A stretch of 32,000 nt of DNA from Trichodesmium erythraeum IMS101 (GTDB taxonomy: Bacteria > Cyanobacteriota > Cyanobacteriia > Cyanobacteriales > Microcoleaceae). The translations under genes were made by a program, and so were the position numbers. Positions 1 through 32,000 of the stretch are shown one piece after another. The notes under the pieces are model-generated. The model was not told the DNA's origin. It searched no databases and saw nothing but the letters and a program-made list of their open reading frames with translations. Within the stretch, counting starts at the first letter, position 1. Each line of letters starts with the position of its first letter. Location: contig NC_008312.1 in the NCBI RefSeq assembly GCF_000014265.1, positions 5,700,001 to 5,732,000 of the forward strand, given 5' to 3'.

Positions 1-1
1 T

Positions 2-592
2 GGGGGACCATTGTTAAATAGTGCTGGAGAACTCATCGGTGTTAATACTGCTATACTTACTCCTAGTCAATTAGGGGGTAATATTGGTATTGGCTTTGCT
101 ATATCTATAGATAAAGTCCCAGAGTTGCTCAAGGCAGTTCGAGAAAGACGAGCACCTTTAGTCGCTCAACATTCAAGAAGTAGGATGTTTGATGAGGACT
201 TTGCTAAAAAATTAGACTTTGATGCTTTAATTGAAGTTCAAGGCAATTTAGATGGAGAATCTAATGTATTACCTGTAGATAATAGTTACTATGATCTTTA
301 TGCTTTTAAAGGTAGAGCAGGTCAAAAAATTTCTATTGATATGAGTAGTAATCAAATAGATTCTTACTTGATTTTATTAAACTCAGAAGATCAAGAATTA
401 GCTCAAGATGATGATAGTGGGGAAGACAAAAATGCTAGGATTATAATTATATTACCAAAGGATGGAACTTATAAGTTATTAGCAAATTCTTATGAAGCAG
501 GAGAGTCAGGAAAGTATGAGTTGAAAATTGAAGCAATTTCACCTAAAATGAGAATTTTATTTGAGCAAGAAAAGAGTAACTTTTATAGATAA
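2..592 (+). CDS. Trypsin-like (HtrA/DegP-type) serine protease, 3' partial, with a C-terminal pre-peptidase (PPC)-like domain
   Basis: The frame is open from the window edge. It reads GGPLLNSAGELIGVNTAI, the tail of the GNSGGPL active-site Ser motif of S1 proteases. The C-terminal ~90 aa (YYDLYAFKGRAGQKISIDM...DSYLILL...DGTYKLLANSYEAGESGKYELKIE) fit the PPC beta-sandwich pattern. The 5' end lies outside the window. Confidence 0.75.
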   Translation, partial: GGPLLNSAGELIGVNTAILTPSQLGGNIGIGFAISIDKVPELLKAVRERRAPLVAQHSRSRMFDEDFAKKLDFDALIEVQGNLDGESNVLPVDNSYYDLYAFKGRAGQKISIDMSSNQIDSYLILLNSEDQELAQDDDSGEDKNARIIIILPKDGTYKLLANSYEAGESGKYELKIEAISPKMRILFEQEKSNFYR

Positions 593-1247
593 ATTGGATG
601 ATTTTTTCTCGAATACTTATTTATTAGGAAGAGAATATAACATTCAGAGAATAGAGTGGAGGTTGATTACTGATACCCAGTATCTCCATTGATGATTTTT
701 TTTCAAGTTATAGCTATTGTTAAATAAATGATTGCGGGATAAGAAGATTATACTTTTAGTTTTAGATTTTATCTCAACTAAAAATATAATATATAGAAAA
801 AATTTAATATATAATATATAGAAAAAAAATTTATAATTAACTAAGTTACGATAAATTTTTTCATAATTTGATTTTTAATAAGACTTAGGTAAGCATCTAA
901 AATTATACACAAGAAGTATATGTTAAGGTTGTTCCCTCTACTAGATAAAGTGATGGATATGTATCCCACTTTTATTCATATTTAAACATTGATTTTAAAC
1001 TCTGTTCTACTGATGAAGACAGTGTACCTATTGTGTAATTATCTTCATTGAATAACTTAATTTATGTTGAATGTTATTTTTTCCAGCTTATAATTACTAG
1101 GCTTATGTATAGGAATATTTTTAATAATTGTTATACATACTAACTAAAATCTTCAATAATGTTTTTTAGTTAATAATTATTTGTGGTTATTTCCTACTAT
1201 GCTAGTAGACTAGTTGGATAATTTAATTAATATATTTGAGGTGATTA

Positions 1248-1946
1248 ATGCATCAAACAAAATTTTGGGCGATCGCTCCTTTTGGTCTACTAACTATTTT
1301 GGGAAAACCTTTACTTTCCCCCGCACTTCCAATTCATCAGGCCGTTGTTAATTTTAGCTATGTAGATGAAAGTTCAACGAAGTCTGAAATTTTTGCCCAG
1401 GATACTTCATTTCCCAAAGTGACTCCATCACCAGAAATGACTCCGACTTTAGAGGACAGTCCATCACCAGAAATGACTCCGACTTTAGAGGACAGTCCAT
1501 CACCAGAAATGACTCCGACTTTAGAGGACAGTCCATCACCAGAAATGACTCCGACTTTAGAAGACAGTCCATCACCAGAAATGATCCCTCCCACCCAAGA
1601 ACCAGAAATAATCTTACAGCAACCAGGAATGCTTAGTGATGATGATTTAGTACTTCCATCTGATGAAAGTGTTTACGATGAACATACTTTTGAAGGGACA
1701 GAAGGTCAGGTAGTAACTGTAACTGTAGAAAGTCCTGATTTTGATACTTACTTAGCAGTTTTTAGTCCTGATACTAAACTACTGGGAGAACATGATGATA
1801 TTAGTAAGAAAAATACAAACTCTCAACTAACAATTACTTTACCTATGACAGGTAAATACCGTGTAATAGTTAACTCTTACGATAAAACAGGTAGAGGTGA
1901 GTATAATTTACAAGTAATTCAATCAGGGCAAACATCAGATTTTTGA
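1248..1946 (+). CDS. Secreted repeat protein with a C-terminal PPC-like domain
   Basis: The N-terminus is hydrophobic and signal-like (FWAIAPFGLLTILGKPLL). It contains five SPSPEMTPTLED repeats. The C-terminal segment (YDEHTFEGTEGQVVTVTVESPDFDTYLAVF...TGKYRVIVNSYDKTGRGEYNLQV) is paralogous to the C-terminus of the 2..592 product. Confidence 0.7.
   Translation: MHQTKFWAIAPFGLLTILGKPLLSPALPIHQAVVNFSYVDESSTKSEIFAQDTSFPKVTPSPEMTPTLEDSPSPEMTPTLEDSPSPEMTPTLEDSPSPEMTPTLEDSPSPEMIPPTQEPEIILQQPGMLSDDDLVLPSDESVYDEHTFEGTEGQVVTVTVESPDFDTYLAVFSPDTKLLGEHDDISKKNTNSQLTITLPMTGKYRVIVNSYDKTGRGEYNLQVIQSGQTSDF
1424..1590 (+). repeat. 36-bp in-frame tandem repeat, about 4.6 copies
   Basis: The unit TCCATCACCAGAAATGACTCCGACTTTAGAGGACAG starts at 1424, 1460, 1496, 1532 and 1568. 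Across the full copies I saw one substitution (GAG to GAA in copy 4). Confidence 0.95.
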
Positions 1947-2510
1947 AGTTCTTCCCAAAGAAGCGTATTATTTACTGAATATTTTTGGCGTTGCTGAAGA
2001 CAAGGGCTGAAAATAAGATTTGCTCTTCAAGCACTTTTTCCCTGCCAAGATCATGTTCTGTTGAATACACATAATAAAAGTTTTGTGTACACAAGTGTTG
2101 CTAAATTTATTCTGGGATAAGCTTTGTGGTGATTTATCATAATTAGATCTCTCGGAAAATTAATCTCAAATTTTTAAATTTACTAGGCTAAAACTTAGTT
2201 TACCCAGAGATCTATTTAATTCTGGTCAATGATAAGCACTTAGGTGAGAGCGATCGCGATGATCTAAAAACATCCTTACTCTAAAAGTAGTACGATCATA
2301 TTTTTTTTTTCAACAACATTTTCACCAAATATTATTTTATCCTATTTGCTCTCTTTGTGCAACAAAGCTTTTGACTTGGTAAATTGAATTAGTAACTTGC
2401 TTGCTTTACAAGGCGATCACTACAGCTTTAAGTACGCTTTTGGTTAAACATTAGATTTTCATCATCTCACCAAAACTATTGAAAATAAAACCATAAGGAT
2501 ATATCAAACA

Positions 2511-2855
2511 ATGGATAATGATTTAAATATTCAGGTTGTACCTGTAGAGTTAGAGAATGGCAATGTAGTAAGAGTTGAAGCTACTGTTCTTAATGCATCA
2601 GGAGATACTTCTGATCAAGAAATTGAATCAGATGTGGCAGCTAATATCAGACCGCTCAAAGAAGTAACTGATACAGTAAAGGAAATTGCTGCAACTGTGA
2701 AAGCTTCCATAGATCAAGTTAAACCAACTAAAGCTTCTGTTGAATTTGGCTTAGAATTTGGTTATGAGTCAGGAAAGCTAACAGCTATGATCGTGAAAGG
2801 AACGGCAAAAGCAAATCTAAAAATTACTCTACATTGGGAAAATATTTCAAAATGA
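2511..2855 (+). CDS. trypco2-like (trypsin co-occurring domain 2 / CU044_2847-like) small protein
   Basis: 114 aa. The layout matches my memory of the family: an N-terminal beta segment (IQVVPVELENGNVVRVE), a helical middle, and a C-terminal VEFGLEFGYESGKLTAMIVKGTAKANLKITLHWE motif. It sits directly upstream of a trypsin-like protease and overlaps it. Confidence 0.75.
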   Translation: MDNDLNIQVVPVELENGNVVRVEATVLNASGDTSDQEIESDVAANIRPLKEVTDTVKEIAATVKASIDQVKPTKASVEFGLEFGYESGKLTAMIVKGTAKANLKITLHWENISK

Positions 2856-3775
2856 GGAATAGTATAGATGCCGGACGCTTGTACGAGTTATTTCGTAGTT
2901 GCATAGTACGAATTAAAACCTCAAAGAGTTTTGGTACAGGCTTTTGGGTCACTCCTGGACATATTCTTACCTGTGTTCATGTTATTGAGGGGAATGATCA
3001 CGATAGTATTGAAATTGTCTGGAAGCAAAATAATTATCAGTGTACAGAGATTAATATTTTTCAAGATGCTGACCTGGCTTTACTTAAGGTTGAAATAGAA
3101 AGTCATCCTTGTGTGTTTTTGGATGAAGACGCTTTACCAGGAGATGAGCTCTATAGTTATGGTTATCCTGAGCAAAAGCGAGATGGGGCTTCAATTACAA
3201 TGATTTGTGAAGGGCCTACAGATAATAAGAGGTTTTTGACGGTTAAGGATGAGAATGTTAGACCTGGGTTTAGTGGCGCTCCTTTATTTAATCAAAGAAC
3301 GTTCATGGTTTGTGGTGTGCTCAAGAGTGAACGTAAGTTTCCTGTTAATGGTAATGTACTACGGGCTTTGGGTGGACAAGCAATTCCAACTGCGAGAATT
3401 TTTGATAAGTGGCCTAATTTAAAAATATCTAATCAGGAGTTCCATCAAAAGTATCAAAGTTGGAGAAAAGAACTGGAAGTAACTAAACAGCAAGAACAAA
3501 ATTCACCACAATATTCGGCACAATATTCTATAAATAGTTCTTCTGAAAATCCGAGAATTCAATCTTTAAAAAATCAGAAACAAAGAATAGAGTCTCAGAT
3601 AGCTGAACTAGAAAAACTAAGTCATTTATGTAATCAAGATATAAAGGCAGAAACTAATTTGGCTAAAAGAAATCAGCTTCATACACAAATGGATAATTAT
3701 TCGACAGAAATTAACGAGTTATATGACAAGGTTCAGCAAATTATAGCTCAAATTAATAAGTTTCAAAATACTTAG
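2852..3775 (+). CDS. Trypsin-like serine protease (predicted effector) with a C-terminal coiled-coil adaptor tail
   Basis: Catalytic triad context: His in HILTCVHV, Asp in DADLALLKV, Ser in RPGFSGAPLF. The ATG at 2852 overlaps the upstream TGA (ATGA at 2852-2855), so I prefer it to the TTG at 2834. The last ~70 aa are a heptad-rich helix and form copy 1 of the 266-bp cassette. Confidence 0.85.
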   Translation: MRNSIDAGRLYELFRSCIVRIKTSKSFGTGFWVTPGHILTCVHVIEGNDHDSIEIVWKQNNYQCTEINIFQDADLALLKVEIESHPCVFLDEDALPGDELYSYGYPEQKRDGASITMICEGPTDNKRFLTVKDENVRPGFSGAPLFNQRTFMVCGVLKSERKFPVNGNVLRALGGQAIPTARIFDKWPNLKISNQEFHQKYQSWRKELEVTKQQEQNSPQYSAQYSINSSSENPRIQSLKNQKQRIESQIAELEKLSHLCNQDIKAETNLAKRNQLHTQMDNYSTEINELYDKVQQIIAQINKFQNT

Positions 3776-3804
3776 TTTATACAAGTAATTAAAAAGTTAT
3801 TTAA

Positions 3805-4041
3805 ATGTCAGATATTCAGAAATTAAAAAGTTTAGAAAATCGGCAACAAAGAATAGAGTCTCAGATAGCTGAACTAGAAAAACTAAGTCATTTATGTAAT
3901 CAAGATATAAAGGCAGAAACTAATTTGGCTAAAAGAAATCAGCTTCATACACAAATGGATAATTATTCGACAGAAATTAACGAGTTATATGACAAGGTTC
4001 AGCAAATTATAGCTCAAATTAATAAGTTTCAAAATACTTAG
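3805..4041 (+). CDS. Stand-alone coiled-coil adaptor module, 78 aa (copy 2)
   Basis: Intact ORF. The N-terminus resembles that of the 4608 gene (MSDIQKLKSLENRQQRIESQ against MSYIQKLKSLENQKQRIESQ). The remainder is identical to the protease tail. There is no clear Shine-Dalgarno sequence, so expression is uncertain. Confidence 0.5.
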   Translation: MSDIQKLKSLENRQQRIESQIAELEKLSHLCNQDIKAETNLAKRNQLHTQMDNYSTEINELYDKVQQIIAQINKFQNT

Positions 4042-4070
4042 TTTATACAAGTAATTAAAAAGTTATTTAA

Positions 4071-4307
4071 ATGTCAGATAGTCAGAAATTAAAAAGTTTA
4101 GAAAATCGGCAACAAAGAATAGAGTTTTAAATAGCTGAACCAGAAAAATTAAGTAATTTATCTAATCAAGACATAAAGGCAGAAAGTAATTTGGTTAAAA
4201 GAACTCAGCTTCATACACAAATGGATAATTATTCGACAAAAATTAATGAATTATATGATAAATTTCAGCAAATTATAGCTCAAATTAATAAGTTTCAAAA
4301 TACTTAG
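4071..4307 (+). pseudogene. Degenerate coiled-coil module (copy 3)
   Basis: Same ATG context as copy 2, but codon 20 is TAA (GAG TTT TAA in place of GAG TCT CAG). The rest aligns with copies 2 and 5. Confidence 0.7.
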
Positions 4308-4336
4308 TTTATACAAGTAATTAAAAAGTTATTTAA

Positions 4337-4578
4337 ATGTCAGATAGTCAGAAATTAAAAAGTTTGGAAAATCGGCAACAAAGAATAGAGTTTTAAATAG
4401 CATAGCTGAACCAGAAAAATTAAGTAATTTATCTAATCAAGACATAAAGGCAGAAAGTAATTTGGTTAAAAGAACTCAGCTTCATACACAAATGGATAAT
4501 TATTCGACAAAAATTAATGAATTATATGATAAATTTCAGCAAATTATAGCTCAAATTAATAAGTTTCAAAATACTTAG
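4337..4578 (+). pseudogene. Degenerate coiled-coil module (copy 4)
   Basis: Shares the TTT TAA nonsense with copy 3 and adds a 5-nt insertion (CATAG). Otherwise nearly identical to copy 3. Confidence 0.7.
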
Positions 4579-4607
4579 TTTATACAAGTAATTAAAAAGT
4601 TATCTAA

Positions 4608-5693
4608 ATGTCATATATTCAGAAATTAAAAAGTTTGGAAAATCAGAAACAAAGAATAGAGTCTCAAATAGCTGGACTAGAACAACTAAGCAATAAATGT
4701 AATCAAGAGATAAAGGCAGAAACTAGTTTAGCTCAAAGAACTCAGCTTAATACACAAATGGATAACTATTCGACAGAAATTAATGAACTATATAACAAAC
4801 TTGATCATATTGAAAATGAAATTGAAAATCTCAAGTTAAAGGAGAAAAGTTTGAGTTCAAACGATTATTTAGACAACCCTAAAAATCAGCAATTATTAAA
4901 ATTTGAGCAATACTTGTATGATATCGATTTTGAAAAAGCTTTAAAAACTTTTCAAAGAATTACATCTCAGTTTAATAAGGAGGGAGATGTAGCTTTGTTT
5001 TTCATAGAAAAATGTTTGACTAATCGAGGAGATTTATGTTTAAAAAGACTAAAAGATGACTTATTTTCAGAGACTTATAATATTCACAGGCAACATTTTC
5101 GTCCCTGTTTTGTCACATATACTTTAGGAAATTTAGAAGGAGTAATACAAGGAATAGCTAAATTTTTTGACGTTAAAAAAGAAGAAATGACTGTAGAATT
5201 AGTTATCAATAAAATAGGTAATTCTTTACAAAATAATTCGGTTTTGTTTATAGAAATTAATTGTGATATTAGTCAGCCTAGTGACATAGATCCATTAATA
5301 CCTTGGTTTATTAATGTTTTTTGGAAACCTTTGAGAGAAAAAGTAAACGAAGTAGCTAAGGATTATGAAGGTATTAAAGTTGTAGCTGTAATAACTTCTA
5401 ATCTATTACTTAATTCCAGATTTTCAAACTCAGAATTATCCTCCTACTATAATCGCAAAAGTAGAATTTTTTCTAGAGATAAATTAGTCAAAATACCTTT
5501 AGAAAAATGGAAAAAAGAAGATATTAAAAAATGGTTGACTAAATATGGTAATCCTCGTTTAAAAAACACAGATAAAGATACTATAGCTGAAAAAATTTAT
5601 AATGCAACTGACAAAGGAAGACCTACAGATGTTTGCCTAGCTTTACAACAAAAACAATGGCAAAACTTAATATATTCAAACCCTACCTATTAA
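4608..5693 (+). CDS. Coiled-coil adaptor (copy 5) fused to a degenerate P-loop/STAND-like domain (iSTAND-like)
   Basis: The first ~70 aa are homologous to the protease tail. The remainder has NTPase-like strand/helix spacing: DVALFFIEKCLTNRGD where a Walker A should be (no GxxxxGK[ST]), SVLFIEINCD (Walker-B-like), IKVVAVITSN (sensor-1-like) and KLVKIPLEKWKKEDIKKWL (STAND-like helical start). That it is a CDS is secure. The fold assignment is by eye. Confidence 0.6.
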   Translation: MSYIQKLKSLENQKQRIESQIAGLEQLSNKCNQEIKAETSLAQRTQLNTQMDNYSTEINELYNKLDHIENEIENLKLKEKSLSSNDYLDNPKNQQLLKFEQYLYDIDFEKALKTFQRITSQFNKEGDVALFFIEKCLTNRGDLCLKRLKDDLFSETYNIHRQHFRPCFVTYTLGNLEGVIQGIAKFFDVKKEEMTVELVINKIGNSLQNNSVLFIEINCDISQPSDIDPLIPWFINVFWKPLREKVNEVAKDYEGIKVVAVITSNLLLNSRFSNSELSSYYNRKSRIFSRDKLVKIPLEKWKKEDIKKWLTKYGNPRLKNTDKDTIAEKIYNATDKGRPTDVCLALQQKQWQNLIYSNPTY

Positions 5694-5711
5694 ACAATTA
5701 TAAGTTCAAAG

Positions 5712-6707
5712 ATGAATTACCATTTTGAAAATAATCCTAAAAATCGTCCTTCTAAACCTCATTCTGATTCACCTAAAAAAGTTGAACCCTACATTGCGCC
5801 AGATGAGTTAATTGATGCAGTAAACTTAGCAATTTTTCTGCGCCGTCCTCTCTTATTAGAAGGAGAAGCAGGCTGTGGAAAAACTCGATTACCACTCGCA
5901 GTTGCTTATGAATTAGGATTACCTTTTTATCGTTGGAATATTCGTTCAACTGCTAAAGCACAAGAAGGTTTATATGAATATGATGCTATCCTCAGACTCC
6001 ATGATGTTCAAACTCAAAAATTAGAAATAAAAAATAATAATCAAGACAAAGATAAAACTTATAGAAATCCTAGTAACCCTGAAAATTATCGAACTTTTGG
6101 AGCAATTGGTAATGCTTTTCTTTCAAATTGCCCGGCAATAGTTTTAATTGATGAAATAGATAAAGCTGACGTAGATTTTCCTAATGATTTACTAACAGTT
6201 TTAGATGAACCTTGGGAATTTAAAATTAGAGAAACTGGAGAAACAATTACCGCTAAAACTAATTGTCAGCCAATTGTAATTATTACTAGTAATAAAGAAA
6301 AAGGAAACTTACCAGCTCCTTTTCTACGTCGTTGTATTTATTATTATCTGAAATTTCCAGATGACCCTAAACAACTTCAAAAAATTGTTGATATTCACTA
6401 TCAATATAAACCAGACTCAGAAATTCTCAAAAAAATTAATTCCTCAAATAATGAATTAGTACAACAAGCTGCTCAACTATTTATTAAAATTAGAGAAAAT
6501 AAAGGCTTATTTAAAATTCCAGGTACAAGTGAATTTTTAGATTGGTTATATGCACTTTGTAGTTGTCAGACAAAACAAAATCCTCAGCTTCCTTATCCTC
6601 TTGAGAAATTAAAAGAAGGAGAATTAATTCCTTATCGAGAATTAATTTTTAAAATTCGTCAAGATTGGCAAAAAAATACCACTTTTCCTCAAACTAGTGA
6701 TTTATAA
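5712..6707 (+). CDS. MoxR-like AAA+ ATPase (AAA_5 type)
   Basis: Walker A LLEGEAGCGKTRL, Walker B IVLIDEIDKAD, sensor-1 IVIITSN, and an Arg-rich LPAPFLRRC segment. Size and order are typical of MoxR partners of vWA proteins. Confidence 0.9.
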   Translation: MNYHFENNPKNRPSKPHSDSPKKVEPYIAPDELIDAVNLAIFLRRPLLLEGEAGCGKTRLPLAVAYELGLPFYRWNIRSTAKAQEGLYEYDAILRLHDVQTQKLEIKNNNQDKDKTYRNPSNPENYRTFGAIGNAFLSNCPAIVLIDEIDKADVDFPNDLLTVLDEPWEFKIRETGETITAKTNCQPIVIITSNKEKGNLPAPFLRRCIYYYLKFPDDPKQLQKIVDIHYQYKPDSEILKKINSSNNELVQQAAQLFIKIRENKGLFKIPGTSEFLDWLYALCSCQTKQNPQLPYPLEKLKEGELIPYRELIFKIRQDWQKNTTFPQTSDL

Positions 6708-6774
6708 AATATCTCAAACTTCAACTTATTTGAACTACATTTTATTCACTTAAGCACAAAACTTTCAACCACTC

Positions 6775-7839
6775 ATGTTTGAACCTAACTCTTATTTAAC
6801 AACTCTTTTTTATCATTTGCGTCAAGCAGGTTTTAATCTGAGTATTAAAGAATACTTTTCGGTAAAAGATGCAATTAAAGGAGGTTGGGGAACAAAAAAT
6901 CAAGAAGACTTAAAAAAACTCCTACGCTTACTATGGTGTAACTCTTGGGAGCAACAACAGCATTTATCCCTAATATTTGATAGGATTTTTGAATCTGAAA
7001 AAACTCAAGAAACAACACCAAACCCCTCCACAAAAAATCAAAAAAATTTAAATTATGAACAACTTGAATCAGACTCATCAACTCCTATTTCTCCTACTAC
7101 AAAATTTCAATCTTCTTCAACAGAAATAACTAAACCAACCACTGAAAAACTATCCCCACTACCTATCACTAATATTCAACCAATACGAGAACATGAAAAC
7201 GACGCCGAATTTTATACTTATTATCCCATTTCTCGCCGTTTTATGGTTTATAGTTGGCGATATTTACGTCGCCCCATTGCTGACGGACTTAGAGATGTTT
7301 TAGATATTAAAATGACTGTTGAACAAGCTACAAAACAAGGATTTTTCTTACAACCAGTCTACCGTCGACGAGAAAAAAATCATGCTCATTTACTAATTTT
7401 CGTAGATCAAGAAGGTTCCATGACTCCCTTTCATCATTTCAGTCAAGACTTAGTAGAAACAGCTAAATATGAAAGCTCTATAGAAACAGTAGACGTTGCT
7501 TATTTTCATAACTTACCAGCAAAATATATTTATCAAGATCCTTTTTTGACTGATAAAATTTCCTTAGAAACTGTCTTAAATAAATGTGATAGTGAAACTA
7601 GAATTTTAATCATTAGTGATGCAGGTGCTGCTAGGGGGTATCGTCAGCGAACAAGAGTTTCAGGCACAACTGAAGTAATATGGGAAATTCAACAGCATAC
7701 TAACTTAGTAGCATGGCTTAACCCAGTTCCAAAAATGCGTTGGAATAACACTACAGCTAGTATTATCTCTCATTTAATACCTATGTTTCCTATGGATCAA
7801 GAAGGTTTAAGACAAGCTATTTTGACTTTACAAAGATAA
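6775..7839 (+). CDS. von Willebrand factor A (vWA, CoxE-like) protein, partner of the MoxR ATPase
   Basis: C-terminal vWA pattern: HLLIFVDQEGSM (MIDAS position) followed by RILIISDAGAARG. There is an N-terminal helical region and a low-complexity S/T/P/Q linker. It lies immediately downstream of the MoxR gene. Confidence 0.8.
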   Translation: MFEPNSYLTTLFYHLRQAGFNLSIKEYFSVKDAIKGGWGTKNQEDLKKLLRLLWCNSWEQQQHLSLIFDRIFESEKTQETTPNPSTKNQKNLNYEQLESDSSTPISPTTKFQSSSTEITKPTTEKLSPLPITNIQPIREHENDAEFYTYYPISRRFMVYSWRYLRRPIADGLRDVLDIKMTVEQATKQGFFLQPVYRRREKNHAHLLIFVDQEGSMTPFHHFSQDLVETAKYESSIETVDVAYFHNLPAKYIYQDPFLTDKISLETVLNKCDSETRILIISDAGAARGYRQRTRVSGTTEVIWEIQQHTNLVAWLNPVPKMRWNNTTASIISHLIPMFPMDQEGLRQAILTLQR

Positions 7840-7846
7840 TATAGAA

Positions 7847-9430
7847 ATGACAGAAATAACAGATAAAATTATCGCTCAGAATAAAGTAGAACAATTTGTA
7901 AGTCGTTTTGAAGATTCCTATTTCTTATTAGCTTCCCATGTCGCTTTACCTCTAGTATTAACTCCAGAATTAGTCAATTATCTCAGAATTGAATTTCTCA
8001 AAAGTGAAAAAGTTCCTTGGATTTCTGAAGCTGATTTATTGTTATCTAATTTGTGTCGTCCAGTTGGTTATGAACTTTATGTAATGGATGAAGGAGTAAG
8101 AATTTATTTACTCCAAAAATTAGCAGAAAACCCAAAGTTTGGTCAGAAAAGAATTAAAGAAATTGCCCGTTTATTACTGAGCTATATTAAATATTTAGCT
8201 AAAACTAATCATTTTATTGGAGACAAAGAACTACAACTTCAGACATGGGGTGCAATGTTGTATTTAGATACAGAGAAAACTGTCAAGGAAATAGCTTTTG
8301 CTATCTCTCAATGTATAGATAAAGCAGAGTTAGCTCGTTTACTAAAAATTACCCAAGATTTTAAACAACAAATAGCTTCATCAGGACAATTTCAAGACTT
8401 TTTAGACTATGCTCAACTTTGTAATGAATTACTTAGAGAACCTGAAAAAGTAACCCTAGAAAAAATAACACATTCATACCAGGTCGCAAAGCTTGAATTA
8501 ACTATACCAAAAATAGTTTTATCAAAAGAATTAGATCTAGGGGAATTATTTTATTTTGAAGTTGTAAAAGTTGATAATTTTGGCAATATTATTGAGCGTA
8601 GTCAGGAAAGCGCTAGGCAGAAAATAGAATATTTGGGTAATGAAATTAAATTGGAAATGGTTTATATTCCTGGGGGTACTTTTACCATGGGTTCTCCTAA
8701 AAGTGAAGTGGATAGCAGAGATAATGAACGGCCCCAACATCAGGTAACTGTTCCTTCCTTTTTTATGGGCAAATATCCAGTAACTCAAGGACAGTGGAAA
8801 GCGATCGCCTCTCGAACAGAATTAAAAGTAGAACGAGACCTAGACCCAGAGCCATCATATTTTAAAGAACCATACGAAAGTATAGATAGATGGCAGAGAC
8901 CAGTGGAGCTGGTTAGTTGGAACCAAGCAGTAGAATTTTGTCAAAGACTATCAAAACTAACAGGAAGAAAGTACAGGTTACCCAGTGAAGCCGAATGGGA
9001 ATATGCTTGTCGTGCAGGAACGAGTACACCATTCTACTTTGGAGAAACCATAACATCTGAGTTAGCTAACTATGATGGCAACCATACTTACGGCAAAGGG
9101 CCAAAAGGAGAAAATAGAGAGCAAACAACTCCTGTAGGTAAATTTCCACCAAATGCTTTTGGTTTATATGATATGCACGGAAACGTTGATGAATGGTGTG
9201 CTGACGACTGGTATGATAATTATGTAGGAGCTCCTACAGATGGAAGTGCTAGGATTAATAGTAATAAAAATAGTAATACTAATAGTACAAAAGTATTTCG
9301 TGGCGGCTCCTGGATCTACTATCCTTGGTGGTGTCGCTCTGCGCTCCGCGGCAACTTTAACTCGGACGAGGCGGACAGCATCTCTTTTGGTTTTCGTCTT
9401 GTGAGTTTCCCCCCCAGGACTTTTGAATAG
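7847..9430 (+). CDS. N-terminal helical domain of unknown function fused to a formylglycine-generating-enzyme/sulfatase-modifying (FGE-sulfatase, FGS) domain
   Basis: From about residue 260: MVYIPGGTFTMGSP, ERPQHQVTVPSFFMGKYPVTQGQW, VSWNQAVEFCQRLS, YRLPSEAEWEYACRAGT, FGLYDMHGNVDEWC, RGGSW...FGFRLV. These are the canonical FGE-sulfatase motifs. The start is 7 nt after the vWA stop. Confidence 0.9.
   Translation: MTEITDKIIAQNKVEQFVSRFEDSYFLLASHVALPLVLTPELVNYLRIEFLKSEKVPWISEADLLLSNLCRPVGYELYVMDEGVRIYLLQKLAENPKFGQKRIKEIARLLLSYIKYLAKTNHFIGDKELQLQTWGAMLYLDTEKTVKEIAFAISQCIDKAELARLLKITQDFKQQIASSGQFQDFLDYAQLCNELLREPEKVTLEKITHSYQVAKLELTIPKIVLSKELDLGELFYFEVVKVDNFGNIIERSQESARQKIEYLGNEIKLEMVYIPGGTFTMGSPKSEVDSRDNERPQHQVTVPSFFMGKYPVTQGQWKAIASRTELKVERDLDPEPSYFKEPYESIDRWQRPVELVSWNQAVEFCQRLSKLTGRKYRLPSEAEWEYACRAGTSTPFYFGETITSELANYDGNHTYGKGPKGENREQTTPVGKFPPNAFGLYDMHGNVDEWCADDWYDNYVGAPTDGSARINSNKNSNTNSTKVFRGGSWIYYPWWCRSALRGNFNSDEADSISFGFRLVSFPPRTFE
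9299..9400 (+). other. Candidate DGR variable region (VR) at the 3' end of the FGS gene
   Basis: By my count there are 12 A in 102 nt and about 57% GC, in a locus that is about one-third GC. The protein reads GGSW-IYYPWW-CRSA-L-R-GNFNSDEADSIS-FGFR. That is the conserved scaffold of CLec/FGE-fold DGR targets, with idiosyncratic residues where template-repeat Asn codons usually sit. No cognate TR or RT is in the window. Confidence 0.45.
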
Positions 9431-9464
9431 CCCTTTGCCCTCTTGCCCTCTTGCCCTATTTAGT

Positions 9465-9491
9465 CTCGCCTTTGGCGAGCCGAATTTTTTT
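9465..9491 (+). terminator. GC hairpin plus T-run: operon terminator and/or DGR-associated hairpin
   Basis: CTCGCC (9465-9470), TTT loop, GGCGAG (9474-9479), then CCGAATTTTTTT. It lies 35 nt after the FGS stop codon. Confidence 0.5.
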
Positions 9492-10363
9492 GAGAAATTA
9501 TCAAATGGCCACCAAATCAATAGATTTAATAGATATAACAATAGAAAAAAGCTCAGAACACTAAATTATGCAAAATTTTGTTTAAAAGCCGAAATTAATG
9601 ACTTAAACTGTGCTTCGACTGGTATCATAAATATGAAGCTTAGGCTCAAAAACCTAAAATTTAGGGCAGGAAGAAAATTCCCAGAAAATTTATCCTCTTA
9701 TCCCGTAATTAAATAAAGACACCCAGGTTTAAACCCGTAGTCAAAGTCTGGAATGCTAGTGTCTACTTGCAAAAAATAGTAGTATTATTTTTAGGTTGAA
9801 TTTCCTTAAGTTCAAGTTTTTTGTTTTACCTTAGCAAGCATATTAATTTATACAACTAGATAATAGTGTTGCTTCTCAGGAAAATTTCTGAATACTTGAT
9901 TATCTCTTACTAACGAATTTTTGTTGAATAAAAAGTCATGTATATAGGCAAGTTTCTCCATCTAATCTTATAATATCACAAAAAAAAATCTGAGAAGGGG
10001 AGGAAAGATTTTGCGCCGCGTCGCTTTTTCGGAGCTCCAGAAAATGAAATAAAAGTTGGCGATTTTCTACTGAGGAAGAATAAATGGAAAAATTCGACTA
10101 TGGGAAAAAAATAGAGGGGTGCTTCACAGAATGAGTTAAATAAATTAGTCTTACTTTTGGGAAAATTATTAAATGCTTGATTCTATTTTCCTAAAAAAAA
10201 GAGTTGAATAAAAAGTCATGTATATAGGCAAGTTTCTCCATCTAATCTTATAATATCACAAAAAAAATCTGAGAAGGGGAGGAAAGATTTTGCGCCGCGC
10301 CTCTTTTTCGGAGCTTCAGAAAATGAAAAAAAAAGTTGTTGATTTTCTACTGAGGAAGAATAA

Positions 10364-10459
10364 ATGGAAAAGTTCGGCGGTGGGAAAGAATATTGGAGTG
10401 CTTCACAGAATGAGTTAAATGAATTAGTCTTGCTTTTGGGAAAATTATTAAATCCTTGA
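10364..10459 (+). CDS. Array-encoded small ORF, 31 aa (MEKFGGGKEYWSASQNELNELVLLLGKLLNP)
   Basis: GAGGAAG lies 5 nt upstream of the ATG. The frame is shared with units 3, 4, 6 and 7. Coding status is unproven. Confidence 0.3.
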   Translation: MEKFGGGKEYWSASQNELNELVLLLGKLLNP

Positions 10460-10642
10460 TTGTATTTTCCTGAAAAAAAAGAGCTGAATAAAAAGTCATG
10501 TATATAGGCAAGCTTCTCCATCTAATCTTATAATATCACAAAAAAAATCTGAGAAGGGGAGAAAAATTTCTGCGCCGCGCCGTTTTTTCGGAGCCCCAGA
10601 AGATGAAATAAAAGTTGGCGATTTTCTACTAAGGAAGAATAA

Positions 10643-10747
10643 ATGGAAAATTTCCGCGATGGGAAAGAATATTGGAGTGCTTCAGAACATGAGCTAAATG
10701 AGTTAAATGAATTAGCCTTGCTTTTGGGAAAATTATTAAATCCTTGA
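10643..10747 (+). CDS. Array-encoded small ORF, 34 aa (MENFRDGKEYWSASEHELNELNELALLLGKLLNP)
   Basis: AAGGAAG lies 5 nt upstream of the ATG. It differs from the 31-aa form by an in-frame 12-nt indel. Confidence 0.3.
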   Translation: MENFRDGKEYWSASEHELNELNELALLLGKLLNP

Positions 10748-10930
10748 TTGTATTTTCCTGAAAAAAAAGAGTTGAATAAAAAGTCATGTATATAGGCAAG
10801 CTTTTCCATCTAATCTTATAATATCACAAAAAAAATCTGAGAAGGGGAGAAAAATTTCTGCGCCGCGCCGCTTTTTTGGAGCCTCAGAAGATGAAATAAA
10901 AGTTGGTGATTTTCTACTAAGGAAGAATAA

Positions 10931-11035
10931 ATGGAAAAATTCGGCGATGGGAAAGAATATTGGAGTGCTTCAGAACATGAGCTAAATGAGTTAAATGAAT
11001 TAGCCTTGCTTTTGGGAAAATTATTAAATGCTTGA
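10931..11035 (+). CDS. Array-encoded small ORF, 34 aa (MEKFGDGKEYWSASEHELNELNELALLLGKLLNA)
   Basis: AAGGAAG lies 5 nt upstream of the ATG. The frame is intact. Confidence 0.3.
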   Translation: MEKFGDGKEYWSASEHELNELNELALLLGKLLNA

Positions 11036-11510
11036 TTGTATTTTCCTGAAAAAAAAGAGTTGAATAAAAAGTCATATATATAGGCAAGCTTCTCCATCTA
11101 ATCTTATAATATCACAAAAAAAATCTGAGAAGGGGAGAAAAATTTCTGCGCCGCGCCTCTTTTTCGGAGCTCCATAAGATGAAATAAAAGTTGGTGATTT
11201 TCCGCTGAGGAAGAATAAATGGAAAAATTCGGCGAAGGGAAAGAATAGCGGAGTGCTTTACAGGATGAGTTAAATGATCTGAATGAGCTAAATAAATTAG
11301 TCTTGCTTTTGGGAAAATTATTAAATCCTTGATTGTATTTTCCTAAAAAAAAAGAGTTGAATAAAAAGTCATATATATAGGCAGGCTTCTCCATCTAATA
11401 AGATCACAAAAAAAATCTGAGAAGGGGAGGAAAGATTTTGCGCCGCGCCGCTTTTTCGGAGCCTCAGAAGATGAAATAAAAGTTGGTGATTTTCTACTAA
11501 GGAAGAATAA

Positions 11511-11615
11511 ATGGAAAAATTCGGCGATGGGAAAGAATATTGGAGTGCTTCAGAACATGAGCTAAATGATCTAAATGAATTAGCCTTGCTTTTGGGAAAA
11601 TTATTAAATGCTTGA
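11511..11615 (+). CDS. Array-encoded small ORF, 34 aa (MEKFGDGKEYWSASEHELNDLNELALLLGKLLNA)
   Basis: AAGGAAG lies 5 nt upstream of the ATG. The frame is intact. The TATAAT box of this unit is deleted (CTAATAAGATCAC). Confidence 0.3.
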   Translation: MEKFGDGKEYWSASEHELNDLNELALLLGKLLNA

Positions 11616-11798
11616 TTGTATTTTCCTAAAAAAAAAGAGTTGAATAAAAAGTCATATATATAGGCAAGTTTCTCCATCTAATCTTATAATATCACAAAAA
11701 AAATCTGAGAAGGGGAGAAAAATTTCTGCGCCGCGCCTCTTTTTCGGAGCTCCAGAAAATGAAAAAAAAGTTGGTGATTTTCTACTAAAGAAGAATAA

Positions 11799-11894
11799 AT
11801 GGAAAATTTCGGCGATGGGAAAGGATATTGGAGTGCTTCACAAAATGAGTTAAATGAATTAGTCTTGCTTTTGGGAAAATTATTAAATGCTTGA
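11799..11894 (+). CDS. Array-encoded small ORF, 31 aa (MENFGDGKGYWSASQNELNELVLLLGKLLNA)
   Basis: A weaker AAGAAG lies 5 nt upstream of the ATG. The frame is intact. Confidence 0.25.
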   Translation: MENFGDGKGYWSASQNELNELVLLLGKLLNA

Positions 11895-12912
11895 TTATAT
11901 TTTCCTAAAAAAAAGAGTTGAATAAAAAGTCATACATATAGGCAAGGTTCCACATCTAATCTTATAGTATCACAAAAAAATCTGAGGAGGGGAGGGAAAA
12001 TTTTGCGTCGCGTCGCTTTTTCAGAGCTCCAGAAAATGAAGCCAAAATGGTGATCTCCTCTGAGGAAGAATATGTGAGAGAGAATAGCGGAGTGCTTCAC
12101 AGGATAAGCCAAATGAATTAGTCTTGCTTTTGGGAAAACTATTAAATCCTTGATTGTATTTTCCTAAAAAAAAGAGTTGAATAAAAAGTCATGTATATAG
12201 GCAAGCTTCCTATTTAATCTTATATTATCACAAAAAATCTGAGAAGGGGAGGAAAGATTTTTCGACGCGCTACTTTCCCGGAGCTCCAGAGAATGAAATA
12301 AAATGGTTTGTGACTTTTCACTAAAGAAGAATAAATGAAAAAATTCGACTATGGGAAAAAAATAGAGGGGTGCTTCACAGAATGAGTTAAATAAATTAGT
12401 CTTACTTTTGGGAAAATTATTAAATGCTTGATTCTATTTTCCTAAAAAAAAGAGTTGAATAAAAAGTCATGTATATAGGCAAGCTTTCCATCTAACCTTA
12501 TAATATCACAAAAAAATCTGAGAAGAGGAGGAAAGACTTTGCGCCGCGCCTCTTTTTCGGAGCCACAGAAGATGAAATAAAAGTTGATGATTTTCTACTA
12601 AGGAAGAATAAATGGAAAATTCGACCATGGGAAAGAATAGCTAAGTGCTTCACAGAATGAGCCAAAAGAATGGGAAAATTATTAAATCCTTGATTGTATT
12701 TTCCTAAAAAAAAGAGTTGAATAAAAAGTCATGTATATAGGCAATATTCCCCATCTAATCTTATATTATCATAAAAAATCTGAAAATGGAAGGGAAATTT
12801 CTGTAGCGCGCCGCTTTTTTTTTTGGAGCTTCAGAGAATGAAAAAAAATCATTTGTGACTTTTCATTAAAGAGGAATAGATAGAAAAATTCGACTATAAT
12901 TCTCCCCTTAAT

Positions 12913-13839
12913 TTAAGATATTTTTGAACTAAATAATATCGGTTTTACAGGAGTAATATTATCTGCTAAAAATTCCATATCTTCTAACTTGCCATCACAA
13001 TATAATGCTAAATCGCAACCTGCTTTTAATGAGCGATTAACTTTCGTAACTAAATCTCCTGATAAAGCCTTCATAGTTAAGTCATCAGTAACTAATATAC
13101 CTTCAAAACCAATTTGCTTACGGATAATTTCTTGTATAATAGTAGGTGAAACAGTAGCACAATTTTCAGAATCAATAGCAGTATAAATAACATGAGCGCT
13201 CATGGCCCAAGTAACAGATTTTGCTAAAGCTTTAAAAGGTAAAAAATCACATTCAGATAATTCTTTTAGAGAAGTTTCAACCACTGGTAAAGCTTTATGA
13301 CTATCTACTAAAGCACGACCATGACCGGGGATGTGTTTAATTACAGGCATAACTCCTTCCTCTTGAAAACCTTCAATAACAGCTTTAGCCATTGTGATAA
13401 TTTCTGAAGGTGAATTACTATAAGCTCTTGTACCAATTACTAGATCCGCTTCAGGTATAGGACAATCAAGTACAGGAGAACAATTAACATTAATACCAAT
13501 GTTTTGTAAATCTTGAGCTATGTGTTTAGCATCTATTTTTGCTCTATGTGCAGCATCATTAAGATCATTAATTTCTTGAAGATAAGAGGAAGCAGAAGGT
13601 GCAACCCACCAATGGGGAGGCTGTAAACGAGCAACTCGACCTCCTTCTTGATCAATTAAGATAGGAATGTCTTTTTGGTTAATACATTTTCTCAAAGTAT
13701 CAGTTAATTGTTTAACTTGAGTAGGGTGTTCACAGTTGCGTTGAAATAGAATAAAACCAGCAGGTTGAGAGCGAGTAAATAATTGTTTTTCAGCCTCAGA
13801 TAAAATTGTTCCAGCGAGTGAAAAAATTATAGGTAACAT
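12913..13839 (-). CDS. nagZ: Beta-N-acetylhexosaminidase (glycoside hydrolase family 3, NagZ)
   Basis: GH3 N-terminal domain motifs ILIDQEGGRVARL and KHIPGHGRALVDSH, followed by a GILVTDDL segment. Confidence 0.85.
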   Translation of the reverse strand: MLPIIFSLAGTILSEAEKQLFTRSQPAGFILFQRNCEHPTQVKQLTDTLRKCINQKDIPILIDQEGGRVARLQPPHWWVAPSASSYLQEINDLNDAAHRAKIDAKHIAQDLQNIGINVNCSPVLDCPIPEADLVIGTRAYSNSPSEIITMAKAVIEGFQEEGVMPVIKHIPGHGRALVDSHKALPVVETSLKELSECDFLPFKALAKSVTWAMSAHVIYTAIDSENCATVSPTIIQEIIRKQIGFEGILVTDDLTMKALSGDLVTKVNRSLKAGCDLALYCDGKLEDMEFLADNITPVKPILFSSKIS

Positions 13840-14302
13840 ATTTGTTTGAGAATTCGATATAAGAAAAGAGTGCTTGAAAAGTTTAAATTATCCCTTTAAT
13901 TTCCAAAATTCAACCTGAAAAGCTCCTAATTTTTTGATAATTTTAATCAAAGATTGATAGGTTTTTGTGTCATGTTTTAATAATCTATTAGTTATAGGTG
14001 CTAGTGGTTTAGGAAATTGGTAATATATTAGTAAGAAATATTTGATATTTTGTTGAAAATAAGTCTTACATATATCATCTTAGTGTAAATTTAGAATACG
14101 AAAAAATAAGAAACGTTCGACCATCAAAATATTTCCTTTTTCCGTCTTATTATGATCATATTAGGATCAAGATTTTAGTACATCAAATACTGAATCTTTT
14201 GAAGGATTATTAAATGGATGATTTCTATCCTTCAGTTTTCAGAAGGTAGATGAACAAAATAACTACTTTTTTAGTGCTACCAAAAACCAAAAAATATAAA
14301 AA

Positions 14303-15343
14303 TTATTGCTTGCTCCCAGTAAATTTATTATCTAAGCTTTTAACTGATTCAATCAGCGATCGCACAGTTTCAGTTCCTTGAGAAGGTTCAAAAATCAAAG
14401 GAAACTTACCTTTAGCCAACATCCTTAATCCTAAAGGGCCCAAACTATATAAACCTTTAAGATCTCGAAAATAATTACCCACTACTTGAATACCAAATTT
14501 TCTTTCATCAATCCAACCTCCATTCTTAACCAAATCAATTAAAACTTTTCGGTGGCGAATAGAACGACTAGCTTGTTGATCTTTACGAGCCAGAACCTCC
14601 TGCTTAATCTTACCTATTTGATCCATAGGTGAAACTTCCATGGGGCAGACAGAATTACAATAATAACAACGAGTACAGCCCCAAACTCCAGCAGTATCAA
14701 GATTATATTTTTCTAATCTTTCTGTTGTTTGGTTGTCCCGTGAATCAGCTATCATCCTATAAGCTTTCCCTAAGGCGTGTGGCCCTACAAAATCTGGATT
14801 TACTTCACGAGCATTACATTCAGAATAACAAGCCCCACAGAGAATACAATTACCTGTTTGATTGAGTTTATCCCGTTCACTAGGAGTCTGTAAAAATTCC
14901 CGTTCTGGAATCTTTCGTGCTTCTGTACTTACATAAGGTTGAACCGCTTCTAGATTTTGCCAAAAGCTGTTCATATCTACAATCAAATCTTTAATTACTG
15001 GCATATTTCCCATAGGAGAAATAGTGATTTCTGGAATAGATTTTACAGTAGTATTGGTGACATAATCATGATGATTGTTAGTTGCTATTTTTTCGAGTCT
15101 AGCTAATTCATTTCTAATATTTTCTTTGCAAGCTAAAGCTGAACGACCGTTGATTCGCATTGCACAACTACCACAAATAGTATTTCGGCAGTTTTTCCTA
15201 AAAGCTAAACTTCCATCTTGCTCCCACTTAATCCGGTTTAGGCATTCTAAAATTGTATTGCCTGGTTCAATTTCTAGGGTGTAACTTTGAATTTTTGGCT
15301 GAGTATTTTGATTTTGCCTAACAATATTAAAATTAACTTTCAT
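14303..15343 (-). CDS. sdhB: Succinate dehydrogenase/fumarate reductase iron-sulfur subunit
   Basis: 2Fe-2S cluster motif CRNTICGSCAMRINGRSALAC. 4Fe-4S/3Fe-4S motifs CILCGACYSEC and CTRCYYCNSVCP. It has a C-terminal extension of about 90 aa. Confidence 0.9.
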   Translation of the reverse strand: MKVNFNIVRQNQNTQPKIQSYTLEIEPGNTILECLNRIKWEQDGSLAFRKNCRNTICGSCAMRINGRSALACKENIRNELARLEKIATNNHHDYVTNTTVKSIPEITISPMGNMPVIKDLIVDMNSFWQNLEAVQPYVSTEARKIPEREFLQTPSERDKLNQTGNCILCGACYSECNAREVNPDFVGPHALGKAYRMIADSRDNQTTERLEKYNLDTAGVWGCTRCYYCNSVCPMEVSPMDQIGKIKQEVLARKDQQASRSIRHRKVLIDLVKNGGWIDERKFGIQVVGNYFRDLKGLYSLGPLGLRMLAKGKFPLIFEPSQGTETVRSLIESVKSLDNKFTGSKQ

Positions 15344-15556
15344 AAGTAATAATTTTACTGAAGTTTTCTATACTATCTAAGTTTTAGTTTAATTATCTTT
15401 ATTCTGCATTCTGTTAAAGTTTTTTCATAACTTATGCAAAAACTATATATATGAATTAAAGTTTTTGCCAATTATCTTTCATAAGTTAGGTTAATTAATC
15501 AGTTTTCAAGCAATATTAATCACTTGCTATATTTACTTTCTCCTAAAAAATGACTA

Positions 15557-15836
15557 TTTACAGCATATTTCGGGTCTATAAGGTACAAGATGAATACTGA
15601 AAATTATATAGCACAGGTATCTTGCTCACGTTAGTGTACCTTATCAGAATGTCAAGTTCTGTATATACCACTAGGAAATTAACAACAGTAATTTATAATA
15701 GAAAAACAGTAAATAAAACATTTATACAGCATATTTCGACCATATAACTGCAGGGTAAATATTGAAAATTATGTGTTGCAGGCATCTTGTCCGCCTGGGT
15801 GTACTTCATAACAAGGTCAAGCGCTGTATTTATAGC
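15557..15836. repeat. Two diverged ~115-nt direct repeats in the sdhB/RDD divergent intergenic region
   Basis: Copy 1 is about 15557-15670 and copy 2 about 15721-15836. Shared blocks are ACAGCATATTTCG, TGAAAATTAT, CAGG-ATCTTG, GTGTAC, GTCAAG and CTGTAT. Copy 1 contains a perfect 10-bp inverted repeat ATAAGGTACA (15578-15587) / TGTACCTTAT (15635-15644). Confidence 0.55.
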
Positions 15837-15996
15837 TGCATTTAAAAGGCACAAAGTCACAAGTCAGAAGGCGCAAAGTTAAATTTGTAGCAAGGACTAA
15901 ATTTGAGAAGTGGGAGATTCTCTTGATAAGTGACATGGTAACTGTTGTAAATATTGCTAAAAAGACAAAATAATTGAAGCAGATAAATATAACATA

Positions 15997-16530
15997 ATGA
16001 GAGACTATATTGTACCCCAATTGCCAAAAGCTCCTCTATCTCGTCGTGCACTAGCATTCAGTATAGATGCAGGAATAGTTTGGTTCCTTAGTGCCATTAT
16101 TAGTAATAATTGGTTCACATTTATTTTATTTTTTGTGGTATTTTGGATAGCTATACGAGTTGTAATGGTCTACAAAAATCAAGGTCAGAGCATCGGCCAT
16201 TTTGCTCTGGATATGAAAGTTTTAGATAGTAAGTACCAAAGAGCTCCTGATATCCTAGAATTATCAAAGCGAGAAGGAATTTTAGCACTAGCTGGATCAT
16301 TAGCAATGCTAGGCATGAGTAATTTGACATCTGGAAATGCTGCTGTTTTACTACTAATAATGCCCTTGTTTTTAGATTTTACAGTAGCTTTGGTAGATAT
16401 TGAAAGGTATCAGCAAGCTTTCCATGACAGAATATCTCATACGATAGTAGTGGGAACTATGCGTGGTTATTCCCTAGATATTAAGCTTAGATGGTTACTT
16501 GACGAAGCCAAGCGTTATATGATAAAATAA
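15997..16530 (+). CDS. RDD-family membrane protein
   Basis: LSRRALAFSIDA near the N-terminus, two to three hydrophobic helices, and a C-terminal HDRISHTIVV. This is the R...D...D signature arrangement. Confidence 0.7.
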   Translation: MRDYIVPQLPKAPLSRRALAFSIDAGIVWFLSAIISNNWFTFILFFVVFWIAIRVVMVYKNQGQSIGHFALDMKVLDSKYQRAPDILELSKREGILALAGSLAMLGMSNLTSGNAAVLLLIMPLFLDFTVALVDIERYQQAFHDRISHTIVVGTMRGYSLDIKLRWLLDEAKRYMIK

Positions 16531-16568
16531 AGTTTTGGTTTGTGTTTAGCATTAATGGAAAGTGACAT

Positions 16569-16757
16569 ATGGCTAAAGGAGTAAGAATTATTATTACACT
16601 AGAGTGTACAGAGTGTAGAACTAATCCTAATAAACGTTCACAAGGTGTTTCTAGGTACACAAGTACTAAAAACCGTAGGAATACAACATCAAGATTAGAG
16701 TTGAAGAAATTTTGTACTCACTGTAATAGACATACAGTTCATAAAGAAATTAAGTAA
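16569..16757 (+). CDS. rpmG: 50S ribosomal protein L33
   Basis: [17 protein letters not shown]...[32 protein letters not shown] is the canonical L33 sequence with two CxxC pairs. Confidence 0.95.
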
Positions 16758-16919
16758 AAATTTAGTGAGTATTAAACTATAGTAAAGTGCTTAATAAGCT
16801 ATAAACAAAGTGTTAGGAGTTTGATACAATTTAGACTTTTATAGGTAAAAGTTTTGATTGATATGAATTCTGAATTAAGTTAAAACGTAAATAAAAATTA
16901 TTAGCAGATAATACGCGCT

Positions 16920-17138
16920 ATGGCAAATTACTACCGGAAAAGAGTATCACCTATTAAACCAGGAGATCCCATTGATTACAAAGATGTTGAGTTACTCAAA
17001 AAATATATTACTGAAAGAGGAAAAATTATGCCAAGAAGAATTACAGGTTTAACATCTAAACAGCAAAGAGATTTGACAAAAAGTATTAAAAGAGCCAGAT
17101 TAGTGGCATTATTGCCTTACGTTAATAAAGAAAGCTAA
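16920..17138 (+). CDS. rpsR: 30S ribosomal protein S18
   Basis: [50 protein letters not shown] is the canonical S18 core. Confidence 0.95.
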
Positions 17139-17511
17139 GGCTAGGACTGTGTGAAATTTCATAATGTTGGGAAAAATGATCAAGTCTTTTGAGTGAGGCA
17201 TCTAGTTAAGGAATAGTTGAGCATTTAAGGGCTGAGGAGTTGTCAGCTCTTGAAATAGAGAGCTGAATTATCAAACAAATAATTGATTGTAAAAATTATT
17301 ATAAAGGTTAATTTTTAGTTAAGATTTAAAATCTTTTGAGTTAAGAGAGACCAAATGCTAGCAAAGATGAATGGGCAAGGGGGCTACTCTTAAGATGGTA
17401 AGAGCCATTACTTTAATCAGTGATGCTACATTGATTCAACGTGCAGAGCTTTGAGTAGGTTGAAGATTGCACAAAGCTCAAGAAAACTTAAACTATATAC
17501 ATTAAGAGCAA

Positions 17512-19536
17512 GTGGAGAAGGGAAAATTAATAGAATTTAGACTGCACGGAGAGCGTAGACTAGCTGTGGCAGATCGTCCAGACGGTAAAAAAAATTGGGT
17601 CGTGATAGAAGCAAATGGTAAGTCTAATAGTATACCCCCAAAGCAAATAAGTTATGAAGTAGGAGGAGAAAGTTATCAATCATCAGAAATTCCCCAGTTT
17701 ATTCAGGAGGTAAAAACTTACCTGGATCCTTCTAGTTTAGAAGTAGCATGGGAATTGCTAGTAGAAGAAGCAGAAGCAGTAAATCCAGAAGAAATGGCCC
17801 TATTGCTATTTTCAGAACAAACACCGATCCAATGTTATGCAGCTTATATATTATTATCGGATGATAAACTCTACTTTAAGCAAAAAGGCGATCGTTACGA
17901 ACCCCGCTCTGTAGCCCAAGTAGCAGAAATTAAACATCAACAAGAAGTCCAAAAACAACGAAAAGAAGAATTAGAGAACTTTTTACTGCGGGTGCATAAC
18001 CGACTAGCAGGGGAAAAGGTAGAATGGGAACAAAGTGATTATAACCGCCTAGACATCATAGAAAAATTTGCGACTCATGGAGAAGAAACTTCCCATCGTA
18101 GTCAGGCCATGGAAACTTTGGCTACCTTAAAAGTACCAGAAACTTCAGAAGCAGCATTTAAACTATTAGTGGATCTAGGTATATGGAGTGAGCATGAAAA
18201 TCTATATTTGCGACGTAGCCAGATCCCAAAATGTTTTTCTACCAAGGTACTAGAAGTGGCCAAAAGCTGCCTGCAATCCCTCCCACCAGATCCAGAAACA
18301 AACCGTTTGGATTTAACTCATTTAAAAGTCTATACAATTGATGATGAAAGTACCCAAGAAATAGATGATGGCCTGAGCATAGAATTTTTAGAAGATGGTC
18401 AACACAGGATATGGGTACATATAGCTGACCCAACTCGTTTACTTATTCCTGGTGATGAGTTAGACCTAGAGGCCAGACGCAGAACGACTACTTTATATTT
18501 ACCTACTGGTATGGTTCCTATGTTTCCCCCAGAGTTGGCCACAGGGCCAATGAGTCTAATTCAGGGACAAGTGTGCAGAGCTTTGAGTTTTGGCATTCTT
18601 TTAGATGAAAGTGGGGCAGTTATAGATTATATAATTCATGCCAGCTTAATCAAACCGACTTACCGTCTTACTTATGATGATGTGGATGAAATGCTACAGT
18701 TGAAGATTAAGCTAGAACCAGAAATTCATGCTCTGAATGATTGGGCTAAACAAAGATTTAAGTGGCGACAGTCACAAGGCTCGATTAGTATTTATATGCC
18801 AGAGTCGGTAATTAAAGTGAAAGGTGAAGGTGAAGAAATTACGGTAGAAGTATTGGATGATTCACCTTCAAGACAGCTAGTAGCGGAAATGATGATTTTG
18901 GCAGGGGAAGTGGGGGCAAAATATGGTCAAGAAAATAATATTCCTCTACCCTATCGTAGTCAACCTCAACCTGAACTTCCACCAGATGCAGAACTAATGT
19001 TGTTGCCAGCAGGACCAGTTCGTTCTACAGCTATGCGTCGATGTATGCCTAAAAGTGAAATGGGTACTATACCAGCTCGTCATGCAAGTTTGGCTTTAGA
19101 AACTTATGTTCAGGTTACTTCTCCTATTCGGCGTTATAGTGATTTATTGGCCCACTTTCAGATTAAGGCTCATTTGCGGGGTGATCCGTTACCTTTTACT
19201 CTAGAACAAATGCAAGAAATGGTAATGAGTTTAGTTCCGGCGGTGAAGGAAGCTTCTAGTGTGGAAAGGTTTACTAACCGTTATTGGGGTTTGGAATATT
19301 TACGCCGTAATTCTGGTGAGGTTTGGCAGGCATTGGTAATTCGGTGGTTGAAAGAAGAAATTAATTTAGGGTTGGTGTTGTTGGAAGAGTTGGGGTTAGA
19401 GTTGGCTATGCGGTTTGGTAGATCAGTTGAAGTGGGCGATCGCTTAGAGGTAAAGGTTGCTCATGCTGACCCTCGTAGAGATGAGATTGTATTTCAAGAA
19501 ATTGTGAATAACGTTGCAGAAAAAGTTAATAATTAA
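17512..19536 (+). CDS. RNase II/RNase R-family 3'-5' exoribonuclease
   Basis: RNB-domain motifs VYTIDDESTQEIDDGLS, TLYLPTGMVPMFP and VTSPIRRYSDLLAH, with an S1-like C-terminus. The start is GTG (GTGGAGAAGGGA) and the upstream leader is about 370 nt. Confidence 0.9.
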   Translation: MEKGKLIEFRLHGERRLAVADRPDGKKNWVVIEANGKSNSIPPKQISYEVGGESYQSSEIPQFIQEVKTYLDPSSLEVAWELLVEEAEAVNPEEMALLLFSEQTPIQCYAAYILLSDDKLYFKQKGDRYEPRSVAQVAEIKHQQEVQKQRKEELENFLLRVHNRLAGEKVEWEQSDYNRLDIIEKFATHGEETSHRSQAMETLATLKVPETSEAAFKLLVDLGIWSEHENLYLRRSQIPKCFSTKVLEVAKSCLQSLPPDPETNRLDLTHLKVYTIDDESTQEIDDGLSIEFLEDGQHRIWVHIADPTRLLIPGDELDLEARRRTTTLYLPTGMVPMFPPELATGPMSLIQGQVCRALSFGILLDESGAVIDYIIHASLIKPTYRLTYDDVDEMLQLKIKLEPEIHALNDWAKQRFKWRQSQGSISIYMPESVIKVKGEGEEITVEVLDDSPSRQLVAEMMILAGEVGAKYGQENNIPLPYRSQPQPELPPDAELMLLPAGPVRSTAMRRCMPKSEMGTIPARHASLALETYVQVTSPIRRYSDLLAHFQIKAHLRGDPLPFTLEQMQEMVMSLVPAVKEASSVERFTNRYWGLEYLRRNSGEVWQALVIRWLKEEINLGLVLLEELGLELAMRFGRSVEVGDRLEVKVAHADPRRDEIVFQEIVNNVAEKVNN

Positions 19537-19799
19537 GCAAATCAAAAGTCAGAAGTTAAAATTTAAATTATTCAGAAACTGGGTTTGTCGGAGACGGAGA
19601 TGGCTATGGTAGGGCATTTAATACAAACCCGGTTTCTATGCTTTAGTTATATCCTAGATTTATACTACAAAAAGTAGTATGTAACAGAGAAAAAATTTGA
19701 GTAAGTATTTAGACTTAACCGAAAAAATCTTGAACTATACAACAGAATCAACTCTATGTCTAAAATATTTTATTGTTCTTTCTGATACCAATTTTCTAT

Positions 19800-20960
19800 G
19801 AAGCTGTGCTTAATATAAATTAACAAGATGTAATAGTGAAGAAAATAATAGAGCGATCGCCAGCCTAAACATTGGCCATTAATAAAGTATTGGTAATAAA
19901 TTCCCAGCCAGTTATTTGAGATATTACTTTTTGAGTTAATTTATTTAAACTCTTAGTCAGAGCAATTTGTCATTTTTCTATACTGTCAAAATTAATTAAC
20001 TTAAAATCTTCTTTAATGTATCACCACAATCTCTCTATATAATTAACTTGTGGACTATATGGTAGTTGAAATAATAGAATAATATTCTCAGGAAGATTTA
20101 AGTTTAAAGCTTTGTGTAAACGACTTATTTAAACTCTTAGTCAGAGCAATTTGTCATTTTTCTATACTGTCAAAATTAATTAACTTAAAATTTTCTTTAA
20201 TGTATCACCACAATCTCTCTATATAATTAACTTGTGGACTATATGGTGGTTGAAATAATAGAATAATATTCTCAGGAAGATTTAAGTTTAAAGCTTTGTG
20301 TAAACGACTATTCTCTAACTAAATTATGTATATTTTATGAATTCAATTGCTATCCAAATAATTCAAAAAACTTTTCAAAGCCAATACAATTAATGAGAGT
20401 AAATTCCCAAAAAAAGCTTTCTCCTTTTAATGGTTATACTAACTATTATAACCATCTATATCAAAATTTTCATTGTTCTTTTCCTATCGATTTTACTCTT
20501 TTGAAAGTCACCTTTTATCCAGAAAAAGTTTTAATCTCAAAACGACTTTGATCCTGACACCAATCACGAATTTTTATACTATCTTTCAACATTTATTGAT
20601 TTTTATCTAACAGAGATTGAATTAGACCTGGTAGTTTTTTTTCCAGTTATTTACAGCATCTTTTTCTTGTTTGATATTAACTGGACGTGGAACTGTGAGT
20701 TTGGTTTTTAATTGATAATGAGCTATTTTAGATATAGTTCCATAACTTGCTGGGATATTATAAACACTCAATACCATTTATAAATTTCAGTATAACTATA
20801 AAAACCTTCTGGACCTTCTAATTCTCCTTTTAATTAATCTTTAAATATTTCTGGAATTAAAGATTGACGACCATAACTGGTATCAATTGTTAATAGTTTT
20901 TCTATTCTACCTTTACAGTAACTTAACTATCTAGAATTTGCTTATGATATTTTTTTTTCA
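19800..20960 (-). mobile_element. Degenerate IS630-family transposase relic
   Basis: Minus-strand translation, broken by many stops and frameshifts, gives an HTH-region fragment ...EGPEGFYSYTEIYKW...KTKLTVPRPVNIKQEKDAVNNWKK and a DDE-region fragment NIILLFQLPYSPQVNYIERLWWYIKEDF (compare LPPYSPELNPIE). The boundaries are approximate. Confidence 0.6.
19941..20308. repeat. 184-bp tandem duplication (2 copies) inside the IS630 relic
   Basis: 19941-20124 and 20125-20308 differ at two positions by my reading. Confidence 0.9.
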
Positions 20961-21939
20961 AGGGGATAGGAAAATACTGTGAAGTGCTCTACTTGCTGTG
21001 AGGATTATTTTGTATTTTTTTTAGAAGTTTAAAGATAGGATATATTACTACTAGTTGTTATCTTAAATTACTAGCCCCTTTATAAGTCAAAATATTTCAA
21101 TATACAGGTGAAACTTTCTTGTTACAATATACTAACCATTAATATATTGATATTCTAGTATTGAGCCTTATCCAAAATCAGGACTAATCCTGAAGTAAGG
21201 CGGAATAAATTTTCTGTCATTATTTTCAATAAAGGAAACTAGAATAAAAGTCAGCTTAACTCCTTGAAACTCAAAAATATTTATATGTCTTTGCGTTTAC
21301 TTTTTGATTTTATTAGCAGGATAAAATAATTACTGAATTTTGATATTTTTACAATTTTATGTACTAATACTCATGTATAATAATATTTATAATATTTCTA
21401 CTTGAGATGAACTCAAATTTTGCTTAATATGGTTTTTATAAAACCCTAATATCTTCACTTTTATTGATTTTTATTTGTAATTACTAACCATTTTTTATCT
21501 TAATATTTAAGTCTTTCAAAAGTTCCCGAAATAAGTAAATAATCAACCAAAAGTAGTAGTGTAGTGTGTTTTCTCCGCAAACGCACTACACCTCAAAATT
21601 TCTCAATAAGCGTTGTCTTTTAGTTGAATTACTATTAAGTTATCGAAAGTAAATCTATTTCTAGATATAGCTTTCAGCTAGCTTTTCACATCATAAGGAT
21701 ATTAATCTTAACCAAGTCTGGAAATAATGGTGTATTTTTTCTTCAACTTGAGCAAGTAAATATATTTACAGCTATTTTAAATAAGTACTGCTTCACTGGA
21801 GAATGGATGTTGCTGAACCAAGGGATGAGTTTTTTGCAGAATTTGCAGAAAAGGTCAATCCTATATTTGACTTCCTCTTTCTCTAAAACTGTAATTAATC
21901 TCGTAAATATGCAAAGCCCGAGAATAGGGTTTAAAATTT

Positions 21940-22150
21940 TTTGAGAAATGGTAGAGTATCTCCAGTGTATAAGGTATAACCAACAATCGGACCTTTAACA
22001 CAAATAATTTTTCATGCTATGAAACTGAACAAATTGGTAATTTAATTAATACTACCAGAAACCATCACACTGAATACCGACCACAATAACTAACTCCTTG
22101 AATGCTTTTATCAAAGGAAGTATTACAAACTACCCATGAGCAACACCAAT
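21940..22150 (-). pseudogene. Degenerate partial duplicate of the 3' third of hisA
   Basis: The DNA aligns with 22250-22440 of hisA. The minus-strand translation gives AFKELVIVVGIQCDGFW* and SIN*ITNLFSFIA*KIICVKGPIVGYTLYTG, compared with his[19 protein letters not shown] and [29 protein letters not shown]. Confidence 0.55.
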
Positions 22151-22163
22151 TATCTGATTAGGA

Positions 22164-22937
22164 TTAGACAAATGTAGAAGAGCCCAAATTTGGAGGTACA
22201 TCTTGCCAACGCCCTTGACCTACTGCTTGATTTGCTTCTTTAAGACTAATACCTCCAGTATACAAGGCACGACCAACAATCGCACCTTTAACGCCAATGG
22301 TTTCTAATGCTAGTAAATTTAATAAATCGTTAATTGAACTAATTCCGCCAGAAGCAATTACTGGAATACTAACCGCAGTAGCTAACTCCCTTAATGCTTC
22401 TATATTAGGTCCTTTGAGAGTACCATCCCGGTGAATATCAGTATAGATAATTGCTGCAACTTTCAATTTGGCCATTTGAAGTGCTAGGTCAGTTGCTAAC
22501 ACTTGTGAAGTTTCTAACCAACCTTTAGTGGCAACCTTGCCATCTCTAGCATCAATACCTACAATAATTTGACCAGGAAACTTTTGGCAAAAATCAGAAA
22601 CTAACTCAGGTTGTTCTATAGCAACAGTACCCAAAATAGCCTGCTGTACTCCAAGAGCAAGTAGACTCGCAACTGTGGAATAGTTCCGTAACCCACCGCC
22701 TACTTGTATTGGTATATCTACTGCTTTGATGATTGCTTCAATAGTCTTTTGATTGACAGGTTGACCTACTTTAGCAGCGTCTAAGTCTACTAGGTGTAGC
22801 TTAGTTGCCCCTTCATCTGCCCACCTTTTTGCTACATCAACTGGATTATCATTAAAGATTTGGGTTTGCTTATAATCTCCTTGATACAATCTTACACAAC
22901 GTCCACCTAATATGTCGATCGCTGGAATTATATTCAT
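22164..22937 (-). CDS. hisA: 1-(5-phosphoribosyl)-5-[(5-phosphoribosylamino)methylideneamino]imidazole-4-carboxamide isomerase
   Basis: [22 protein letters not shown]..., [16 protein letters not shown] and IASGGISS are the HisA (beta/alpha)8 signatures. Confidence 0.9.
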
Positions 22938-23312
22938 AGATTCTATGTTTTGTATACAAAACTACTAACTTTGTCAATAGTTGCACCGACTGTTAACATA
23001 ATACACAATCGAAACTATAAAGAAATTTTTACTCCTGCTCACATCAAAACTTTTGTAGTCCAATTATTGACAGCTCTTAAAATTGAATAAGTATCTTTTG
23101 CTCCATAAAAATCAAATAATCAAGGTTTATAGTTATACTTTTGAGATTTTCTTGAGTATAAAAATGGGAATAATTATTAGACTTGTCGCTAAATAAAACT
23201 CTGAAAGTGGGACTCGCAAAATTATAGTTTTACTTCATCCACCTATGCTGGCATTCGATAGAAATTATAGAATCCTACAAAAGTTAATATGAAGCGAATA
23301 AAAAAACGCATA

Positions 23313-23475
23313 CACTGATTTTTTGGCTGCCTTAAGTGCTGTTGTACCGAGTAAAAGACATAAAGCATTAGGAAAAGAAATAGGAGAGACTTTTTGCATT
23401 AAGCGATTGAATAATACCATTTTGATAAAGGTTATCTAGGCCTTTGGGAAAAGCTTTGTTTTTGGGAGAGTGGTT
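23313..23475 (+). pseudogene. Short IS1-family-like transposase fragment
   Basis: The translation TDFLAALSAVVPSKRHKALGKEIGETFCIKRLNNTILIKVI*AFGKSF resembles the C-terminal ...Y..V.P...H.vGK..T..IER.NNTLRQR..RL.RK(T/S)LSFSK region of IS1-type transposases. It is an isolated fragment with a stop. Confidence 0.4.
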
Positions 23476-23883
23476 TGTGTAAGGGAGCAATTGTGGCAGC
23501 TATATCCCCACCTTAGTGCAAAAAAGCCAGAAAAAGATATAAGCTTTTTGATTTCCCAATGATTAAAATTAAGGATTTTGAGGCTTTTCAGGGATAAAAA
23601 TTGAAAGAAAAGACATCAGTACAGGACAAAACATTTTAAAACGTTATGAAAATCAGCTATTTTGCTAGGTATATTCAAGAAAATATTACCCAAAAATATT
23701 CTGACTTCACCAACGGCTAAATTGCTAAAAATCACTCTTAAAGGTAAATATCAGCTTCCATCAACAATTAAGTCTGTGTGATAAATCCTGATAGAAAACC
23801 CCCAATTAAACGAAAGATATTTAAACCATTGTTTACATAGAAATTCTCTATATCCTGTTAGGTATGCTGTTAGGTATGCTACT

Positions 23884-24009
23884 CACTCCTTACTTAATAG
23901 GGCAGCAAATTTCTCCATTACATTTATTCGTTTAGTAGTTTGGGAACTTCCTTTTTTCGGCAAAGTCTCCCAAATTATGGGAATTGCCAAGCCATGCTTA
24001 GAAATTCCT
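23884..24009 (-). pseudogene. Short IS4-like (DDE) transposase fragment
   Basis: The minus-strand translation GISKHGLAIPIIWETLPKKGSSQTTKRINVMEKFAALLSKE* resembles the ...AIPLLW..LPKKGNS...ERI.L..RF segment of IS4-type transposases. It is an isolated fragment. Confidence 0.3.
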
Positions 24010-24772
24010 AATATGATAATTTTGTATGTTTTCAAGCTACTATTGAGTTCAGTAATTACTCAAAACCCATTTTTATGAGCAGTTCATAATGGTGATCAAA
24101 GTCTAGAGGAATTTTCTGGTATCTATGTCAAAGTTAGGGAAAACCTTTGTAAGGGTTTGTAATTAGAACTTACTTGGGCATTAGATGAGAATGCAGTTGC
24201 TATTTGTACCTGGTTAATACTTTTGACTTGAAATATAACCTAGATAAATAAAAGAAGAAATTTGACTCTGGCTTCATGCTAATAAAAGTAGTGTTTAAAG
24301 TTTTTTGTAGTCAACTCTGGAGGGGTAATAGGCAAGACTAAAAAGCTGACATAAAATGGTTTGTAGCTTTTATAATTCTCTGATAATTGAGCCATTTTTG
24401 AGAGTTATTGGCTATCAATTCCTCTGTTTATTCTGCAAACATGAACAAGGAATTTAACCAATATTGACCTCTATTTCCTGTATAAATATAGCTATTTTGT
24501 TTATATTTTATTCCTTTTTAAATTGGATAATTTACATAATTTACGACTCTTTTTTGACAATGTATTTTTCAAAAATTAATAATTAATAGGAAGCTAAAGT
24601 CATCAATAATATGATAGAAATTAATATTTTACCTTAACTTTAGTTACTTCCAAATTATAGCCTATTGTATTAAGAAATGGGAACATTTATTCAATACCTA
24701 TTCGTTTTTTATAGGTATTTATTTTCATTTATAAATCCCATAAATTTGTAATTATAAATTATGGCTGTTTTA

Positions 24773-25606
24773 CTATATTTTTTTCGATTTTAAGACAATA
24801 TTGATTGATATAAAATACTTAGATTGATTGATTTTTTTATTGTAAATATATAGATATATTCAGCTTTATTTATAATAATATTATAGCTATATATAGTTAT
24901 ATTTATATATACAATCTTTTTTTTCTCTAAAATAAAAACATGTCTTTTATTGATTTTTAACTATTTAGCTAGTTCCATAATATAGAATAATCTATTTCAT
25001 AAAGCTACTTTTTGGCAATCATCAAATCGAGCTAAAACTATCGGGATAAAACTTTAGATAAATATTCTTGCTTTCCTCTAAAATTACTATTACTTTTTTT
25101 GTCAATATTAGTAATATAAAATTGACTTACATATATCGCAATTGTTGATATTTATCTATATTTTTTTCTATTTTAAGACAATATTTATTGATATAAAATA
25201 CTTAGATTTATTGATTTTTTTTTATTGTAAATATATAGATATATTCGGCTTTATTCATAATTATATTATAGCTATATATAGTTATAGTTATATTTATATA
25301 TACAATCTTTTTTTTCTCTAAAATAAAAACATGTCTTTTATTGATTTTTAACTATTTAGCTAGTTCCATAATATAGAATAATCTATTTCATAAAGCTACT
25401 TTTTGGCAATCATCAAATCGAGCTAAAACTATCGGGATAAAACTTTAGATAAATATTCTTGCTTTCCTCTAAAATTACTATTACTTTTTTTGTCAATATT
25501 AGTAATATAAATCGGCATACTATTAAGTTTATAAATTAGGCTTATTAATAATAAATTTACCCAATTAAATTGACTTACATATATCGCAATTGTTGGTATT
25601 TATCTA
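24773..25606. repeat. 383-bp tandem duplication (2 copies), extremely AT-rich and non-coding
   Basis: Copy 1 is 24773-25155 and copy 2 is 25156-25606. Copy 2 carries a ~56-bp insertion (TCGGCATACTATTAAG...CCCAATTA) and a few small indels. No ORF is present. Confidence 0.9.
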
Positions 25607-26270
25607 GCTTCAAAGTTTGATTAAAAAAAATATTTGAAAATTAGAAAACATAAAGTTTAAAATATTAGTATTTTTAATGATAAAAACCTTTGCATAGAAC
25701 GAAGACAGCTCTCAAAATTTATATATTTTGGTATTTTATTTGCCAGAGTTTCTCAAGGTATTCATCGAGATTATTGAATGATAGCAATCAAAGCTTTCAA
25801 CATTAACCAAAATTGAATTTTGATTGACTTTTTAAATGTTTATGGTGGGATAAAGGTAGTTTATTAGTTATTATTAAATAAGCCTTGTTGAGAATATCTA
25901 GGCTCATCTTTTTTGATCATTTTTTGGTTAATTCTTGATACTGAAGACTTTTTAACCTTTTTGTCATTCCCCCAGGTAGTAAACTAATCTCCCAAATCTT
26001 TAGGTTTCATGGACATTATGCTTTAAGTTATATGAAACCTTTTCCCCCATTAGAAAGTCAAGCTTTTTGTCCTGTACTTAGAGAAAATACTTTCAACTAC
26101 ATCCTCTGTTATTCCCATTTATCCTAACTTCGGATCTTTGTAACAACCTTCTTGCTAATTCCGTGCCGACCTACCTCTTACCATTACCAATAAAACTTAT
26201 TCAACAAAGCCTAATTAAAATAAGTAAATATTTTTGCACAGACACTTATTTATATAACGAGATTCTATAT

Positions 26271-26303
26271 AAAAAAATTAGAGACGTTGGCAATAGCGTC
26301 TCT
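26271..26303 (-). terminator. Rho-independent terminator of the helicase gene
   Basis: On the minus strand: AGAGACG, CTATTGCCAA loop, CGTCTCT, followed by AATTTTTTT. It starts about 35 nt after the stop codon. Confidence 0.55.
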
Positions 26304-26338
26304 AAAAATCCTATTCGACCATTTGAGTCACAAATAAC

Positions 26339-27826
26339 TTAATTATTCTGTGGCAGAGATGCTTCTTCTACATATATTTCATCCTTTAAATTCTTATTTT
26401 TATCAGAATAACTTTTATTATTAGACTTCTTAGGTAACTGCTTTTTCAACCTTGGTTTAGGAGTTTCGTACATAGGCTCATCTTCCTCCTGAGAATAATC
26501 AAGTCCCATCCAAGCAGGACGAGTTTCATCATAAGCTATCTGTAAAGCTGCAGCCGCGATCGCATGGGGATCATATTCTTTACCTAACTGAGAAATTAAG
26601 GGCAAGAAAGAAGCCATCCGCTCACCACTCAGAGCACTTCGCACTTTATCCTGTAATTTCTGTAACTGTCGAGCTTCAATTTGAGACCGCTTAGGAATTG
26701 AACGAGTGTTCAAACGTTGACGTAAATGACGTTCTATTAACCGCAACTTCCGCTTATCTACAGGATGAATCAAGGAAATTGCTGTTCCTTCCCGACCTGC
26801 ACGACCTGTACGACCAATGCGATGAACATAACTATCTACACTATCAGGCAAATCGTAATTAATCACATGAGTTAAATGATCTACATCTAAACCACGAGCT
26901 GCAATATCAGTTGCCACAACCCAACGTACCTGTTGATTCCGAAAGCGAGTTAACAACCGTTCTCGTTGAGACTGGTTTAAGTTACCGTGATACTCATCAA
27001 CACTATGACCTGCTGATTGTAATTGATTTGTTAGTTCTGCTGCAGCTTGCCTTGTGCGGACAAATATCAAAGCTGCTTCTGGGTCTTCTAGTTCTAAAAT
27101 TGGCTGTAGAGCTTTTCCTTTAGACCAACCACGAGGTAATATGTATACAGTTTGAGTGATGCGCTTAGGAGTAGTTTTTTGTTGGGCAACTTTAACTGTT
27201 ACTGGTGATTGCAAATACTTATTAACTAGTTTCCGGATTGAATAATCCATAGTAGCGGAAAAGAAAGCTGTTTGACGTTCAGCAGGTGCTGCTTCCAGAA
27301 TTTTTTCCACATCTTGAATAAAACCCATGCTCAACATTTCATCAGCTTCGTCTAAAACCATCATTTTCAAATGATCTAGTTTCAAGCTATTTCGATTCAG
27401 CATATCTATAATTCGCCCTGGTGTTCCCACTACAATATGAACACCCTTTTGCAGACGCTGGCTCTGACGTTCAATAGACTGACCACCATAAACCGTTAAA
27501 ACAAATAACCGCCGTTTAGTAGGACCTTTACTATTAATTCCAGTAAATTGACGAATCGCTTCTGTCACTTGCAGTGCTAACTCACGAGTGGGAGTTAAAA
27601 TTAATGCTTGAACTGCATTAGTATCTATATCAATTTGCTCCAATATTGGTAACGAAAACGCTGCAGTTTTACCTGTTCCTGTTTGAGCTTGACCCACAAT
27701 ATCCTTTCCCTCTAGCAAAGGGGGTATTGCTTGAGCTTGGATAGGGGTAGGTTCAGTAAAACCAATTGTTTCCAGATGATTTGCACGTTCCTCTGAAATT
27801 CCTAAACTTGCAAATGACAAATCCAT
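26339..27826 (-). CDS. DEAD-box ATP-dependent RNA helicase (CrhR-like)
   Basis: Q-motif GFTEPTPIQ, motif I AQTGTGKTAAF, motif II VLDEADEML, motif III SAT, motif VI HRIGRTGRAG, and a basic C-terminal tail. Confidence 0.92.
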   Translation of the reverse strand: MDLSFASLGISEERANHLETIGFTEPTPIQAQAIPPLLEGKDIVGQAQTGTGKTAAFSLPILEQIDIDTNAVQALILTPTRELALQVTEAIRQFTGINSKGPTKRRLFVLTVYGGQSIERQSQRLQKGVHIVVGTPGRIIDMLNRNSLKLDHLKMMVLDEADEMLSMGFIQDVEKILEAAPAERQTAFFSATMDYSIRKLVNKYLQSPVTVKVAQQKTTPKRITQTVYILPRGWSKGKALQPILELEDPEAALIFVRTRQAAAELTNQLQSAGHSVDEYHGNLNQSQRERLLTRFRNQQVRWVVATDIAARGLDVDHLTHVINYDLPDSVDSYVHRIGRTGRAGREGTAISLIHPVDKRKLRLIERHLRQRLNTRSIPKRSQIEARQLQKLQDKVRSALSGERMASFLPLISQLGKEYDPHAIAAAALQIAYDETRPAWMGLDYSQEEDEPMYETPKPRLKKQLPKKSNNKSYSDKNKNLKDEIYVEEASLPQNN

Positions 27827-28585
27827 TCATTCTGCTCCATAAAACTTATACAAAACCTCACAACATGACAATTTGATGTTTACTTCCTGCTTCAAACGAG
27901 ACTATTGGCAGCACTTTGTCTACAGGCGTTAACGGCTAAGCAAACCGTATGAACTTAATTGATAAAAGCATTCAAGTTTCTTGTTTATCCGGTTGTGACG
28001 TTACGTTAATTCAATCTCTGGTTCCTGAGTCACCCAACTTGGAGGCGGATTTACCTTCAACCATAAGCGATCATAAACCCTTGCTAACTATCAACTATTA
28101 GACCATAGTTATAGATAATAGATAACATCTTGGTAGGGCAATATGCCTTTGCCGCCAACAATTTCCACTAAACTGATAGCACCAGAGTTAACTATTACCA
28201 GTTAAGCGGTGTCTGTGTATTCTCTCAAAGAGACATAATTTTTGGCCCAATGCCCTTTTCCTTTTTCCCTAGTTGGGTAGAGTTAAATACCCATTTGTTG
28301 AAATCTTAAGTTGGAACCTCTATTTAAGAATAGTTGCCTGTGATGAATCTTAAAATCGCCCATTGGAAGAATTTAGTTTCAACGAGCACTTCAGATAATC
28401 TACAGTTTACTGTTAGTGGCCTTTCTTAAGCTTTATAATCATTTACATAATAACAAATGACTTAACATTAAGTGTATTGTTTAAACATTTTTCTTAGTGT
28501 ACCTTTTTTGTGATATAGTTTTACATCCAAAAAATACATTATATTAAATCTGGTAATATTAGTTGGTATAAATAGGATGTGCTCA

Positions 28586-28850
28586 AAAAGTATTTTTAGG
28601 GATTAGGGAGTCGGGAGAATCATACATGAGGTAACACTAAAAATTATCCCTTAATCTTTTTACCCAAATTTTTCCAAAATGCTAGTGGCTTTTCGGACTT
28701 ACAACTAGGCATTTTTCACACTTCCATAAAATTAAAACCTTTCTATATTTAAATGCTTTTAGAGTTAATCACCTAGCCATAAATAAAATATGGAAACCGA
28801 GGAAAGTACTAGATGGCCTACTATACTAACATCTGTATCCGATAAACTCC
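28586..28850. repeat. Dispersed ~265-bp repeat, copy A
   Basis: Begins AAAAAGTATTTTTAGGGATTAGGGAGTCGGGAG...ATTATCCCTTAATCTTT. It aligns, diverged, with 29231-29496. Confidence 0.6.
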
Positions 28851-29230
28851 TTTTCTTATAAGATTTCAAAGCAAGTAGATTTAATCTTATCCAATTTTTG
28901 GACTCACATGTCTTTATTCGATATTAAATTCAGATAGCTACCAATTTAAGCCTGGACAGCCTAATAAAGGTTTAGGCCCACAGTGATAGAAGCTATTTGC
29001 AGAGGGGAACTTGTCCAGTGTTAGGTTGGTAACCGTTAAAATAATTAGGGTTTACTGAAAAACTCAACAGTACAAAGTTATCCTAAAAAAAACCAGTAGT
29101 TTTAAAGGCTGAAAGTATTATAGGAATTTGCTTACAGCATTTATATTTGTTTTGAGAAAGTTTCTAACCTTGAAATAGCTGTAAGCCAAAGCTCGCAAAG
29201 TTATTCCCATAATTTCCCGCAATAAAAGTG

Positions 29231-29496
29231 AAAAAGTATTTTTAGGGAGTAGAGAGTCAAGAGAAATATAGAATAGGTAAGAGTAATAATTATCCCTTAA
29301 TCTTTCTGCGCAAGTATATCCAAAATAATAACTTTATGTGAGCTTTTTGAACTTAAAAGCTGAGGATATTTTCATTCCCAGACGGCTCAAGCTTTTATCT
29401 TTAAATCCTTTGATAGTTAATTAGCAAGCCAAGTCTCATTGATAATGAGAAGCAGGAGGGTACAAATAAATAGCCTATATGTATAAAATCTTAAAA
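29231..29496. repeat. Dispersed ~265-bp repeat, copy B
   Basis: Begins AAAAAGTATTTTTAGGGAGTAGAGAGTCAAGAG...ATTATCCCTTAATCTTT. A short third match (GCATTTTTAGGGATTGAGG) is at 31892-31910. Confidence 0.6.
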
Positions 29497-30127
29497 GCCT
29501 TACCCACCAATTTTTTCATTTTTTATTTCCTAGTAGTGGAATTAAACTAACTTGATGATTTTTGATTACCTCAAAAGTATATACAAAAAAGACTTAATGA
29601 CTTGGAACCTTCGGAGTCTTTTCACCTTTTAATTTAATAAAATCTACAAACTACCCGTACTACCTTAGTAGGAACTTACCAGAGAAGATTATACCCTAAT
29701 TAGGATTATTAGCGATCGCTTTACAGAAAAATTTGGTTTAGAGCCTTACTCAATAGGGGACAACTTTATTTTATGGTCACCAAAAGTAGAAAAGCTCATG
29801 GGAAATATCTGAGCAACAGGTACAAGAGAACCAACTTTTTTTTTAGTTTGAACTGTATCCTTGTATTCTCTAAAAGTTGATTTAATAATTAATCTATTAA
29901 ATGTCCCCCCAAATATAATCAATTTAGTTTCAACCCATAATTTTAAAATTTAAAAACCACTAAGAGAATTTGGGAAAAGACTTTTAGAATGAACCAAAAC
30001 ATACAGAAAATTAATATTTCCAGATTAGATATATCAAGGTCTTTAATCTCAGTGGACTCAATGAATAAATAATCCCAGTCAATTAATAAATAATCTAAAG
30101 TTTCAGCAAAATCTCTGGGCTCCGCCT

Positions 30128-31453
30128 TTAGGCCGCAGAGCTTATCAAACAACCATACAAATCGTAAATATCAGCATCTGTAATCATCACTGGAACAATA
30201 CATCCTAACCTAGCTTCCCCTTTCACATAAATAAGTCCATCAACTTCTGGAGAAAACCGTGGGGATCGACCAATTAACTCTCCTGTTTGAGGATTTTCTT
30301 GTTCAATCAATACATCAACTAATTGCCCCACTAATTTTTGATTCTGTTGCCAAGATATGGACTGCTGAACTTCCATAATTTCTTGACGACGAGCGTCCAT
30401 AACTTCTTGGGGCAACTGATTGGGCAAATTATAAGCAGGAGTTCCCTCTTCTGGAGAAAAAGTAAAGACTCCGACATGATCAAACTCATGACGCTTGACA
30501 AATTCCACTAAGTGTGAGTGATGTTCTTCAGTTTCACCAGGAAAACCTACTATAAAACTTGTCCGTAATACAGCATTAGGCATAGCTGTTTTTATTCTTT
30601 TAATTATATCATCATTAACCTGACCTTGCCAAGGTCTATTCATAGCCCTGAGAATTTCGGGATGAGAATGTTGTAGAGGTAAATCAAGATAAGGTAAAAT
30701 ATTGGGAGTATCTTGGATGGCAGTTATAACCTTGGGTGTCAAACCAGTGGGATAAGCATAGTGCATTCTAATCCAGGGTATATCAACTTTTCCGAGGGCC
30801 TCAAGCAGATCTGCCAATTTAGGTTGACCGTAAATATCAATTCCATAATTAGTTGTTATTTGGGAAATGAGGATGATTTCTTTCACACCCTGGTCCGCTA
30901 GTTTTTGAGCTTCGACGACAATAGATTCTATGGTGCGTGATCGTGCTTTCCCCCGGAGATGAGGAATAATACAGAAAGCGCAACGATAATCACATCCTTC
31001 GGCGATCCGCACATAAGCAACACCTTCAGATGTTGTGCGGTACCGGGGGGTAGTTTCGTCAGCGATGTAAGTAGGTTCTGCAGTAACTTCTTTGACACGA
31101 TCCCCTTTTTCTACCCGTTGCATCACATCTACTATTTTATGATAATCACCAGTCCCCACCAGTGCTATTGCTTCTGGCAACTCAGCTAGTAATTCTTCAG
31201 GGAAGTGTTGTGCCATACAACCTGCGATGACTATTTTTTTATTAGCTTCAGCTAATTCTACTAAAGTTTTGACAGACTCTTCTCTAGCAGCTTGGATAAA
31301 ACTACAAGTATTGACAACAACATAATCTGCTAATTCTTCGTTAGCATCTACTTCATAACCTGCCTGTACAAGTAAACCAATGATATGTTCAGTATCAATG
31401 CGGTTTTTTTCGCATCCCAGGTGAGTAAATGCAATAGTAGGTTTTGTCGACAT
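30128..31453 (-). CDS. rimO: Ribosomal protein S12 methylthiotransferase (radical SAM, MTTase)
   Basis: N-terminal UPF0004 domain ([16 protein letters not shown]), radical-SAM motif [11 protein letters not shown], and a C-terminal TRAM domain. Length and motifs fit RimO. Confidence 0.88.
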
Positions 31454-32000
31454 TTCCGTTATATATCTCTATTAGCAACAGTTTTTTAATATAGCACATT
31501 TATCACATCAAAGTACTGAATTTTATCCTGAAGTAAAGCATTCAATTAAGTTAATTTACTTTGACTAAATTTTCCCAAAACAGTAATTTTAAATTTTGGT
31601 AATTGTCTTTTTTTGAAAATTTTATCTATTTCAAGTGTTAATGTATTGGGGAGTAAATTTTATTGCAACTATTTGATAGTTTTGATATCAGATAAGCACC
31701 ATTATACTTATTATTTACCTACTCTATTTTGACGTGAAATATATAGTATAAGAGGTTTAGTCTCAAATATAGGTGTAATTAATTTTGTATACCTGCTTAT
31801 TATCTAGGATAACTTCAACAAAATCAAGCCATAGATAGGTAAAATCTTTGATATCAAAAAGGAATAAATTCAAGGATATTAGCAGTTATAAGCATTTTTA
31901 GGGATTGAGGTAATTTTTATGTTCTTGAGTGACTTTGGCTGTTTTTTGTTTAGCTATAAAATCTTTAATTACTACTAGTTAATGTCTATATTTTTAATTT

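Follow-up and report, generated by a model that had tools for sequence, protein, structure and literature searches.

The questions raised by this locus, a group of six genes of the marine cyanobacterium Trichodesmium erythraeum IMS101 lying in the 32-kb stretch of DNA analysed here (the window), are what kind of system the genes encode and in which direction a signal would pass through it. The operon is of a kind already described and defined computationally, the predicted bacterial immune or cell-suicide type. We consider it fairly probable that it is a split form of the iSTAND-type MoxR-vWA "ternary" conflict systems, in a filamentous cyanobacterium, in which sensing by the FGS protein leads to protease-driven arrest or death.

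Gene content and relatives of the operon

The six large ORFs of the ORF list all lie on one strand, as the initial annotation had stated (Table 1). The tight junctions which it described hold for the ATGA overlap at 2852-2855 and for the gaps of 18 nt before 5712 and 7 nt before 7847, but not for the MoxR-to-vWA gap (67 nt) or the protease-to-iSTAND gap (832 nt; 3776-4607), where the intervening array may uncouple the expression of the two genes. The non-coding leader, given earlier as 560 nt, is a 564-nt ORF-free region (1947-2510). The promoter proposed within it is present as letters, but its -10 hexamer matches at only three of six positions, it falls below the threshold of the promoter scan, which does not list it, and the region holds no excess of promoter-like sites (26 versus 34 ± 6.7 in shuffled sequences). 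Likewise, the hairpin and T-run reported downstream exist (6-bp stem with five GC pairs, 3-nt loop), but such sites occur at chance density (2 versus 3.5 ± 1.8 in shuffles); this candidate terminator is suggested only by its position, 34 nt past the last stop codon, and in locus L004 the 3′ arm of the stem carries G-to-A changes.

Table 1. Features of the operon and its flanks, with coordinates in the window
Feature	Coordinates	Strand	Remarks
Promoter candidate, weak, sigma-70-like	2371..2398	+	TTGACT (2371-2376), 16 nt, TAACTT (2393-2398)
Trypco1 protein, 114 aa	2511..2855	+	Stop overlaps protease start (ATGA); Pfam PF19493
Trypsin-like serine protease, 307 aa	2852..3775	+	Trypsin_2 domain, Q/S-rich linker, C-terminal helical adaptor (~3542-3772, array unit 1)
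Tandem array, five ~266-nt units	3542..4841	+	Each unit: adaptor coding sequence, stop codon, 29-nt spacer
Array unit 2, intact free-standing adaptor-only ORF, 78 aa	3805..4041	+	From the ORF list
Array unit 3, decayed adaptor copy	4071..4307	+	In-frame TAA at codon 20 (4128-4130)
Array unit 4, decayed adaptor copy	4337..4578	+	TAA of unit 3 plus 5-nt insertion
iSTAND protein, 361 aa	4608..5693	+	N-terminal helical-hairpin adaptor (aa 3-78, unit 5), disordered linker, Walker-A-less NTPase-like domain
MoxR-like AAA+ ATPase, 331 aa	5712..6707	+	Walker A K57, Walker B D147/E148 intact
CoxE-type vWA protein, 354 aa	6775..7839	+	Pfam VWA_CoxE 34.1 bits (cut-off 26.4)
FGS protein, 527 aa	7847..9430	+	Helical N-domain aa 1-210, beta extension aa 233-264, FGE/C-type-lectin-fold domain aa 270-519
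Hypervariable stretch of FGS gene	9314..9388	+	Likely DGR variable region; scaffold RGGSW..P..CRSA.R....GFR
Terminator-like hairpin and T7	9465..9491	+	CTCGCC-TTT-GGCGAG 9465-9479, T7 9485-9491; scan-listed

Profile searches confirmed the MoxR, vWA, FGE, trypsin and iSTAND assignments and changed one label. The first gene, entered initially as trypco2, encodes a Trypco1 protein: PF19493 covers it over profile positions 1-97 of 98 (6e-21, 75.3 bits; cut-off 24.6) and NCBIfam NF041216 (CU044_2847) scores 72.4 bits, with no match to the Trypco2 profile at E ≤ 0.1 in the Pfam and NCBIfam search, and the Trypco2 identity was rejected. The protease (Trypsin_2, 1.6e-12, 48.8 bits, over the curated cut-off) possesses the catalytic residues H43, D74 and S141 in TCVH, DLALL and GFSGAP, in agreement with the intact enzyme first described, and PADLOC matches it to the protease domains of LmuA, RT-Protease and Avs1b.

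The earlier description of an intact AAA+ MoxR, a vWA domain and an NTPase-like domain lacking Walker A also holds. The iSTAND protein is matched by PF19995 (1.3e-11, 45.6 bits, over the curated cut-off), and a motif scan finds no GxxxxGK[ST] in it; Foldseek matches its AF2 model (pLDDT 83) to ORC/Cdc6 and to the NLR resistosomes NRC4 and Sr35. The MoxR protein, which is 75-89% identical across genera and has midasin as its best PDB sequence match, exceeds the cut-offs of Pfam AAA (29.9 bits), AAA_5 (26.4 bits) and AAA_2, and carries the Walker A and B motifs GEAGCGKT and IVLIDE. The vWA protein, which also matches the NCBIfam SAV_2336 N-terminal domain (7e-10), retains the MIDAS variant DQEGS in 10 loci (DREGS in L016).

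Together with the FGS gene, these three form a four-gene core cassette (adaptor-iSTAND, MoxR-like AAA+ ATPase, CoxE-type vWA, helical-domain-plus-FGS) that is kept across genera, while the gene just upstream varies: a trypsin with Trypco1, CHAT, CHAT-TIR, or an unknown protein. The cassette with its variable adaptor-tailed effector is syntenic in at least five other cyanobacterial genera, the loci including those of Anabaena/Nostoc (L007-L009), Xenococcus (L010-L012), Calothrix rhizosoleniae (L015), Okeania (L019) and other Trichodesmium (L014, L016). Kaur, Burroughs, Iyer and Aravind described the iSTAND-type MoxR-vWA ternary systems and the EAD principle (eLife 2020; PMC7159879) and a split vWA / vWA-L-effector form (eLife 2021; PMC8195603). 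Profiles, fold matches and synteny support the attribution to the NTP-dependent conflict systems of these authors. The suggestion that the operon might be an undescribed variant is not supported, since the cassette matches their ternary systems, including the split form: a MoxR-like AAA+ ATPase, a CoxE-type vWA and a Walker-A-less iSTAND with an N-terminal adaptor are shared, as are the adjacent trypsin-like protease with the same adaptor, the Trypco gene beside it, the FGS as C-terminal module and the filamentous cyanobacterial host. Unlike those systems, the locus has a five-unit amplified adaptor-coding segment that includes a free adaptor-only ORF, its adaptor matches EAD9 weakly, and no sequence link was found between the helical domain before the FGS and the VMAP-type linker.

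The statement that no such system has been characterised is outdated in part: a 2026 preprint (10.64898/2026.09.08.750141) reports genetic evidence for Esr, a related MoxR-vWA-beta-propeller pathway of oral Actinobacteria, in which the MoxR-vWA pair is a signalling relay. In both systems this conserved pair stands between a sensor domain of divergent sequence and an output that varies. In Esr, however, the third component is a beta-propeller-bearing surface filament, to which an FHA protein and a kinase/phosphatase are added, the output is transcription or Esx secretion, and iSTAND, protease and FGS are lacking.

Proposed adaptor pairing and the tandem array

In the loci compared, the helical-hairpin adaptor with which the iSTAND protein starts also stands, without exception, at the end of the product of the gene upstream. 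Tail and N-terminus are 63-83% identical within a locus, versus 32-57% between distant loci, and in each locus the two are each other's closest relatives; their sequences indicate that the two copies evolve in concert. Because the copies are nearest kin in every locus, the pairing proposed earlier between the protease tail and the N-terminus of the protein starting at 4608 is strongly supported. The exchange of the iSTAND N-terminus for EAD1 in relatives shows modularity. EAD9 is the family found most often among the adaptor copies, with matches in 13 of 14 (best E 3.4e-6); the window's own copies lie under its gathering threshold (16.7 and 14.9 bits versus 25) and match generic coiled-coil families about equally well.

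Neither the tandem array that fills the protease-iSTAND gap nor its intact 78-aa ORF appears in the initial annotation. A repeat search finds families D1-D11 with spacings of 266, 266, 271 and 266, and TRF reports a period of 266, 4.6 copies, a score of 2019 and 93% matches; in an alignment the units have 90% mean column identity. All units code for one adaptor, a weakly EAD9-like helical hairpin of ~75 aa, unit 1 being the C-terminus of the protease and unit 5 the N-terminus of iSTAND. The free 78-aa ORF is 88% identical to the protease tail. Unit 2 is a chimera, its first 50 alignment columns resembling unit 5 (45/50) and the other 226 nt being those of unit 1 (226/226), which is a signature of unequal crossing-over; intact 78-aa variants with differing crossover points occur in metagenomes. 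Unit 3 retains only a 38-aa remnant ORF, and unit 4 is identical to it at 274 of 281 positions. As judged from these sequences, the Trichodesmium array was made by unequal crossing-over between the protease and iSTAND adaptor copies.

In animals, CARD and PYD death folds recruit caspases by homotypic contacts, and CARD-only and PYD-only proteins act as decoys. The arrangement here is analogous: a STAND-like scaffold and a protease each carry a small helical module without catalytic activity, and there is also a free adaptor-only polypeptide; the module is a two-helix hairpin rather than a six-helix fold, the scaffold NTPase is inactive, and any interaction or decoy activity is putative.

The FGS tip and the direction of signalling

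The FGE-sulfatase domain initially reported in the last gene product is beyond its curated cut-off (5e-60, 203.7 bits). Foldseek matches of the AF2 model of the FGS protein (pLDDT 82.7) include PvdO (1e-19) and TvpA (PDB 2Y3C; 1.8e-15, rmsd 2.7), a DGR-diversified protein with which it shares the FGE fold and an N-terminal beta extension. Among 16 contigs the FGS gene has 5 variable sites in its first 800 nt and 85 in its last 784 nt, and contigs differing at the tip are otherwise near-identical metagenome contigs. Three haplotypes (the window, L004 and the paralogue L153) differ at 28 sites within the hypervariable stretch, 25 of these at codon positions 1-2, while its flanks and the 3′ UTR are conserved among them. 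Such a C-terminal scaffold is shared with DGR targets, and the T. erythraeum DGR has at least 12 FGE-domain targets (PMC4143802), the genus having DGRs with numerous remote FGE-domain targets. The tip is likely a DGR variable region. Since no template repeat, reverse transcriptase or Avd was found in the window or the Trichodesmium loci examined, a difference from other DGR targets, this assignment follows from the variation pattern alone, and the tip would belong to the remote targets. At its C-terminus the protein has the motif GFRLVSFPPRTFE, and the retrieved T. erythraeum kinase-type paralogue has a different one, GFRLVCDGGRTL.

A lectin-fold domain has been proposed as a sensor in the "antigen sensor" model (PMC10907252), and the DGR-like hypervariability lends indirect support to the initial idea that the FGS protein is the sensor; the signal flow attached to that idea stays an inference. 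The sequence does not constrain this direction, and Kaur et al. assigned sensing to iSTAND and treated FGS as an effector (PMC7159879, PMC8195603). The system would be unchanged if, as those authors first proposed, the inactive STAND module sensed the invader, for example via its nucleic acid, the adaptor-recruited trypsin acted as a signalling peptidase that processes a vWA-associated protein under MoxR control, and the FGS-bearing protein were released or activated as an effector or target-binding module. We regard this reversed flow as unlikely, though the following points favour it: EAD9-type adaptors "primarily recruit the signaling components" and iSTAND is the predicted invader sensor (PMC7159879, PMC8195603), the best matches of the iSTAND model are DNA-binding ORC/Cdc6 folds, and the FGS protein occupies the "effector position" after vWA. 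However, Tyr aligns with Cys336 of FGE; with one of the two catalytic cysteines of that enzyme missing, the FGS domain has no evident killing activity. A recognition surface would be expected to show DGR-like hypervariability of this sort, and the iSTAND core has no comparable variability, being 100% identical across the metagenome contigs compared.

A possible defence role and a proposed mechanism

An operon not directed against invaders, but serving regulation or programmed-cell-death signalling (for example in stress or bloom collapse of Trichodesmium, with a DGR tuning specificity for an endogenous ligand), appears quite improbable. In its favour, Vallota-Eastman et al. assign the proteins targeted by cyanobacterial DGRs to signal transduction (PMC7517822), Esr as a related pathway leads to transcription and secretion responses rather than suicide, the genes around the locus on the chromosome have housekeeping roles (accC-like biotin carboxylase, ycf66, GH3, RNase II, hisF), and PADLOC, an originally suggested check, recognises no defence system at the locus. 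Against this, the rapid swapping of the upstream effector among relatives is typical of conflict systems, and the location of the Anabaena/Nostoc cassette on a plasmid, next to an integrase and transposases, and the population-level hypervariability are traits of such systems.

Decay of the locus in this lineage, with repeat expansion having split the operon and left the array and the 78-aa ORF as neutral junk of a repeat-rich genome, is very improbable: stop codons in two of the three internal units, a second, 11-copy array directly downstream, the ~1.7-kb array of Trichodesmium MAG_R02, mainly fragments and invaded by TGTTAGG heptamers, and the known tandem arrays duplicating gene ends in Trichodesmium (PMC4143802) fit it, but none of the six large ORFs is broken, their identity over many ocean metagenome contigs being 99-100%, the catalytic motifs are intact and the FGS tip is still diversifying, so that neutrality fits well only the array's own status.

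For the function, the direction of the signal, the role of Trypco1 and a phage-defence phenotype we can only infer. With the FGS protein as sensor, its cytoplasmic lectin-fold domain would bind an invader-derived ligand, and the vWA/MoxR pair would respond by using ATP to assemble or remodel the iSTAND scaffold. Homotypic pairing of the iSTAND N-terminal hairpin with the protease tail would then activate the protease by proximity, Trypco1 being its putative partner or regulator, and proteolysis would cause the infected cell to stop growing or die, protecting the filament. Two features of this operon are unusual: the tandem amplification of a docking module in the space between two genes, and the hypervariable tip of the presumptive sensor.

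Operon organization, gene products and assignment

The plus strand of this AT-rich window (GC content approximately 33%) carries six large ORFs within the operon at 2511–9430, which very probably belongs to the computationally defined iSTAND-type MoxR-vWA systems. Its junctions were initially described as tight, which holds for the ATGA overlap joining the Trypco1 gene to the protease gene and for the gaps of 18 and 7 nt before the genes starting at 5712 and 7847, but 832 nt separate the protease gene from the iSTAND gene. The leader of about 560 nt ahead of the operon and the hairpin with a T-run behind it had been read correctly. The candidate promoter proposed in the leader falls below the threshold of the promoter scan, and sites resembling promoters or terminators are no denser than expected by chance. 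No Rfam family reached its gathering score anywhere in the window. The contigs that match the window come from marine or TARA metagenomes.

Coordinates of the operon genes, array units, variable sites and neighbouring repeats
Feature	Position	Remarks
Trypsin/PPC-domain protease gene	11–592	two genes upstream of operon
PPC-domain protein gene	1248–1946	232 aa
36-nt repeat	1424–1584	within the PPC-domain ORF; 4.5 copies, 99% identical
Promoter candidate	2371	
Trypco1 gene	2511–2855	
ATGA overlap	2852–2855	
Protease gene	2852–3775	
Adaptor array	3542–4841	five units of about 266 nt
Array unit 1		protease C-terminus
Array unit 2	3805–4041	intact 78-aa free ORF
Array units 3 and 4		both with TAA in frame at codon 20; main difference between them a 5-nt insertion
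Array unit 5		iSTAND N-terminus
iSTAND gene	4608–5693	
MoxR-like gene	5712–6707	
vWA gene	6775–7839	
FGS gene	7847–9430	
Second variable cluster	8697–8746	nt 851–900 of FGS gene, at start of FGE domain; 15 variable sites
Variable region	9314–9388	28 variable sites among three haplotypes
Short CCCTCTTG-type repeat	9431–9457	directly 3′ of FGS stop codon
Hairpin with T-run	9465–9491	
Second tandem array	9877–12900	about 10–11 units of 278–292 nt; TRF score 3817, 86% matches
Long direct repeat	19941–20309	184 nt × 2, 98%
Long direct repeat	24769–25511	391 nt × 1.9, 95%

The first gene product, originally taken for Trypco2, is instead Trypco1, with a full-length match to PF19493 (6e-21; 75.3 bits against a cut-off of 24.6; profile positions 1–97 of 98) and to NCBIfam CU044_2847. 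No Trypco2 family in Pfam matched it at E ≤ 0.1, and the two families are mutually exclusive according to Kaur et al. (PMC7159879). The second product has the motifs of a catalytically intact serine protease (Trypsin_2, 1.6e-12; H43, D74 and S141), as first proposed. Neither this protein nor the FGS protein has an obvious N-terminal signal peptide or membrane helix, judging by eye from the translations and the AF2 secondary structure, and both are presumably cytoplasmic.

The other trypsin/PPC-domain protease, upstream of the operon, corresponds to 5411–6595 in comparison locus L001, where it is 394 aa in length; with only 27% identity to the operon protease, it probably has no part in the system. 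The 36-nt repeat in the PPC-domain gene encodes a 12-residue unit rich in S, P, E and T, and the product is 208, 133 and 169 aa long in metagenome contigs, which suggests copy-number variation or assembly collapse.

The iSTAND protein (PF19995; 45.6 bits, cut-off 24; 1.3e-11) contains no GxxxxGK[ST], in agreement with its description as an NTPase-like protein without a Walker A motif. Its AF2 model (pLDDT 83) comprises a two-helix hairpin at residues 3–78, a disordered linker and an alpha/beta NTPase-like domain, and the best PDB matches of this model are ORC/Cdc6 and, among STAND proteins, the NLRs NRC4 and Sr35 (resistosomes) and Dark. The AAA+ ATPase is intact as annotated (Walker A, GEAGCGKT; Walker B, IVLIDE) and exceeds the cut-offs of Pfam AAA (29.9 bits) and AAA_5 (26.4 bits), its gene adjoining that of the vWA protein. 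The specific MoxR models of Pfam were unmatched (bpMoxR, 12.9 bits against a cut-off of 27), and we label it “MoxR-like” because of its context and the classification of Kaur et al. The vWA domain was likewise borne out (PF05762 VWA_CoxE, 34.1 bits, cut-off 26.4), and is preceded by a helical N-terminal domain that matches the SAV_2336 N-terminal model NF041121 (7e-10). At residues 209–215 its metal-site motif is DQEGS rather than the usual DxSxS; all ten loci compared retain the Glu, the sequence being DREGS in L016 (Trichodesmium MAG_R02), and the motif may represent a family-specific altered MIDAS.

The neighbourhood proved to be conserved across cyanobacteria, the four-gene core being present in five other genera. 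The order is adaptor-iSTAND, MoxR, vWA (about 355 aa), and a helical domain with FGS, the vWA and FGS genes being separate in every cassette locus. Hosts are an Anabaena/Nostoc plasmid, Xenococcus, Calothrix rhizosoleniae, Okeania, an uncultured cyanobacterium and other Trichodesmium; the genome-collection scan returned seven related loci. The gene upstream of the cassette is variable, encoding Trypco1 with trypsin, CHAT, CHAT-TIR or a 297-aa unknown protein, and in some relatives EAD1 replaces the hairpin adaptor at the iSTAND N-terminus. Comparison protein P0047 (854 aa), considered as a vWA-FGS fusion of this subfamily, has two FGS domains instead. In two of the Anabaena/Nostoc loci (L007 and L008; 89-kb AP018170.1, CP186036.1), with a protein cluster named from Anabaena cylindrica FACHB-243, the orthologous cassette at 5730–21080 has a CHAT effector and adjoins a phage-type integrase, Tn5 and ISL3 transposases, and a bAvd gene accompanied by another FGE-domain gene, so that a DGR appears to lie close by in the replicon.

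Kaur et al. (2020, PMC7159879) described iSTAND ternary systems with exactly these parts, in which FGS is the commonest effector (22%), the iSTAND N-terminus carries peptidases or effector-associated domains (EADs), and Trypco1 or Trypco2 adjoins trypsins. The present locus resembles them in its MoxR-like ATPase, CoxE-type vWA protein, inactive STAND protein, and conserved neighbourhood with a variable effector. Profiles, motifs, folds and neighbourhood thus agree with the original recognition of a conflict system of the type surveyed by Kaur, Burroughs, Iyer and Aravind; the accompanying suggestion of an undescribed variant finds no support, the parts matching the defined iSTAND class, and no new kind of system is added. 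Across the operon no catalogued anti-phage system in PADLOC-DB v2 was matched: protease hits were isolated and domain-level (LmuA, RT-Protease, Avs1b), those of the ATPase were weak, and Trypco1, vWA and FGS matched none of the models.

The adaptor pair and its tandem array

In all eight loci examined the adaptor, a helical hairpin of about 75 aa, forms both the N-terminus of the iSTAND protein (head) and the C-terminal end of the protein encoded upstream (tail). Its AF2 model consists of two helices (residues 3–37 and 41–78; pLDDT approximately 90), and profile searches gave no matches to enzyme families. Tail and head are 63–83% identical within a locus and 32–57% identical to those of distant loci, each pair being mutual closest relatives; the within-locus and between-locus values are 71% and at most 52% in L010, 73% and at most 57% in L012, and 80% and at most 57% in L014, for which the near-identical Okeania relative (L019) was excluded. 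Terminal placement on adjacent genes, a small, helical, non-enzymatic fold and within-locus closeness are the three marks of an EAD, and the adaptor therefore has all of them. Its assignment to Pfam EAD9 (PF19962), judged from profile scores, is borderline: the free ORF and the iSTAND N-terminus score 16.7 and 14.9 bits against a gathering threshold of 25 bits, and generic coiled-coil families score about as well, while EAD9 is matched at E ≤ 0.05 by 13 of 14 related adaptor copies (best, 3.4e-6) and an iSTAND homologue, P0037 (29% identical), has a precomputed PF19962 match. According to Kaur et al. (PMC7159879), adaptors of the EAD9 class recruit signalling components.

Each unit of the array between and across the protease and iSTAND genes consists of the adaptor coding sequence, a stop codon, and a 29-nt spacer ending in the next ATG. 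Unit 2 is chimeric, its first 50 aligned positions resembling unit 5 (45/50) and the other 226 nt being identical to unit 1 (226/226), which by its sequence is the product expected of unequal crossing-over between two adaptor-coding segments. The free ORFs recovered from metagenomes are also mosaics with crossover points different from that of unit 2; one of these, P0164, starts as the iSTAND head for 52 residues, finishes as a protease tail of MAG_R02 type, and lies 29 nt upstream of an iSTAND gene. The intactness of such 78-aa variants is unusable as evidence of selection, the database taking in called ORFs only.

In a second species of Trichodesmium (MAG_R02, L016) the array spans approximately 1.7 kb and comprises about nine units, mostly fragmentary. 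Heptamer tracts (TGTTAGG/TTAGGTG, 10–17 copies) are inserted in decayed adaptor units of this locus at 6946–7319. Contigs carry 2, 3, 5 or about 9 units, but short-read assemblies collapse or break repeats, and several scaffolds have N gaps there; we do not accept these counts as proof of copy-number polymorphism, and those of 2, 3 or 5 units may result from short-read collapse. Units 3 and 4 of the window are not assembly artefacts, because both carry private substitutions.

Our preferred explanation of the array is that it arose incidentally from the homologous exchange by which the two adaptors stay matched, Trichodesmium being a genus that tends to duplicate gene ends in tandem (PMC4143802). 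A more elaborate reading, which we consider unlikely, makes the array a tuning device, in which recurrent unequal crossing-over and gene conversion between the tail and head segments would keep the two docking surfaces matched and private to this system and would also yield 78-aa decoys. Such adaptor-only proteins would compete for the iSTAND hairpin and so raise the activation threshold of a suicide protease, with adaptor copy number varying between Trichodesmium populations. By analogy, the free 78-aa adaptor would then play in bacteria the part that CARD-only and PYD-only decoys play in animals, and the parallel with animal death-fold signalling would be extended.

Beyond the operon, after about 450 nt, comes a second and larger tandem array, which has no Rfam match. 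Its minus-strand ORFs (93–102 aa) look like repeat artefacts, and the array recalls the highly transcribed non-coding tandem arrays reported from T. erythraeum. The two long direct repeats further downstream lie in AT-rich intergenic DNA (23–27% GC).

The FGS protein and its variable tip

The FGE-sulfatase domain of the last gene product was confirmed (5e-60, residues 270–519). In the AF2 model (pLDDT 82.7) a helical N-terminal domain (residues 1–210) is followed by a beta extension and the FGE-fold domain, and the structural matches include PvdO, the DGR variable protein TvpA (rmsd 2.7) and FGEs. The N-terminal domain, compared with the linker of the VMAP-type vWA-FGS fusion P0111, showed no significant similarity. 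Of the two active-site cysteines of FGE, C336 and C341 of the human enzyme (numbered after PDB entry names), only the second has an aligned counterpart when the protein is aligned to 1Y1E with HMMER; the first position is Tyr, or Ile in another haplotype. Because of this Tyr the protein is unlikely to act as an FGE enzyme.

Among 16 near-identical contigs the FGS gene has five variable sites in its first 800 nt and 85 in its last 784 nt, and the FGS domain is the break point of many contigs. The variable region at 9314–9388 was compared among the haplotypes of the window, comparison locus L004, and a paralogous VMAP-type vWA-FGS gene in L153, a Trichodesmium metagenome contig. Twenty-five of the variable sites fall at codon positions 1–2, and A is present in at least one haplotype at 21 of the 28; the surrounding scaffold RGGSW..P..CRSA.R..GFR, the next 40 nt and the 3′ UTR are conserved. 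This pattern is that of a DGR variable region, from which we infer a link to a DGR. Trichodesmium DGRs have at least 12–18 FGE-domain target genes, including remote ones (PMC4143802, PMC8867640).

A blastn search (word size 7) gave no template repeat within the window; a 31-nt match at 9609–9638 (84%, E 0.02) was treated as chance. The core of the template repeat is predicted to be ...GGATCAACTATCCTAGGAGGTGTCGCTCTGCGAAACGCAACAACTATAACTCAGACGAGACGGACAACAACAATATTGGTTTTCGTCTTGT, with A at the variable sites. The metagenomes were scanned with its predicted 3′ end, AACAACAAYNTTGGTTTTCG, a motif generic to DGRs of many phyla, and the matches listed, among which there was no Trichodesmium template repeat, belong to unrelated DGRs and are at most 67% identical to the variable region. 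The cyanobacterial comparison loci contain no A-rich copy of that region.

The second variable cluster of the FGS gene (SPKSEVDSRDNERP versus SPENEEDSNDSERP) is far from the canonical DGR region; recombination with paralogues, diversifying selection or a chimeric assembly could account for it. Contig L153 carries at 380–7447 a VMAP-type ternary system (EAD1-VMAP-C, MoxR and an 863-aa vWA-FGS fusion). Its FGS domain DNA is 96% identical to that of the window over the 600 nt before the variable region, which suggests sharing or conversion of FGS cassettes between different ternary systems within a single genus. From 7450 onward the 3′ UTR is the same as in the window, with a longer CCCTCTTG-type repeat, and the duplicated or converted segment therefore reaches past the coding sequence.

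Direction of signalling and significance

We tentatively propose, at slightly less than even confidence, that the signal runs from FGS sensing to protease activation. The FGS tip would bind a ligand, the vWA and MoxR-like proteins would act as an ATP-dependent switch, the iSTAND scaffold would assemble, and docking between hairpins would recruit and activate the protease, with Trypco1 as its partner. A DGR-diversified lectin domain has been proposed as a sensor (Dore et al., PMC10907252), and genetic evidence assigns the relay of a threat signal to a related MoxR-vWA-beta-propeller pathway (preprint of 2026, 10.64898/2026.09.08.750141). The main rival is the reversed flow, with iSTAND as the sensor.

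The literature searched held no experimental study of the iSTAND type. These systems have been proposed as bacterial analogues of apoptosome-like and inflammasome-like immunity in multicellular prokaryotes, and the present locus is a compact and fully intact example, of which the array is an instructive but local twist. It offers three handles: a two-helix adaptor pair whose homotypic pairing is directly testable, natural variants, adaptor-only or recombinant, from which the matching of the pair can be traced, and a sensor tip whose sequence differs among ocean populations of a nitrogen fixer of global importance. The genetically tractable Anabaena/Nostoc have orthologues.

What the first reader, a model, noticed from the sequence alone, without database searches (positions are those of the whole stretch)
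3553..4800. The coiled-coil module shared by the protease tail and the next gene's N-terminus has been amplified into five tandem 266-bp cassettes
The same ~70-aa helical module (QKLKSLENxxQRIESQIAELEKLSHLCNQDIKAETNLAKRNQLHTQMDNYSTEINELYDK...) appears in three contexts. It ends the protease (copy 1). It starts the STAND-like protein (copy 5). Between them it occurs three more times, each with its own ATG and the same 29-bp spacer.

- Copy 2 is intact and chimeric: its head resembles copy 5 and its body is identical to copy 1.
- Copies 3 and 4 share the same TTT TAA nonsense, so they duplicated after inactivation.

A module shared between an effector and an NTPase-like scaffold follows the logic of homotypic effector-associated adaptor domains.

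Inference: unequal crossing-over between the two native copies created the array. Copy-number change could shuffle or uncouple the effector-scaffold connection. The stand-alone 78-aa copy could act as a decoy or competitive inhibitor.
Basis: partly seen in the sequence, partly recalled or inferred. Interest (0 to 1): 0.7.

Follow-up and report, generated by a model that had tools for sequence, protein, structure and literature searches.

The report
Tandemly amplified adaptor-domain cassette in Trichodesmium
A small helical "adaptor" domain, predicted to dock a protease onto the scaffold protein of a cyanobacterial defence or cell-death operon, has been duplicated into five tandem 266-bp cassettes, most likely by unequal recombination; one internal copy is an intact adaptor-only mini-gene, two are dead, and the array looks more like a polymorphic by-product than a new device.

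Summary
Window 3539-4873 carries five 266-bp cassettes (TRF: period 266, 4.6 copies, 93% matches).

- Copy 1 is the C-terminal tail of a trypsin-like peptidase.
- Copy 5 is the N-terminus of a Pfam iSTAND protein.
- Copy 2 is an intact 78-aa ORF whose last 226 bp match copy 1 exactly.
- Copies 3 and 4 share a TAA at codon 20, and copy 4 also has a 5-bp duplication.

The window is the finished Trichodesmium erythraeum IMS101 genome (Tery_3713, Tery_3714, Tery_3716). The operon is Trypco1, trypsin, iSTAND, MoxR-like AAA+, CoxE-type vWA and an FGE-sulfatase protein. This is the iSTAND ternary conflict system of Kaur et al. 2020.

The module behaves as an effector-associated domain (EAD). It is a confidently predicted helical hairpin. 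In other cyanobacteria it sits on the C-termini of trypsin, CHAT and TIR-like proteins next to module-iSTAND genes. It scores just below threshold for Pfam EAD9.

Other genera have two copies. Trichodesmium assemblies show 2, 3, 5 or about 9, with mosaic cassettes. This fits unequal recombination between the two native copies.

Changes specific to copies 3 and 4 look neutral (9 non-synonymous, 2 synonymous) and hit conserved residues. The decoy idea is untested and only weakly supported.

The parts
2511..2855 (+). Trypco1 (trypsin-co-occurring domain 1) protein, 114 aa. Its stop overlaps the peptidase ATG at 2852.
   Evidence: Pfam PF19493, 75.3 bits. NCBIfam CU044_2847 family.
2852..3775 (+). 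Trypsin-like serine peptidase, 307 aa, Tery_3713. The C-terminal ~74 residues are module copy 1.
   Evidence: Pfam Trypsin_2, 48.7 bits. Exact match to ABG52772. Motifs that look like the His/Asp/Ser catalytic triad (TCVHV, DADLALLK, GFSGAP) are visible in the translation; this is my reading of the sequence, not a tested result.
3539..3804 (+). Cassette c1: peptidase tail (module), TAG stop and 29-nt spacer (3776-3804).
3805..4070 (+). Cassette c2: intact adaptor-only ORF 3805-4041 (78 aa, Tery_3714) plus spacer. The head is iSTAND-type. Positions 41-266 are identical to c1.
   Evidence: AlphaFold2 gives a helical hairpin (H3-37, H41-76), pLDDT 96.
4071..4336 (+). Cassette c3: pseudogene (B-type body) with TAA at 4128-4130.
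4337..4607 (+). Cassette c4: pseudogene with the same TAA (4394-4396) plus a 5-bp ATAGC duplication (4397-4406). Its spacer carries a T-to-C change.
4608..5693 (+). iSTAND protein, 361 aa, Tery_3716. Residues 1-78 are module copy 5 (hairpin). Residues 80-124 form a low-confidence linker. An alpha/beta iSTAND domain follows.
   Evidence: Pfam iSTAND PF19995, 45.6 bits, residues 103-250. AF2 model. Alignment A1.
5712..6707 (+). MoxR-like AAA+ ATPase, 331 aa.
   Evidence: Pfam AAA, AAA_5 and AAA_2. Partial NCBIfam MadB_ATPase match.
6775..7839 (+). CoxE-type vWA protein, 354 aa.
   Evidence: Pfam VWA_CoxE, 34.1 bits.
7847..9430 (+). Protein of 527 aa with an unassigned N-terminal region and a C-terminal FGE-sulfatase (C-type lectin-like) domain. 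The 3' ~100 nt vary strongly between populations.
   Evidence: Pfam FGE-sulfatase, 203.7 bits. No Pfam hit for residues 1-268. Variation pattern.

Best explanation
What the module is. The ~75-residue module is an effector-associated adaptor domain (EAD), EAD9-like and folded as an antiparallel two-helix hairpin. It sits in an iSTAND-MoxR-vWA ternary conflict system of Trichodesmium erythraeum IMS101.

How it is inferred to work. One copy ends the trypsin-like peptidase and one begins the iSTAND scaffold. By the published EAD principle, the two copies associate with each other. This docks the peptidase onto the iSTAND/MoxR/vWA/FGE-sulfatase machinery.

How the array arose. The two native copies are direct repeats whose homologous positions lie 266 bp apart. 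Unequal homologous recombination or replication slippage between them inserts cassettes with an iSTAND-type start and head, a protease-type body, stop and spacer. Repeated rounds plus gene conversion gave the five-cassette array.

What the internal cassettes are. They are by-products. c2 is a very recent intact copy that would encode an adaptor-only protein. c3 and c4 belong to an older cassette type that drifted neutrally, acquired a stop, was duplicated, and then gained a frameshift in c4.

Shown:
- The anatomy of the array.
- The domain content of the operon.
- The hairpin prediction.
- The distribution of the module on different effectors.
- The two-copy state in other genera.
- Variable and mosaic arrays among Trichodesmium assemblies.
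- The neutral substitution pattern of the B-type cassettes.

Inferred:
- Homotypic binding of the module.
- The recombination mechanism.
- That the internal cassettes have little or no function.
For: Operon identity:
- Trypco1, Trypsin_2, iSTAND, AAA, VWA_CoxE and FGE-sulfatase lie on one strand. No terminator-like site is found until 9465.
- This matches the iSTAND ternary system and EAD description in PMC7159879, sections 20 and 30.

Adaptor behaviour:
- A profile of the module finds only 39 representative clusters among 1.84 billion proteins. Excluding one repetitive false positive (P0098), the hits I inspected carry it either at the N-terminus of ~360-aa iSTAND proteins or at the C-terminus of CHAT, trypsin, TIR-like or caspase-like proteins.
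- The effector-tail gene lies next to the iSTAND-head gene in Anabaena L017, Calothrix L023, Okeania L025, Xenococcus L026 and L020/L022.
- The two copies within a locus are 67-86% identical, against a between-locus mean of 59%. They are 93% identical at DNA level over 144 bp in Anabaena.

Fold:
- AF2 predicts a hairpin with pLDDT 96 for the module alone. The same hairpin appears in the full iSTAND protein, followed by a low-confidence linker.

Origin of the array:
- The cassette unit equals the c1-to-c5 offset.
- c2 matches the iSTAND-type head with 2 mismatches in 60 against L037, and matches c1 exactly over its last 226 bp.
- L037 and L016 show two-cassette states. Many TARA contigs show three. 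IMS101, L006 and L007 show five. L024 has a ~9-unit degenerate array with a different 258-bp junction. L038 has an independent 273-bp duplication next to a module-GUN4 gene.
- Mosaic haplotypes exist whose junctions are absent from IMS101, so they are not simple assembly collapses: L001 and L004 (intact B-type cassette), L008 and L010 (ATT head joined to a TAA body), L007 (B-like tails on c1 and c2).

Decay:
- B-lineage-specific changes are 9 non-synonymous to 2 synonymous, the neutral site ratio (~4.5:1). They include L24P, C31S and E57K at positions at least 90% conserved in the family.
Against: - No binding or expression data exist for any copy.
- Pfam EAD9 scores are 17-24 bits, below the 25-bit cutoff, and generic coiled-coil families score similarly. 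hhalign against the one bona fide EAD9-iSTAND protein found is weak (E = 0.018).
- c1 and c5 are only 73% identical, so they may pair less well than in other loci.
- Pairwise dN/dS between A-type and B-type cassettes is ~0.25-0.4. Taken alone, this would suggest some constraint. I attribute it to variants inherited from functional copies.
- Intact stand-alone 78-aa variants recur in several populations, so some function is not excluded.
- Copy numbers from short-read metagenome assemblies can be collapsed.
Confidence: 0.72

Rival explanations
1. The intact stand-alone cassette (Tery_3714) is a selected adaptor-only regulator. It would bind the EAD of the iSTAND protein or of the peptidase and compete with productive peptidase-scaffold docking. 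This would set an activation threshold, much as CARD-only and Pyrin-only proteins do for inflammasomes.
For: - c2 has its own ATG and the same 29-nt upstream spacer as the iSTAND gene, differing by 1 nt. It should therefore be translated whenever the iSTAND gene is.
- It lies inside the operon with no terminator-like site nearby.
- Its body is identical to the peptidase adaptor, so it should bind the same partner.
- Intact 78-aa variants occur in several metagenomic populations (P0001-P0007) and in an independent lineage (P0118/L038).
Against: - c2 has no private substitutions, so its intactness is explained by youth.
- Two of the three internal cassettes are dead.
- B-type private changes are neutral in ratio and hit conserved residues.
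- Close relatives (L037, L016) and all other genera examined have no internal cassette.
- The MAG_R02 array is entirely degenerate.
Confidence: 0.17
2. The array is a contingency (phase-variation-like) locus. Frequent gain and loss of cassettes, or deletion between c1 and c5, would switch the system between coupled, attenuated and fused states. A c1-to-c5 deletion would fuse peptidase and iSTAND in frame.
For: - Different cassette numbers and mosaic haplotypes occur among natural populations.
- c1 and c5 are in the same codon phase relative to the cassette, so a c1 x c5 deletion would be in frame.
- Direct fusions of peptidases to iSTAND domains are reported in PMC7159879, section 20.
Against: - With units of 266 bp and 80-99% identity, recombination is expected to be far rarer than at true contingency repeats.
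- No fused allele was found among about 40 contigs.
- Variation tracks lineages (MAG_R01, IMS101 and MAG_R02 types) rather than appearing within single samples.
Confidence: 0.06
3. The repeat is an assembly artefact, or the module is just a generic coiled coil with no adaptor role.
For: - Coiled-coil Pfam families such as Prefoldin_2 and Seryl_tRNA_N score about as well as EAD9.
- Foldseek finds only generic hairpins, all with E > 0.1.
- Several scaffolds carry N-gaps inside the array: L002, L003, L005 and L011.
Against: - The genome is finished, and two independent five-cassette assemblies exist.
- The cassettes differ by diagnostic SNPs and an indel.
- The module family is narrow, with 39 clusters in 1.84 billion proteins. 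It always sits at the terminus of an effector or an iSTAND protein, paired in adjacent genes.
Confidence: 0.04

Closest known systems
iSTAND-type MoxR-vWA ternary conflict systems with effector-associated domains (Kaur, Burroughs, Iyer, Aravind 2020, eLife 9:e52696; PMC7159879)
   Same: - The core trio is the same: iSTAND, MoxR-like AAA+ and CoxE-type vWA.
- An FGE-sulfatase (FGS) domain protein is present, as is a Trypco1 plus trypsin-like signalling peptidase pair.
- A small alpha-helical domain occurs once on the core component and once on the adjacent peptidase.
- The host is a multicellular cyanobacterium.
   Different: - Here the adaptor cassette is tandemly amplified between the two genes, giving an adaptor-only ORF and two pseudogenes.
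- The word searches I ran in that paper and its 2021 follow-up did not turn up such arrays or EAD-only genes.
- The FGS domain is on a separate protein rather than fused to the vWA protein.
Pfam PF19962 EAD9 (an EAD said to recruit signalling components such as peptidases)
   Same: - It is an all-helical domain of ~60-75 residues found at iSTAND N-termini. P0045 carries EAD9 plus iSTAND.
- It has the same proposed role of recruiting peptidases.
- Matches cover the full length of the model (positions 7-62 of 62), and EAD9 is the top-scoring family for several members.
   Different: - All members of this module family score 17-24 bits, below the 25-bit gathering cutoff.
- Relative to P0045 there is a ~13-residue length difference around the hairpin turn.
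- hhalign gives only E = 0.018.
CARD-only and Pyrin-only proteins of mammals (CARD16/COP, CARD17/INCA, CARD18/ICEBERG next to CASP1). This comparison is recalled from my own knowledge and was not tested here.
   Same: Adaptor-domain-only genes that arose by local tandem duplication of the adaptor-coding part of a neighbouring protease gene.
   Different: - Those proteins have a death fold rather than a helical hairpin.
- They have demonstrated inhibitory activity. Here there is no functional evidence, and most copies are decayed.

Membership tests
iSTAND ternary system (Kaur et al. 2020) | A protein with an inactive STAND domain as the third core component | tested here: met
   Pfam iSTAND PF19995, E = 1.3e-11, 45.6 bits against a cutoff of 24, residues 103-250 of ORF 4608-5693.
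iSTAND ternary system (Kaur et al. 2020) | A MoxR-like AAA+ ATPase and a vWA protein (CoxE-type N-terminal region) encoded alongside | tested here: met
   ORF 5712-6707 hits AAA, AAA_5 and AAA_2. ORF 6775-7839 hits VWA_CoxE at 34.1 bits against a cutoff of 26.4. The same gene order is found in Anabaena, Calothrix, Okeania and Xenococcus. Assignment to the MoxR clade rests on generic AAA models plus context, not on a MoxR-specific model.
Effector-associated domain (EAD), operational definition of Kaur et al. 2020, section 30 | One copy at a terminus of the core component, and further copies at termini of effector or signalling proteins, often in the adjacent gene | tested here: met
   The module is N-terminal on iSTAND proteins and C-terminal on trypsin, CHAT, TIR-like and caspase-like proteins. 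The two genes are adjacent in 8 loci.
Effector-associated domain (EAD), operational definition | Small, non-enzymatic, mostly alpha-helical domain | tested here: met
   About 75 residues. AF2 predicts a two-helix hairpin with pLDDT 96. No enzymatic family hits were found.
Effector-associated domain (EAD), operational definition | Copies encoded by adjacent genes are each other's closest relatives | tested here: inconclusive
   In 5 of 8 loci no other tail scores higher than the locus's own tail, with one tie. Within-locus identity is 67-86%, against a between-locus mean of 59%. In the three Trichodesmium trypsin loci, including the window (73%), the L020 CHAT tail scores higher than the locus's own tail.
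Effector-associated domain (EAD), operational definition | Homotypic physical interaction between copies | not testable with these tools
   Only monomer prediction is available and there are no interaction data. The published claim is itself a prediction.
Pfam EAD9 (PF19962) | Score at or above the gathering threshold of 25 bits | tested here: not met
   Window copies score 16.7 bits (c2), and c5 gives no hit at E <= 0.01. Relatives score 19-24.2 bits. Only P0045, a different branch, passes at 28.8 bits. I treat the module as EAD9-like and do not file it as a member.
DGR-diversified C-type-lectin/FGE-sulfatase sensor (side issue) | A 3' variable region that differs at adenine-templated positions from a template repeat next to a reverse transcriptase | not tested
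   No template repeat or reverse transcriptase lies in the window. I saw only patchy hypervariation against L004, plus the published statement that the IMS101 DGR targets at least 12 DUF323 genes.

The most novel reading that the evidence does not exclude
Tandem duplication of the adaptor cassette is a recurrent route by which EAD-coupled bacterial conflict systems create adaptor-only proteins. These would act as dominant-negative governors of protease recruitment, a prokaryotic counterpart of CARD-only and Pyrin-only inhibitors. Gain and loss of cassettes in natural Trichodesmium populations would then tune the trigger threshold of a cell-death or defence pathway.
Probability: 0.15. Interest if true: 0.75.

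Novelty: new variant of a known kind. Interest (0 to 1): 0.38.

Why it matters
**Test case for the EAD principle.** The idea that matching adaptor domains couple effectors to NTPase scaffolds is so far only a bioinformatic prediction. This locus offers a natural test set:
- a peptidase tail;
- an identical stand-alone copy;
- a drifted copy carrying a proline in helix 1;
- a 73%-identical scaffold head.

Together these could be used directly to measure the specificity of homotypic binding.

**Evolutionary mechanism.** Two adjacent direct repeats of an adaptor-coding segment are inherently unstable, and recombination between them can give three kinds of product:
- **Expansion:** adaptor-only genes.
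- **Homogenisation:** concerted evolution of the pair, as seen in Anabaena and Okeania.
- **Contraction:** an in-frame deletion that would turn a two-gene coupled architecture into the directly fused one seen in other systems.

**Practical use.** The array is a ready length marker for Trichodesmium lineages. It is also a trap for short-read assemblies.

Tried and rejected
- **Metagenome pattern scans.** Two exact-pattern scans of JGI metagenome contigs, one with the spacer junction and one with the conserved core, found nothing. All population evidence therefore comes from ENA and NCBI contigs retrieved by exact protein look-up.
- **Genome scan.** The genome-contig scan did not return the source genome, only five more distant loci. 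The source was identified instead by exact protein look-up.
- **EAD9 by profile comparison.** The last homologue search, seeded with the EAD9 domain of P0045, found no candidates. hhalign of the module alignment against P0045 was weak, with E = 0.018 and probability 2.5%. The question stays open.
- **Foldseek against PDB.** Only generic helical hairpins came back (ESCRT-III, CHMP4B, ING4, seryl-tRNA synthetase arm), all with E > 0.1. This says nothing about homology.
- **Top profile hit.** P0098, 3151 aa with 28 matched stretches, is an unrelated repetitive coiled-coil protein. I discarded it.
- **Pairwise dN/dS.** Values of 0.23-0.6 between cassettes are uninformative about selection on the internal copies, because most differences are inherited from functional copies. 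I replaced this with a count of polarised B-specific changes.
- **Internal signals.** The consensus scan found no terminator-like site in the array, and promoter-like matches in the region were no more frequent than in shuffled sequence.
- **Rfam.** No RNA family in the window reaches its gathering score.
- **Dimer modelling.** A heterodimer model of tail and head was not possible.


Full report
**1. The observation**

Tandem Repeats Finder reports one array at 3565-4799 with period 266, 4.6 copies and 93% matches. The repeat finder puts five copies in register with spacings of 266, 266, 271 and 266 bp.

I cut the region at the ATG of each unit and aligned the units:
- c1, 3539-3804, is the end of the peptidase ORF, in frame with the ATG at 2852.
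- c2, 3805-4070, holds an intact 78-aa ORF (3805-4041).
- c3, 4071-4336, has TAA at codon 20.
- c4, 4337-4607, has the same TAA plus a 5-bp ATAGC duplication that shifts the frame.
- c5 starts the 361-aa ORF 4608-5693.

Each unit ends with TAG and a 29-nt spacer. The spacers are identical except for one T-to-C change before c5.

c1 and c2 differ at 16 positions, all within the first 40 nt, and the remaining 226 nt are identical. c3 and c4 are 99.2% identical. A tblastn search of the whole window finds no sixth copy.

**2. Where the window comes from, and whether the array is real**

Exact protein look-up identifies the genes as Tery_3713 (peptidase), Tery_3714 (78 aa), Tery_3716 (361 aa) and ABG52777 (FGE-sulfatase protein). 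All are from the finished 7.75-Mb genome of Trichodesmium erythraeum IMS101.

Five cassettes appear in two independent assemblies. One is a T. erythraeum GBRTRLIN201 MAG contig (L006). The other is an ENA contig at 231x coverage (L007), which also carries the 5-bp insertion in c4. An assembly artefact is very unlikely.

**3. What the genes are**

Pfam and NCBIfam scans give:
- 2511-2855: Trypco1.
- 2852-3775: Trypsin_2 peptidase.
- 4608-5693: iSTAND (45.6 bits, cutoff 24; residues 103-250).
- 5712-6707: AAA+ (AAA, AAA_5).
- 6775-7839: VWA_CoxE.
- 7847-9430: C-terminal FGE-sulfatase.

All lie on one strand, closely spaced (gaps of at most 67 nt outside the array), and no terminator-like site is found before 9465.

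This is the "iSTAND ternary system" of Kaur et al. 2020 (PMC7159879, section 20). That system has an inactive STAND protein with a MoxR-vWA pair, most commonly an FGS (FGE-sulfatase) domain, and peptidases or EADs on the iSTAND N-terminus. It is concentrated in multicellular cyanobacteria. The ATPase of the system is the neighbouring AAA+ protein.

**4. What the module is**

*Fold.* AlphaFold2 with a 22-sequence alignment predicts a two-helix antiparallel hairpin (H3-37, H41-76) with mean pLDDT 96. In the full iSTAND protein the same hairpin is followed by a low-confidence linker (residues 80-124) and an alpha/beta domain. Foldseek finds only generic hairpins.

*Distribution.* Homologues of the iSTAND protein carry the module at their N-terminus in Anabaena, Calothrix, Okeania, Xenococcus and many metagenomes. 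Other branches carry EAD1, EAD7 or EAD9 in that position.

A profile of the module searched against 1.84 billion representative proteins finds only 39 clusters. Excluding one repetitive false positive (P0098), the hits I inspected carry it either at the N-terminus of ~360-aa proteins or at the extreme C-terminus of CHAT, trypsin, TIR-like or caspase-like proteins.

In each of six non-window loci the effector-with-tail gene lies about 30 bp upstream of the module-iSTAND gene.

*Fit to the EAD definition.* This distribution matches the operational definition of an effector-associated domain.

The third EAD feature, that adjacent copies are each other's closest relatives, gives a mixed result:
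- In 5 of 8 loci no other tail scores higher than the locus's own tail (one tie).
- Within-locus identity is 67-86%, against 59% between loci.
- In Anabaena the two copies share 93% DNA identity over 144 bp.
- In IMS101 itself, tail and head are 73% identical.

*Pfam family.* EAD9 is the most specific family hit, and the top hit for several members, but all scores are 17-24 bits against a cutoff of 25. Generic coiled-coil models score similarly. hhalign against the one true EAD9-iSTAND protein is weak. I therefore call the module EAD9-like and do not file it in PF19962.

**5. How the array arose**

*The two-copy baseline.* In the two-copy state, homologous positions of tail and head lie exactly one cassette (266 bp) apart. 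L037, a 29.8-kb contig of Trichodesmium sp. MAG_R01, shows this state. So does L016, although that contig ends 344 bp into the iSTAND gene.

*The predicted product.* An unequal exchange between tail and head predicts a new unit with an iSTAND-type start and head joined to a protease-type body, stop and spacer. That is the structure of c2:
- The heads of c2 and c3 differ from the MAG_R01-type iSTAND head at 2 of 60 positions.
- They differ from IMS101's own c5 at 5-7 of 60 positions.
- They differ from c1 at 16-19 of 60 positions.
- From position 191 to the end of the cassette they follow c1, with 0-2 mismatches.

*Other array states.*
- Three-cassette contigs come from many TARA and other marine samples.
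- A roughly nine-unit, fully degenerate array with a different 258-bp junction occurs in Trichodesmium sp. MAG_R02 (L024). Heptamer (TGTTAGG) insertions interrupt some of its units.
- An independent 273-bp duplication lies next to a module-GUN4 gene in L038.

*Assembly caveat.* Some three-cassette contigs could be collapsed versions of longer arrays. Several, however, carry junctions that do not exist in IMS101, so they are distinct haplotypes:
- an intact B-type cassette in L001 and L004;
- an ATT head joined to the TAA body in L008 and L010;
- B-like tails on c1 and c2 in L007.

Together these show ongoing exchange among cassettes. Other genera show only the two native copies.

**6. Are the internal cassettes functional?**

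*c2.* It carries no substitution of its own, so its intactness says nothing about selection. Its 29-nt leader is the same as the iSTAND gene's, apart from 1 nt. If the operon is expressed, c2 should be translated. This is an inference from sequence.

*B-type cassettes (c3, c4 and their intact relatives).* I polarised changes against c1/c2 and c5. The B lineage has 9 non-synonymous and 2 synonymous private changes. That equals the ratio of non-synonymous to synonymous sites (137:30). The changes include L24P in helix 1, C31S and E57K, at positions at least 90% conserved across the family. A stop followed, then duplication, then a frameshift.

This is the trajectory of a dispensable copy. The most economical reading is that the array is a recombinational by-product in a genome already known for abundant repeats and pseudogenes (PMC4143802).

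*The alternative.* The adaptor-only protein might compete with the peptidase for the scaffold, in the manner of CARD-only proteins. This remains possible, because intact stand-alone variants recur (P0001-P0007, P0118). No evidence here favours it. I give it about 15-17%.

**7. A corollary (inference)**

c1 and c5 share the same codon phase relative to the cassette. A deletion between them would therefore fuse the peptidase to iSTAND in frame. This gives a simple route between the EAD-coupled and directly fused architectures that Kaur et al. describe. No such allele was seen among about 40 contigs.

**8. Verdict**

- The EAD-type interpretation is correct but already published as a principle.
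- The unequal-crossover origin and lineage polymorphism are well supported.
- The decoy or tuning function is unsupported.

The new element is that tandem amplification of an EAD cassette can create adaptor-only ORFs. I saw this three times: two different array types at the Trichodesmium protease-iSTAND locus, and a duplication in an unidentified metagenome contig. It is a modest variant of a known system. Its main value is as a natural reagent set for testing EAD pairing.

Noticed in passing
window 9290-9480 (3' end of ORF 7847-9430 and its flank): The last ~100 nt of the FGE-sulfatase gene differ from metagenome contig L004 at 21 of 100 positions. The differences fall in patches between conserved blocks, while most of the upstream gene differs by 0-9 per 100 nt. 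A GC-rich flank and a hairpin (9465-9479) follow. Many MAG contigs end inside this gene. It looks like a variable region of a diversity-generating retroelement. The IMS101 DGR is reported to target at least 12 DUF323 genes (PMC4143802). No template repeat or reverse transcriptase lies in the window.
   Followed up: partly
window 9923-12894: A tandem array of ~288-bp units, about 10 copies at 81-86% identity, lies just downstream of the operon. Each unit carries a minus-strand ORF of 93-102 aa that looks non-coding (rich in F, S and N). No Rfam family matches. It may be one of the transcribed non-coding repeat arrays known in this genome.
   Followed up: partly
window 1424-1584, in ORF 1248-1946: An in-frame 36-bp repeat, 4.5 copies at 99% identity, encodes PSPEMTPTLEDS in a PPC-domain protein. 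The gene called at this position varies from 133 to 232 aa between metagenome contigs, which suggests repeat-number variation.
   Followed up: no
L015 616-700 and L024 4946-5069, 5240-5319; compare window 23851-23880: Arrays of the heptamer TGTTAGG/TTAGGTG are inserted inside adaptor cassettes in other Trichodesmium lineages and disrupt them. A related 12-mer repeat (TATGCTGTTAGG) occurs in the window.
   Followed up: no
L038 1-630 (ENA ERZ780647): The same adaptor module is the N-terminus of a GUN4-domain protein, followed by a HEAT-repeat protein, rather than of an iSTAND protein. A 273-bp cassette encoding a stand-alone 78-aa copy is duplicated immediately upstream. The contig starts inside the array.
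   Followed up: partly
window 4608-4845 versus L037 4001-4266 and L014 37-273: The adaptor head of the IMS101 iSTAND protein differs markedly from that of close relatives whose iSTAND proteins fall in the same 90% cluster. An IMS101-type head also appears as a stand-alone cassette joined to a MAG_R02-type tail. This is either exchange between lineages or a chimeric metagenome assembly.
   Followed up: partly
window 19941-20309 and 24769-25511: Two further long tandem duplications, 184 bp x 2.0 at 98% and 391 bp x 1.9 at 95%, lie in AT-rich intergenic DNA (23-27% GC near 24-26 kb).
   Followed up: no

Follow-up and report, generated by a model that had tools for sequence, protein, structure and literature searches.

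The GC-rich 3' end of Tery_3719 as a remote variable region of the Trichodesmium erythraeum IMS101 diversity-generating retroelement DGR2

Introduction

The system closest to the locus described here is DGR2, a diversity-generating retroelement (DGR) of Trichodesmium erythraeum IMS101. The gene Tery_3719 is a member of that very system and does not differ from it in kind. Doulatov 2004 is said to be among the sources on DGR2 and its remote targets. In Pfreundt 2014 (PMC4143802), 12 genes with a variable region (VR), 17 codons and 26 adenines are described; the RNA of template repeat TR2 is given there as a highly expressed 265-nt transcript starting at 2632789 on the reverse strand, and the VRs were all resequenced and found unchanged. 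The reverse transcriptase (RT) of DGR2 (Tery_1728/1729, 2632880–2633791) is reported to be a pseudogene, interrupted by a stop in codon 39 (PMC8867640, PMC4143802). Table S2 of Paul & Eren 2022 (PMC8867640) lists Tery_3719 as RVP_5707847 (5707847–5709430), a remote DGR target homologous to TR2 and "hypervariable: yes" in Tara metagenomes, and ABG52777.1 appears among the remote variable proteins in Table S1 of Vallota-Eastman 2020 (PMC7517822).

Like the DGR of Bordetella phage BPP-1, the locus shows adenine-specific differences between template and VR. In both, the VR closes a gene of the C-type-lectin fold (the mtd VR in BPP-1), and a GC inverted repeat comes after an invariant 3' homology. 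A hairpin of this kind is required in BPP-1 (PMC3240598). In contrast to BPP-1, which has a single adjacent target, Tery_3719 lies ~3 Mb from its template and belongs to a set of at least 12 targets, in a cellular host rather than a phage. Its 3' homology is also not a pure G/C 14-mer, and its hairpin is followed by a terminator-like T-run. The Treponema denticola DGR (TvpA) is likewise cellular and serves several remote FGE-sulfatase-fold targets in trans from one template, but in that pathogen the targets are surface lipoproteins, whereas Tery_3719 lies in a conflict-system operon.

Such operons are represented by the iSTAND-type MoxR-vWA system described by Kaur et al. 2020 (PMC7159879), in which the FGE-sulfatase/C-type-lectin (FGS) domain is the commonest effector domain. 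The present locus resembles these systems in having iSTAND, MoxR-like AAA+ and CoxE-type vWA in a row, together with a Trypco1-trypsin pair, and in an FGS domain diversified by a DGR, the template of which can be located elsewhere in the genome. In the commonly described form, FGS is fused to vWA, as on the related contig L037, whereas here it is encoded by its own ORF with an uncharacterised 260-aa N-terminal region. Dore et al. 2024 is reportedly a further source, beside Kaur et al. 2020, on iSTAND-type MoxR-vWA systems with FGS effectors.

Results

Target gene and operon

The 32,000-nt stretch of the IMS101 genome that was analysed (the window) contained the following genes relevant to the locus:

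2511–7839, + strand: genes of an iSTAND-type MoxR-vWA ternary conflict system, assigned with Pfam
2511–2855, + strand: Trypco1 (Pfam)
2834–3775, + strand: trypsin-like peptidase (Pfam)
4608–5693, + strand: iSTAND, an inactive STAND protein (PF19995, E=1e-11)
5712–6707, + strand: MoxR-like AAA+ (AAA/AAA_5 matches)
6775–7839, + strand: CoxE-type vWA (PF05762 VWA_CoxE, E=2.5e-8)
7847–9430, + strand: target gene Tery_3719 (ABG52777.1/WP_011613108.1, 527 aa)

The product of Tery_3719 showed 100% identity to the T. erythraeum IMS101 protein ABG52777.1, and the published Table S2 coordinates of the gene equalled the window coordinates plus 5,700,000. The stop codon (TAG) was located at 9428–9430. The C-terminal part of the protein consisted of the FGS domain (PF03781, aa 270–519 of 527, E=5e-60), and the N-terminal ~260 aa were without a Pfam match. 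The genes for iSTAND, MoxR-like AAA+ and CoxE-type vWA were consecutive ORFs (4608–7839), and the same gene order was found on the orthologous TARA contig L040. Tery_3719 was a separate ORF and the last of the operon, its start following the end of the vWA gene by 8 nt. Its FGS domain was not fused to the C-terminus of the vWA protein, and neither the vWA protein nor the N-terminal 261 aa of Tery_3719 was significantly similar to the vWA-FGS fusion protein of L037. Judging from the literature on such systems, Tery_3719 is most likely a diversified sensor or binding module of the conflict system.

An adenine-poor island matching TR2

A preliminary description of the locus, made from the sequence alone, had pointed to an adenine-depleted island of about 57% GC at the 3' end of the gene, directly preceded by an adenine-rich stretch encoding Asn and Ser. 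Both were recovered by counting: positions 9299–9400 contained 12 A per 102 nt (11.8%) and 56.8% GC, compared with whole-window averages of 34.8% A and 32.6% GC, and positions 9240–9298 contained 47.5% A and coded for INSNKNSNTNSTKVF. In a scan of the window, all 102-nt stretches with 12 or fewer A began within 9296–9393, and those with a GC fraction of at least 0.55 began only at 9295–9324. The peptide quoted for the island agreed with its translation, RGGSWIYYPWWCRSALRGNFNSDEADSISFGFRLVSFPPRTFE. An antisense ORF (9164–9541, 125 aa) overlapped the island and is regarded as a by-product of its high GC content.

The published TR2 sequence (PMC8867640, Table S1) was aligned without gaps to positions 9303–9422 of the window (120 nt). 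The alignment and the reading frame delimited three parts of the 3' end:

9299–9388, + strand: mutagenic part of the VR, with 17 codons matching adenine-containing TR2 codons
9389–9417, + strand: 3' TR/VR homology (IMH-like), GGTTTTCGTCTTGTGAGTTTCCCCCCCAG, identical to TR2 positions 87–115 (29 nt)
9418–9427, + strand: end of the TR/VR identity, the last codons ahead of the stop

Within the aligned mutagenic part (9303–9388, 86 nt), 14 of the 26 template adenines were changed, compared with none of the 60 other positions (Fisher p=2e-9), and all 14 changes fell on codon position 1 or 2. The 17 codons and 26 template adenines counted here equal the published description. In Tery_3719, these codons read ATC TAC TAT, TGG TGG, CTC, GGC AAC TTT AAC, GAC GAG and GAC AGC ATC TCT TTT. 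Positions 9299–9302 (CGTG) lie before the published TR2; they were counted into the VR since other copies keep CG-G, only the third codon base varying. The island is poor in adenine because this allele has been substituted at 14 of the 26 template adenines. Since the mutagenic tract was free of non-adenine mismatches, the allele was grouped with the intact targets. TR1 of the other IMS101 element, DGR1, was also tried as the template; it aligned only with a gap and many mismatches, which were not adenine-specific.

Over the 120 nt of the alignment, just two mismatches did not involve a template adenine: 9418 (G, C in TR2) and 9422 (T, C in TR2). The published TR2 sequence ends where TR and VR diverge. 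According to Wu 2018 (PMC5758913), IMH and IMH* are non-identical repeats that end VR and TR. The "35 bp 3' conserved stretch" of Pfreundt 2014 (PMC4143802) appears to occupy the same place as 9389–9417. A run of seven C (9409–9415) sits within this 3' homology and is therefore IMH-like.

Taken together, Tery_3719 is very probably a remote target of IMS101 DGR2, with positions 9299–9417 as its variable region. This agrees with the preliminary description, which had read the island, at the 3' end of an FGE-sulfatase/C-type-lectin gene, as a DGR variable region with a remote template: the PF03781 match extends to aa 519, and TR2 differs from the VR in the mutagenic tract solely at template adenines. 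Mismatches to the cognate that were not adenine-specific would have spoken against that reading and were absent there. The multi-target T. erythraeum DGR to which it referred is the one in Pfreundt 2014 (PMC4143802).

Template and reverse transcriptase

As had been noted from the sequence, the window itself contained neither a TR-like copy (blastn) nor an RT (tblastn with a DGR RT). By the published coordinates, TR2 and its RT are located ~3.08 Mb from Tery_3719, and the element therefore acts in trans. A scan of the genome collection with the pattern GGCGGCTCCTGG-N18-TGTCGCTCTGC matched VR paralogues in Trichodesmium MAG_R02/R03 and, in other bacteria (for the most part cyanobacteria), VRs or TRs; it yielded no further matches, so the TR2 template was not recovered from this collection. 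A template guessed from VR variation, GGCGGCTCCTGGAACAACAATCCT, had one base wrong for IMS101 (the third codon of TR2 is TAT, not AAT). The metagenome scan with this guess found only templates on contigs of 46–64% GC, without the Trichodesmium 3' sequence. Two DNA patterns and an RT protein, searched against viral contigs, gave no match or no close relative. In the RT protein search, no Trichodesmium RT was present among the best 120 matches or among the members of the ten clusters listed. None of seven FGS homologues inspected for an adjacent RT had a TR2-family locus beside it; one of them (P0416) lay within a DGR locus belonging to another template family, on contig L042. RT, template and target occurred together on the related contigs L037 and L042.

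Since the cognate RT is published as a pseudogene in IMS101, the Tery_3719 allele has probably become static in culture. The VR allele was present exactly as in the window in four T. erythraeum-like assemblies (P0122, P0127, P0131, P0133), and there is therefore no sign of recent diversification at Tery_3719 in that lineage. Continued diversification in IMS101, with the intact RT of DGR1 (Tery_1035) using the abundant TR2 RNA, appears improbable. It would be in line with the high expression of that RNA in Pfreundt 2014 (PMC4143802), with Table S1 of PMC7517822, where the Tery_1035 RT is not degraded and the remote targets in that element's row include ABG52777.1, and with a VR that carries no scaffold mutation and has its 3' homology and hairpin intact. 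On the other hand, no resequenced VR had changed in Pfreundt 2014 (PMC4143802), the four assemblies sharing the allele are independent, and TR1 of DGR1 is very unlike TR2. A further argument against it comes from DGR biology in general. DGR RTs are generally specific to their own template RNA.

Variation among VR copies

The preliminary description had proposed a search for other FGS genes with the same 3' scaffold and for hypervariability at the codons with template adenines. The comparison covered 14 VR copies, 13 of them distinct, taken from various species and from at least 12 different genes. In 10 related VR copies, the variable columns at codon positions 1, 2 and 3 numbered 16/32, 18/32 and 3/32, compared with 31/79, 29/79 and 60/79 in the coding DNA upstream of the VR. 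Synonymous third positions were thus near-invariant in the VR and free to vary upstream. Members of 90%-identity protein clusters (P0003, P0140–P0155) differed massively, mainly at VR codons, and one paralogue cluster contained at least 10 VR alleles. Orthologues of Tery_3719 (P0001/P0132, P0134 and P0457) also had different residues at the VR codons. Hypervariability was accordingly found in the orthologues, the cluster and the codon statistics, alongside the single allele shared by the four T. erythraeum-like assemblies. In the published read-recruitment result of "hypervariable: yes", part of the signal could stem from reads of the numerous VR paralogues that were mapped to Tery_3719.

Within one orthologue group, either of two cassette types was found, depending on the assembly (P0002/P0139 versus P0136/P0138), which suggests that cassettes are exchanged. 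Recombination or gene conversion among FGS paralogues might, in principle, keep the 3' cassette alike, the island being a structural motif without any retroelement. The two cassette types would be expected under such a process, and so would a cassette whose VR scaffold, CT tract and hairpin are nearly identical in 12 or more separate genes. Such a process would not, however, limit differences to the adenines of a separate non-coding template (14/26 A, 0/60 non-A), nor would it invert the usual codon-position pattern, and RT, template and target adjoin each other on L037 and L042. We consider this explanation very improbable.

CT-rich tract and hairpin downstream of the stop codon

Two further elements followed the stop codon:

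9431–9457, + strand: CT-rich tract straight after the stop, CCC TTTGCCCT CTTGCCCT CTTGCCCT
9465–9491, + strand: GC hairpin CTCGCC-TTT-GGCGAG (9465–9479), then CCGAA and T7 (9485–9491), found in a scan for terminator-like structures

Three repeats had been described at 9434–9457. Two of these octamers were exact copies of each other (CTTGCCCT at 9442–9449 and 9450–9457), and the first differed by one base (TTTGCCCT, 9434–9441). Across genes and species, the CT tract was kept in 13 of the 14 VR copies, with C/T changes only; one copy was short of one octamer. The hairpin was the sole feature of the centroid DNA fold, and no Rfam family was detected in the window at gathering scores. The C run, the repeats and the hairpin had all been put forward as possible IMH-like or homing elements. 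This stands for the C run, located within the 3' homology, and for the hairpin, which fits a DGR hairpin/cruciform; the octamers, like the hairpin, lie beyond the published TR.

The 3' homology (9389–9417) was identical in 11 of the 14 VR copies, two of the 11 being the same allele. All 11 had a stem of 6–7 bp with a 3-nt loop, whereas the stem was broken in all three copies with a mutated 3' homology. The stem of L018 differed in sequence (TTCCCGC/GCGGGAA, a compensatory variant). A second Trichodesmium-like TR family was represented by two VRs. Each had another stem sequence and was accompanied by a hairpin and T-run; a CT tract accompanied at least one of them, a similar CT-rich tract following the first VR of this family on L042. 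The template of this related family on L042 was without a hairpin. In contrast to the phage DGRs, with 7–10 bp stems and 4-nt GRNA loops (PMC3240598), the hairpin of Tery_3719 has a 6-bp stem and a 3-nt loop, and the loops across VR copies were TTT, TCT, AGA or GAA. We regard it as a candidate DGR target hairpin/cruciform, and together with T7 it may also be the terminator of Tery_3719.

A large tandem array was located 3' of the terminator-like hairpin. That the GC island is a compositional artefact, consisting of foreign DNA or a small mobile element at the gene end plus a terminator, can practically be dismissed: it would suit the abrupt local rise in GC (33% to 57%) and the hairpin and tandem array downstream, but the island is in frame, codes for C-terminal strands that are conserved in the FGE-sulfatase domain (Pfam to aa 519), is found in orthologues and paralogues and matches TR2.

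Discussion

Following established DGR biology, TR2 RNA would be copied by an error-prone RT that places random bases opposite template adenines, and the cDNA would then replace the homologous 3' end of target genes. Guidance of the cDNA would be provided by the invariant 3' homology (9389–9417) and probably also by the hairpin (9465–9479). As many as 17 codons for the ligand-binding surface of the C-type-lectin/FGE-sulfatase domain could be rewritten in this way, while the scaffold codons (GGSW, CRSA, GFR) would remain untouched. From its sequence, the VR site of Tery_3719 still looks fully competent as a target. The VR itself is probably frozen in cultured IMS101. This VR family is still being diversified in related natural populations. 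More tentatively, the post-stop module of ~65 nt might serve as a portable target tag, through which one template reaches at least a dozen dispersed genes. VR cassettes might also be swapped as a whole between genes or template families, which would re-assign sensors from one DGR to another. This reading is possible, though rather doubtful.

That Tery_3719 is a DGR target is real, was read correctly in the preliminary description and is already in print for the same gene. The main value of the analysis is that it confirms a correct identification of a DGR target from raw sequence. To the published record it adds that the Tery_3719 allele matches TR2 at every non-adenine position of the mutagenic tract, that the CT tract and hairpin are conserved across VR copies, the hairpin being disrupted in those three copies in which the 3' homology carries mutations, and that cassettes have apparently been swapped between template families. 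These additions may help to describe the features by which a remote site qualifies as a DGR target. In this bloom-forming nitrogen fixer, one retroelement can alter the binding surfaces of at least a dozen proteins, and Tery_3719 is a target that closes an operon predicted to be immune-like.

Template and variable region of Tery_3719

The 102 nt at 9299–9400, in the 3' part of Tery_3719, contained 12 A (11.8%) and 56.8% GC, bearing out the A-poor, GC-rich island of the preliminary description; the whole-window means were 34.8% A and 32.6% GC. In a scan of the window, all 102-nt stretches with ≤12 A started within 9296–9393, and those with GC ≥55% started only within 9295–9324. The sequence immediately 5' of the island (9240–9298) was 47.5% A and translated as INSNKNSNTNSTKVF. 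The island itself encoded RGGSWIYYPWWCRSALRGNFNSDEADSISFGFRLVSFPPRTFE, after which came the stop codon (9428–9430). Neither a second copy of the island nor a reverse transcriptase (RT) was found within the window.

The island had been proposed as the variable region (VR) of a diversity-generating retroelement (DGR) with a remote template. IMS101 template repeat (TR) sequences and remote targets are available in Tables S1 and S2, respectively, of Paul & Eren 2022 (PMC8867640). Table S2 lists RVP_5707847 (5707847–5709430, + strand, DUF323, Tery_3719, hypervariable yes, TR2), the coordinates of which equal those of the window gene plus 5,700,000; this implies that the window spans chromosome positions 5,700,001–5,732,000. 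The published 120-nt TR2, the template of DGR2, was used as its reverse complement and aligned without gaps to 9303–9422. In the 86-nt mutagenic part, the VR kept 12 of the 26 template adenines and had another base at the other 14 (T at 9, G at 3 and C at 2), whereas 0 of 60 non-adenine positions differed (Fisher p = 2e-9). All 14 changes fell on codon positions 1 or 2. TR2 and VR were identical across 9389–9417 (GGTTTTCGTCTTGTGAGTTTCCCCCCCAG, 29 nt), and non-adenine mismatches were confined to 9418 and 9422, where the two sequences diverge. The TR2 codons were AAC AAC TAT CCT AGG AGG TGT CGC TCT GCG AAC CGC AAC AAC TAT AAC TCG GAC GAG GCG GAC AAC AAC AAT ATT; 17 of them contain adenine, with 26 adenines in all, the very numbers given by Pfreundt 2014 (PMC4143802). 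The alignment of TR1, the template of the second IMS101 element (DGR1), to the VR did not fit.

The RT of DGR2 (Tery_1728/1729) lies at 2,632,880–2,633,791 (PMC8867640), approximately 3.08 Mb from the VR, and DGR2 therefore works in trans. The preliminary description had correctly anticipated a trans-acting, multi-target element.

Target gene and locus

The encoded protein was 100% identical across 527 residues to ABG52777.1/WP_011613108.1 of T. erythraeum IMS101, which settles the organism as named; ABG52777.1 is a remote variable protein in Vallota-Eastman 2020 (PMC7517822). PF03781 (FGE-sulfatase, FGS) spanned aa 270–519 (Pfam, E=5e-60), and the N-terminal ~260 aa matched no Pfam family. 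The gene and its upstream neighbours (Pfam assignments) were:

2511–2855, + strand: Trypco1
2834–3775, + strand: trypsin-like peptidase
4608–5693, + strand: iSTAND protein
5712–6707, + strand: MoxR-like AAA+ ATPase
6775–7839, + strand: CoxE-type vWA protein
7847–9430, + strand: Tery_3719 ORF, 527 aa

The last base of the vWA gene lay 8 nt before the start of the FGS gene. The locus from Trypco1 to the FGS gene is the iSTAND type of MoxR–vWA ternary conflict system (Kaur et al. 2020). In such systems FGS is the commonest effector domain, and these FGS domains have been tied to DGRs, with the template possibly elsewhere in the genome (Kaur et al. 2020, PMC7159879). The orthologous locus on a TARA contig (L040) had the same gene order. 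Upstream of the Trypco1–trypsin pair lay two further ORFs (11–592 and 1248–1946), both encoding bacterial pre-peptidase C-terminal (PPC) domains, and the L040 counterpart of this region held a trypsin–PPC fusion and a PPC protein, so the conflict locus may extend 5' beyond the core genes. Metagenome contig Ga0209591_10010986 (400–8950) carried the window's split arrangement in a cis form.

Three T. erythraeum-like orthologues (P0127, P0131 and P0133) equalled the window protein save for a few substitutions, most of them grouped at aa 404–425 (e.g. NHTYGKGPKGENRE vs KYTYSDGPKGEYRG; window site 9053–9123, aa 403–425 of Tery_3719). P0133 had three further substitutions at aa 448–457. This pattern resembles a gene-conversion tract with a paralogue as donor, or else MAG chimerism.

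Related variable regions

Paralogous VR copies in Trichodesmium MAG_R02 and MAG_R03 were retrieved with a DNA pattern based on the scaffold codons, and protein-guided look-ups added copies on six contigs (L039, L040, L041, L043, L044 and L045). In total, 14 copies were obtained, 13 of them distinct (one allele was common to L044 and L045), and at least 10 different genes were represented. Between CGTGGCGGCTCCTGG and the hairpin, the copies were near-identical except in a fixed set of columns. Codon positions were counted on 10 copies judged intact before the TR2 sequence was to hand. Variable columns at positions 1, 2 and 3 numbered 16/32, 18/32 and 3/32 in 9299–9394, and 31/79, 29/79 and 60/79 in the upstream coding DNA (9002–9238); by these counts, synonymous sites of the VR were frozen and positions 1 and 2 scrambled. 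This pattern is the inverse of ordinary divergence and is the one expected of repeated overwriting from one template.

Proteins within single 90%-identity clusters differed massively, chiefly at VR codons; the P0003 cluster held at least 10 distinct VR peptides, and the orthologues of the window gene (P0001/P0132, P0134 and P0457) each had their own. Copies from other species recurrently differed from IMS101 TR2 at template positions 18 and 69, in keeping with slightly divergent templates in those species. A wild TR was reported at 95% identity (Pfreundt 2014, PMC4143802).

Post-stop module

The elements around and past the stop codon were located in the sequence where they had been described:

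9409–9415, + strand: C7 run
9434–9457, + strand: three octamers, the first TTTGCCCT, the second and third CTTGCCCT
9465–9479, + strand: hairpin CTCGCC-TTT-GGCGAG, also found in the terminator-like scan
9485–9491, + strand: T7 run

Because it falls within the TR/VR 3' homology, the C7 run is IMH-like. The CT-rich tract and hairpin lay past the end of the published TR2. A GC stem of 6–7 bp with a 3-nt loop was kept in 11/11 TR2-family copies with intact 3' homology; L018 had another stem sequence in the same place. The stem was broken, by mismatch, in all three copies with mutated 3' homology. These were L040 (11430–11689, the orthologue from another lineage), with substitutions in the homology, and L041 (1720–1960) and the first copy of L009 (2596–2790), where an extra base shifted the frame and the peptides ended VSVPPQD-.

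In phage BPP-1, a hairpin/cruciform just 3' of the VR is required for efficient homing, and its structure counts, not its stem sequence (Guo et al. 2011, PMC3240598). Compared with that of BPP-1, the Tery_3719 hairpin was shorter, with a 3-nt loop and a following T-run, and may double as a terminator. Folded whole, 9395–9495 was not unusually stable (z = -1.1); the local hairpin alone was notable.

A tandem array (9923–12819; period 288 bp, 10.4 copies, 86% matches) started ~430 nt past the hairpin. Minus-strand ORFs of ~95 aa recurred with its period and are probably spurious, and the array had no Rfam match. Other highly expressed tandem-repeat ncRNAs are known from IMS101 (Pfreundt 2014, PMC4143802); no mention of this array was found there.

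A further template family

TARA contig L042 (ERR1726958 k127_905198, 1–5300) carried a complete cis DGR of a third Trichodesmium-like template family, distinct from both IMS101 templates in PMC8867640. Its order was a large target gene, bAvd, a 352-aa RT, the TR (~4040–4190) and a 295-aa FGS-only target. At the stop codon the template diverged from the first VR, and it lacked a CT tract/hairpin tail; the first VR continued into a CT-rich tract, and a hairpin and T-run stood 3' of both VRs. VR peptides of this family ended in GFRLVCDGGRTL and occurred in many Trichodesmium-labelled proteins, including IMS101 Tery_4351. Within one 90% cluster, P0002/P0139 and P0136/P0138 shared ~100% identity in their first 270 aa, and the C-terminus was either TR2-type (GFRLVSFPPRALK) or that of the other family (GFRLVCDGGRPL). 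Caspase–FGS proteins likewise showed both types (L015 vs the P0010 cluster). The P0002/P0139 vs P0136/P0138 difference points to an exchange of VR cassettes across template families, or to assembly chimeras.

Activity and implications

In IMS101, codon 39 of the DGR2 RT is a stop, all VRs were unchanged on resequencing, and a wild Trichodesmium metagenome holds an intact RT (Pfreundt 2014, PMC4143802). The window allele was exactly common to four T. erythraeum-like assemblies (P0122, P0127, P0131 and P0133), consistent with the RT stop and the unchanged VRs; orthologues in other lineages had different alleles. With an unmutated scaffold and intact 3' homology and hairpin, the Tery_3719 VR is a competent target, and it is most likely frozen in IMS101.

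The original observation was real and its interpretation correct on every main point. The feature is not novel, since it is already in print for exactly Tery_3719. The modest additions are the perfect agreement of this allele with TR2 outside the adenines, the conservation of the post-stop module, the broken hairpin of the three copies with mutated 3' homology, and the signs of VR cassettes of two template families swapping among orthologues. In MAGs and metagenomes, copies of these genes mostly broke off inside the FGS domain or just past the VR, and contigs frequently ended at the same place (L040, L043 and L044). We suspect that the multi-copy VR cassette is where assembly fails, in which case Trichodesmium MAGs may systematically under-represent DGR targets.

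Follow-up and report, generated by a model that had tools for sequence, protein, structure and literature searches.

The tandem array that occupies a convergent intergenic region of Trichodesmium erythraeum IMS101 is best explained, with moderate confidence, as a young, lineage-specific and non-coding array of the minisatellite kind, and repeat-derived non-coding RNAs (ncRNAs) would be its most likely activity, if it has any. Within the window, that is, the whole stretch of 32,000 nucleotides that was analysed and to which all positions refer, the array consists of ten full units, a truncated eleventh one and a degenerate partial unit that begins at about 9864:

9864-9922, + strand: degenerate partial unit ('unit 0'), matching the terminal ~59 nt of a unit; left edge of the array
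9923-12715, + strand: ten full tandem units of 259-297 bp (TRF, repeat families, MAFFT alignment and identity matrix), starting at 9923, 10203, 10483, 10771, 11059, 11356, 11639, 11917, 12176 and 12454
12716-12895, + strand: truncated unit 11, promoter-like part and 5' part only

The original prediction, made from the same DNA, was of eleven units of ~280 bp. This is borne out by TRF (array at 9923-12819/12894, period of 278-288, 10.4 copies, 86% matches), with the eleventh unit truncated, and alignment gives the same eleven unit starts. Homology sets in about 59 nt before the first predicted unit: a repeat search gives a 67% copy at 9877-9919, the local alignment is in register with the unit phase, and BLAST of array units from other contigs reaches back to 9864. 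The homogenised centre and decayed edges that had been described are also found, central units being 86-97% identical and edge units 74-91%, and units 1 and 9 do have a 1-nt insertion in common (91-95% identity). The TATAAT box, the purine-rich GAGAAGGGGAG block and the GCGCCGCGCC island hold, as predicted, a fixed place in the majority of units; variants of them occur in units 6 and 8-11. The truncated terminal unit is common to L001, L022, L025 and L034. TRF finds four other tandem-repeat loci in the window.

The left neighbour of the array is a DGR-target-like FGE/CLec gene and the right one a convergent GH3 (nagZ-like) gene. The array had been said to abut a conflict operon directly; this has to be corrected, since 492 nt separate the stop of the FGE gene from the first full unit. 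On the other side, 17 nt lie between the array end and the stop codon of the GH3 gene, into whose 3' end the last unit points. The functional link with the conflict operon that had been thought conceivable gains nothing from the analysis, the repeat being present in L035 with other neighbours on its left. That the unit derives from the flanking genes, as in the 103-kb array of this genome discussed below, was rejected after BLAST against the rest of the window gave no match.

In the searches made, the unit is confined to T. erythraeum-type contigs and DNA, and both copy number and unit order vary between contigs. The orthologous GH3 gene of three other Trichodesmium-like lineages (94%, 92% and 87% nucleotide identity) has no adjoining array. 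Scans of viral contigs and blastn against plasmid and phage collections found nothing, and a hairpin-pattern scan of metagenome contigs gave 3 chance matches. An 18-mer scan of genome contigs gave 14 chance single matches in unrelated taxa; it missed even the source genome (presumably masked) and is uninformative on other Trichodesmium genomes. The arrays used for comparison all belong to very close relatives, whose flanks are at least 99% identical, and short-read assemblies may collapse or chimerise repeats, which limits the depth of the tests of coding and constraint given below.

According to the preferred explanation, the array would grow, shrink and become homogenised through unequal crossing-over and gene conversion between units, which probably drive the uniform centre, the decayed edges and the copy number and unit order that differ between strains. 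The open reading frames (ORFs) of both strands would be by-products of composition and of the recent amplification of one variant. Any ncRNA transcription would presumably begin ~6-8 nt past each TATAAT, within the A-run, and the transcripts would be expected to run towards or into the next unit because there is no intrinsic terminator; those begun in the truncated last unit would enter the GH3 3' end in antisense orientation. The elements on which such transcription would depend are the following:

10793-10822, + strand: predicted promoter-like site TAGGCA-N18-TATAAT (consensus scan), representative
9945-9974, 10225-10254, 10505-10534, 11081-11110, 11661-11690, 11939-11968, 12198-12226, 12476-12504 and 12738-12767, + strand: equivalent predicted promoter-like sites
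10836-10880, + strand: 5' inverted repeat UCUGAGAAGGGGAG ... CUUUUUCGGA around the GCGCCGCGCC island (helix 1 of the RNAalifold consensus)

Promoter-like sites of the sigma-70 type, TAGGCA-N17/18-TATAAT, are reported on the + strand for every unit; the consensus scan gives 10/12 matches in seven units and 9/12 in three, and unit 6 has a 5-nt deletion at the site. The idea that each unit is an individually promoted small RNA, one of the two originally offered, thus keeps its promoter-like site per unit and finds nothing in terminators, Rfam, folding stability or covariation. Terminator-like sites are absent from the array on both strands. The 5' inverted repeat shows neither compensatory changes nor a stability above that of shuffles (z = -0.42 and +0.70), the GC island can form a 3-bp stem at most (judged by reading the sequence), and neither excess folding stability nor covariation was found for the unit RNA. 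Rfam is taken here to include a model of NsiR1, the small RNA of a comparable array. Screening of the whole window with cmscan and Rfam 15 at gathering thresholds gave 0 matches, and a scan of the array at E up to 10 returned eukaryotic snoRNA/lncRNA noise only and no NsiR1. Complementary sites for the GAGAAGGGGAG block, which would point to an antisense target, do not occur outside the array. The number of promoter-like sites in the region (12 vs 11.3 expected from shuffles) and the variability of the -10/spacer segment, one of the unit's more variable parts, also speak against the ncRNA reading, as does the lack of a terminator, stable fold or covariation that would back a discrete RNA. Judged from the sequence, repeat-derived ncRNA is a plausible possibility.

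Some of these observations suit equally a silent, selectively neutral satellite with no specific transcription or function, in which the TATAAT box, the Shine-Dalgarno-like (SD) motif and the ORF would be coincidental. This explanation is possible, though we give it clearly less weight than the preferred one. In its favour, the promoter-like sites are not enriched, neither structural nor coding constraint is detected, and the 'mini-gene' look that had been attributed to each unit exceeds chance only weakly: its anatomy is real, but 51% of shuffled units contain an exact TATAAT, 6.8% an SD motif and ATG with an ORF of 31 aa or more, and 3.7% the two combined. Mutations follow a neutral-looking spectrum that resembles ordinary AT-biased decay (ts:tv 81:49), with C and G columns varying most, the sister lineages are without the array, T. 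erythraeum is repeat-rich (PMC4143802), and the window has four further repeat loci. On the other hand, all 25 distinct units share an unchanged TAGGC in the -35-like element, neither chance nor composition accounts for the homogeneity of an ~85-nt block, and most non-coding DNA of T. erythraeum is reported as transcribed (PMC4649490).

A more ambitious reading, which we regard as unlikely, takes the array as a set of undescribed 'sibling' regulatory RNAs or very short-lived micro-proteins, with one promoter per unit. Taken jointly with this reading and equally unlikely, the array would lie at the edge of a strain-variable island holding a DGR-diversified conflict system, the fast 5' two-thirds of the unit would reflect selection for decoy, antisense or seed diversity and not recombinational noise, and the homogeneous ~85-nt block would be a constant scaffold or control region. 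In the assemblies compared, the 5' two-thirds diverge some 8-10-fold faster than the neutral flanks, an excess that may be an assembly artefact. The adenine mutagenesis expected of a DGR variable or template repeat was rejected for the array: A columns are the least variable (25%), compared with 69% for C and 55% for G.

The other original proposal was that the units are small-protein genes, each intact unit expressing an acidic/amphipathic peptide of 31-34 aa, MEKFGDGKEYWSASEHELNELNELALLLGKLLNA or variants of it, perhaps as an accessory of the conflict system. The frames concerned are:

10931-11035, + strand: intact small ORF, 34 aa, representative; no coding constraint detected
10364-10459, 10643-10747, 11511-11615 and 11799-11894, + strand: other intact small ORFs
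11219-11332, + strand: small ORF of unit 5, interrupted by TAG and in frame

The description of these frames was largely accurate, the ORF being intact in units 2, 3, 4, 6 and 7 of IMS101, TAG-interrupted in unit 5 and frameshifted or start-less in units 1, 8, 9, 10 and 11. The length variants, described as 12-nt steps, have lengths of 96, 105 and 114 nt, that is, steps of 9 nt that come from 2, 3 or 4 copies of an internal GAGYTAAAT ('ELN') repeat; as slippage of a 9-nt repeat keeps the frame automatically, they are no evidence of coding. What can be said for a peptide is that five central units combine an AGGAAG-N8-ATG start with an intact ORF, an arrangement of the kind found in just the 6.8% of shuffled units mentioned above, that intact variants occur also in L024, L025 and L026, and that the C-terminal LLLGKLLN codons fall within the homogeneous block. 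The pattern of substitution nevertheless contradicts it. Across 21 distinct units the changes are 7 synonymous, 37 non-synonymous and 2 to stop, the synonymous share being 15% against 17% expected at random; dN/dS across copies is ~1, with no sign of purifying selection, and changes by codon position (20:13:13) show no third-position excess. At codon 10, TAG is the majority state. The ORF is intact in 9/25 distinct units and disrupted in 16/25, and it is intact in 0/4 units of the syntenic strain contig L001, counts in which some arrays may be collapsed by short-read assembly. Nonsense, frameshift, start-loss and stop-loss variants are all found, the stop codon being lost in several natural variants to give products of 47-50 and 109 aa. 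The unit 7 ORF differs between strains at 4/96 nt (3 non-synonymous) against a neutral flank divergence of ~0.3-0.5%, and hypervariability is just as marked in the 5' part of the unit outside the ORF. Finally, phmmer against 1.84 billion representatives gave 3 matches to the small peptide, all from these arrays. The plus-strand small ORF therefore shows no sign of protein coding, and genuine small-protein genes are quite improbable. The 31-aa peptide of unit 2 falls in a 90% cluster with 974-aa proteins; this was discarded as a clustering artefact, the cluster mates being GC-rich glycine dehydrogenases with no similarity to the peptide (BLASTP E = 12).

The part of the unit that stands out by its homogeneity straddles the predicted unit boundary:

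11000-11085, no strand assigned: most homogeneous ~85-nt block, representative

It covers the last codons and stop of the small ORF, an A8 run, GTTGAATAAAAAGTCAT and the -35-like TAGGC, and contains a 7-bp inverted repeat, GGGAAAAT..ATTTTCC (11014-11046). Over 71 columns the block carries 13 changes where ~30 would be expected, a number reached or undercut in 34/20000 column permutations, and base composition does not explain it. It could mean that a constrained element is left unaccounted for, which counts against the preferred explanation. One form of this would be a reiterated protein-binding or structural DNA site made of the inverted repeat, the phased A-tracts and GTTGAATAAAAAGTCAT, and, jointly with it, an array that titrates a regulator, organises the nucleoid or insulates the convergent units. 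We hold such a DNA-level element for rather improbable. It agrees with the block being the least variable part of the unit, with an inverted repeat whose predicted RNA hairpin is backed by neither energies nor covariation, and with the location of the array between convergent genes; no known motif or binding protein was identified, and L026 has several changes in the block. Between strains, moreover, the block diverges 0.9% and the rest of the unit 3.9%, against ~0.3-0.5% for neutral flank. As a constrained element the block was thus rejected: orthologous units change there at a roughly neutral rate, 'conserved' means here 'not hypervariable', and the homogeneity may just mark where conversion tracts fall.

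The original prediction missed minus-strand ORFs of 93-102 aa that span each central unit, three of which are annotated:

10528-10809, - strand: Tery_3721, annotated hypothetical protein; judged spurious
10816-11097, - strand: Tery_3722, annotated hypothetical protein; judged spurious
11369-11677, - strand: Tery_3723, annotated hypothetical protein; judged spurious
10216-10521 and 11104-11394, - strand: unannotated sibling ORFs; judged spurious

That these encode genuine proteins, or are what is left of one long repeat protein, is highly improbable in spite of their annotation in GenBank and UniRef, the 132-195-aa versions predicted by gene callers in metagenome contigs and the presence of only 2 stops per unit in frame. 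A 93-codon open frame arises in 16% of shuffled tandemised units, so that it is expected from composition; synonymous changes make up a fraction of 0.22, where 0.20 would be expected, and no coding signal appears in any minus-strand frame. S, F, L and N abound in the product, as in translations of T-rich DNA; it contains no Pfam domain, and outside the array it has no homologue. The frame crosses A8/T8 runs that vary by 1 nt in length between units. Two A8 runs occur in each unit; across the genome, runs of this kind are enriched in intergenic DNA and extremely depleted within coding sequence (PMC4060949). A literature search found no mention of Tery_3716-3726.

The record is therefore corrected in one respect: Tery_3721, Tery_3722 and Tery_3723, together with the tempting 'mini-genes', are most likely non-coding repeat DNA, and the array is a further example of non-coding DNA in Trichodesmium, whose genome has an unusually large share of it, rich in repeats and largely transcribed. 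Should the promoters of the individual units be active, the array would be a second individually promoted repeat array in T. erythraeum and a convenient natural system for tandem-array turnover between oceanic populations. At present, nothing points to a new mechanism.

Three known systems can be compared with the array. In bacterial minisatellites (VNTR), copy number and unit order likewise vary between close strains, homogenisation takes place by unequal recombination, distribution is restricted by lineage and neither coding nor structural constraint is seen; the present unit differs in being long (~280 bp), in its unusually gene-like layout and in having one sub-block more homogeneous than the rest.

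The NsiR1 array of Nostoc/Anabaena PCC 7120 consists of 12 tandem copies upstream of hetF, with identical central copies and diverged peripheral ones (PMC9045159). Both arrays are formed by tandem direct repeats in a filamentous cyanobacterium (11 copies here vs 12), with a homogenised centre, a diverged periphery (here 86-97% vs 74-91%) and a promoter-like element per unit, and the terminal unit is antisense into the neighbouring gene, namely the last unit into the GH3 3' end here and the first copy to the hetF 5' UTR there. Nevertheless, the unit is of ~280 bp and not an sRNA unit of ~60 nt, the DIF1 motif (TCCGGA) is absent across 9801-12912 and a generic TAGGCA-N17/18-TATAAT is found in its place, the Trichodesmium array has no terminator inside it, matches no Rfam family even at E up to 10 and lies beside FGE/CLec and GH3 genes, not hetF. 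To our knowledge, T. erythraeum forms no heterocysts. Each NsiR1 copy is transcribed from its own promoter as a discrete sRNA ended by a terminator, whereas transcription of the Trichodesmium units is a prediction.

The closest parallel within the genome is the 7-unit array of T. erythraeum IMS101 at 103-110 kb, where each unit has its own transcription start site (TSS) and which accounts for ~45% of primary reads; its units of 736-973 bp each contain a duplicated 3' part of the neighbouring gene, and besides the mapped TSSs, transcripts of ~260 nt were confirmed by northern blot (PMC4143802). The present units of ~280 bp lack similarity to the flanking genes, and their locus is absent from the main text and from the top-expressed transcripts of Table 1 of that study, whose transcriptome library left out RNAs <300 nt (PMC4143802). 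Both are intergenic tandem arrays that abut the 3' end of a reverse-strand gene, with near-identical units, a diverged edge unit and no similarity reported elsewhere. Near-identical intergenic units without similarity outside the lineage, which define the arrays of Pfreundt 2014, are what is found here, and the array at 103-110 kb shows that such arrays can be sources of individually promoted ncRNAs.

The reading with most support is that the array, which lies between convergent genes, would be a young non-coding tandem repeat, specific to its lineage and variable in copy number, and that its gene-like look would be incidental. The array itself is confirmed with minor corrections: Tandem Repeats Finder places it at 9923-12819/12894 (period 278-288, 10.4 copies, 86% matches), and the unit starts of the original prediction are exact. 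Ten full units of 259-297 bp are followed by a truncated eleventh (12716-12895), and repeat homology is already present from ~9864 as a degenerate partial unit in register with the array. Identity is 86-97% for central units and 74-91% for edge units. With 492 nt between its start and the stop of the upstream FGE-domain gene, but 17 nt between its end and the GH3 stop, the array adjoins the convergent GH3 gene and not, as had been proposed, the conflict operon. Tandem Repeats Finder reports four other tandem-repeat loci in the window, which are given here together with two neighbouring features:

1424-1584: tandem repeat, 36 bp x 4.5
3565-4799: tandem repeat, 266 bp x 4.6, 93% identity
7847-9430: FGE-sulfatase/CLec-domain gene immediately preceding the array, Tery_3720 by gene order
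9423-9716, + strand: 97-aa TTG-start ORF, overlapping the FGE gene end and the conserved spacer
19941-20309: tandem repeat, 184 bp x 2
24769-25511: tandem repeat, 391 bp x 1.9

The 266-bp repeat overlaps the ORFs at 2834-3775 (trypsin-like) and 4608-5693 (iSTAND), and its consensus resembles coiled-coil coding sequence; a gene of the conflict operon may be fragmented or expanded by repeats here. The copy number of the 184-bp repeat appears to vary between strains, as suggested by the alignments of two contigs (L025 and L034), which break at 20125-20129. Near its 3' end, especially at ~9250-9390, Tery_3720 has a patch that is sharply hypervariable between strains (at 9340-9389, 15-19 mismatches in 50 nt versus 0-4 elsewhere) and that is followed by perfectly conserved DNA. 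This patch reads as a putative DGR variable-region signature; twelve FGE-domain DGR targets have been described in IMS101 (Pfreundt et al., PMC4143802). The 97-aa ORF is probably spurious; at its site gene callers give a 70-aa product in two contigs (L001 and L026), with no Pfam match.

All accessible related arrays were compared; they lie in contigs from marine metagenome or SRA assemblies (L001, with both flanks, L002-L004, L022-L027, L034 and L035). Contigs of the T. erythraeum type vary in the number and order of their units, and the right-edge units 7-11 are recognisably orthologous (95-99% identity). Beyond them, an 18-mer scan of reference genomes gave chance matches only (it also missed the source genome, which is presumably masked), a 24-mer scan of JGI metagenomes gave nothing beyond chance matches, and the repeat is absent from viral, plasmid and phage collections. 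GH3 orthologues from three other Trichodesmium-like lineages (94%, 92% and 87% nucleotide identity) have no array or unit-like sequence in their flanks. In one of them (L029) the GH3 gene directly adjoins the orthologue of the PPC-domain gene (1248-1946), and therefore window ~1950-12900, comprising the array and the trypsin-like, iSTAND, AAA, VWA and FGE operon, is an insertion relative to that lineage. The absence of this stretch, from trypsin-like peptidase to array, in the related lineage (L029/L030) points to a strain- or species-variable island.

The functional link to the conflict operon that had been considered conceivable is unsupported. In contig L035 (Logan SRR32466003) a unit-2-like unit at 2850-3255 follows a different, degenerate 'unit 0', and the left neighbours are Rhodanese and Uma2-family genes without match to the window. 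Either the repeat has a second locus or its left flank varies here; since the genes differ, the conflict operon is not an obligatory neighbour of the repeat. In L026 (1-5481), another contig of the T. erythraeum type, a different operon lies upstream of the array, with an AAA gene, an HTH_23/HTH_32 transposase-like gene and an FGE-domain protein of 1086 aa versus 527 aa in the window; the 3' end of the FGE region and its downstream spacer are conserved.

Between IMS101 and the L025 strain, divergence is 0.15% in flanking CDS, 0.33% at third codon positions and 0.52% in the non-coding flank. Orthologous units (window 11696-12770 versus L025 107-1181) differ by 3.9% over most of their length, ~8-10 times more than the neutral flank (0.3-0.5%), whereas an ~85-nt block differs by 0.9%. 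The block runs from the last codons of the ORF through an inverted repeat, an A8 run and GTTGAATAAAAAGTCAT to a -35-like TAGGC. Paralogous units, too, vary least here (13 changes in 71 columns versus ~30 expected; 34 of 20000 permutations were as low), which base composition does not account for. The two rates indicate that the block is not strongly constrained and that the remainder is hypervariable. Gene conversion among units that differ in sequence is a likely cause of the excess divergence, and chimeric short-read assemblies are a possible one; selection could be another. The mutation spectrum (81 transitions to 49 transversions, C/G columns varying most) fits ordinary AT-biased decay, and DGR-type adenine mutagenesis of the array is ruled out, as A columns vary least.

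The alternative that each unit is a small RNA gene is possible but unproven. A promoter-like TAGGCA-N17/18-TATAAT occurs on the + strand at the same position in 10 of the 11 units. As support for an RNA gene it is weak, because the region holds 12 promoter-like sites versus 11.3 in shuffles and an exact TATAAT appears in 51% of shuffled units (3.7% have TATAAT as well as an SD+ATG ORF of 31 aa or more). From 25 distinct units rotated to the putative start site, RNAalifold predicts two hairpins, a 5' one around the GC island and a 3' one (GGGAAAAU...AUUUUCC). Compensatory changes are found in none of the 42 pairs (covariation term -0.96 kcal/mol), which is uninformative rather than negative given the small divergence available, and pair statistics at this small divergence equal those of shuffled controls. 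Neither hairpin is unusually stable when folded alone, a full unit shows no better folding than shuffles on either strand (z = +0.29 and +0.18), and no terminator-like sites lie inside the array. Rfam 15 gives no match over the window at gathering thresholds and, over the array at E up to 10, eukaryotic snoRNA-type noise only.

The other proposal, a set of small-protein genes, is not borne out. The + strand ORF is indeed intact in units 2, 3, 4, 6 and 7, in frame but broken by a TAG in unit 5, and frameshifted or without start in units 1, 8, 9, 10 and 11. Its lengths are 96, 105 and 114 nt, in steps of 9 nt instead of the 12 nt first reported; they derive from an internal 9-nt 'ELN' repeat (2-4 copies), whose slippage keeps the frame automatically. 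Among 21 distinct full units there are 7 synonymous, 37 non-synonymous and 2 stop-gain changes (20:13:13 by codon position), a synonymous share of 15% versus 17% expected for random single-base changes. The ORF is intact in just 9 of 25 distinct units, and at codon 10 the stop TAG, not TAT, is in the majority. All four full units of L001, a contig that covers the entire locus, have a disrupted ORF (two TAG, one frameshift, one start lost), and natural stop-loss variants (TGA to TGG) lengthen the product to 47-50 or 109 aa. An exhaustive phmmer search against 1.84 billion representative proteins returned three matches, all from the same repeat.

Overlooked originally, ORFs of 93-102 aa span each central unit on the minus strand and match, exactly or nearly, Tery_3721, Tery_3722 and Tery_3723 of T. 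erythraeum IMS101, so that the present annotation of the array consists of three hypothetical proteins encoded opposite the 'mini-genes'. Their synonymous fraction is 0.22 versus 0.20 expected, 16% of dinucleotide-shuffled tandemised units hold a 93-codon open frame, and the S/F/L/N-rich product is translated T-rich DNA. Each unit has two A8 runs, differing by 1 nt in length between units; in T. erythraeum, runs of at least 8 identical bases are strongly over-represented in intergenic and extremely under-represented in coding DNA (PMC4060949). We conclude that neither strand of the array is likely to encode a protein under selection.

A non-coding repeat may nevertheless be transcribed. It is plausible that the promoter-like sites are active and yield repeat-derived ncRNAs, and that the last truncated unit would be transcribed antisense into the GH3 gene, since much of the large non-coding fraction of T. 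erythraeum is transcribed. A further reason is that another array of this genome, made of seven units that each have a TSS, gives ~45% of all primary reads (PMC4143802). The present locus is absent from the top transcripts of that study, whose libraries excluded RNAs <300 nt. Membership of the NsiR1 family is rejected: the array is without the DIF1 motif, terminator, ~60-nt unit and hetF context of NsiR1 (PMC9045159), as well as without an Rfam match, and the two are alike only in tandem layout and homogenised centre. At most, the array would work like an NsiR1-type or Pfreundt-type repeat array. It adds a further intergenic tandem repeat to a genome well known for such repeats.
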